Source: Flavobacteriaceae bacterium (GTDB lineage: Bacteria; Bacteroidota; Bacteroidia; Flavobacteriales; Flavobacteriaceae). Taken from it: DNA of 32,000 nucleotides. The notes beneath the pieces were generated by a model, which saw nothing but the letters and a program-made list of their open reading frames with translations, did no database searches and was not told the origin of the DNA. A program made the position numbers and the translations under genes. Positions within the stretch are counted from its first letter, which is position 1. The number at the start of each line of letters is the position of its first letter. Of this stretch, positions 1 through 32,000 are shown piece by piece. The DNA lies in NCBI GenBank assembly GCA_965224465.1, contig OZ245049.1, forward strand, positions 450,001-482,000, read 5' to 3'.

Positions 1-1
1 T

Positions 2-3000
2 GTAAAAATACGTGTAAACAAATCTATTGTAAAAGCAAGTTGTACTTGTAATATTAAGAACAATCAAGGTCAGTGTAGTCATTTAGAAACTGGAATTAGC
101 TATTTAATAACCGAGCACAATCAGTTATTAGCAACACACCCAGAAGTAGCTATTATTCTTTCTGAAGTTAATGAAATTTATGGACTGGATAAAAAATCAA
201 AAGATAATTTTAGTTTATTTTGGAACGTAAACGAAGGCTTATACATCAATTTTAAAGAGGCTAATTTTGTGCATTACAATCCTGAGCAACAAAAATTTTC
301 CATCGCAAACAACAATGGTTTTGCCCATTTGAATACCTCTATAGATAGTGAGGATATCTACAAACAATTATTGCCTCAAGCAAAAAAAGTAACCCGTTCT
401 AAAGTAGTTATTGGATTTGCCTTTCTTTTTGATTTTTATCCTACATGGAGAGAGTATGAAGGTTTAAAATTGTTATTCCTAAAAGGTAATTTATTAAAAA
501 ACGGCACCCGGTTTTCTTCAAAAATTGAACCTATAAAACAACATGAACTCGTAAAAGAGCTGAGCGCTACCAAAGAACTCAAAGAACTAGGAAGTCAATT
601 TATACTACTTTCAGAAACCTTAGATTATGATGAAATTGACAGCTGCTCTTTTGACATATTACAAGAAATATGGAAACCAATGGCATTGAATAAAGCTTAC
701 TATAAAGACTGCTTTTCCCAAAGCGACTCTTATTCTAGACATGACTTGAAGCCACTAGAAATACAAATTGCCCCATTAATAGTAAGTTTCGATATTCAAG
801 AAAAAAAATCAATTTTAACCATTGTAATTTCCCTTAAAACAGCTGGACGGACTATTAATTTAAACCAAGATTACCGTCTAAACAATGCTCTATTACTACA
901 AAACGAAATGTTATATCGTTTCGAAACATTGGAGCAGTATCATGTTTTTATAGAATACTCAAACAATTTAACCTTTAAAATTTCTTCTAAATTTAAAGAA
1001 GACTTTTTTATTGAGATTATTAAACCTCTAGAAAAGATTGTCGAGGTCAATTATCATTTAAAAACTAGTAAAACCGTTAAAATTGACTATAAACATCATA
1101 AAATTCAAATGTTTATCAGTCAATATTTAGACCACGTGATAATTCGTCCAAATCTATATATCACCAAAGACTTGGAATTTGATTTACTAAGTCCAATTTC
1201 TTCCATTTTTAATGACAATACTTTTCACAAAAGAAGTCTAAAGGAGGAACAAAAAATTGTCTCCAAGTTTTATAAAAACAATCCAGACCTCACAAAAAAA
1301 GCAGTCGCTACTATTTTCGCCTTACCTTTTACAGCGTTTATACAGGACTATTGGTTTTTAAAACAGATCAACCTATGGAAAACTCAGGGCATTGAAACTT
1401 TTGGACTTAACACGCTGGAAAACTTTAATTATCGTACAAGCATGCCAACGGTTAGCCATAGCGTTTCCTCAAAAACCGATTGGTTTGACGTTCAGATGGA
1501 GGTGAAATTTGATGACGAATTAGTTCCTTTAAAAGTTTTAAAAAAGGCCGTGATAAAACAGCAAGAATATGTCTTACTCAGCGATGGGACCAAAGGTATA
1601 TTACCAAAAGAATGGCTTGATAAATTCTCCAAAATATTAAGAGCTTCACATATTGGGAAAAATGGATTAGAAATTTCAAAATTGCGTTTTTCAGCCCTAG
1701 ATTTACTCTTTGAAGAAACCAATCCAACACAAGAAATATTAGAATACAAAGAAAAAATTCTAGATCTTTTAGCTAATTTTGATTCGCTACGCCCCGTAAA
1801 AGTATCAAAAAAAATATCCGCTACACTCAGAGATTATCAGCGAGCAGGACTTAATTGGTTAAACTTTTTGGACACATTTAATATTGGGGGCTGCCTAGCA
1901 GATGACATGGGGCTAGGAAAAACGCTTCAAGTAATTGCTTTTTTACAACATTTAAAAGAGAAAAAGAAAAAAAACCAAGCACATTTAGTTGTTCTTCCAA
2001 CGTCTTTAGTCTATAACTGGACTGCGGAAATAGAAAAATTTTGTCCTAGTTTAAAAATACATATTCACACAGGGATAAAAAGAGAAAAAAACACCGATAC
2101 TTTTCAGCAATACGATCTTGTAATTACAACGTATGGCTTGGTAATTAGGGATATTTCTTTTTTAAAATCTTATACTTTTGAATATGTAATTTTGGATGAA
2201 TCACAATCTATTAAAAACCCTACATCACAACGCTATAAAGCCGTAAAATTATTAAAAGCGAGAAATAGACTTGTACTTACTGGAACTCCTGTAGAAAACA
2301 GTTTGATGGATTTATATGCTCAGTTTAATTTTATCAACCCTGGATTTTTAAACACCCAAACAGATTTTAAAGACAACTATATCAAGCCCATAGAAAAAGA
2401 GGGCGTCGAAATAATTCAAAACGAATTAAGGCAATTGATCAACCCTTTTATGCTTCGCAGAACAAAAAAGCAAGTAGCCAAAGATCTCCCTGAAAAAGTG
2501 GAACAAATTTTATACTGTTCCATGGGAAAAAAGCAAGAGCAGCTATATCAATTTTATTTAGCCAAAATCAGAAAATCCATTATGGAGGAAGTTGAAGAGG
2601 AAGGCTTAAACAAATCTAAACTAAAGGTTTTAGCAGGGTTAACTAAACTTCGTCAATTATGTAACTCCCCAAGACTCATAGGAGAAGACGAGGAAGAATC
2701 TGTTAAAATTGAAGAACTATTAACGAGCATCAAAGAAAAAACAGGCGATCATAAAATCCTTATTTTTTCTCAATTTGTAAAAATGCTACAACTCATAGAA
2801 GAACAACTTAAAAAAGAAGGAATTGTTTATGAGTATCTTGATGGACAAACAAAAAACAGACAAGAACGTGTGGATAGATTTCAATCAGACCCCAAAATTC
2901 GTGTATTTTTAATCAGTTTAAAAGCTGGAGGAACAGGACTCAATCTTACCGCAGCAGACTATGTGTATATTGTTGATCCATGGTGGAATCCTGCCGTAGA

Positions 3001-3202
3001 AAACCAAGCAATTGATAGAACACACCGCATAGGACAACATAAAAACGTGACTGCCTATCGCATGATCTGTAAAGACACCATCGAAGAAAAAATATTAAAA
3101 CTACAAGAACGGAAAAGAAAACTTTCCGAAGATATTATTGCTACAGATGAAAGTTTTGCAAAAAAAATAACGAAAAAAGACCTGGAAGAATTGTTCAGTT
3201 AA
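2..3202 (+). CDS. SNF2/SWI2-family helicase with SWIM zinc finger, copy 1 (5' end lies off-window)
   Basis: The frame is open from base 2 and is in frame with the GTG at 269 used by the ORF track. Bases 1-268 align to 6069-6336 of copy 2. SWIM motif CTCNIKNNQGQCSHL (CxCxnCxH). SNF2 motifs: LADDMGLGKT (I), ILDESQSIKN (II), LTGTPVEN (III), LKAGGTGLNLTAADYVYIVDPWWNP and QAIDRTHRIGQ (V/VI). Confidence 0.9.
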   Translation, partial: VKIRVNKSIVKASCTCNIKNNQGQCSHLETGISYLITEHNQLLATHPEVAIILSEVNEIYGLDKKSKDNFSLFWNVNEGLYINFKEANFVHYNPEQQKFSIANNNGFAHLNTSIDSEDIYKQLLPQAKKVTRSKVVIGFAFLFDFYPTWREYEGLKLLFLKGNLLKNGTRFSSKIEPIKQHELVKELSATKELKELGSQFILLSETLDYDEIDSCSFDILQEIWKPMALNKAYYKDCFSQSDSYSRHDLKPLEIQIAPLIVSFDIQEKKSILTIVISLKTAGRTINLNQDYRLNNALLLQNEMLYRFETLEQYHVFIEYSNNLTFKISSKFKEDFFIEIIKPLEKIVEVNYHLKTSKTVKIDYKHHKIQMFISQYLDHVIIRPNLYITKDLEFDLLSPISSIFNDNTFHKRSLKEEQKIVSKFYKNNPDLTKKAVATIFALPFTAFIQDYWFLKQINLWKTQGIETFGLNTLENFNYRTSMPTVSHSVSSKTDWFDVQMEVKFDDELVPLKVLKKAVIKQQEYVLLSDGTKGILPKEWLDKFSKILRASHIGKNGLEISKLRFSALDLLFEETNPTQEILEYKEKILDLLANFDSLRPVKVSKKISATLRDYQRAGLNWLNFLDTFNIGGCLADDMGLGKTLQVIAFLQHLKEKKKKNQAHLVVLPTSLVYNWTAEIEKFCPSLKIHIHTGIKREKNTDTFQQYDLVITTYGLVIRDISFLKSYTFEYVILDESQSIKNPTSQRYKAVKLLKARNRLVLTGTPVENSLMDLYAQFNFINPGFLNTQTDFKDNYIKPIEKEGVEIIQNELRQLINPFMLRRTKKQVAKDLPEKVEQILYCSMGKKQEQLYQFYLAKIRKSIMEEVEEEGLNKSKLKVLAGLTKLRQLCNSPRLIGEDEEESVKIEELLTSIKEKTGDHKILIFSQFVKMLQLIEEQLKKEGIVYEYLDGQTKNRQERVDRFQSDPKIRVFLISLKAGGTGLNLTAADYVYIVDPWWNPAVENQAIDRTHRIGQHKNVTAYRMICKDTIEEKILKLQERKRKLSEDIIATDESFAKKITKKDLEELFS

Positions 3203-3274
3203 GAGGTAAAAACCAGCAACCAATGTATTGCTGAATACCGGCTTAAATGCAACATTTTTTGTAAACAATAATAA

Positions 3275-3304
3275 GATGCAGGAGAATTATAAATCACCTG
3301 CATC
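3275..3304. terminator. Hairpin between the convergent helicase and hipT-like genes (8-bp stem GATGCAGG/CCTGCATC, 14-nt loop)
   Basis: Perfect inverted repeat read directly. A T-rich tract follows on the minus strand (ttattattgttt) and an A-rich tract follows on the plus strand. The hairpin is conserved at 9344-9373 in copy 2. Confidence 0.4.
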
Positions 3305-3357
3305 TCACAATAAAAAAAGCCATAAACCCCTAGCAATACCCTCTACAAATCATACAA

Positions 3358-4290
3358 TTATCTCAAGTCTAACTGCTGATATTTTTTTAGCACAACAGCT
3401 AAATATTCTTTTCTAATTGGCGCTGACAAAAAAGAAATAGCTAACAAGCCTTTCACATTAGGTAATTGTGTACTAAAACGTTTGTACACTGCGTTTTCTT
3501 GTTTTTTTGTCAAGTTAAGGTGCTGTGAGAACTGTTGAAAATCTTTCCTCTTTAAACGACTTTTTTTACCGTTCATTGTCAAGGCAAGTTCTTCTGTATC
3601 TTTTGGATTTAAAACTGAAACATTTAAAAGATCATAAGCAGGAGCAAGTTCCCAACCATCTGTTGATTTTATCATGGAAAAATTCTTTAAATGCATGTCG
3701 TTGTTCCCAAAAAGAAAACTAAATAAGGTCCATTCAAACAATTGTAATTTATCATACCCAATATTACTTGTAAAAGCTGTTAAAGCTCTCGACACCTTCT
3801 CCATAGAGCTTTTGTACTTATCCACGGCTTCGGTAATCTGGAACATATCCAGCATATGGATCTTTGTGTCATCATCCTTCCTATCAATACGTTTTGTTAT
3901 ATATGCCAACTCTCCAGATTGTAAACGAATTAACGTTGAAGGCACCGTTCTAATCTTAAACAACTCAGCAACTCTCATGGTAAAATGCTCATTTTCTGGC
4001 ATTTCGATATATTCAAACGTTGGTGGTTTAAAAATATAATTTCCTCCCAATGCTCCTACCACCGTCAATCGCTGAGGACTGAGCGCTTCTGATAAAACTG
4101 TCATAGATAATTTTGGTTGCACTCCAGGTACCGCAATACTTCTTTCTATCACTTCTTTGGCTAGAGCATTCATTTCTGACAAGGAATACTCCAAAGCAGG
4201 AGGTGTTTTCGTACCGAAAAACAGTAGACTACATTTTTTATGAAAATCTACAGACTCAACTTCCTGATAACAATACAAACACTTATTCAT
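3358..4290 (-). CDS. HipA-family Ser/Thr kinase toxin, short HipT-like form (kinase core only, N-terminal CxxC...C zinc-ribbon-like segment)
   Basis: 310 aa. Motifs: VPGVQPKLS (P-loop-like), LFGNNDMHLKNFS (HipA catalytic D-x-H-x-K-N loop), LAPAYDLLN (Mg-binding Asp). The start overlaps the stop of the upstream 110-aa gene by 8 nt. Confidence 0.85.
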   Translation of the reverse strand: MNKCLYCYQEVESVDFHKKCSLLFFGTKTPPALEYSLSEMNALAKEVIERSIAVPGVQPKLSMTVLSEALSPQRLTVVGALGGNYIFKPPTFEYIEMPENEHFTMRVAELFKIRTVPSTLIRLQSGELAYITKRIDRKDDDTKIHMLDMFQITEAVDKYKSSMEKVSRALTAFTSNIGYDKLQLFEWTLFSFLFGNNDMHLKNFSMIKSTDGWELAPAYDLLNVSVLNPKDTEELALTMNGKKSRLKRKDFQQFSQHLNLTKKQENAVYKRFSTQLPNVKGLLAISFLSAPIRKEYLAVVLKKYQQLDLR

Positions 4291-4615
4291 GAGATGCTAT
4301 TATTTGGTGAACACTAACTGCTCCTATACAATTTTGGCAACATGCCAATAATAAACCCATGCGATCATTTGGATTTAACTTCCAGTTTTTTGTGGCTATA
4401 TTGAGCAACCAACCTTCTGGGATCAATCCTTCAAAAAAAGGAAATAATCGCTCACTTGTAAATGGTTCTTCTTGCACAGGCATGGTAAATGTGATAAAAT
4501 CTTCTGGATTGCTCTGAATATAATCTGATGTATATTCAAAGATATACTCCCCTTGATCACGCTCCGTCAATATACCTGCTGTTAACTCTCCGTATTTAAT
4601 AATTGCTTTTCTCAT
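4283..4615 (-). CDS. HipA N-terminal-subdomain protein (HipS-like, stand-alone 110 aa)
   Basis: LFPFFEGLIPEGWLL matches the HipA N-terminal (couple_hipA) signature. The size and position between the HTH gene and the kinase gene match the HipBST arrangement. Confidence 0.8.
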   Translation of the reverse strand: MRKAIIKYGELTAGILTERDQGEYIFEYTSDYIQSNPEDFITFTMPVQEEPFTSERLFPFFEGLIPEGWLLNIATKNWKLNPNDRMGLLLACCQNCIGAVSVHQIIASHE

Positions 4616-4620
4616 CTAAA

Positions 4621-4827
4621 TTATTTTAAATTACGACTATCTACAACCCCTAATTCATGCCCAAACATTCGCAAGACCAAATTTACCTTTTCTACACTCA
4701 GATTGGTTTTTCCTTGTTCAATTTTTCGTACCACAGTTAAGGCCACCCCTGCCCTTTCAGCAAATTCGGTCTGTGTTAATTGGATTGATTTTCTACGTGC
4801 CTTTACAAAGCTAGCTAAAGTATTCAT
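4621..4827 (-). CDS. XRE-family helix-turn-helix protein (HipB-like), first gene of the hip operon
   Basis: 68 aa. LTQTEFAERAGVALTVVRKIEQGKTN is a typical Cro/C1 HTH. It lies 5 nt upstream of the HipS-like gene. Confidence 0.85.
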   Translation of the reverse strand: MNTLASFVKARRKSIQLTQTEFAERAGVALTVVRKIEQGKTNLSVEKVNLVLRMFGHELGVVDSRNLK

Positions 4828-4833
4828 TATATG

Positions 4834-4929
4834 TTTTTACGTATAAACGAACACAAATATAGTAAATTATATGTAAATACGTATAAAAGACTCTAGAATG
4901 ATTATATTATACGGAAATACATATAAAAC
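4834..4929 (-). promoter_or_regulatory. Putative hip promoter/operator region
   Basis: Three copies of a near-palindromic box centred on TACGTA/TACATA: TTTTACGTATAAAC at 4834-4848, AAATACGTATAAAAG at 4875-4889 and AAATACATATAAAAC at 4915-4929, spaced about 40 nt apart. A minus-strand TATATTTG (plus strand 4854-4861) fits the Bacteroidota -7 consensus TAnnTTTG, 27 nt upstream of the ATG. Confidence 0.35.
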
Positions 4930-5280
4930 GCTTAAAATTATATGATTGTGAATAGGTGACTGTAAGATTGCAACTGTCGTATCCCCTTCGCAATGATACT
5001 CATTATGGAGTACCATCATCACCAAAACAGAGTTAAAAAAAACAAAAACCAGTGAAGGTGATAACATGTAGCTACTTCTAAAAAAGGTATTGAAAATAAT
5101 TTTAGTAGTATTGATAATGTTACATCGGAGGATGTCTTTTATGCAGTATATATGTTCAAAAGCTGCGAGAACAGGAGCGACCTTAGGAGCGACGCGCAGT
5201 TTTGGATATGGTTTTTAAGAAGGCTTTTTAGCCGCCTTAAAAAATACCTCATAAAAGTCTCCTTTTTCGGTTCGTTTTTT

Positions 5281-5336
5281 GGAGAAGTAACTGCGAAGCA
5301 ACTCACGAACACTCCTGAAATAAAATAGGTGAGTAA
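5281..5336. repeat. Degenerate copy of the 49-bp repeat family (orientation B)
   Basis: ggagaagtaactgcgaagcaactcacgaacactcctgaaataaaataggtgagt aligns to the consensus gggagtgaataactgcgaagctatcatgaacacctctaaaaaaataaaagggagtg. Confidence 0.6.
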
Positions 5337-5532
5337 AAAATGAACATATAGGGTAAAATTACGTCAACGGTAGGGAGAAACAACGTGGTAATCTCAAAGT
5401 TGTCTTATTCAATAATAGTTGGTATAACTGTATTACTTCTAAAAATTCAGACAATAAGCATCTAGTTTTTTACTTAAAATTTTTTTATTCTTTTAAAAAA
5501 AACTAATTTTCACGTTTAATAGATTTCACTCC

Positions 5533-8500
5533 ATGTACACACAGTTAATAGAAGACTATATTCAAGAAAACAGTAATTCCGTTATAAGAGCGCGTGGAAA
5601 AAACTTATCTGTAAGTGAATATGACGTTTCTCAAGACCTAAAGAGTGCCAATGGAAAAGTTATCGGATCACAGAACGACATCTACACAGTTCATGTTTTC
5701 TACATCATACCTGATACGATAAGCAGTTCTTGTAATTGCCCCTATAATCATGGAGGAATTTGTAAGCACGAAGTTGCTTTTCTTAATCTCTTAATTCTTC
5801 ATTTTGAGCAAGATTTTAATGCCAATAAAGCTTTACCTACCCTTTCAAAATCAACAAACTCCACTAATTCAGACAAAGAAATATGGATTGAATACGATAC
5901 TGCTAGTATTATTAGACATGGAGATTCCGCTGAAAGTATAAGTCCAAATAATAATAATAATAATTCCTATTCCCGAAATTTTGAAGTATCACAAATTGTC
6001 GAAATATCCACACAAAAAAACGGTTTTACTATATCTTTACATACCTATCCTGGCTATAATAGAGGAATTGTAAAAATACGTGTGAACAAATCTATTGTAA
6101 AGGCAAGTTGTACTTGTGATATTAAGAACAATCAAGGTCAGTGTAGTCATTTAAAATTTGGAATTAGATATTTAATAACCGAGCACAATCAGTTATTAGC
6201 AAAGCACCCAGAAATAGCTATTATTCTTTCTGAAGTTAATGAAGATTATGGACTGGATAAAAAATCAAAAGGTAATTTTAGCTTATTTTGGAACGCAGAC
6301 GAAGGCTTATACATAAATTTTAAAGGACCTAAATTTGTGCATTACAATCCTGAGCAACAAAAATTTTCCATCGCAAACAACAATGGTTTTACCCCTTTGA
6401 ACCCCTCAATAGATAATGAGGATATCTACAAACAATTATTGCCTCAAGCAAAAAAAGGAGCCCGTTCTAAAATAGGTGTTGGATTTGCTTTTCTTTTTGA
6501 TTTTCAACCTACATGGAGAGAGCATGAAGGGTTGGAATTGTTATTCCTAAAAGGTAATTTATTAAAAAACGGCACCCGGTTTTCTTCAAAAATCACACCT
6601 ATAAAACAACATGAACTCGTAAAAGAGCTGAGCACTACCAAAGAACTCAAAGAACTAGGAAGCCAATATATACTACTTTCAGAAATCTTAGATTATGATA
6701 AAATTGACAGCTGCTCTTTTGACATATTACAAGAAATATGGGAACCAATGGCTTCGAATAAAACTTACTATAAAGACTGTTATTCCCAAAGCGACTCTTA
6801 TTCTAGACACGACTTGAAGCCTCTAGAAATACAAATCACCCCATTAATAGTACGTTTCGATATTCAAGAAAAAGAATCAATCTTAACCATTGTAATTTCC
6901 CTTAAAACAACAGACCACACTATTAATTTAAACCAAGATTACCGTCTAAACAATGCACTATTACTACAAGATGAAGTATTATATCGTTTCGAAACATTGG
7001 AACAGTATCATGTTTTTCTAGAATACAAAAACAATTTAACCTTTAAAATTTCTTCTAAATTTAAAGAAGACTTTTTTATTCAGGTAATTAAACCCCTAGA
7101 AAAAATTGTCGAAGTCACTTATCATTTAAAAACTAGTAAAACCGTTAAAATTGACTATAAACATCATAAAATTCAAATGTTTATCAGTCAATATTTAGAC
7201 CACGTGGTAATACGTCCAAATCTATACATCACCAAAGACTTGCAATTTGATTTACTAAGTCCAATTTCTTCCATTTTTAATGAAAATACTTTTCATAAAA
7301 GGAATCTAAAAGAGGAACAAAAAATTATTTCCAAGTTCTATAAAAATAACCCCAACCTCACAAAAAAAGCGGTCGCTTCTATTTTCGCCTTACCTTTTAC
7401 AGAATTCATACAGGACTATTGGTTTTTAAAGCAGATCAACCTGTGGAAAACGCAGGGCATTGAAACTTTCGGGCTCAACACCTTGGAAAACTTTAATTAC
7501 CGGACAAGCATGCCTACGGTTAGCCATAGCATCTCCTCACAAACCGATTGGTTTGACGTTCAGATGGAAGTAAAATTTGATGATGAATTAGTTCCGCTAA
7601 AAGTTTTAAAAAAGGCTGTGATGAAACAGCAAGAATATGTCTTACTTAGCGATGGAACCAAAGGTATATTGCCAAAAGAATGGCTTGATAAATTCTCCAA
7701 AATATTAAGAGCTTCACATATTGGAAAAAATGGATTAGAAATCTCAAAATTACGGTTCTCAGCCCTGGACTTACTCTTTAACGAAACCAATGCTACACAA
7801 GACATCCTTGAATACAAAGAAAAGATCCAAGATCTTTTAGCAAATTTTGATACACTTCGCCCCGTAAAAGTATCAAAAAAAATATCCGCTACACTCAGAG
7901 ATTATCAGTTGGCAGGACTTAATTGGTTGAATTTTTTGGATGATTTTAATATAGGAGGCTGTCTAGCAGATGACATGGGACTAGGAAAAACACTTCAAGT
8001 AATTGCTTTTTTACAACATTTAAAAGAAAAAAAGAAAAAAAATAAAGCACATTTAGTAGTACTTCCAACCTCTTTAGTCTATAACTGGGTTGCGGAAATT
8101 GAAAAGTTTTGTCCTAGTTTAAAAATACATATTCACACAGGTATAAAAAGAGAAAAGAACACCGATTCTTTTCAGAAATACGATCTTGTAATCACAACCT
8201 ATGGCTTGGTAATTAGGGATATATCTTTCTTAAAATCTTATACTTTTGAGTATGTAATTTTGGATGAATCACAATCAATTAAAAACCCTACATCACAACG
8301 CTATAAAGCCGTAAAATTATTAAAAGCGAGAAATAGACTTGTACTCACTGGAACTCCTGTAGAAAATAGTTTGATGGATCTATATGCTCAGTTTAACTTT
8401 ATCAACCCAGGATTTTTAAATACACAAACCGATTTTAAAGAAAACTATATCAATCCCATAGAAAAAGAGGGCGTTGAAGTAATTCAAAACGAATTAAGGC

Positions 8501-9270
8501 AATTGATCAATCCTTTTATGCTTCGCAGGACAAAAAAGCAAGTAGCCAAAGATCTTCCTGAAAAAGTGGAACAAATTTTATACTGTTCCATGGGGAAAAA
8601 GCAAGAGCAGCTATATCAATTTTATTTAGCCAAAATCAGAAAATCCATCATGGAGGAAGTTGAAGAGGAAGGCTTAAACAAATCCAAACTAAAGGTCTTA
8701 GCAGGTTTAACCAAACTTCGCCAATTATGTAACTCCCCAAGACTCGTAGGAGAAGACGAGGAAGAATCTGTTAAAATTGAAGAACTATTAACGAGCATCA
8801 AAGAAAAAACAGGCGATCATAAAATCCTTATTTTTTCTCAATTTGTAAAAATGCTACAACTCATAGAAGAACAATTAAAAAAAGAGGGAATTATTTATGA
8901 GTATCTTGATGGAAAAACAAAAAACAGACAAGAACGTGTGGATCGATTTCAATCAGACCCCAAAATTCGTGTGTTTTTAATCAGTTTAAAAGCTGGAGGA
9001 ATAGGACTCAATCTTACCGCAGCAGACTATGTGTATATTGTAGATCCATGGTGGAACCCTGCCGTAGAAAACCAAGCAATTGATAGAACACACCGCATAG
9101 GACAACATAAAAACGTGACTGCCTATCGCATGATCTGTAAAGACACCATCGAAGAAAAAATATTAATACTACAAGAACGAAAAAGAAAACTTTCCGAAGA
9201 TATTATTGCTACAGATGAAAGTTTCGCAAAAAAAATAACGAAAAAAGACCTGGAAGAATTGTTCAGTTAA
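5533..9270 (+). CDS. SNF2/SWI2-family helicase with two SWIM zinc fingers, copy 2 (full length, 1245 aa)
   Basis: SWIM fingers CNCPYNHGGICKHEV and CTCDIKNNQGQCSHL. The helicase motifs are the same as in copy 1. It is collinear with copy 1 at a constant offset of 6068 nt with no indels. Confidence 0.95.
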   Translation: MYTQLIEDYIQENSNSVIRARGKNLSVSEYDVSQDLKSANGKVIGSQNDIYTVHVFYIIPDTISSSCNCPYNHGGICKHEVAFLNLLILHFEQDFNANKALPTLSKSTNSTNSDKEIWIEYDTASIIRHGDSAESISPNNNNNNSYSRNFEVSQIVEISTQKNGFTISLHTYPGYNRGIVKIRVNKSIVKASCTCDIKNNQGQCSHLKFGIRYLITEHNQLLAKHPEIAIILSEVNEDYGLDKKSKGNFSLFWNADEGLYINFKGPKFVHYNPEQQKFSIANNNGFTPLNPSIDNEDIYKQLLPQAKKGARSKIGVGFAFLFDFQPTWREHEGLELLFLKGNLLKNGTRFSSKITPIKQHELVKELSTTKELKELGSQYILLSEILDYDKIDSCSFDILQEIWEPMASNKTYYKDCYSQSDSYSRHDLKPLEIQITPLIVRFDIQEKESILTIVISLKTTDHTINLNQDYRLNNALLLQDEVLYRFETLEQYHVFLEYKNNLTFKISSKFKEDFFIQVIKPLEKIVEVTYHLKTSKTVKIDYKHHKIQMFISQYLDHVVIRPNLYITKDLQFDLLSPISSIFNENTFHKRNLKEEQKIISKFYKNNPNLTKKAVASIFALPFTEFIQDYWFLKQINLWKTQGIETFGLNTLENFNYRTSMPTVSHSISSQTDWFDVQMEVKFDDELVPLKVLKKAVMKQQEYVLLSDGTKGILPKEWLDKFSKILRASHIGKNGLEISKLRFSALDLLFNETNATQDILEYKEKIQDLLANFDTLRPVKVSKKISATLRDYQLAGLNWLNFLDDFNIGGCLADDMGLGKTLQVIAFLQHLKEKKKKNKAHLVVLPTSLVYNWVAEIEKFCPSLKIHIHTGIKREKNTDSFQKYDLVITTYGLVIRDISFLKSYTFEYVILDESQSIKNPTSQRYKAVKLLKARNRLVLTGTPVENSLMDLYAQFNFINPGFLNTQTDFKENYINPIEKEGVEVIQNELRQLINPFMLRRTKKQVAKDLPEKVEQILYCSMGKKQEQLYQFYLAKIRKSIMEEVEEEGLNKSKLKVLAGLTKLRQLCNSPRLVGEDEEESVKIEELLTSIKEKTGDHKILIFSQFVKMLQLIEEQLKKEGIIYEYLDGKTKNRQERVDRFQSDPKIRVFLISLKAGGIGLNLTAADYVYIVDPWWNPAVENQAIDRTHRIGQHKNVTAYRMICKDTIEEKILILQERKRKLSEDIIATDESFAKKITKKDLEELFS

Positions 9271-9343
9271 GAGGTAATAACCCGCAAACTATTCAATACT
9301 GAATGCACTCCATAAATGCAAGTACTTTGTTAATCAATAATGA

Positions 9344-9373
9344 GATGCAGGAGAATTATAAATCACCTGCATT
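9344..9373. terminator. Copy-2 counterpart of the 3275-3304 hairpin
   Basis: GATGCAGG ... CCTGCAT inverted repeat, in the same position relative to the helicase stop codon. Confidence 0.35.
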
Positions 9374-9385
9374 AAACACTAAAAA

Positions 9386-9624
9386 ACCCATGCGATCATT
9401 TGGATTTAACTTCCAGTTTTTTGTGGCTATATTCAGCAACCAACCTTCTGGGATTAAGCCTTCAAAAAAAGGAAATATTCGTTCACTTAGAGACGGTTCC
9501 TTTTGAACAGGCATGGTACATGTGATAAAATCTTGTGGATTGTTCTTAATATATAATCACCTTGATCACGTTCCTTCAATATACCTGTCGTTAACTCTCC
9601 GTATTTAATAATTGCTTTTCTCAT
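9386..9624 (-). pseudogene. HipS-like pseudogene (3'-truncated and frameshifted)
   Basis: Aligns to 4355-4620 of copy 1 but is 22 nt shorter. It reads MRKAIIKYGELTTGILKERDQGDYI and then shifts frame. The PFFEGLIPEGWLL segment survives only in another frame. The last ~24 codons and the whole kinase gene are missing. Confidence 0.8.
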
Positions 9625-9629
9625 GTAAA

Positions 9630-9836
9630 TTATTTTAAATTACGACTATCTAAAACCCCTAATTCATACCCAAACACCCGCAAGACCAAGTATGCTTTTT
9701 CTACACTCAGATTGGTTTTTTGGTGTTCAATTTTTCGTACCACAGTTAAGGCCTCCCCTGCCCTTTCAGCAAATTGGGTCTGTGTTAATTGGATTGATTT
9801 TCTACGGGTCTTTACAATTCTAGCTAAGGTATTCAT
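9630..9836 (-). CDS. XRE-family HTH protein, orphaned HipB-like copy
   Basis: 68 aa, intact, and a close paralogue of 4621-4827 with about 10 substitutions. One operator-like box, TTTTACGTATAAAAC, is retained at 9845-9860. Confidence 0.75.
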   Translation of the reverse strand: MNTLARIVKTRRKSIQLTQTQFAERAGEALTVVRKIEHQKTNLSVEKAYLVLRVFGYELGVLDSRNLK

Positions 9837-10224
9837 TAGATATTTTTACGTATAAAACTATTGAAAATGATACAATTATATGGGAAAGTATATAGAACTA
9901 AGTGAACAGTATATCCATACAGATTTTGTTGGGATATTACGGAAGACAACGCATAAACAACGTTAAAACTAATAAAATAGTATTCTAAAAAAGAGACTAG
10001 AATAGATCTTCAGGAAATAAAGAATTTCAAACGCATCGTACTACACCACCAACATTCGTAAGCCTGGTAAAAACAAGACTATTCATCGTTTGTATATAAA
10101 AAACAAGCACTGCTTACAGAATTGAATCAGCAGGTCCAAGAACCTGTTTTTAAACAGTTCTTTAGAAATTGATGGCTATGAACAAAAGATAAACGAACTT
10201 TAGGCATTTAAAATTAAACAGACA

Positions 10225-10584
10225 ATGCAGGTTACAGATATCATAGGGCAATTTTCAATTTCAGGGACCAATCAAGACGAAACCAGCGCATCTTACGAAG
10301 GCACTTTAAGCTTAAAACTAAGTCCAGATGGAAGAATTAAAGCGCATTGGTTTATAAATGGTGATCAAATACAAAAAGGAACAGGATTTTTTAAAAACAA
10401 CATTCTAGTTCTTAATTTCAAATATACGGGAGAAGACAAGATGACATATAAAGGCGTGGCTGTGTACAGATGTCTGAGCAAAGATATTCTAGATGGTTTT
10501 TGGTCTGAGAAATACGGAGATCCTTTGTATTTAGGGGAAGAGCGCTGTTTCCGTATAAAATCTGGAGACATGTTACTAGATTAA
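10225..10584 (+). CDS. Hypothetical protein (119 aa, no recognisable motif or signal peptide)
   Basis: The ORF is isolated between intergenic regions and is followed by a hairpin terminator. No family was recognised. Confidence 0.5.
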   Translation: MQVTDIIGQFSISGTNQDETSASYEGTLSLKLSPDGRIKAHWFINGDQIQKGTGFFKNNILVLNFKYTGEDKMTYKGVAVYRCLSKDILDGFWSEKYGDPLYLGEERCFRIKSGDMLLD

Positions 10585-10639
10585 GAAATCGGATGATTCA
10601 AATGGGCGCTTCCATATAATGATGCGACTTTAAAAAAAC

Positions 10640-10880
10640 AAGGTGGAGGAAAATGTATGTGTAGTCAGCATGTAAAAAACCACAACATTTCTGCTGTGGT
10701 TTATAATTTTAATTACTGGTTTTACTCATTGACGCTACATTAAAGATTCGTGCCGTAGTGATGGCGGATATTCGTGCGGCATCAGGGGATTCTCTTTCTA
10801 GGCACGGATTTAAAATCTGCGCTATCGCGTTGGTGGTATATCCAAGCTTTCGGGTATAAACAACCTTGGCCCTCTTTTTA
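10640..10880. repeat. Composite intergenic repeat R2, copy A
   Basis: Shares collinear blocks with 27880-28085. These are ggag.aaaatgtatgtg...catgtaaaaaaccacaaca and a 33-nt near-identical core (10746-10778 versus 28016-28048) holding two (A/T)ATTCGTGC boxes 24 nt apart. Confidence 0.6.
10674..10710. terminator. Bidirectional rho-independent-type terminator
   Basis: aaaaaaCCACAacatttctgcTGTGGtttataatttt: an AAACCACA/TGTGGTTT stem flanked by an A-run and a T-run. It lies between the convergent genes 10225-10584 (+) and 10938-13742 (-). Confidence 0.6.
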
Positions 10881-10937
10881 TTTCCTAAATACTTTCTAAA
10901 TTTAATGTTTTACAAACTTAGATTGGTATAATACTTC

Positions 10938-13742
10938 TTAACTACATAATTGCGCTAAAATGGTAGGGTCTTGAATCTTAGCATCTTCTGATAGCAGTTT
11001 CATTTTAGAAATAATTTCTGCAGATTTTGGATCGTCATCAATAAAAGGCAAAAACAAACGTCCACGATGCTGACTATGCACAGGAATAATAGATAAACTC
11101 ACTCCGTTTTTACTTACAATCCCACTTCCTAAATGTATGGTATAGTCACCTAATTTTCCATGGATAAGAATATGACGTTCTTTAACAACTACATTATCGA
11201 GTTGGAATAAAACAGCTGATTCTCTGCACAAAACAGCCCGCATTTCCATGGTAGAATAACTCGCCTCAGGATCCACTCCTCCCACATGAGCCACACTAAC
11301 TACCAAGTCAACATCACGCATCACCTCACTAAAAACAACTGAATTTACATCCTTTAAAGCGATTGGTTTATAGTCCTTTTCACTGTAAAAACAAACATAT
11401 TCTAACGTAGGTGCTTCAATATCAGAAGGCGAATACCAATCTGCCATGGCATACATACTTACAACATATCCCTTTTTGTGATACACCTTTTGCAATCCTT
11501 CATCATAATCTACAGTCCAACCTCTTGATCGGAGTAACGAAACCGTTTTTCTAGGTTGAATTTGATGTCCTTGATACCTTTGAGAACGTGTTCCTGTTTC
11601 AATTTCATTTTTGGTAACCACATACAACTCTCTAAAAATTTGTTTAAAAGGCTGTGTCAACTGCTTGGTAAACGCATGTTTTTGATACATGGATAACGTC
11701 TTACTCGTAAACAGATGTGATGCATGCGCAATCACAAAACGGTCTGTTCCCTCAACCATTAATTGATGATTTTCTAAAGTATAGATTCCGTCAATTTTCC
11801 AAAATCCAGACTGCTTTGTCTTCTTATTAAACAATACCAATTTTCCTAACAGCACTTTTACAATAGGATGTTCCATGATAATCGCTAGTTCATGAACGCT
11901 AAACTCGTCTTCAAGAATCATGGCATCCTCAAGCGATTTTCTAGTTCTAGTATATTGATTTTTTAAATACCTTCTCCCCTCTTGCAATGCTATAATTGCC
12001 TTCTCTTTTTTTAATTTGACAGGCAAACTTTTTAATGACTTTCCGTTTTTCTGGACGTTTAAATCCGCTTTCCCAAAAGTATCTATACGTAATTCAACTT
12101 TAAACACATCTATTTCAACAATGGCATTTTTCATGATCTCTAAGGTTGCTTTCGCTTCCATTGCCCATGAAAAACGAATCCTATCTTCAAAACCTGCATT
12201 TCTAGAAAGGTTGTCTAAGCCAATTTCTACTGCCTTCTTCTCACTTTCTTGCCGTTGTGCACCAAATTGTTTACGCTCTTTTAAAAAGCATTGTAACACA
12301 TTGTAACGTTGCAATACATCTTTCTCTCTATTTGTTTTACTCAAAGGAATCAAGCCCAAAGCTTTGACATATATTTTATCTCGTTTTTCCTTGATTTTTA
12401 ATATGGTTTCTCTGATTTTTAATTCTCCAAGCATTACATTGGAATACAATTTCACTTGGCGATGCGCATGCCCGTCTGAAATGTATTTAGACCCTTCGTG
12501 AATTATTTTCCAATTTGCTTTACCTAAAGCTGTATACACTTCCTGAAACCAATAAACATCAAAAGCACCTTCTTGAAAATCTTGTTTATCAATGGACGAA
12601 TACCGTGCAACTATAGCCTCTTTTTCTTTACTCATATAGTCGGAAGCATGGGCATGGAACCACCAGACCGCACTTTCTAAAGCAGGCATCCCAAGCAACT
12701 GACCTATCCATGGCACTAAATGAGGAACATAACACGCCACTTCTATCCATCTTTTTTTACTGATGTTAGATTTTCCAGCTTTTTCTATAAAATCGTCCAC
12801 CGTTTCACTTTCTAAAGGATGACAATGTTTTATTAAATAGCTAAACACCTCTTTCTTAGAATCCCCGTAATAATACCCTCTAGTAAAATTCTCTTTTTCT
12901 AGGCGATCTAACAATTTAAACAGATAGTCAATCCCCGATACGTTGGATATATTACAAATATACCGCGTTACTTCTGTAGGTAAATCTCCCCTTTCTAACT
13001 CAATATCAATAATTCTATTTTTCAAACTTTTGAAGAGATGAAAAGGCAATACTTCGTTTTTAAACGCTCTTACTTTATACTTATTTTGCCCCGTCTGATC
13101 TAGTAATTTCATAAAATCATCACTCAATAATAATTGAAATTGAAAATCTTCTTCCGTAATAAGCTTATTTTTATAAGCATGGTAGCTAATAAAATCCAAT
13201 GGGGCATTCACTTTTTGATATTGGGTAGCTGTCAAGACATCTATTGATTTTGGTAATTCCGGAGCATTGACAGCACAAGCAGCAATATACATTCTTAAAT
13301 CATAGTAACGTTTTAAAGCCTGAGGATTGTTAATCATTTCTGTTTGAAACTGGCATAAACATGGACCTAAGCCAATGCAAGCTATCAAATTGTACCACCC
13401 TATTCCAACAGCGTATCCCCTTCCGTCTAGCGGTATTTCATTCTTTTTAAATGATGTAGGTAAACGTGCAATCATGTCCTCTAATTCGTCTATTTTATAA
13501 CGTAACAATACGTCAGTATCCGCATACGCCTTAAAAAAACAATTCAAAATAAAATAGGCATTCTCATCCCGATTTCTATACTTACTTTTTGGTTTTAAAT
13601 GATGTCCTTTTAAGTCAGGGATATAGGATTTCAGAAAAGGAATAAGCGTTTTACATTCAGAATATGGGAGTGCTGGATTATTGGCGTAATGCAAAGCCGT
13701 CATCAATTCAAAACTATTCAATTTATGCTTCTCATACCACAT
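10938..13742 (-). CDS. DUF4132 (MolR/YehI-like) domain protein with a conserved acidic C-terminal module, 934 aa
   Basis: The block IVKVLLGKLVLF..FVIAHASHLF..QPFKQIFRELYVVT..SQRYQGHQIQ..LLRSRGW matches my recollection of the DUF4132 signature. C-terminal segment: MRDVDLVVSVAHVGGVDPEAS ... HLGSG ... LFLPFIDDDPKSAEIISK. The start lies 3 nt after the stop of the upstream gene. Confidence 0.7.
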   Translation of the reverse strand: MWYEKHKLNSFELMTALHYANNPALPYSECKTLIPFLKSYIPDLKGHHLKPKSKYRNRDENAYFILNCFFKAYADTDVLLRYKIDELEDMIARLPTSFKKNEIPLDGRGYAVGIGWYNLIACIGLGPCLCQFQTEMINNPQALKRYYDLRMYIAACAVNAPELPKSIDVLTATQYQKVNAPLDFISYHAYKNKLITEEDFQFQLLLSDDFMKLLDQTGQNKYKVRAFKNEVLPFHLFKSLKNRIIDIELERGDLPTEVTRYICNISNVSGIDYLFKLLDRLEKENFTRGYYYGDSKKEVFSYLIKHCHPLESETVDDFIEKAGKSNISKKRWIEVACYVPHLVPWIGQLLGMPALESAVWWFHAHASDYMSKEKEAIVARYSSIDKQDFQEGAFDVYWFQEVYTALGKANWKIIHEGSKYISDGHAHRQVKLYSNVMLGELKIRETILKIKEKRDKIYVKALGLIPLSKTNREKDVLQRYNVLQCFLKERKQFGAQRQESEKKAVEIGLDNLSRNAGFEDRIRFSWAMEAKATLEIMKNAIVEIDVFKVELRIDTFGKADLNVQKNGKSLKSLPVKLKKEKAIIALQEGRRYLKNQYTRTRKSLEDAMILEDEFSVHELAIIMEHPIVKVLLGKLVLFNKKTKQSGFWKIDGIYTLENHQLMVEGTDRFVIAHASHLFTSKTLSMYQKHAFTKQLTQPFKQIFRELYVVTKNEIETGTRSQRYQGHQIQPRKTVSLLRSRGWTVDYDEGLQKVYHKKGYVVSMYAMADWYSPSDIEAPTLEYVCFYSEKDYKPIALKDVNSVVFSEVMRDVDLVVSVAHVGGVDPEASYSTMEMRAVLCRESAVLFQLDNVVVKERHILIHGKLGDYTIHLGSGIVSKNGVSLSIIPVHSQHRGRLFLPFIDDDPKSAEIISKMKLLSEDAKIQDPTILAQLCS

Positions 13743-13745
13743 TTT

Positions 13746-15932
13746 TCAAACATCTGGAAGGGGTAAATACTGTAGGCGTTCTTGAGCATCTATTCCCTTA
13801 ACATTGCGTACAAACTCAATTTCTTTCTCTAAAATTGTAGTTACAATAGCACCATAATAATCATGGTATTGATACTCGTAGTTTTTATTTTCAGCAAGGA
13901 GAAAAACCAAGTCATTGATGGCAGTAACAAGTTTTTTGATATTTATTACTGCAGGATAGAGCAAGGAACTCGAAGTAGCAAACACCCGTTCTATAAATCC
14001 TTTTTTAACTGTTGATTCCAAGCATAATTTAGGATCTAATAAGGGTGATATATTTTTGTAATTGATGAGTCCAAATCCATTTTTAAAATGATATTCCTTA
14101 ACAGTCCCTTCAAATTTATCAATAAATAACTGCTCATTTTTAATAATTTTAGCCCTTGTCATATACGCTTGAATGATGGACGCATTGAAATCTAAAAATG
14201 ACGGATGGTCTATTAATTTTGAAATAATTTCTAAACCTGCCAAACGTTGGTCTATTTTTTTTGATACCACTATATGTTCTACAATTCTCTTTATCTCTAA
14301 ATCATCCTGCGCAAGCACTAAGGAAATAAGGCTTGTTCGTATCTCTTTATTTTTTTTCGCAAGCAATCCCTCTATTTTCAGCATATCCAAAGGTGTTATC
14401 CTAATGGACTTTAACACCCGTAAACTTGTGGCTAGTACAGAAATATTACGATCATTTAAACCTTGATACATTACCTGTTTTTCCCAAGAAGTGTCACTAA
14501 GCTTTATGGGGGTAATTTTATCTGACGACGCTCCTACTGACCAATTAAAATGATTTGGAAACACAACTCGCATATATTTTTCTCTAGATTCGGAAGGCAA
14601 TTCTGAAATATTTTGAGCCAATAATTCTAACTGTGCCGCTTGACTATTTGCAATGGTAAAATCATAAAAGAAATTGGGTGTAATTTTATAATAGCTCCAT
14701 AAGAACACCTGCCCATTATGTACTGTACCTTTGCTAGGAAGTGATTTTGCAGTACGGTATATTTTACAAAACAAATCGTCTTTTATTTTAACAGAAAACA
14801 CATTTTTAAGCAACCAATAATCCACTTCTACATCTGCTCCAAAATTGGCTTCTACGTAGGCATACAAATGTGTGCTAGACCTACCTGTAGTATTGATAAA
14901 CATACAGGCTAGTAATTTTTTTTCTTTGCATCCCTTTTCTAGAATATGTACTGCATGCAAATTTGCTTGATCTACATCCGTGAGTCCGATATACCACAAA
15001 GCGATATACACTTCCAAATTGTCGTTGCTTTTTAAAGCTTGCGCCACGAGCAAGGAATTTTCAAAAAACGAAGCACTTATTTCTAACACCCGTTTTACTG
15101 TCGTTTTTTTAGGAGCTTCCCATCCAAAACCAAACCAGCAGTTCACAGCACGAATCACACTACTAAAGCGCATTAAATCATGCTGTAAAATAATGGTTAT
15201 AAAATAATGTAGCGCCCCTAAATGGGTTTCATCCAATACTTCTAAAATAGTTTGACGAAGCCCTTCTTGGCGCTGAGCTGCAATTAATAAGTCCGCAACT
15301 AATTTCCAATTTTCTTCTTTATCGCTTAGTAATAATCCTTTTAAAATACTTCTAGAAACCCCTCCTATTTCGTCTTCAGATTGTAGAATATCTTTCACCA
15401 AGTTTCTAATTTCAGGGTCTCGTTCTGAGAAAATAACCGCAAAAATATATTCGTAACCAGTGCCTTCAAAATAGACATTAAATCGAATGAGTTCTTTTAT
15501 ATCCATTCCCTTAAATCCTTTATCTAATGATTCAAAAATCTGGGTAAGCACACTAAATTTGTTTGTTGTATAGGCATCGGAAGGCTGGATACGAAAAGAA
15601 CGACGTGCGTATCCCATTTGATATGGCGATGTATTTAAAAGATTCCAGACGTTGGGAATGTATTCTGAGATAACCGATCCGAAAATAAGAAGTATCAATT
15701 GTTTCCCCTCTTTTTCTAAAAACGGATTCAACATGGCATCCTCTCCAAAATGCTGTTTGTAGAGTTTTAGCTCTTTATGAACATCCCTATAATAACCGAT
15801 TTTAGGGATAAAACCACAAATAATACTACCTAAAACCTTATATTTTTCACTAAAACTACTAAAATCATTCTCTATTATTTTCTGTTGTTTTTTGGACGCA
15901 ATTAATGCCAGCGCTGTTTCTTTTTGAATCAT
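13746..15932 (-). CDS. Hypothetical protein, 728 aa, apparently all-helical, middle gene of the operon
   Basis: Long uninterrupted ORF, spaced 16 nt and 3 nt from its neighbours. No motif recognised. Confidence 0.75.
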   Translation of the reverse strand: MIQKETALALIASKKQQKIIENDFSSFSEKYKVLGSIICGFIPKIGYYRDVHKELKLYKQHFGEDAMLNPFLEKEGKQLILLIFGSVISEYIPNVWNLLNTSPYQMGYARRSFRIQPSDAYTTNKFSVLTQIFESLDKGFKGMDIKELIRFNVYFEGTGYEYIFAVIFSERDPEIRNLVKDILQSEDEIGGVSRSILKGLLLSDKEENWKLVADLLIAAQRQEGLRQTILEVLDETHLGALHYFITIILQHDLMRFSSVIRAVNCWFGFGWEAPKKTTVKRVLEISASFFENSLLVAQALKSNDNLEVYIALWYIGLTDVDQANLHAVHILEKGCKEKKLLACMFINTTGRSSTHLYAYVEANFGADVEVDYWLLKNVFSVKIKDDLFCKIYRTAKSLPSKGTVHNGQVFLWSYYKITPNFFYDFTIANSQAAQLELLAQNISELPSESREKYMRVVFPNHFNWSVGASSDKITPIKLSDTSWEKQVMYQGLNDRNISVLATSLRVLKSIRITPLDMLKIEGLLAKKNKEIRTSLISLVLAQDDLEIKRIVEHIVVSKKIDQRLAGLEIISKLIDHPSFLDFNASIIQAYMTRAKIIKNEQLFIDKFEGTVKEYHFKNGFGLINYKNISPLLDPKLCLESTVKKGFIERVFATSSSLLYPAVINIKKLVTAINDLVFLLAENKNYEYQYHDYYGAIVTTILEKEIEFVRNVKGIDAQERLQYLPLPDV

Positions 15933-15948
15933 AATTATTTGTATTATT

Positions 15949-16371
15949 TTACCAGAAGGTTCCTGTTAAAAATGTAAGACGCATAAAGGTAATTTCACTC
16001 TTTTCATCCAAGTGTATCGTTTCAAATATATCTTTAATTTCTATGGCATCTATAAAAACAACAAAAACACCATCTTTAAAAGCGAGTAAGACATTTTCAA
16101 TTGCCGTTTCTAAGACTTCTTTTTTGGTGTTAAAAAGTACTCCCACACCTATTTTACCCGTAGTAGCTTTTTCTTGAATTACAGTAGTGCTTAAAAAAGA
16201 AAGCATGTTCTTATTTTCTGTTCTTGTATTAAACCGATGCACTTCACTACGTACACATTCCATAAGGAGTTCTCTTAAATTTGTTGGCTGTTGCAGGACT
16301 TCAATAGGGTAAACATGCACCCTTTTTTTTCCTAAGCGCCTTAATTTTACAGTGATTATTTGTGTACTCAT
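15949..16371 (-). CDS. Hypothetical protein, 140 aa, first gene of the operon
   Basis: ORF 16 nt upstream of the 728-aa gene on the same strand. No motif recognised. A minus-strand TACATTTG (plus strand 16460-16467) is a possible -7 box about 90 nt upstream. Confidence 0.6.
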   Translation of the reverse strand: MSTQIITVKLRRLGKKRVHVYPIEVLQQPTNLRELLMECVRSEVHRFNTRTENKNMLSFLSTTVIQEKATTGKIGVGVLFNTKKEVLETAIENVLLAFKDGVFVVFIDAIEIKDIFETIHLDEKSEITFMRLTFLTGTFW

Positions 16372-16865
16372 TTTATCTATTAGCTGTTTTTATTCCGTTT
16401 TATAAAAGCACTTCCAATATAGAAAATCATTTCCATTAATTGCAATGCATTTTTAGCATCAAATGTATTTGGTATTAGCACTTAACTATGTACTTCAATC
16501 TAACGAATATTTTTTCCTAATAGGCGCTCTAGCCATGGGAGTATTTCTTAGATAAAAGCAATATATTTCACACGCCAACACTCCAGAATCAAATTTTTAC
16601 GTGATACTATCATGCTCGAATCTACGTTTTTAATGAGGATTAATTCTTTCTAATTTATATTCGAATAGTTCTATTTGATATTTGATAAATACCTCCGTTT
16701 TTTATCTATTTGCACGTATTGAAACGTTTTGACTCCTTCATTGTTTCGACTCCGATGATCCAAGGGTGATCTTATACCAATCACAATCCAAAATAACCGA
16801 TATAAATAGTTTGTTTTACGTTATACGTTGTTGAGAAACAGAACTATCACTAAGGCGGTTATCTA

Positions 16866-16930
16866 ATTTTCGCCTCCTTCTTATTTTTTTAGAGATGTTC
16901 ATGACTTCCACTTCACTACAGTTCACTCAA
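16866..16930. repeat. 49-bp repeat family, variant unit (orientation A)
   Basis: ttttcgcctccttcttatttttttagagatgttcatgacttccacttcactacagttcactc. Closest to the reverse complement of the variant at 28311-28372. Confidence 0.7.
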
Positions 16931-17234
16931 TTAATTAATTTCGTGTCTACGTAAACTCTTTTGATTTTCTTATGGGATTGCAATGATGTGGGTACTTACA
17001 CAAGTAATTATGCCTCTGTATACCGCTTACTCGTCATTAATTTATTTAACACAAAAGAAACTCCTAAGTTGCTCTACTTAAATTTGTTTAGCCTGCCCCG
17101 TAATTGATGCGGAGTCAGTACCGAGATTTGTAGAAGTATATTCTTATGCCTCAATCGCAAATAATCTTCAGATAAAACGGCACGAATTATACCCTAGCGA
17201 TTTACTAATAAGTATTCACAGTTTCCAATTTTAT

Positions 17235-17305
17235 GGAGCTCCTGATAGCTTCGCAGTTATTCACTCCCTTTTATTTTTTTAGAGGTGCTCATGATAGCTA
17301 CGCAG
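17235..17305. repeat. 49-bp repeat family, partial unit plus one full unit (17257-17305, orientation A)
   Basis: ttattcactcccttttatttttttagaggtgctcatgatagctacgcag differs from the consensus at 2 positions. Confidence 0.85.
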
Positions 17306-17702
17306 TTCAGAACGATACTCCTGTATATAAAGGACTTGCACCCTCTATATTAATAAACTACCTTTCGGAAAGTCAATAAGATCGGGGCAAGCCCACGAGG
17401 CATGAAAAAGAAAAAACTTAATCATTTCGATGCAAGCATCGGGGAATTAAACCCACTGATGGGATTAAAAGATACCCGTGCTGGGTACACACAACGTATA
17501 AAAATAATAAGGATTAAGTGCTAAACCAAAAGTTGGTGTATTTTAACAAAGTCCGCCAAATTTAAAACTTGACGACTAAAAGAAAATAACGGTAAAATTG
17601 TGATTTTTGCTAAGTGCTAAATTCGAAAGTAAGTACATTTTAAGCCCTTACTATTCATATACGAACCAGTTGTAAATAATGCTACCATCACATCAAAAAA
17701 AC

Positions 17703-18734
17703 ATGAAAACAAAAATACTAATATTAGCATTAATAAGTACTTTAATTATGGGGTGCCAAAAAACAAAAAAAACAAATGCTATGAATAATGAATACGAATG
17801 GAATGTCTCTATAAACGCTCCAAAAAATTTCCCTGCAACTATATACTACGCATCTTTAGATGGTGTAGAAATGAGAAGAGATGGAACTATAGATAGCGGT
17901 TGGGGTATGTCAGGTTCTTCTAGCGAAGGACTAAAAACGATACCTAAAAGACTAGATATAATATGGATTTCTTATATTGAAAATCAATTTTACAAAGGAA
18001 ACTTCTTATTAAATCAAGAAAAAATTAAACAAATTTTTGAGGAAGGTTTTTTAAATGATGTAAGAGACGGTATTACAAGGTTTCATAATTTTGAATTTGT
18101 AGTAAACGTAGCTCCAGGAGGTACAGTAGCTCTTTTTATGAAAGGCTTAGGAGGTTTTCAACGAGAAGTAGGCTTTTTTAAAGCAGAAAAAACAGAAGTG
18201 ACATGGAAACACTTTGTACCTATGGGAAATCAAAATCGTAAAGATTTTGTAGCTGTAATGTTAGAAGATGTAGATAAAGATTCATTGGCTCATTACAAAA
18301 CAAATGGAATTCCATTTGACCGTTGGGAAAATTACCGAGAATATTTTAGTTTAAAAACTACTATGCCTCCAAAATATAAAATAGATGGGTTAGTGTATGA
18401 CTCTTTTAATGGAGAACGTTATTATGGTGAAAACAATGCCTATCATATAAACGAAGACTACAATAAATTACCCATACCTAAAGAAATCATTATTAACTGG
18501 ATTGAGAAAGATAATGATGCATACAAGTATATTTCAGTATTAAACATAAAAGAAAGTGAATATACAAAAATGAGTGATTTTTTAAAAAAACACGATAATA
18601 AAGCTGATTTTTATATAGAACCCTATATTCTTATAAATGTAAGAGAAATCAATCTGTTTTTAAAAAGTGAAACTGAAAAAATAGAGATTGAACTTCTTCC
18701 GTATATTGTTAAACGTAGATTACTGAAATTTTAA
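17703..18734 (+). CDS. Lipoprotein with an internal two-fold repeat; candidate immunity protein for the adjacent phospholipase
   Basis: Signal peptide and lipobox MKTKILILALISTLIMGC, so I prefer the ATG at 17703 over the track start at 17679. Internal repeat: IPKRLDIIWISYIENQFYKG versus IPKEIIINWIEKDNDAYKY. The stop lies 2 nt before the DUF2235 start. The immunity role is inferred from adjacency only. Confidence 0.7.
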   Translation: MKTKILILALISTLIMGCQKTKKTNAMNNEYEWNVSINAPKNFPATIYYASLDGVEMRRDGTIDSGWGMSGSSSEGLKTIPKRLDIIWISYIENQFYKGNFLLNQEKIKQIFEEGFLNDVRDGITRFHNFEFVVNVAPGGTVALFMKGLGGFQREVGFFKAEKTEVTWKHFVPMGNQNRKDFVAVMLEDVDKDSLAHYKTNGIPFDRWENYREYFSLKTTMPPKYKIDGLVYDSFNGERYYGENNAYHINEDYNKLPIPKEIIINWIEKDNDAYKYISVLNIKESEYTKMSDFLKKHDNKADFYIEPYILINVREINLFLKSETEKIEIELLPYIVKRRLLKF

Positions 18735-18736
18735 TT

Positions 18737-20527
18737 ATGGGAATTATTTTTGGAGAATATGTTCCTAGTATAGAGAGAACTGAATATGAAAAAGTAGTTA
18801 CGGTAGGAGTGTTTTTTGACGGTACATTAAATAACCGTAAAAATACACGTGCTCGTAAGACTGCATTGGAAGAAGAAACGGATGCCAATCCTTCTTTAAG
18901 TACTGTTGTAAATAAAGATGGAACTTCCGAAAGAAATTTAGGGATAAGTGCTTTTAATAAAGAAAAAGATGTAAGCTATTTTAATGACGAATCTAACGTT
19001 TCTCGTTTAGAACGGTTTTATGAAAAAGATGATGCCCTAGTCTTAAAAGTATATGTTGAAGGTATTGGTACTGATAATTTTGAAGGTGATGCGTTTTTAA
19101 GTAAAACCACAGGGGCTTTTAGTAGAGGTATTGGTGACAAAGTAAGCAAAGCTTGTAAAAAAATTGTAGAAAAATTAAATATATTAAATTACGATGCCCC
19201 TAAAAGTAGAATCATAGATATATTACAATTTGATATCTATGGTTTTAGTAGAGGGGCTGCTGCGGCTCGTCATTTTATATATCAAGTAATGCGTACAGAT
19301 AAATTTACATTAGAAGCTGATATTATTACAGGATTTACAATAGATCCCCATCCAACAAGGGGTTATTTGGGGCAATATTTGTATGATCAAAAAATAAGTG
19401 TTTATGAAGTTAAGATTCGTTTTGTAGGTCTGTATGAAACCGTAGCATCTTATGGTATAATTCATTGGAATGATGTATTTCAATTAAAATTAGACAAATT
19501 ATATTATGCCGATAAAGTAGTTCACTTAACAGCACAAGACGAAATAAGAGAAAACTTTAGTTTAATAGACATTACAAGTGCAGGAAAGAAAGGAGTAACA
19601 ATCACAATGCCTGGAGTACATTCGGATATTGGAGGTGGCTATGAAGAAAATATAAAACAAGAAAAAGTATTGCTTTGGGATGGAAAACGCAAAAAATTTG
19701 ATACCTTAACTTCTAATAGAATTTTATATCATTATCTTTTAGAAGGTTGGTTTAATAAAAAGACTATAGACAAAGAGAGGATGTTTCAACTCTTTTTTCT
19801 GAGAAACGAAGTGTATGGAAAACGACAAAACATAACAAACACATACAGCGTTATTCCGTTACAAATAATGGCGAAATTATCGAATGACAATAAGGCACTA
19901 ATTGAAACAAAAAAACTAGAAGAGTTTTTCAATACAAACGATGATGGTTTTTTATCGAGTATTCAAAAAAAGTTATTTAGTCAATTAAAAAATAGTACCG
20001 GTAATATTGTAGAATTATTAAAATTTGACAGATTAGAAAATGCTGAAAACATCTGGAAAAAAATGGTAGAAAAATATTATAATAAAGGAACTGAATATAC
20101 GCATAAAAGCATCAGTAAATCTCAATTTAAAGAATATTATTATCAGATTAAAAAAGACAAAAAAGCACTGTTAAGAGAATGTGATTTATTTATAGAAAAC
20201 AGCTCAGAATTAGAAGAATTAATTAAGAATAACTGGAAACTCATACGTTCCTATAAAAATGACATAGATGATTACACTCCCTTAAAAACCACTAAAAAAG
20301 AGACCATTCAAGAGAATCTGGGAGATATTTTAGATATTTCAAAAACCTTTATGGCTGGTACAATACTAGATGAAGTAGTTGTAATAGCTTATAAAAAGGA
20401 TATTGATAATATTAAAAAATTAAGAAATATATATTTGCATATTTCTCATACTTATGAAAATAGTGCCTTATTTCTTGAACCACTCGCTCCAAGCTTTGAT
20501 TACATGCGAAAATACAGAAAAGGATAA
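18737..20527 (+). CDS. DUF2235 alpha/beta-hydrolase, Tle1-like phospholipase effector with a ~230-aa K/E/N-rich C-terminal extension
   Basis: Hallmark motifs in order: VGVFFDGTLNN, SNVSRLERFY, IYGFSRGAAAARHF (GxSxG nucleophile), LTAQDEIRENF, PGVHSDIGGGY. No signal peptide. Confidence 0.85.
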   Translation: MGIIFGEYVPSIERTEYEKVVTVGVFFDGTLNNRKNTRARKTALEEETDANPSLSTVVNKDGTSERNLGISAFNKEKDVSYFNDESNVSRLERFYEKDDALVLKVYVEGIGTDNFEGDAFLSKTTGAFSRGIGDKVSKACKKIVEKLNILNYDAPKSRIIDILQFDIYGFSRGAAAARHFIYQVMRTDKFTLEADIITGFTIDPHPTRGYLGQYLYDQKISVYEVKIRFVGLYETVASYGIIHWNDVFQLKLDKLYYADKVVHLTAQDEIRENFSLIDITSAGKKGVTITMPGVHSDIGGGYEENIKQEKVLLWDGKRKKFDTLTSNRILYHYLLEGWFNKKTIDKERMFQLFFLRNEVYGKRQNITNTYSVIPLQIMAKLSNDNKALIETKKLEEFFNTNDDGFLSSIQKKLFSQLKNSTGNIVELLKFDRLENAENIWKKMVEKYYNKGTEYTHKSISKSQFKEYYYQIKKDKKALLRECDLFIENSSELEELIKNNWKLIRSYKNDIDDYTPLKTTKKETIQENLGDILDISKTFMAGTILDEVVVIAYKKDIDNIKKLRNIYLHISHTYENSALFLEPLAPSFDYMRKYRKG

Positions 20528-20734
20528 ATTCACAAAGGGAAACACGCACTATTTACAATCGAATAGACAACACCAACTAGCTGCTGGCAGGCACCTCTCA
20601 CACCACCATACATACGAGAGCTTCGCTCGGACATTTCTAATTATACGTTTAAAAACACTTCTAGTTCTCATAAACCTATACGACGGTTCAAAAATTTGAA
20701 GTTTGCGTATTATTATTGGTTAATAACAAAGGCA

Positions 20735-20877
20735 TATACCCTTTTTAGAACAAGTCTAGATTTGGGTTTGGTAGACTTTAAAATTGGACTTTATTATTAT
20801 TATTCACTCCCTTTTATTTTTTTAGAGGTGTTCATGATAGCTTCGCAGTTATTCACTCCCTTTTATTTTTTTAGAGG
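20735..20877. repeat. Repeat head (~62 nt) plus 1.6 units of the 49-bp repeat (units from 20800 and 20849, orientation A), truncated by IS30
   Basis: The head catataccctttttagaacaagtctagatttgggtttggtagactttaaaattggac is the inverted counterpart of 28233-28293. Unit 1 matches the consensus exactly. Unit 2 stops at ...ttagagg, where the IS30 terminal repeat begins. Confidence 0.85.
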
Positions 20878-22003
20878 CTTAAATTCAACTAATAAACGCA
20901 ACTTTTCGATTTGATTCTATGATGGTTATATTTTCAAAACAGAAAAGTAGGAAAACCTACCTTTCTTGTCTTGATGGATATGTATCTTACGGTCTCAAAT
21001 CTCGAAAAAAGAAGTTGTATGAAACACATCACCCAAGCGCAAAGATACACAATTTGTTGCATGTTAAAACAAGGTTATAAACAGGTTGAGATAGCAGCTG
21101 CTATAGGAAAAGACAAGTCTGTTATTAGCAAAGAGATTAAGCGTAATTCAGACAAAAGAAATGGAGTTTACAAGCATGAATTAGCCCAAAAAAAGTATGC
21201 TAAACGTCATAAAGAAAAGCCTAAAAGAAAACGCTTTACAGAAGATATTCAACAAGCAATAGAGTTGTTATTGCGAGACGATTATAGTCCTGAGCAAGTA
21301 GTTGGTGTCCTAAAAAAACAAGGTAAAGAAACGGTGTCTATTGAGCGTATATATCAGCATATTAGGGAAGACAAGAGGAATGATGGTGATTTACATACAC
21401 ACCTTCGCAGACAGGGAAGGAGATATAGAAAACGTGGCTCATCAAAGGATTCTAGAGGGGTTATAAAGAATCGTATTAGTATAGAACAACGCCCTGAAGT
21501 TGTTGAACAAAGAAATCGATTTGGAGATTTAGAGGTCGATTTAATCATAGGTAAAAACCATAATCAAGCCATACTTACCGTAAATGATAGAGCTTCTGGA
21601 ATGCTTAAAATGAAAAAAGTAAGCTCTAAAGAAGCAGTTGTTGTCACTAAAGCTATCAATGAAATATTAGAAGACTGGAAGCCTTATCTACATACTATAA
21701 CAGCTGATAATGGAAAAGAATTTGCAGGCCATGAGCAGGTTGCAGAAAATTTATGTATTGATTACTTTTTTGCGCATCCATATCACTCTTGGGAAAGAGG
21801 ATCTAACGAAAATTTAAATGGTTTGATTAGACAATATTTTGCCAAAGGAAGTGACTTTACAAACCTAACAGATCAAAGAATCAAAGAGGTAGAAACAAAA
21901 TTAAATAACAGACCTAGGAAGAGACATAAATATCAAAACCCTATATTTGTAATGGAACAATTATTATTTAACTAAAAGTTGCGTTTGTGACTTGAATTCA
22001 GCA
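20877..22003 (+). mobile_element. IS30-family insertion sequence (~1.13 kb)
   Basis: Imperfect terminal inverted repeats: gcttaaattcaactaataaacgcaactttt (20877-) versus the reverse complement of aaaagttgcgtttgtgacttgaattcagc (-22003). One transposase gene. No clear target-site duplication was seen. Confidence 0.8.
21019..21975 (+). CDS. IS30-family DDE transposase
   Basis: N-terminal HTH (MKHITQAQRYTICCMLKQGYKQVEIA). DDE region: EVDLIIG ... TITADNGKEF ... SWERGSNENLNGLIRQYF. I prefer the ATG at 21019 over the TTG at 20971. Confidence 0.9.
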   Translation: MKHITQAQRYTICCMLKQGYKQVEIAAAIGKDKSVISKEIKRNSDKRNGVYKHELAQKKYAKRHKEKPKRKRFTEDIQQAIELLLRDDYSPEQVVGVLKKQGKETVSIERIYQHIREDKRNDGDLHTHLRRQGRRYRKRGSSKDSRGVIKNRISIEQRPEVVEQRNRFGDLEVDLIIGKNHNQAILTVNDRASGMLKMKKVSSKEAVVVTKAINEILEDWKPYLHTITADNGKEFAGHEQVAENLCIDYFFAHPYHSWERGSNENLNGLIRQYFAKGSDFTNLTDQRIKEVETKLNNRPRKRHKYQNPIFVMEQLLFN

Positions 22004-22194
22004 ACCATTTATTTACGGATATCAATTTTCTTACGCATATATCAATTAAAAAGATGCTATTGCCATATATAATTCTATCTTTGGTTCAAAATATGCATGC
22101 AATCAGCTTGTTTTAGGAGCCTTTTTTATCACTAAAAAAACACCCCCTACAACCAATGCTTTTTCATATCAAAAAAAACTATATCAAAAAAAAC

Positions 22195-23502
22195 ATGAAA
22201 AAAATATGTATCCTTATTTTCTTGACGCTCTTAATTAGCTGTTCAGATGAAAATAAAACAGACCGTGAGTTATTATTAAGAGATCAGAAAGAATTGAATA
22301 AAAACTTAACTTCTTATAAGGTAAGCACCTATAAATTCGGTAAAATATTAATCAGATCTTCTGTTTCAAAGGATAGTATCTCTCCAGAATTCAACGCTTT
22401 TAAAAGTGATCTTGATAGGATTTTTAAAAAAGTAGTTAAGTACAACCTTGATAGCACAGAAAGTCTATCCCTTTTAGACTATGTTTCTATCTATCGAGAT
22501 TACAATAAAATGGAAGATTTTATAACTAGAACAGACGAGGATATTTTCCCTACACTTTCTGATGCATTTCATGAAATCTACGCAGATTCTACTTCTAAAA
22601 AACAAGAATTCTATACGGGAAAAGAAAAAGAATATGTTCAAAATATTGAGCATTCCATTTTAAGTGCCATTGTGATATTAAGTAAAGATTTAGGCAAGGA
22701 GGTTTCTCTATATGAATGCTCAAAAACAAAACCAGCATTGCTTCCTGATGGTGAAATTAAAACTCTATTACAATTTTTTAGAGGATTTTTATTTTTTGAA
22801 AAAGGACTGTACTACTTATCAGAGGATGAAATATCAAGAAATATAACCTGGTTGAATAGCAATAACAATATAGAACTTCCCTACACAAGGACTCTGTTTA
22901 AATGGGGAAATCTCGACAATGCGAAAACCCACGTTGCATTTCATGGAATGAATCATTTATTTAGAGGATTTGACAGGCTTATGATGGACAGAAAAATCGA
23001 TGAAGAACGAGCATTAAAAGATTTTGAGCTCTTTTTAGAAGACACCAAAGCCATCGGTTTGGACAACGAACTTATTTGGTCTATAGAAACGTACTTATAT
23101 TTAAAAAATGATGATCAAGAAAAATCAATAGCATCCTTAAAAAAATTGCAATCAAGTCACTTACTTTCTTCATCCGATAAAAAAAGAGTTACAGAAGCAA
23201 TTGTTTATGTGGAAAATAGGGAAAGCGGAAAAGTACTGAATGGTATTTACGATAAGTTTTTTCTAAGTAAAATTGCTACTAAATACATCTATTCTATCTT
23301 GGCTAAAACAGACTGGGAACAAATAATGAAAGAACAAAATGTGCCACATACCGAAGAAATGTTTAAAACCATTGATAATTTTAATGAATTGATGGTCAAT
23401 TTAAATACATATTCCAGTACCGAAAAATTAAAAGAAGTAGGAAAAGACCTAAAAGATAAAAGTAAAAACCTTTGGAACAAGGCTATAGAAATGGTTGACT
23501 AA
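22195..23502 (+). CDS. Hypothetical lipoprotein (~435 aa)
   Basis: MKKICILIFLTLLISC signal peptide and lipobox at the internal ATG 22195. The remainder is helical and K/E-rich, with no recognised family. Confidence 0.7.
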   Translation: MKKICILIFLTLLISCSDENKTDRELLLRDQKELNKNLTSYKVSTYKFGKILIRSSVSKDSISPEFNAFKSDLDRIFKKVVKYNLDSTESLSLLDYVSIYRDYNKMEDFITRTDEDIFPTLSDAFHEIYADSTSKKQEFYTGKEKEYVQNIEHSILSAIVILSKDLGKEVSLYECSKTKPALLPDGEIKTLLQFFRGFLFFEKGLYYLSEDEISRNITWLNSNNNIELPYTRTLFKWGNLDNAKTHVAFHGMNHLFRGFDRLMMDRKIDEERALKDFELFLEDTKAIGLDNELIWSIETYLYLKNDDQEKSIASLKKLQSSHLLSSSDKKRVTEAIVYVENRESGKVLNGIYDKFFLSKIATKYIYSILAKTDWEQIMKEQNVPHTEEMFKTIDNFNELMVNLNTYSSTEKLKEVGKDLKDKSKNLWNKAIEMVD

Positions 23503-23551
23503 TCAAGTAGATTTCTTATTAAAAACGTGATAAAATCATATATTTATAGAC

Positions 23552-23583
23552 AAAAAAAAGACCTCTAACGAGGTCTTTTTTTT
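23552..23583. terminator. Bidirectional rho-independent terminator
   Basis: aaaaaaaAGACCTCtaacGAGGTCTtttttttt lies between convergent genes. Confidence 0.8.
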
Positions 23584-23601
23584 ACAAATATTAATAAGGT
23601 T

Positions 23602-26600
23602 TTAATTTCTATACAATACATCAGCACCAATGGTTCCGATAAGGTTGTTTAGATACGTACTTGTACTTACATAACCTAATTCCTGCTGCGCATCAGACAA
23701 TCTAGTTTTCAAATCTAATTCAACACATGCCTCGCTATTCAAATCGTTAGAAAGGAAACCTTCCAAATAATCAATTCCGTCTTTTAAACGATCTATATCT
23801 ATTTGTTGTTTCAATTCCAAACGCTCTTGATACCAAGCAGAATTAACCACTACTTCTCTTTTAAATTGCTTTCTCAATTCAGGATCGTTGATGTTTTTCC
23901 CTTCATAATGCCCATAAGCCATAATGTGCAATAATATTTTTAAAGGAGGAATAGCTGCGGATACACTCTTATCTGCAAAATAGTTCAGTCCTACTTTCTC
24001 TTGAGCTTCAACTATATTGTTGATACCATCAGCATAAGCTTCAATATCTTGCAACTCAGGTTTCAACATTTTTTCGTTAAACACTGCTTGTGGCTCATCA
24101 AAAATACGATTCATATTTCTAAACAAGAAACCTTCTGTAATTCGATATCCCAATCTACTTGCTTGAATGGTTTGACCATTGTATTCAAAATCTTCTAATT
24201 TCTCCAAAGATCCTTCTTCTATCAAACGTTTTGGTTGGCGTTCTTTTTCTTCTAAACGACACCATAATTCAGGAATCAATAACGAAATATCATGATCAAA
24301 TCGGTTGTCAGATCCTACATGTCCAGCAGCAGAAGAAAATCCTTCATAATCTGTTAATATATAAGACAATAAAGCATTGTTCAAATCAGAAGTTGCACTC
24401 AACATATTAAAAGGCCCTTTGGTCAAAGCTCCTTCAGAACCTGCTCCTGTAGTTGATGGAGATTTTCCTGTTAAACTACAGATAAAGTCCATAAACAATT
24501 CTGGTAATTCTTGATAATGTATCGGATTGTACACACTCAAAGCTCTAATACCAGCAGCTTTATCCGCAGGATTGTTACGTCTACCTGCTAAGATAGCATT
24601 TACAGGATGATGTACTGCTGCATCATTCGGCACTTTACGAGACAAACGTACACCTATTTCTGCCAATCTATCATCTACAGGGTTTACTAAATCTGGTCTG
24701 ATTTGTAAATACCTAGGATTTTTGGTTGGTTCACCATTAACAATTCTAGGGTGAGACGGAGTAATAAAGTACAATCCTTTGGTATCTTTTACACCTCCAT
24801 TAATAATTTTTTGAATCGGTGCAGTATATTCTGCAAATCCGATAGCATCAGCTTGCAATTCTATTCCATCTTCCCGATTCAATGGTTCGTAATTAGAACA
24901 AAAGTTATTACTCATAGACAAATCTGCTTCTGCATCTTTGTCATAACCTCTAATAATAGCTTCGTCAGGACGTTGGAAAAAACGTTTTTCACAATTTGCA
25001 GTAATTTTTACACTGCGGTGATTGCTATAATCTGGATTCAAATTGCTAAAGCGCTCTTTTGGTAATACAATAGAAGCCGTAATATCATCTTCCATCTGAA
25101 TTTTTGCAGCGGCAATAAAATCGGTACGTAATTTATGCAAATACCATGAATTGTCATTGGCGAAACCAATACGTAAATAACTGGCTACAATTTTACGATT
25201 GTTAAACAATAATTCGTGTCCTTTTTTACCATTAACAACATCCACAGAAAAATAATCTTTCCAGTCTCCATTGGTTCTTTCTGGACGGTAAAAACGTCTA
25301 ACATAAAACACCAATGCCTTCACATGATCTGGAATACCTGCCAAGTAATTATTGTATTCTTCTGTATAATATTTAGAAGGTGTCAATAATTTAATAACAG
25401 AACCCAAGGTACGTTTGGCGCCCAATAAAGGTCTAGAAGATTCACTGCGATCCGAGTGATTGATCCATCGTTTGGTATAATTATATTTGATAACAACATC
25501 CGCCATTTTAAAATCTTCATCTATATCTCTCACATAGAAAGAAGAATAGATAATAGCATTTAAAAGCGACTTAGAGATTTCTGATTTACCACCACCAGAA
25601 ACCGTACAAGGCTTGTGACAGAAAGTTCCTTCCGCAGCCGTACTCACCAATCTCCAAGAGGGTGTCTCAGGATGTTTCTCCATGTGAATTTTAACTCCCG
25701 ATGGATGTACGTAAAATTTACCTGGAGTAAGGTTTAATTTTTGTTCTTCCCCTTCATGCATCCACGTAATTTTCCCTTTGTATAAGTTTATTTTAGAATA
25801 TTCGTTGATATAATAAATAGTATCAAAAGTTTTATCTATCGCATAACCTTCTGGATGTATATCCATAGATTCACCATATTCAGCAACAACATCCGTATAT
25901 TTAAACTGTTGCTTTAGGATATTATTCATAAATAATTTCCCATCAAACTGATCCCCTAAATTTTTACGAGGGAAAGCAATCGCACCACCAGCGTGTTCTT
26001 CTTCCGAAAGACCTAATAAATTGGCAGAAAAACTGATTTGTGTTTTCACTTCTTTCTTTGAATACCCAAAGTAATTATCAGCAATCAATGTAATCACTGT
26101 ACCACTCTCATCTCTACAGGTTAATTTAAACGCATTTCCATCATTGTACAGCTCATCCTCGTTTTTCCAGCAAACACCGTCTCTACGCTCTCTTTCTGTA
26201 GCATCTTCATATTTAGGAAGACCCAATTCTTTTTTGGTCAACTCCAATAATTGAGGTGCCAATATCACACATCCCGTATGCCCTGTCCAATGTGCAACAT
26301 CCAATCCTGCATCATTCATAGGTAAATTTGGATCTCCTGCATTTCCAAAAATAGACTCTACAAAATCTAAATTACTCACAAAACTACCTGGAACAAAAAA
26401 TCGAATTTCCATTCTTTTTTCTTTGGAAATCCCTTTCACCTCTGGACTTACAATAGGGCGTAAATACAAAGAGGTAAATAACCGTGCTTTATCTTCTTGG
26501 TCTGCCGTAAAAGGTAATTCTAAAAAGTCTTCGCTAGGCGCAAATGCTTTTTCTAAAAACTTTGCCCATGCATATTTAGGCAATTCTATTTTTTCGTTTG

Positions 26601-27069
26601 GAATAGGCAATCCTCCTCCTACAATATGAAAAGATCCTTTGGTAGTTCTTCTATCGTGTTTAGGATTGTGCAATACTCCTTGTTTGATTCTATATGATTT
26701 AATAAAAGGAGTGATATATTCGTTTTTATCGACCGGTAAACTCAATTCACGAGCAATTTCAGCTTGACCTAATATAAAAGAGGTACGAGGTAGTTTTGGG
26801 GTAGTTTCCAAATTCTGATCCGCTAGATAGGTGTCAATAAAATGTTGAATTCTTTGATCCGCAGGACAAAGATGCTCAGATAGCAAGCGTGTCATAGATT
26901 TGTAATTCTTTACCAAGTTACTTGTCAATTCAATAAACTTTGAATCAGCGAGTCCTTGTTTGGAATTTGCATCACTATTTTCATATACAGGTTGCCCCAT
27001 AGATGCTAATTGCAAATTTATATATCGAATCATATCTTTACGTTTCGTTTTTTGATCTGTACGTTTCAT
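23602..27069 (-). CDS. Large conserved enzyme-like protein (1155 aa); tentatively PPi-dependent PEP carboxykinase family
   Basis: Uninterrupted 3.5 kb ORF with enzyme-like blocks: HNPKHDRRTTKG, DNYFGYSKKEVKTQISFSANL, CTVSGGGKSEISKS (P-loop-like), GKSPSTTGAGSEGALTKGPFN. The ~130 kDa size fits PPi-PEPCK. The family call comes from memory only. The CDS itself is near certain; the function is not. Confidence 0.5.
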   Translation of the reverse strand: MKRTDQKTKRKDMIRYINLQLASMGQPVYENSDANSKQGLADSKFIELTSNLVKNYKSMTRLLSEHLCPADQRIQHFIDTYLADQNLETTPKLPRTSFILGQAEIARELSLPVDKNEYITPFIKSYRIKQGVLHNPKHDRRTTKGSFHIVGGGLPIPNEKIELPKYAWAKFLEKAFAPSEDFLELPFTADQEDKARLFTSLYLRPIVSPEVKGISKEKRMEIRFFVPGSFVSNLDFVESIFGNAGDPNLPMNDAGLDVAHWTGHTGCVILAPQLLELTKKELGLPKYEDATERERRDGVCWKNEDELYNDGNAFKLTCRDESGTVITLIADNYFGYSKKEVKTQISFSANLLGLSEEEHAGGAIAFPRKNLGDQFDGKLFMNNILKQQFKYTDVVAEYGESMDIHPEGYAIDKTFDTIYYINEYSKINLYKGKITWMHEGEEQKLNLTPGKFYVHPSGVKIHMEKHPETPSWRLVSTAAEGTFCHKPCTVSGGGKSEISKSLLNAIIYSSFYVRDIDEDFKMADVVIKYNYTKRWINHSDRSESSRPLLGAKRTLGSVIKLLTPSKYYTEEYNNYLAGIPDHVKALVFYVRRFYRPERTNGDWKDYFSVDVVNGKKGHELLFNNRKIVASYLRIGFANDNSWYLHKLRTDFIAAAKIQMEDDITASIVLPKERFSNLNPDYSNHRSVKITANCEKRFFQRPDEAIIRGYDKDAEADLSMSNNFCSNYEPLNREDGIELQADAIGFAEYTAPIQKIINGGVKDTKGLYFITPSHPRIVNGEPTKNPRYLQIRPDLVNPVDDRLAEIGVRLSRKVPNDAAVHHPVNAILAGRRNNPADKAAGIRALSVYNPIHYQELPELFMDFICSLTGKSPSTTGAGSEGALTKGPFNMLSATSDLNNALLSYILTDYEGFSSAAGHVGSDNRFDHDISLLIPELWCRLEEKERQPKRLIEEGSLEKLEDFEYNGQTIQASRLGYRITEGFLFRNMNRIFDEPQAVFNEKMLKPELQDIEAYADGINNIVEAQEKVGLNYFADKSVSAAIPPLKILLHIMAYGHYEGKNINDPELRKQFKREVVVNSAWYQERLELKQQIDIDRLKDGIDYLEGFLSNDLNSEACVELDLKTRLSDAQQELGYVSTSTYLNNLIGTIGADVLYRN

Positions 27070-27879
27070 ACTTTTTACGTTTTATCTGTTGTTTCCTGTT
27101 GCTAATTTACGAAAATTTAAGCTGCAAAAACAGCTCTAACCCCTTGCAAACACTAGTAAAATAAAATTTAAGACGATTTCGTATTATTTATTTTTTTTAT
27201 GTGCTTACGAAAACGATGTAAATGGAAGGTTCTTTTTTATTTAGAACCATTCTAAATCATTACGATCTATTTCTTTTCTTCAAAATGATTTAAAAAAATT
27301 CAAACTATAACGTTTTCGCACGCTGTAATTCGTTCTTGCTTTTTTATAAAATGATGCATAAAACGAGATGTGTGTTCGTGCACATAACCTATGTTAAGCA
27401 ATTCCTAAAGATGAATTAATGTAAAAATGATACCTATTTGAGTGTGTGAAACAATGAATAATCACCTTCAAGAAAAACAAAGTAAACAAAAGATGCTTTC
27501 TATATGCATATATAATAGGTATAGAAATTAGACATCATAGTTTGGTCTAATGAAAAAAAGAAGGATACGGTGTAAAGATCCACGCATTTAAAGCACTCAA
27601 ATCTAATACGCTAGTCCTTATTTATGTTATCAATCAACTCGTTGAGACAAACAGGTTCTTCCTAAATAATTTATTCAATAGCATTTATTGAATTTGTAAA
27701 TTGAGATCCATACATAATAATTGATATCTACAGTCCTTTCTTTTAAATCATAATGATAAGAATTGCGGTTGCATTTTAAGTTCCTGCTCTAAATTACTCA
27801 TAACCGTTTCGCAATAAGCGCTGCCTGTATTTGTACCGTCTTTAAAGCCCTAGGTTTTCTTTCCTTTTTGGAAATGATA

Positions 27880-28085
27880 AAGTGGAGAAAAATGTATGTG
27901 AAGGCAACATGTAAAAAACCACAACATGATTGCTTTGGTTTTGATGTTTTATAAAAATCTGCTGAACCATTACACTTAATGGCTGTGTGGCTTACTTGTT
28001 GACGACACACGATAAAATCGTGCGTTAGCGATGGTGGATATTCGTGCGCCAGCTGGGAATAAGGGGAGGATGGGCAGTTGCCCAA
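27880..28085. repeat. Composite intergenic repeat R2, copy B
   Basis: Collinear with 10640-10880 (see that entry). It abuts the 49-bp array directly. Confidence 0.6.
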
Positions 28086-28232
28086 CGGCGTAGCCCTCAT
28101 GAACACCTCTAAAAAAATAAAAGGGAGTGAATAACTGCGAAGCTATCATGAACACCTCTAAAAAAATAAAAGGGAGTGAATAACTGCGAAGCTATCATGA
28201 ACACCTCTAAAAAAATAAAAGGGAGTGAATAA
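28086..28232. repeat. Tandem array of three 49-bp units (orientation B; 28086, 28135, 28184)
   Basis: The period is exactly 49 nt. Units 2 and 3 are identical (ctgcgaagctatcatgaacacctctaaaaaaataaaagggagtgaataa). Unit 1 diverges at its 5' end. Confidence 0.95.
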
Positions 28233-28372
28233 TAATGTCCAATTTTAAAAACTACCAAACCCAAATCTAGACTTGTACGAAAAGGGTTTTATGTAGATAC
28301 GGCAGTGATTGAGTGAACTGTAGCGAAGTGAAACTCAAGAACACCTCTAAAAAATAAAAAGGAGGTGAATAT
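28233..28372. repeat. Repeat head (28233-28293) plus variant 49-bp-family unit (28311-28372)
   Basis: The head is the inverted copy of 20735-20799. The variant gagtgaactgtagcgaagtgaaactcaagaacacctctaaaaaataaaaaggaggtgaatat matches the 16866-16930 variant in reverse complement. Confidence 0.8.
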
Positions 28373-28676
28373 AGAAGATGTCATTATCTGGGGAGGTCTC
28401 CAAAGCCACGAGTTGGTTCTATGGAGAAGTCAGCAGACGTCTAGTACCTATAGGAAACGAGTTGAGGAAAGACCTCAGAGGTCTCACAAATAGGGAAGGA
28501 CAGAACATTAAATTACGTTGGAATTCAATTAGAATGCCTAGCTAGCCTAGTTTTAAACCAACAGGAGTACCCGAATTATTTAACCTATGATTGACAAAGT
28601 ATTAGAAGCTACCAACCTTTTTAAAGCAGCACGTCAAGTAAAGCGAAATAAAGGTGCGAGCGGAGTTGATGGGATG

Positions 28677-28767
28677 AACCATCCGAGAAGAAATATTCCT
28701 AAGAAAGACTATTTATCTTCGGATGCTCTATGTGACCGATTTAAATAAATAAAACCGTCACATAAAA
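28677..28767. repeat. ~90-nt hairpin-bearing miniature insertion inside the RT ORF
   Basis: Lies between GVDGM and VTELSTY, which are normally separated by one or two residues. Contains the inverted repeats atccgagaagaaata/tatttatcttcggat and tgtgac/gtcaca. Confidence 0.55.
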
Positions 28768-28995
28768 GTAACGGAACTTTCAACTTATATAGTTGAAAAC
28801 CGTTCAGACATACTAACAACGATCCGTAAGAATAGCTATGATCCAAACTCAATCTTAGGAGTAAGTATTCCAAAAGGCAAGGGTAAAACCAGACTTTTAG
28901 GAATCCCAACAGTAGTAGATAGATGGCTACAACAAGCAGTAAATCAACAATTAATGGTTCAGTTCGAATATGATTTTGAGCCACTTAGTTTTGGG

Positions 28996-29044
28996 TTATT
29001 CACAGCTTTTTATTTTAGGGAGTTCATGAGCTCCCGTTGGTCGG
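28996..29044. repeat. 49-bp repeat-family unit inserted in the RT ORF
   Basis: Exactly 49 nt separate the codons ...AGT TTT GGG and TTT AGA CCT.... Removing them restores SFGFRPQK, the canonical RT SxGFRP motif. The insert ttattcacagctttttattttagggagttcatgagctcccgttggtcgg aligns to the repeat consensus. GGTT occurs at both junctions. Confidence 0.8.
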
Positions 29045-29506
29045 TTTAGACCTCAAAAGAACATCCAAAAAGCAGTATTACAAGCTCAGCAGTATATCAA
29101 TAATGGTTACCAAGATATTGTAGATATTGACCTTAAAGGGTTCTTTGATGAAGTGGACCATTGCATCCTACTACAGCTTATTTACCACAAGGTAAAATGT
29201 TTTTCCAAGTTTTTAAACCCATCGCTATTTTAGCAGCATCTGCTTGGGTGTAAATAATTTCTGCAGCCGTTTTGCCTTGTATTGCCCAATGCATTTTGTT
29301 TTGTGTAGAAGCAAAAAAATCTTTGGTGGTAAAAGCATCTATACTATAATCGGCGGAAAGTGCGTAGATGTCTGTTATTTTTTGATAAAAACGCCTTTCA
29401 CTTAAACGTATTTCTCTAATACGTTCCAGCATTTCATCAAAGTAATCTTTCCTAAAATGTTTTACCTGTTTAAGACGTTCGTCATCCATTGCAAAGCCTT
29501 TAATAA

Positions 29507-31078
29507 CTCAAGTTTCGCACTTAGATAGATTTACGCAACCTCTTGATAGTTAAGCTTGTGGGTATTCACTAGGAATCCAAAATCTTCAATATTCGCTATT
29601 ATTTTACGTGTAACCATTTCAACATCAATAGATTCAATCATCTTTTCCAAAATGTCAATCACCAAGCTGATAACTGCTAATATCCTGATGTTTAGCTTAT
29701 TCTCTATATAATCTTGTTTTAAATCTTTAAACAAGCCTCCTATAGTTTCGTAGGCTTCCATTCTATATCGAATACTGGTGAGTAAATATTGAACCATTAT
29801 AATGCTTATTTGTGCGATTTGAATATCGAAATTAGTAGACTGACATTTTCCAAGACCAAACAACTGCTTAGCTTCTTTAAAAAACACTTCTATGGACCAT
29901 CTGATACTGTATATTTCAATAGCCTTTACAAATTTCAGTGTTGTATCCGTTGATATTAACGTGTGCCATTTGCCATTCTTTCCACGTTTTGAAATAAATA
30001 CAGCAACCTTAAGACCATCAATTTCAGTTATGTAATGATGGTAGTAATAATTGAATTTACGGCATCGTTTTGGTTTTATTTTCTGTTTTTTGAGTTGTGA
30101 CAACGTTTTTATCTTTGATCGAACTTCAATCTTACTGTTGTATTTATACATCCCAATAATATGAGTTGAACTACTAATGTTCCGTAGCTTTCTAAGTAAT
30201 TTAACACTTGTAAACCAGGTGTCTATTAAGATGTAATCTATGGGGATTTTACGTTTTACAAGCCTTGAGAACATTTGAACTAGCAGGTCTGTTTTCTTTT
30301 TATTGAGTTCCTGATACCTCTTTGCTGCAATTGTTTTACTACATCTTGGAGTTTTCTTTTGAAGCCTACGTTGCTTCGCCGTTAGACCGTATTTTAATTT
30401 TGATGTTTTACTTTCACGATGCAAACTAAAGTCAACAGGGATAAATACACTTCCATTCCAATAACCAGCTACAAGTAGCTTAAAGCCTAGGTAATACGTT
30501 TTTGACACATGGTTGTATATTTTTGAAACACCTTCAATTGTCTTTCCTGTTTTAGAAAGATCAGTATCGTCAAAGATCAAGCACTTTGTAGCGTCTTGAG
30601 ATGGAGTAAAGAACTCTTCTTTTAATAGATATTGCTTCACAAACTGAGCTAGAAAAACCCTCCAATTTATCTTTTTATTTGCTAGGATTCGATAGTATGA
30701 ATCTTTACCCGACTGACCTAATCCCTTGTCTTTACTACTTGTAAGTCCATGAATAGAATCAAATCCGATAATAGGTAAAATTAAAAGTGTAGAGATTAAA
30801 TTACCGAATGAAATCCCCGATTTCTTACACCAACTAAACTTGTTTTTAATTTTATTGAATCCTAAAATATTTAGATGTGCTTGTAGGTATTCTGAACTAA
30901 GCCAAATCTTATTAAATTTTCCTTTTATCTCCTGTGTTTTTGTGATATCTTCGTGTTCTAGCATGTTTTGTACTTTCTTGTTCGTACTTAAAAGTACAAT
31001 AAAACCAGGGGATTACCTTGGTTTTCATGCTATTTATTTTTACTTAAACACCTGTAAATGATGGGTGCGAAACTTGAG
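29507..31078 (-). mobile_element. IS4-family insertion sequence (1572 bp)
   Basis: Perfect 14-bp terminal inverted repeats: ctcaagtttcgcac (29507-29520) and gtgcgaaacttgag (31065-31078). Flanked by a 7-bp direct repeat TTAATAA (29500-29506 and 31079-31085). Removing the IS and one TTAATAA copy rejoins the RhuM frame as YIIKGFAMDDERLK. Confidence 0.9.
29531..30964 (-). CDS. IS4-family DDE transposase (477 aa)
   Basis: CLIFDDTD, YILIDTWFTS and YSIRWSIEVFFKEAK. The last is the IS4 Y-x2-R-x3-E-x6-K signature. Confidence 0.9.
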   Translation of the reverse strand: MLEHEDITKTQEIKGKFNKIWLSSEYLQAHLNILGFNKIKNKFSWCKKSGISFGNLISTLLILPIIGFDSIHGLTSSKDKGLGQSGKDSYYRILANKKINWRVFLAQFVKQYLLKEEFFTPSQDATKCLIFDDTDLSKTGKTIEGVSKIYNHVSKTYYLGFKLLVAGYWNGSVFIPVDFSLHRESKTSKLKYGLTAKQRRLQKKTPRCSKTIAAKRYQELNKKKTDLLVQMFSRLVKRKIPIDYILIDTWFTSVKLLRKLRNISSSTHIIGMYKYNSKIEVRSKIKTLSQLKKQKIKPKRCRKFNYYYHHYITEIDGLKVAVFISKRGKNGKWHTLISTDTTLKFVKAIEIYSIRWSIEVFFKEAKQLFGLGKCQSTNFDIQIAQISIIMVQYLLTSIRYRMEAYETIGGLFKDLKQDYIENKLNIRILAVISLVIDILEKMIESIDVEMVTRKIIANIEDFGFLVNTHKLNYQEVA

Positions 31079-31487
31079 TTAATAATATACTAGTGCAATA
31101 TTTCGGTTGCCCATTTTCGGAATTCTATGGCCCTGGGTGAGTTTACACGGTAGCCAACAGCCGTAATGGCACGTAAATTATAAAATTTGGTGTTGTATAT
31201 TTTTCCATCTTCGGCAGTGTGTCGGAAATCCCGACATACTGATTATTCTACTAATTCTCCATCAGAGAAAACACCTTGCAAATGTTCGGTAATGGTGCTT
31301 CTGCCTTTGTCAAATAATTGACTTATTAATTTTTGAGTAAGCCACAACGTATCGTCTTTAAAATACACCGCTATATTTACCTTAGCAGTAGCTGTTTTAA
31401 AGATGACAAAATTTTCAACTTTCAATTGTTCATTATTATCCATTGTCAATGCTTTAATCATTACCAATCAATTTAGAATTTGTATTG

Positions 31488-31670
31488 CAGCTACGGTGCT
31501 TTTATTAAAACCTTTATTAGTTGCTACAATGGTTTTGCTCTTCATAATCAAAGTTATCATAGGGTTTTTATAGTTATAACTACTGCTTAAAGAAGCATAC
31601 AGCTCCGTAGGAGCAATACCTTTGTAAAAAGAAAAGCACAGAAATAAGCTAAGCTCCAGCGGAGCGACAC
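31488..31670. repeat. REP-like palindromic hairpins downstream of the RAYT gene
   Basis: GCTCCgtaGGAGC (31602-31614), GCTCCagcGGAGC (31653-31665) and a degenerate gcagctacggtgc (31488-31500). Each is followed by an ..acctttnt.. tail. A related ggagcgacctt/ggagcgacgc pair occurs at 5170-5205. Confidence 0.6.
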
Positions 31671-31672
31671 CT

Positions 31673-32000
31673 TTATTGATAGTAGTCAAATACATATTTC
31701 TCATTATAATTAATTTCAAATTTCTCTAAAAACTCTTGATACTCCTCTTTAAAAGTTTTTTTCTTATGATGCTCTGCTTGATTTAAAATATATTTTACGA
31801 CAACATCTAATTGAGATTTTGAATAGGTGAAAGCACCAAAACCTTCTTGCCATTTAAATTTGCCATTTATCCACTTTTCTTCATTTATCCATTTTGATGA
31901 ATTTGCTTTTATATCTCTTGCCATATCCGAAATAGCAACAGAAGGATGCAAACCAATTAATATGTGGGTATGGTCAGGATTGCAATAAACGGCTAATGGT
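31673..32000 (-). CDS. IS200/IS605-type Y1 (HUH) transposase, REP-associated (RAYT-like); N-terminus off-window
   Basis: The frame is open to the window edge: ...PLAVYCNPDHTHILIGLHPSVAISDMARDIKANSSKWINE...WQEGFGAFTYSKSQLDVVVKYILNQAEHHKKKTFKEEY. HUH motif (HTH) and the conserved WQxGxGAF(T/S)xS block. Confidence 0.8.
   Translation of the reverse strand, partial: PLAVYCNPDHTHILIGLHPSVAISDMARDIKANSSKWINEEKWINGKFKWQEGFGAFTYSKSQLDVVVKYILNQAEHHKKKTFKEEYQEFLEKFEINYNEKYVFDYYQ

Follow-up and report, generated by a model that had tools for sequence, protein, structure and literature searches.

A two-gene module whose large DUF5724-DUF4132-DUF7737 gene is very probably interrupted by an in-frame TGA codon in a Flavobacteriaceae bacterium

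Layout of the locus

The window analyzed here is a stretch of 32,000 nt from the genome of a Flavobacteriaceae bacterium. On its minus strand, it holds three closely spaced open reading frames (ORFs) of 140, 728 and 934 codons, together with the following features:

16371..15949, minus strand: small partner gene, an apparently intact ORF of 140 aa
13746..15932, minus strand: N-terminal fragment of the large DUF5724-DUF4132-DUF7737 gene, 728 codons plus TGA, with a DUF5724 match
13746..13748, minus strand: in-frame TGA within the large gene, in a column that holds a conserved Trp in homologs
13740..13742, minus strand: ATG two codons past the TGA (TGA AAA ATG), a possible re-initiation codon
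10938..13742, minus strand: C-terminal fragment of the large gene, 934 codons, with the remaining DUF5724 helical repeats, DUF4132 and DUF7737
12159..13739, minus strand: C-terminal part of DUF5724, a helical-repeat scaffold (residues 2–528 of the 934-aa ORF, profile positions 700–1214)
11517..12044, minus strand: DUF4132 domain (residues 567–742 of the 934-aa ORF), with the motifs QPFKQIFRELY, RYQGHQIQ and LLRSRGW
10947..11249, minus strand: DUF7737 domain (residues 832–932 of the 934-aa ORF)
10677..10702, minus strand: candidate terminator hairpin with a T-run behind it, within a dispersed repeat
16372..17678, no strand: 1,307 nt of divergent intergenic DNA without any ORF of at least 50 aa, holding copies of a dispersed repeat of ~49 nt

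As described in the initial annotation, the three ORFs share one strand and are separated by gaps of just 16 nt (140/728 aa) and 3 nt (728/934 aa). The same annotation placed an ORF-free leader before them and a hairpin terminator behind. The proposed leader is indeed free of such ORFs, but it is a divergent intergenic region with repeats and at most a putative leader. The hairpin (aaaccacagca-gaaa-tgttgtggttt, then TTTT) is present 236 nt past the stop of the 934-aa ORF, though a generic scan for terminators left it uncalled, and the repeat that includes it recurs at positions 27872–27952 of the window.

The window as a whole is variable and rich in repeats and IS elements, and it carries HipA-like toxin genes, a Tle1-like effector and SNF2 helicases with SWIM motifs. 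These helicases lie more than 1.6 kb from the three ORFs; the one near them has two CxCx(n)CxH motifs and scores 18.2 bits against the Pfam SWIM model, just below the cut-off of 19.6 bits. Decayed or mobile genes are found elsewhere in the window, namely a RhuM fragment, a DDE transposase and an IS30-like transposase.

Two ORFs that read as one gene

The initial annotation read the locus as an operon of three genes, two of them for novel partners, and assigned the 728-aa protein to no recognizable family. Neither view can be maintained: the 728-aa ORF corresponds to the first 60% of DUF5724 (E 1e-127, profile positions 34–696 of 1214), and the 728-aa and 934-aa ORFs are pieces of one gene with a TGA at a conserved Trp codon. 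Both lie in one frame with nothing but TGA-AAA between them, so that the junction reads ...PLPDV*KMWYEK, and the DUF5724 match is continuous over it, resuming at profile position 700 in the 934-aa ORF. The 728-aa ORF aligns with residues 1–728 of full-length homologs of ~1,665 aa. Furthermore, all of the 120 best homologs listed for the fused sequence are single proteins of 1,481–1,756 aa (119 of them of 1,644–1,756 aa), and 119 of these 120 cover 97–100% of it. Likewise, the large gene is unbroken in 78 of 79 genomic loci, where the only further damage seen is a frameshift in a MAG. The window copy, with its 728 and 934 codons, does not form the one uninterrupted polypeptide of ~1,650–1,700 aa that is seen in the rest of the family, and gene callers see two ORFs because of the single in-frame TGA.

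At the column of this TGA, the 120 best homologs listed have Trp in 116 cases and Phe in the remaining four. A single base change from TGG to TGA, that is, a transition, fits as what would be the simplest origin of the stop. The fused protein, whose closest homolog is 55% identical, has kept 95–96.5% of the family columns that are conserved at 95% or more (homolog mean 98.4–98.9%), which argues for a young lesion.

Possible readings of the TGA codon

In the window, TGA serves as an ordinary stop, since this pair is the only case of same-frame open segments of at least 100 aa that are split by one stop, and since the long ORFs use TGG for Trp (85 codons) and have no other in-frame TGA. For the latter reason, there is also no signature of code 4 or code 25. 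These counts speak against programmed recoding, in which TGA would be read as Trp, through a reassigned code or near-cognate readthrough, or as selenocysteine, to give a full-length protein. The aligned Trp would suit this explanation, as it is the residue that tRNA-Trp inserts when misreading UGA, and so would the stop codons of the 14 other large ORFs tabulated, which are TAA in every case and TGA in none. However, out-of-frame TGA trinucleotides are plentiful in the window, no SECIS-like or other stable RNA structure was found 3' of the TGA (z +0.52), there was no Rfam match, and the homologs carry Trp, whereas selenocysteine normally stands in place of Cys. We therefore give recoding almost no credence, and a selenoprotein or a reassigned TGA was rejected on these grounds.

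If the TGA were a sequencing or assembly error, the organism would have TGG at this position and one intact gene for a protein of 1,664 aa. The discrepancy is indeed a single base at a codon for an all but constant Trp, there is no further defect in ~5 kb of coding sequence, and at 55% identity the nearest homolog provides no independent copy to compare. On the other hand, the proteins of the window are encoded on a contig of 5.24 Mb, and finished assemblies seldom contain substitution errors. Moreover, the rare ATG two codons on would have to be an unrelated coincidence, and other genes in the window are genuinely degraded. We consider such an error decidedly improbable.

This ATG is the starting point of a further explanation, a functional fission. 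Here, translation would terminate at the TGA and re-initiate at the ATG 3 nt on, and the resulting N-terminal (84 kDa) and C-terminal (108 kDa) pieces would assemble, which would make the locus a three-cistron operon. The TGA-AAA-ATG motif lies in an A-rich context, and the start codon looks acquired because Met is found at this column in just one of the 120 homologs. Both halves are otherwise intact, with ~95–96% of the conserved residues kept, and helical-repeat scaffolds are in principle divisible between repeats. The rare ATG thus hints at a split that the cell may tolerate or compensate for, and not at simple inactivation. Yet half-length products are absent from the 120 best homologs listed, none of the 79 genomic loci is split at the same site, and the fission would come at the price of a near-invariant Trp. 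In addition, chance alone would put a start-like codon this close (within two codons) to a random stop in a few per cent of cases by our estimate, which is not very improbable. A functional fission is accordingly a possible but doubtful reading.

Domains and conservation of the large protein

The domain assignments are clear-cut, with Pfam scores of 428 and 491 bits for the two parts of DUF5724 (cut-off 25), 140 bits for DUF4132 (cut-off 27) and 107 bits for DUF7737 (cut-off 27). The order DUF5724-DUF4132-DUF7737 is shared by the window copy, 119 of the 120 best homologs listed and the Deinococcus radiodurans protein DR_A0166 discussed below. Two features noted in the initial annotation are confirmed at this point: the 934-aa protein was said to carry DUF4132, which the profile match supports (E 9e-41), and its acidic C-terminal module, which was suspected to be a metal-binding or catalytic site, corresponds to DUF7737 (E 5e-31), with polar motifs that are strongly conserved over 23–45 aligned homologs. 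DUF7737 and the helix that precedes it form the best-conserved stretch of the entire protein, with residues that are invariant or nearly so within the motifs RDxD, DPE, HLGSG, SQHRGR and DDDPK.

In an AlphaFold2 (AF2) model of the 934-aa fragment (pLDDT 81.7), residues 1–538 are all-helical and residues 540–934 form an α/β region. The loops 820–828 and 889–896, which carry most of the conserved residues of the DUF7737 module, are of low confidence in this model. Foldseek searches with it returned non-significant matches to HEAT/ARM-type solenoids and nothing else, and no sequence relative of the DUF4132-DUF7737 part was found in the PDB.

The small partner protein

The 140-aa protein had been reported to match nothing known. 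This is correct in so far as it belongs to no curated family in Pfam, NCBIfam or PADLOC, but it is part of a large family with at least 1,689 cluster representatives (E ≤ 1e-3) that includes D. radiodurans DR_A0165. The family is characterized by the conserved motifs K-x-LGKK, GK[VI]GFG and AF-DG-F-VF and by a C-terminal FIRLTFL-G-x-hydrophobic-W, the last four positions of which form the C-terminus in 234 of the 249 members scored. The Gly near this free C-terminus is invariant, and family matches always extend to the end of the protein.

The AF2 model of the 140-aa protein (pLDDT 79) has the topology β-β-α-(α,α)-β-β-β, which is compatible with that of β-grasp modifiers (ubiquitin-like, MoaD-ThiS and Ras-binding-domain proteins). 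The best structural matches in Foldseek are the PI3K Ras-binding domain, MoaD, FAT10, ISG15 and SUMO, but these matches are weak and none is significant (E ≥ 0.055, TM ≤ 0.43), and no sequence relative was found in the PDB. The predicted fold is weakly β-grasp-like. It differs from β-grasp modifiers in an extra helical insert of ~35 residues and, compared to the Gly-Gly end of ubiquitin-like and MoaD-ThiS proteins, in its G-x-hydrophobic-W terminus; within the family, GG is found only in Deinococcus. No E1, E2 or JAB family was seen among the 25 families common to most neighbors of the module. One JGI record calls a member of the family ‘molybdopterin converting factor small subunit’.

Pairing and neighborhood across genomes

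In 69 of 79 genomic loci, drawn from several phyla, the large gene has a homolog of the 140-aa gene directly beside it and in the same orientation, which answers a check proposed at the outset, namely whether the small gene is co-conserved with the DUF4132 gene. This homolog lies upstream of the large gene in ~50 loci, as in the window with its 16-nt gap, and downstream in 18. Among the remaining neighbor families, none exceeds 10 loci. From its genomic distribution, the small gene looks like an obligate partner of the DUF5724-DUF4132-DUF7737 protein.

The module is found in Bacteroidota, Bacillota, Deinococcota, Cyanobacteria, Proteobacteria and methanogenic archaea, and its spread over these phyla is patchy. 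We surveyed the 141 nearest neighbors at 37 diverse loci and checked the 25 families common to most of them. No conserved family emerged among these neighbors, although a few match defense ATPase models, and MoxR, vWA, WGR and SNF2 are absent from the 25 common families. There are no phage matches to the module, and plasmid matches are confined to large, non-mobilizable replicons. In Bacteroides finegoldii and D. radiodurans, it sits among ordinary chromosomal genes.

These data bear on the initial interpretation of the locus as cargo of a defense or conflict island, in which the operon would encode three distinct proteins akin to the E. coli cluster of DUF4132, SWIM, MoxR and vWA proteins. 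The toxins, effector and helicases of the variable, repeat- and IS-rich window would be in keeping with this, as would the patchy spread that extends to archaea and the few neighbors with matches to defense ATPase models. However, two of the three proteins derive from one gene, PADLOC-DB v2 gave no matches to the three ORFs at E ≤ 1, and the module has neither a conserved neighbor nor any match to phages or mobilizable plasmids, residing amid housekeeping genes in other genomes.

The comparison with E. coli itself is likewise unfavorable. The gene content described for the yehF-yehQ cluster (WGR, MoxR ATPase, vWA, SWIM) agrees with the RefSeq annotation, but it does not carry over to the module in the window: none of these partners adjoins it, and none is among the most frequent neighbors at the 37 loci. 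The DUF4132 proteins of this cluster, YehI and YehH (MolR), resemble the large protein in combining DUF4132 with a long helical N-terminal region (hhalign probability 91% over residues 1239–1544 of the fused protein). The part shared with YehI, however, is the DUF4132 region alone, taken as far as about residue 814 of the 934-aa ORF; YehI stops where DUF7737 starts and lacks the module with RDxD, DPE, HLGSG, SQHRGR and DDDPK. YehK, finally, is unrelated to the 140-aa family. Taken together, we regard the defense interpretation as very improbable.

A homologous module in Deinococcus radiodurans

On chromosome II of D. radiodurans, a 134-aa protein (DR_A0165) is followed by a DUF5724-DUF4132-DUF7737 protein of 1,626 aa (DR_A0166). 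Judging from sequence comparisons, the module in the window is homologous to this drA0165-drA0166 pair. Both have a family protein of ~134–140 aa immediately upstream of a large protein of ~1,630–1,665 aa; DR_A0165 matches the 140-aa family with an hhalign probability of 99.6% (E 3.5e-24), and DR_A0166 is 40% identical to the window protein over the C-terminal 690 residues and ~24% identical in the N-terminal scaffold. They differ in that the Deinococcus large gene is intact and the module there has an RDRM box bound by DdrO upstream (PMC8533742), whereas the window copy is interrupted by the TGA. In addition, DR_A0165 ends in ...AGG, while the window protein, like most family members, ends in G-x-hydrophobic-W.

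It had been stated that no DUF4132 protein has a demonstrated biochemical activity. This still stands, but stress data exist for the present architecture (PMC8533742, PMC9650054). The drA0165-drA0166 operon is regulated by DdrO/IrrE and is upregulated on DdrO depletion and after mitomycin C treatment (PMC8533742). DR_A0165 increases after gamma irradiation or H2O2, and resistance to H2O2 rises on deletion of drA0165 and falls on its overexpression (PMC9650054). In the latter study, DR_A0166 is named as the neighboring gene only and not among the named interactors of DR_A0165, which is itself called Deinococcus-specific and devoid of an RDRM. We find the published RDRM box exactly 83 nt upstream of the D. 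radiodurans module. By contrast, RDRM-like, Bacteroidetes SOS (GGA-N5-TCC, CTAA-N5-TTAG) and Cheo boxes were not found upstream in the window and are not enriched in 75 loci, and the sequences preceding the module in Bacteroidota and Bacillota yielded no SOS-type boxes. A stress-response role of the intact module would thus be extrapolated from one distant organism.

Discussion

In our view, the locus is very likely a two-gene module of a 140-aa protein and a protein of ~1,665 aa, the large gene of which is interrupted by a TGA at a conserved Trp. The first gene would encode a small, probably β-grasp-like protein. In its normal form, the second would encode one protein of ~1,665 aa, with DUF5724 as a HEAT/ARM-like scaffold, an α/β DUF4132 domain and DUF7737 as a highly conserved end-module. 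We infer that the gene is dispensable and that the TGA in it is a genuine nonsense mutation of fairly recent date. The locus resembles nonsense-interrupted genes, be they young pseudogenes or genes split by stop and restart, in having one stop at a conserved codon, an otherwise intact frame and a start 3 nt on. If the nonsense mutation is real, the large protein would be inactive or else produced in two chains, the second of which would start by re-initiation at the ATG 3 nt past the stop. Mobile elements and further broken genes lie in the same region as the interrupted gene.

If Deinococcus is taken as a model, the intact module may form a two-protein complex that responds to DNA damage or oxidative stress. 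Within it, the conserved G-x-hydrophobic-W C-terminus may allow the small protein to dock on or regulate the DUF4132-DUF7737 part, and the invariant cluster of acidic, His and Arg residues is a putative ligand-binding or catalytic site. A bolder version would see here a widespread, unrecognized stress system of a ubiquitin-fold partner, with its conserved free C-terminus (G-x-hydrophobic-W, or GG in Deinococcus), and a giant HEAT-like protein with a new catalytic or ligand-binding site at its DUF4132-DUF7737 end, functionally fissioned in this organism by the TGA-AAA-ATG stop-restart; we think this unlikely.

For annotation, the finding means that a single interrupted DUF5724-DUF4132-DUF7737 gene should be recorded, and flagged as such, in place of two ‘hypothetical proteins’; it is a new and probably damaged member of a known family. 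As a damaged example, the window copy would not be the best entry point to the module. More generally, the analysis ties a family of at least 1,689 representatives, for which there is no Pfam or NCBIfam model, to the DUF5724/DUF4132/DUF7737 proteins, and links both to the only experimental data available, those on drA0165-drA0166. It also corrects two statements on DR_A0165 (PMC9650054), as the family is widespread and the RDRM of PMC8533742 is present upstream. With its extremely conserved C-terminal domain, the module is a sizeable ‘known unknown’ that is worth biochemical study.

One large gene interrupted by a TGA codon

The locus comprises three open reading frames on the minus strand, with gaps of 16 nt (140/728) and 3 nt (728/934), as the initial annotation had described:

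16371..15949, minus strand, 140-aa ORF
15932..13746, minus strand, 728-aa ORF
13742..10938, minus strand, 934-aa ORF

These had been taken for a three-gene operon in which the 728-aa protein belongs to no known family, and we revise both points. The 728-aa ORF matches positions 34-696 of the Pfam family DUF5724 (a 1,214-position model), and the remainder of the profile (700-1214) continues over the initial 528 residues of the 934-aa one. Both ORFs lie in one frame with only TGA-AAA between them (translation ...PLPDV*KMWYEK...), and they are the only pair of same-frame open segments of at least 100 aa in the window that is parted by a single stop. When the fused 1,664-aa sequence was used as a query, 119 of the best 120 matches were single proteins of 1,644-1,756 aa, which cover 97-100% of the query; identities among the 120 range from 41 to 55%, and the named matches come mostly from Flavobacteriaceae, Sphingobacteriaceae and Saprospiraceae. 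Given the common frame, the continuous DUF5724 match and the unbroken homologs, the two ORFs constitute one gene, and the locus is a two-gene module with an interrupted large gene. As the column aligned to the TGA is occupied by tryptophan in 116 of these homologs and by phenylalanine in the other four, the lesion would most simply be a TGG to TGA transition. A metagenome scan for the exact pattern surrounding the TGA returned 0 matches.

Further towards the C-terminus, the proposed DUF4132 domain of the 934-aa protein is borne out by a Pfam match (E 9e-41), and the acidic C-terminal module noted there corresponds to DUF7737 (E 5e-31). The flanks also agree with the initial annotation, whose observations were largely accurate even where its interpretation was partly wrong. 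The stretch preceding the module (16372-17678) lacks any ORF of at least 50 aa; it is a divergent spacer between the module and a plus-strand DUF2931 gene and holds copies of a dispersed ~49-nt repeat. A hairpin with a T-run is found 236 nt past the stop codon (10702..10677); it is not called by a generic terminator scan and falls within a repeat found again at 27872-27952. Searches upstream of the module for generic sigma-70 and Bacteroidota-type (TTTG...TAnnTTTG) promoters yielded nothing convincing.

Reading and age of the lesion

TGA is not used as a sense codon in the window. An organism using code 4 or code 25 is expected to have many in-frame TGAs, but no further one occurs in the large ORFs of the window, and tryptophan is encoded there by TGG (85 codons across the 15 tabulated ORFs). 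Selenocysteine insertion or programmed readthrough is likewise unsupported, because the aligned residue is tryptophan rather than cysteine; moreover, no significant RNA structure follows the TGA (z +0.52), and the window contains no Rfam match. All 14 other large ORFs tabulated end in TAA, which we read as the usual low-GC bias.

The interrupted gene is otherwise well preserved. Besides the TGA, it contains no second stop or frameshift. Of the family columns with a conservation of 95% or more, the fused protein retains 95.2% in its N-terminal and 96.5% in its C-terminal half, compared to homolog means of 98.4% and 98.9%. This places it in the lower tail of conservation, though within the range for the most divergent member. 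The lesion may therefore be young, tolerated or an error. Two codons past the TGA lies an ATG, at a column where only one of 120 homologs has methionine, and this rare codon would leave room for expression of the C-terminal piece by stop and restart. Disruption of the large gene is seen in only one other locus of the 79 we compiled, as a frameshift in a Saprospiraceae MAG. The window also holds other decayed or mobile genes, namely an IS30-like transposase and the following pair:

29178-29489, RhuM-family gene, truncated (covers only positions 62-157 of the 252-position profile)
29531-30964, adjoining DDE transposase

With a truncated RhuM-family gene next to a transposase, the region shows signs of gene decay. 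We regard the locus as a new member, probably damaged, of a known family that is biochemically uncharacterized.

A small protein family as constant partner

Scanning one genome per species, we compiled 79 loci encoding the large protein. They span Bacteroidota, Bacillota, Acidobacteriota, Cyanobacteria, MAGs of Proteobacteria and Campylobacterota, and Methanobrevibacter-type archaea. In 69 of these, the large gene has a homolog of the 140-aa protein as its same-strand neighbor, usually within 3-170 nt; the small gene precedes it in about 50 loci and follows it in 18. Contig ends, a single MAG and four loci of Capnocytophaga account for the other ten. The co-conservation anticipated in the initial annotation is thereby confirmed, and the small gene qualifies as a true partner of the large one. 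The four Capnocytophaga loci (L011, L013, L014 and L018) carry two tandem full-length paralogs of the large gene, and no small partner is detectable within 10 kb.

The small family has no model in Pfam, NCBIfam or PADLOC, and a PDB profile search with it gave no credible sequence relative; a weak match of the 140-aa protein to Aminotran_4 was dismissed (E 0.0014, 19 bits against a cut-off of 28.5 bits). At E <= 1e-3, a search of 1.84 billion representatives with its profile retrieved at least 1,689 cluster representatives, of which 858 also pass E <= 1e-10. The members listed are almost all standalone proteins of about 140 aa in which the match reaches the very C-terminus, and 234 of the 249 scored end in G-x-hydrophobic-W (or F/Y). 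The AlphaFold2 model of the 140-aa protein (pLDDT 79) shows a b-b-a-(two-helix insert)-b-b-b topology. Its Foldseek neighbors are β-grasp proteins (the PI3K Ras-binding domain, MoaD, FAT10, ISG15 and SUMO), none of them significant (best E 0.055).

Genomic context

The module had been proposed to be cargo of a defense or conflict island, which the comparison does not support: the proteins of the three ORFs match no defense model, every gene family apart from the module partners occurs in at most 10 of the 79 loci, and no phage matches were found. In a set of 141 nearest neighbors drawn from 37 diverse loci, lineage-specific leucine-rich-repeat (LRR) proteins, sigma factors and TPR proteins are the most frequent families, and only a handful match defense ATPase models. 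Plasmid matches are confined to large non-mobilizable replicons, and in Bacteroides finegoldii the module is set among housekeeping genes. Nor does the suggested parallel to the yeh cluster of Escherichia coli apply, as MoxR, vWA, SWIM and WGR are not among the families common to most neighbors. YehI shares only the DUF4132 region with the large protein and ends where DUF7737 starts, and YehK is unrelated to the small family.

Some Flavobacteriaceae show accessory genes that are absent from the window. A divergent gene for an LRR protein of ~835 aa lies just upstream of the module in about nine loci (L004, L008, L016, L017, L043 and related Flavobacteriaceae), and lineage-specific extra genes of ~110-125 aa follow the small gene in seven to nine.

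The window itself contains further features:

16867-17307, 20800-20899 and 28084-28372, both orientations, intergenic, ~49-nt repeat TTATTCACTCCCTTTTATTTTTTTAGAGGTGYTCATGATAGCTWCGCAGTT
20796-20877 and 28155-28236, perfect 82-nt inverted repeat bracketing a 7.3-kb segment
20971-21975, IS30-like transposase, inside this segment
22156-23502, 448-aa ORF, no Pfam family, inside this segment
23602-27069, minus strand, 1,155-aa ORF, no Pfam family, inside this segment
3358-4290, HipA_C ORF, first copy of a direct duplication
4283-4615, Couple_hipA ORF, same copy

The ~49-nt unit occurs as short tandem arrays and single degenerate copies (TRF reports 2.8 perfect copies at 28097-28232); it has no Rfam match and could be REP- or MITE-like. 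The 7.3-kb segment is possibly a composite element, either mobile or invertible. The direct duplication (1-4838 and 6069-9847, ~90-93% identity) carries an SNF2-family helicase, whose first copy extends past the window start; the helicase contains a pair of CxCx(n)CxH motifs, and its Pfam SWIM score of 18.2 bits falls just under the cut-off. The HipA-like kinase in the first copy is encoded by two overlapping ORFs, a layout that we take to resemble HipS/HipT. At 17679-20527, the DUF2931 gene is followed by one whose product has a Tle1-like T6SS phospholipase catalytic domain; the pair may represent an effector and its accessory or immunity partner.

Relationship to a damage-induced operon of Deinococcus

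A tblastn search of plasmid and secondary-replicon records, with the C-terminal 400 aa as query, yielded a match on chromosome II of Deinococcus radiodurans. There, trxC is directly followed by a 134-aa hypothetical protein and a 1,626-aa DUF5724-DUF4132-DUF7737 protein, and the former matches the small-family profile (hhalign probability 99.6%, E 3.5e-24). The RDRM GGTTATGCTATTTACATAAC, reported 83 nt upstream of DRA0165 (PMC8533742), is located exactly 83 nt upstream of DR_A0165 (3804-3823 of our locus L082). Because of this position and the 134-aa/1,626-aa pair, we identify the two genes as the drA0165-drA0166 operon; the module is thus homologous to a damage-induced operon.

This operon is strongly up-regulated upon DdrO depletion, and mitomycin C raises the level of the DRA0166 protein in an IrrE-dependent manner (PMC8533742). 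The level of the DR_A0165 product ('SEP068184') rises after exposure to gamma radiation and to H2O2; deletion of its gene renders cells more resistant to H2O2 and overexpression renders them less resistant, and the thioredoxin Trx1 is among the proteins pulled down with it (PMC9650054). The same study describes the protein as confined to Deinococcus and without an RDRM. Our data contradict both statements, since the small family's cluster representatives come from many phyla and the RDRM lies upstream of DR_A0165. Outside Deinococcus, neither the published Bacteroidetes SOS boxes (PMC8565304) nor Cheo or RDRM-like boxes are enriched upstream of the module (75 loci).

Structure and possible function of the large protein

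In the AlphaFold2 model of the 934-aa piece (pLDDT 81.7), residues 1-538 form helical repeats and residues 540-934 an α/β region. With the whole model, Foldseek found only weak, non-significant HEAT/ARM-type helical-repeat matches in the PDB and BFVD. PDB profile searches with the whole large family and its C-terminal 400 aa gave nothing credible, permissive Pfam scans of C-terminal pieces added nothing, and no biochemical function was found in the literature on DUF4132, DUF5724, DUF7737 or the yeh genes. The family's densest invariant polar residues lie in the last ~130 residues (RDxD, DPE, HLGSG, SQHRGR and DDDPK). Two conserved stretches, 820-828 and 889-896, are modeled with low confidence, a pattern typical of loops that become ordered upon binding a partner or ligand, as these may do.

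We tentatively propose that the small β-grasp-like protein binds to, or regulates, the DUF4132-DUF7737 portion at the end of a giant helical scaffold, that the invariant cluster of acidic, histidine and arginine residues there could form an active or ligand-binding site, and that the complex may help the cell respond to oxidative or DNA damage. In the genome studied here, such a complex would be either inactive or made as two chains.

For this family, the analysis provides a merged gene model for the 728-aa and 934-aa ORFs, delimits a family of small proteins that constantly accompanies the large gene, and builds a bridge from the module to the experimental data on Deinococcus.

Follow-up and report, generated by a model that had tools for sequence, protein, structure and literature searches.

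The window, i.e. the whole 32,000-nucleotide stretch of DNA analysed here, contains 11 units of one short repeat family at seven places, found with an nhmmer profile built from the units (E-values 1e-14 to 6e-8) that returned nothing further. The window also holds fragments of a group II intron, an IS30-family element and the 3' part of a HUH/Y1 transposase gene (Table 1). The initial annotation had described a 49-bp family that is both dispersed and tandem, and the profile search returns all seven of its places and no extra one. Four of its boundaries need correction: the copy placed at 17235–17305 is in fact two adjacent units (17208–17305), and three others move from 28311–28372 to 28318–28372 (55 nt), from 5281–5336 to 5291–5336 and from 16866–16930 to 16866–16921. 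Units are 49 nt long, which is no multiple of 3, with variants of 46–56 nt. The arrays comprise 3, 2 and at least 1.6 units, and neighbouring units are all head-to-tail.

The consensus proposed in that annotation occurs exactly at 20800–20848 (+), 28135–28183 (−) and 28184–28232 (−), and with two mismatches at 17257–17305; its expected number in shuffled sequences is 0. The last two units of array B are thus exact consensus copies, and TRF agrees with the exact 49-nt period claimed for this array (28097–28232: period 49, 2.8 copies, 100% matches). Its first unit differs at four positions, all in the first 11 nt. Array B is hosted by a remnant of the C-terminal coding part of the intron reverse transcriptase (RT), between ...GCAGTTGCCCAA (GGWAVAQ) and (A)GTCCAATT (SPI...). 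The upstream part of array C has been removed by the IS30 element (cut at 20877/20878). Insertion A1 consists of a strongly diverged variant (17208–17256) and a partner near the main type (17257–17305). The type 2 units of intron fragments A and B share 86% identity, which makes this an old insertion that both copies inherited, and the intron homology of fragment A stops at the 3' end of its type 2 unit. The best-conserved part of the units is the core TCATGAAC, which includes the palindrome TCATGA. Near the 5' end, GTAG is present in four of the ten complete units (i.e. those at 28086, 17257–17305, 28318 and 16866–16921), is replaced by GAAG in four (five with the solitary unit at 5291) and is absent from 28996–29044.

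Table 1. Repeat units, intron fragments and neighbouring features in the window
Feature	Position	Strand	Remarks
Solitary diverged unit	5291–5336	+	Intergenic, after ...GGAGAAGTAA
Type 2 unit, 56 nt	16866–16921	−	After ...ATTGAGTGAA in intron fragment A
Intron fragment A	16922–17492	−	5' end GTGTG at 17492; domains I to I/II
Three further window-specific inserts	17374–17465, 17146–17168, 17033–17113		In intron fragment A
Insertion A1	17208–17305	−	Pair of adjoining units within domain I of the intron, following ...GTTCTGAA
Intron fragment C	20558–20799	−	RT C-terminus, domain V, domain VI, intron 3' end
Array C	20800–20877	−	1.6 units; RT site AVAQ/SPI as in array B, in paralogous intron 3' fragment
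IS30-family element	20878–22002	+	Truncates array C; outside the repeat family
Array B	28086–28232	+	Three head-to-tail units: 28086–28134, 28135–28183, 28184–28232
Intron fragment B	28233–29200	+	Truncated at about 29200
Type 2 unit, 55 nt	28318–28372	+	In fragment B, at the intron position of the type 2 unit of fragment A
88-nt insert	28679–28766	+	Splits GVDGM/K of RT; strong hairpin (z −5.4)
Single diverged 49-nt unit	28996–29044	−	Antisense to the RT gene; splits SFG/FRPQK
HUH/Y1 transposase, candidate trans-acting enzyme	31590–32000	−	3' 108 codons; motifs DHTH, WQ and YILNQAEHH

A new observation is that six of the seven places, representing four distinct intron sites, fall within fragments of a single group II intron lineage of this marine flavobacterium, mostly dead copies. 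Only the unit at 5291–5336 has no detectable intron context, and it speaks for mobility beyond the intron. In fragment B, an RT C-terminal remnant (28061–28085 plus 28233–28287) is joined via AAAAGGGT microhomology to intron domains I/II–IV and the N-terminal 159 RT codons; positions 28400–28473 give a weak match to Rfam group-II-D1D4-1. The sequence that comes after the arrays encodes the C-terminal end of the RT. Two candidate structures were ruled out: the 50 nt after the arrays are not a separate element or transposon end, being the RT C-terminal SPI...RKG, and the arrays are not the inverted ends of a 7.3-kb composite transposon, given the RT-coding flank and the non-contiguous flanks of the IS30 element.

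The same intron lineage carries five small singleton inserts of 23–92 nt that do not belong to the family, and no homology of these to anything was found. The 88-nt insert at 28679–28766 has no detectable membership of the repeat family, and the domain V of fragment C is itself interrupted by about 55 nt. Altogether, nine window-specific inserts fall in ∼2.4 kb of intron, with the RT frame and domain V both struck, and ∼5 kb of other duplicated window DNA of similar divergence has no such inserts. Four of the five independent events of the repeat family fall in ∼5% of the window (P ∼2e-5; 7e-3 when only non-coding DNA is counted).

Comparison with related introns from other Flavobacteriia gives filled and empty states for each of the four intron sites, which are empty in up to seven of these introns. 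The initial annotation had proposed that the copy at 28996–29044 is exactly 49 nt, interrupts the group II RT frame, is bordered by GGTT at both junctions and leaves an intact SFGFRPQK motif when deleted, and all of this is confirmed. A tblastn search with an intact ltrA product places ...EPLSFG and FRPQKN... in different frames, 49 nt apart, related intron DNAs align here with a 49-nt gap, and the motif S(F/Y)GFRP(Q/K)K is unbroken in eight homologous RTs and six related intron DNAs. One intact RT that belongs to this intron lineage is the Chryseobacterium ltrA (WP_143853008.1). The junction repeat is AACC on the unit strand, i.e. GGTT at both ends. The 49 nt at SFG/FRPQK, and likewise the 88 nt at GVDGM/K, are missing from these eight RT proteins and six intron DNAs. 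Because every homologue examined lacks the 49 nt, the copy in the RT frame is, on this sequence comparison, a true insertion and not native sequence.

Three further intron sites behave alike, in agreement with the earlier suggestion of a footprint left by a mobile element or by templated insertion: (i) the two-unit insertion A1 in domain I is absent in all seven related introns; (ii) the 55-nt unit at domains I/II is absent from seven introns, and its site is contiguous in L001, L007, L008 and L009; and (iii) the array site AVAQ/SPI is empty, as GCCCAA/AGTCC, in L007, L008 and L009. Units native to the intron were looked for in the seven related introns and eight RT proteins, and none was found there. 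The data show at least five independent insertions, four of them at different positions of a single group II intron lineage and one between genes. Pasted at least five separate times, both singly and head-to-tail, the family acts as an extremely small mobile element would.

In every case the insertion is precise and lies 3' of ...AA. The left flanks are TGAA (three times), TAAA, CCAA and GTAA, with ATAA inside the arrays. AA stands at six of six sites, for which the AA dinucleotide frequency of 0.13 gives a chance of ∼5e-6, with boundaries chosen post hoc. On its own strand, the unit starts with C (CTGCG[A/T]AGC...) and finishes with ...G(A/T)GAATAA; since AA precedes the insertion and GAATAA ends the unit, the target is restored by the end of the unit itself. 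Every insertion of the family has the same phase, from C... to ...ATAA, and this speaks for an element with defined ends. The insertions are oriented, lie 3' of a conserved short target (NRAA) and carry no duplication: no target duplication of fixed length is present across the filled/empty pairs, where junction repeats are 4 nt (AACC), 2 nt (AA) or 0 nt, so that junction microhomology of 0–4 nt is not constant. No terminal inverted repeats were found, the ends CTGCGAAGC... and ...GAGTGAATAA not being complementary. Two junctions are imperfect: the 55-nt unit is followed by TAT, and the domain I insert has replaced 2 nt. The same TGAA/...ATAA/ rule holds for two inserts from outside the family, of 88 nt and 23 nt, the former as TGAA/C...CACATAA/. 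Slippage of TAA triplets is also seen at the array ends.

Arrays B and C share 100% identity across 78–82 nt, while their flanks have eight differences in 58 nt (P ∼8e-4). With identical arrays and flanks that differ by ∼13%, the units are either younger than their flanks or homogenised. The mixed array at 17208–17305, where a main-type unit stands beside a diverged one, points to re-insertion over slippage. The main subtype may thus be young or still being copied.

Folding analysis does not support the earlier proposal that each unit can fold. The commonest unit folds no better than shuffled sequence, either as DNA (MFE −0.4 kcal/mol, z +0.8) or as RNA (−4.5, z −0.4), so the hairpin claim fails. 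As to the longer hairpin envisaged for adjacent units, the fold of the three-unit array has z −1.5 and −1.9 on its two strands. Towards its 5' end the unit has a GC-GAA-GC mini-hairpin and towards its 3' end a weak stem, CACCTCT/AGGGAGTG; neither is significant or conserved, and hairpin positions and stem register shift between variants. The 55-nt variant is the only unit type with a significant stem (z ∼ −3). A mini-intron was considered because the unit opens with CUGCG and, 8 nt before its 3' end, has a bulged A that resembles a group II branch site; it was ruled out, as both features are confined to the main type and the other variants lack both. A Gram-positive ribosome-binding site with an anti-SD hairpin (AAAGGGAG...ATG) was ruled out as well, the DNA being from Bacteroidota and the BLAST matches to Firmicute phages and plasmids being at chance level.

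An association of the repeats with the IS30 and RAYT genes had been put forward for testing. The IS30 element merely cuts one unit and sits in unrelated contexts in related contigs, and no association with it is upheld; its flanks are not contiguous and it therefore marks a rearrangement. The motifs of the Y1 gene match the subclass 1.2 signature (PMC6006769). This gene lies 2.6 kb from the units and belongs to a subclass specific to Bacteroidetes and Cyanobacteria; on its 3' side, the side within the window, stand two GCTCC-N3-GGAGC hairpins at a spacing of 51 nt. REP-like repeats arranged as ∼50-nt direct tandems flank the homologous gene of Bernardetia (60% identical), and CTGCGTAGCT in these repeats equals the 5' end of unit 17257–17305. 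By eye the units resemble the repeats beside the window Y1 gene suggestively; Smith–Waterman alignment with shuffles gives marginal similarity between the units and the repeats beside the window Y1 gene (P ∼0.02–0.08), and linear and dimer profiles detect no link from the units to these repeats or to the Bernardetia REPs. The RAYT association thus survives as a weak lead to this Y1/RAYT-like neighbour, which may be a candidate trans-acting enzyme for the units.

Searches beyond the window agree with the earlier statement that no described element has this sequence. An exact 31-mer and a degenerate core pattern had no copy in 185,579 reference genomes, two unit patterns had none in JGI metagenome contigs, and a pattern search of viral contigs was likewise empty. 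BLAST against plasmids and phages gave no copy, the Firmicute phage and plasmid matches being at chance level, and the units had no match in Rfam at the gathering threshold or at E ≤ 1. No units were found by nhmmer on 19 loci from elsewhere, in ∼63 kb of contigs with 99.9–100% identical IS copies or in a further 27 kb from a related locus. Identical IS copies occur in the long-read metagenomes ENA ERZ25073217 and ERZ25072152. The best reading is that the 49-nt family is lineage-restricted and its sequence new to every database searched.

To one explanation we give an even chance: the units would be a non-autonomous nano-element restricted to one lineage, which an HUH/Y1 transposase may move in the form of single-stranded DNA. 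The Y1 transposases of IS200/IS605 and REP/RAYT systems insert 3' of a short target without duplication, and a trans-acting enzyme that works on single-stranded DNA in this HUH (Y1) style would be the driver. Because the 3' end of the unit (...ATAA) mimics the target, new units would land beside resident ones, and such landing together with slippage could produce head-to-tail arrays with an exact 49-nt period. Dead intron copies may gather units as neutral DNA, and perhaps also through single-stranded intron intermediates. Several observations stand against parts of this scheme: (i) the commonest unit has no significant hairpin, in DNA or RNA, for a hairpin-recognising Y1 enzyme; (ii) 49 nt is too short for the two canonical subterminal hairpins of an IS200/IS605-style Y1 substrate; (iii) no copy was found outside the window in the searches made, which argues against wide mobility; (iv) simple transposition does not predict concentration in one intron; (v) profiles connect the units neither with the repeats beside the window Y1 gene nor with the Bernardetia REPs; and (vi) two junctions are unclean.

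REP/REPIN elements are mobilised by RAYT, and GTAG-tagged REPs have been found inside genes (PMC3733652, PMC3116915). Like the REP/REPIN–RAYT system, the units are tens of nucleotides long, non-coding, non-autonomous, dispersed and clustered, can interrupt genes and lack DDE-type terminal inverted repeats and target duplication; the window also holds a Y1/HUH gene next to hairpin repeats of its own, GTAG stands near the 5' end of four of the ten complete units, and CTGCGTAGCT also occurs in the REP of the homologous Bernardetia Y1 gene. By contrast, a REP is a 20–40-nt imperfect palindrome with a stable hairpin, whereas the main unit is not palindromic; the units form head-to-tail arrays instead of REPIN inverted doublets or BIME alternation; they do not flank the Y1 gene on its 3' side, the side within the window, and profiles show no homology to its flanking repeats; and Quentin et al. 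list no REP for subclass 1.2, the subclass of this gene. REPs typically carry a conserved GTAG (or CGTC) tag at one end, flank their cognate RAYT gene and number tens to hundreds of copies per genome. The units also differ from MITEs, which depend on DDE enzymes, in lacking terminal inverted repeats and fixed-length target duplication. The initial annotation was thus right that the family fits neither class, with no terminal inverted repeats and no convincing palindrome.

With IS200/IS605 peel-and-paste elements and their miniatures (PATEs) the units share asymmetric ends, strand-specific insertion 3' of NRAA without duplication and a right end that resembles the target, but two subterminal hairpins with their linkers do not fit into 49 nt, and a full-length cognate element of the IS200/IS605 type was not seen. 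A further comparison is with SDR4–6, repeats of 21–27 nt reportedly described from Nostoc and relatives by Elhai et al. in Genome Res 2008 under the title 'Very small mobile repeated elements in cyanobacterial genomes'. Both families are sub-100-nt repeats that interrupt conserved sequence, are nested or adjacent, are lineage-bound and are absent from close relatives, and subclass 1.2 Y1 genes are common to Cyanobacteria, the hosts of SDR4–6, and Bacteroidetes. However, the 49-nt units have no sequence similarity to SDR4–6, are twice their size, form exact-period arrays and are concentrated in a group II intron.

Template switching is a known property of group II RTs, and an alternative that we consider unlikely is that the intron-encoded RT, while copying intron RNA in retromobility, switched template at short microhomologies. 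It would have jumped to another RNA, or to another part or copy of the intron RNA in which a unit was already present, and back, and pieces of 22–96 nt, or multimers, would have been pasted into intron cDNA that later became genomic. Such copy choice accords with the concentration of places (six of seven) and independent events (four of five) in one intron lineage, the five additional singletons there, the insert-free duplicated DNA of similar divergence and junction microhomologies of 2–4 nt (AACC, AA, AAG and TGAC); the identity of the target GAGTGAA with the unit 3' end GAGTGAA(TAA) is also expected of homology-guided switching. However, inserts in the RT frame and the catalytic domain V would kill the intron, which makes repeated rounds of retromobility after each of them unlikely. 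Random switching predicts variable ends, whereas all family insertions share one phase. Also at odds with it are the antisense unit at 28996–29044, the unit at 5291–5336 outside any intron and main-type units that are younger or homogenised relative to intron flanks diverged by 13%. Quite unlikely, in our judgement, is that the units and the five other inserts are all fossils of RT template switching, with an abundant ∼49-nt RNA copied end-to-end, sometimes several times in succession, and spliced into the intron cDNA. If true, a bacterial retroelement would have taken up foreign sequence and passed it on, much like the transduction of host sequence by retroviruses.

Mycobacterial MIRU/VNTR repeats lie between operon genes and carry short coupling ORFs. 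A non-mobile minisatellite of this manner, with a single origin and spread through fragment duplication, unequal crossing-over or slippage and gene conversion between paralogues, seems very unlikely. The family does have 40–100-bp units that are dispersed and in direct tandem arrays at several loci, and the exact-period array of identical units, the TAA-triplet slippage, the two places that are paralogous duplicates of two others (the type 2 units of fragments A and B; arrays B and C) and the absence of copies detected elsewhere all suit this reading. Yet single precise insertions at new sites are unexplained by VNTR behaviour. Duplication does not reach four non-homologous intron positions plus an intergenic site, and neither opposite orientations nor precise junctions against empty sites are explained; unlike MIRUs, the units occupy pseudogenised intron DNA in either orientation, with a length of 49 nt that is no multiple of 3. 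The four distinct filled/empty site pairs largely refute it. A functional RNA or regulatory module (small RNA, terminator, translation signal or protein-binding cassette) spread by its usefulness is highly improbable: the conserved core with TCATGA and identical units between diverging flanks would favour it, but the units have no Rfam match even at E ≤ 1 and no significant or conserved fold, lie in pseudogenised intron fragments in both orientations, break reading frames and are absent from all other taxa searched; nor is a Shine–Dalgarno-like GGGAG known to matter in Bacteroidota.

If the units are indeed a mobile nano-element, they would rank with the smallest elements of bacteria for which precise insertion can be demonstrated, without the palindrome that defines REPs or the inverted ends that define MITEs, and would thus extend the minimal substrate for DNA mobilisation. 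HUH/Y1 proteins of subclass 1.2 have no known substrate, and the 49-nt family offers a candidate role for them. The single intron lineage with nine small inserts also provides a natural collection of occupied and empty sites from which the insertion rule could be derived, and suggests that inserts may land preferentially in intron DNA or cDNA, or may be made by the intron's own RT. In practice, such inserts cause frameshifts, and annotation pipelines list the resulting 'RT fragments' as genes of their own.

A profile search built from the 49-nt units finds 11 of them in the window, all at the seven places listed in the initial annotation. The consensus proposed there is present as three exact matches and one with two mismatches (chance expectation, none), and Tandem Repeats Finder recovers the exact 49-nt array at 28097–28232 (period 49, 2.8 copies, 100% matches). 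Here, the unit strand is the one reading CTGCGAAGC...GAATAA. The best-conserved segment is TCATGAAC, and the first unit of array B (28086–28134) has four differing positions, within its first 11 nt. Leading or solitary intron units (28086, 17257–17305, 28318 and 16866–16921) carry GTAG (as GCGTAGC or CTGTAG) and array-internal units (28135, 28184, 20800 and 17208) carry GAAG, a split with too few numbers for significance (Fisher P ∼0.08).

Positions and strands of repeat units, group II intron fragments and non-family inserts in the window
Feature	Position	Strand	Details
Unit	5291-5336	+	profile search; intergenic
Unit	16866-16921	-	profile search
Two units	17208-17305	-	profile search
1.6 units (array C)	20800-20877	-	profile search
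Three units (array B)	28086-28232	+	profile search
Unit	28318-28372	+	profile search
Unit	28996-29044	-	profile search
Intron fragment A	17492 to 16866	-	GTGTG 5' end through domain I
Intron fragment C	20799 to 20558	-	RT C-terminal end, domains V + VI, intron 3' end
Intron fragment B	starts 28061, cut at ~29200	+	RT remnant, domains I/II-IV, first 159 RT codons
Non-family insert	17374-17465	-	92 nt
Non-family insert	17146-17168	-	23 nt; TGAA^...ATAA^ rule obeyed
Non-family insert	17033-17113	-	81 nt
Non-family insert	28679-28766	+	88 nt; strongly hairpinned, z -5.4; TGAA^...ATAA^ rule obeyed
Non-family insert	~20600-20660	-	~55 nt, within domain V of fragment C
(^, insertion junction; RT, group II intron reverse transcriptase)

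The proposal that each unit folds into a hairpin did not hold: predicted folding of the main unit is indistinguishable from that of shuffled sequences (DNA z +0.8, RNA z −0.4). The three-unit array reaches z of about −1.5 to −1.9, a solid stem occurs only in the 55-nt variant, and stems of diverged units lie at other positions. GCGAAGC and GCGTAGC can form a stable GNA-loop DNA mini-hairpin; the folding program gives it a non-significant score.

Exact and degenerate patterns of the unit were not found in 185,579 species (one genome each). The unit was likewise not found in JGI metagenomes, IMG/VR viral contigs, plasmids and phages, ∼63 kb of ENA metagenome contigs with 99.9–100% identical copies of the window IS30/IS4-like elements, or the syntenic Tle1 locus of a related species, and it has no match in Rfam.

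By homology, six of the seven unit places are within a single group II intron lineage. We compared its fragments with seven related introns (i.e. L001 from T. finnmarkense, L002 from Chryseobacterium with an intact ltrA, L005 and L006 from JGI, L007 from Logan, L008 from ENA and L009 from Formosa sp. L2A11, in two copies). Fragment B starts with an RT C-terminal remnant (28061–28085, GGWAVAQ, then 28233–28287, SPI...RKG), which is joined to domains I/II–IV by the AAAAGGGT microhomology (28277–28290); this fusion resembles the product of a microhomology-mediated deletion across two intron copies, either tandem or nested. The sequence after the arrays, initially viewed as an anonymous flank, is RT coding, and that view is rejected. 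Rfam returns only a sub-threshold group-II-D1D4-1 match on the intron (28400–28473). The closest public RT homologues (L005–L009 and P0121–P0133) are nearly all truncated or frameshifted (136–279 aa versus 438 aa in intact ltrA), and decay of this lineage seems widespread across Flavobacteriaceae.

Aligned with all homologues, every intron-borne family copy reads as an insertion: (i) at the domain I site, after GTTCTGAA, two units (∼96 nt) stand against 2 nt in the other seven introns; (ii) at the domains I/II site, after GAGTGAA, fragments A and B have 55–56 nt, and the other introns are contiguous; (iii) the RT motif SFG^FRPQK is, as first reported, interrupted by exactly 49 nt, with a frame jump by tblastn, S(Y/F)GFRP(Q/K)KN being uninterrupted in eight homologous RT proteins and the region measuring 439 nt versus 390 nt in DNA alignments; and (iv) at AVAQ^SPI in the RT C-terminus, fragments B and C have arrays, and L007, L008 and L009 read GCCCAA^AGTCC. 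No homologue has the 49 nt as native sequence, so the insertion is real. If paralogous duplicates are scored once, the units represent four independent events in the intron and one in intergenic DNA, and no intron homology was found near the intergenic unit. Four of these five events lie within ∼5% of the window (binomial P ∼2e-5, or 7e-3 when non-coding DNA alone is counted).

More generally, the intron acts as a sink for small inserts. Five non-family inserts are absent from the seven related introns and have no second copy in anything searched, and ∼5 kb of other duplicated window DNA of similar divergence contains no such inserts. The TGAA^...ATAA^ rule is not cleanly followed by the 92-, 81- and ∼55-nt inserts.

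The insertion behaviour of the units is demonstrated. On the unit strand, all six left flanks (TCTAAA, GATGAA of the 88-nt insert, GAGTGAA, TTCTGAA, GCCCAA and GAAGTAA) end in AA; given an AA frequency of 0.13 in the window, the probability is ∼5e-6, which is indicative only because boundaries were read post hoc. Units start with C, finish with GAATAA, share one phase in all insertions and have no terminal inverted repeats. The GGTT junction repeat recorded in the initial annotation is indeed present, as AACC on the unit strand; junction repeats differ among sites (AACC, AA, none and one unclean junction), so a fixed target duplication is absent. Since each unit ends in a sequence (...ATAA) that resembles the target, insertions beside units already in place are to be expected. 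Re-insertion suits the pair at 17208–17305, in which a near-consensus unit is joined to a strongly diverged one, better than slippage does; slippage fits the identical neighbours at 28135–28232 and TAA-triplet variation at array ends. Probably both act.

Copies differ in age. The 55-nt units, which share 86% identity between fragments A and B, are old and were passed on when the intron copy was duplicated. Between arrays B and C, 78–82 nt match at 100%, while the adjoining RT remnants show 8 differences in 58 nt (P ∼8e-4 for a chance restriction of every difference to the flank), so insertion or homogenisation of the main subtype came after divergence of the flanks.

The best explanation, to which we give about even odds, is that the units form a new family of non-autonomous nano-elements restricted to this lineage. 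Their insertion is precise, directional and 3' of ...AA, and head-to-tail arrays would arise since the unit's own end mimics the target; we infer a single-stranded route and, as probable driver, an HUH enzyme specific for single strands and acting in trans. In working, the units are closest to REP/RAYT and IS200/IS605 miniature elements, and similar to cyanobacterial very small dispersed repeats, but they do not show the palindrome and doublets by which REPs are defined, nor the inverted repeats and duplication typical of MITEs. The main rival, template switching by the intron-encoded RT, would account for the concentration in the intron and for the junction microhomologies; it is nevertheless improbable, fitting poorly with the constant unit phase, the antisense copy, the copy outside the intron and the hits that inactivate the intron. 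A purely recombinational minisatellite is more doubtful still, being unable to create four non-homologous precise sites, and a functional RNA or regulatory module, which is without support, is very unlikely.

For nano-elements mobilized in trans, a candidate driver lies at 31673–32000 (minus strand; the window ends inside the gene), where an HUH/Y1 transposase gene has the motifs DHTH, WQ and YILNQAEHH. Its signature (Y---Q--HH) matches subclass 1.2, which is restricted to Bacteroidetes and Cyanobacteria and has low copy number and no assigned REP (Quentin et al. 2018, PMC6006769). This subclass is little studied. Two GCTCC-N3-GGAGC hairpins 51 nt apart follow the gene (31590–31672). A Bernardetia Y1 homologue (60% identical) is a REPtron-like unit flanked by inverted REP-like repeats that are arrayed as direct tandems ∼50 nt apart; the ten bases CTGCGTAGCT occur in these repeats and also open unit 17257–17305. 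Local alignment of the window's Y1-adjacent repeats with the units is marginal (P 0.02–0.08), and profile searches find no connection between them. We regard Y1 as a possible driver, a lead and not proof.

The window (33% G+C) is a mobile/defence-type gene island with a duplicated SNF2 helicase, hipA, DUF5724/DUF4132, DUF2931 with a Tle1-like gene, IS30, an IS4-like element, a RhuM fragment and the Y1 transposase. At the DNA level it is matched best by group II introns of Tenacibaculum finnmarkense and Chryseobacterium plasmids, and for its IS30 and Tle1-like proteins the closest relatives with a name come from Polaribacter, Tenacibaculum and Aquimarina. The host is therefore a marine Flavobacteriaceae member, in which the unit's resemblance to a Shine-Dalgarno sequence is of no relevance. 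A tandem duplication of ∼6 kb (1–3317 versus 6069–9386 and 4346–4847 versus 9377–9856; 87–93% identity) spans the SNF2-family helicase gene and the hipA-N/HTH region, its second copy being without hipA and having a 22-nt deletion. The DUF5724/DUF4132/DUF7737 gene (10938–15932, minus strand) is broken into two neighbouring ORFs of 728 and 934 aa, which jointly cover the 1214-position DUF5724 profile; the split reflects either a frameshift or a pseudogene with a stop codon. The IS30-family (20878–22002) and IS4-like (29504–31079) elements have 99.4–100% identical copies in ENA assembly ERZ25073217 (L003, L011 and L014), so the source organism has a very close relative in that sample. The non-contiguous flanks of the window IS30 point to an adjacent rearrangement.

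A second repeat family of ∼70 nt, TTGACG.CAC..ATAAAATCGTGCG.TAGCG...ATTCGTGCG with a CACGAT-AAA-ATCGTG hairpin, has copies in the window (27992–28060 and 10722–10790) and in L003 (1608–1669 and 4249–4290). One copy lies directly against the RT C-terminal remnant, immediately upstream of array B, and a conserved terminator-like piece precedes each window copy (10640–10702 resembles 27879–27941).
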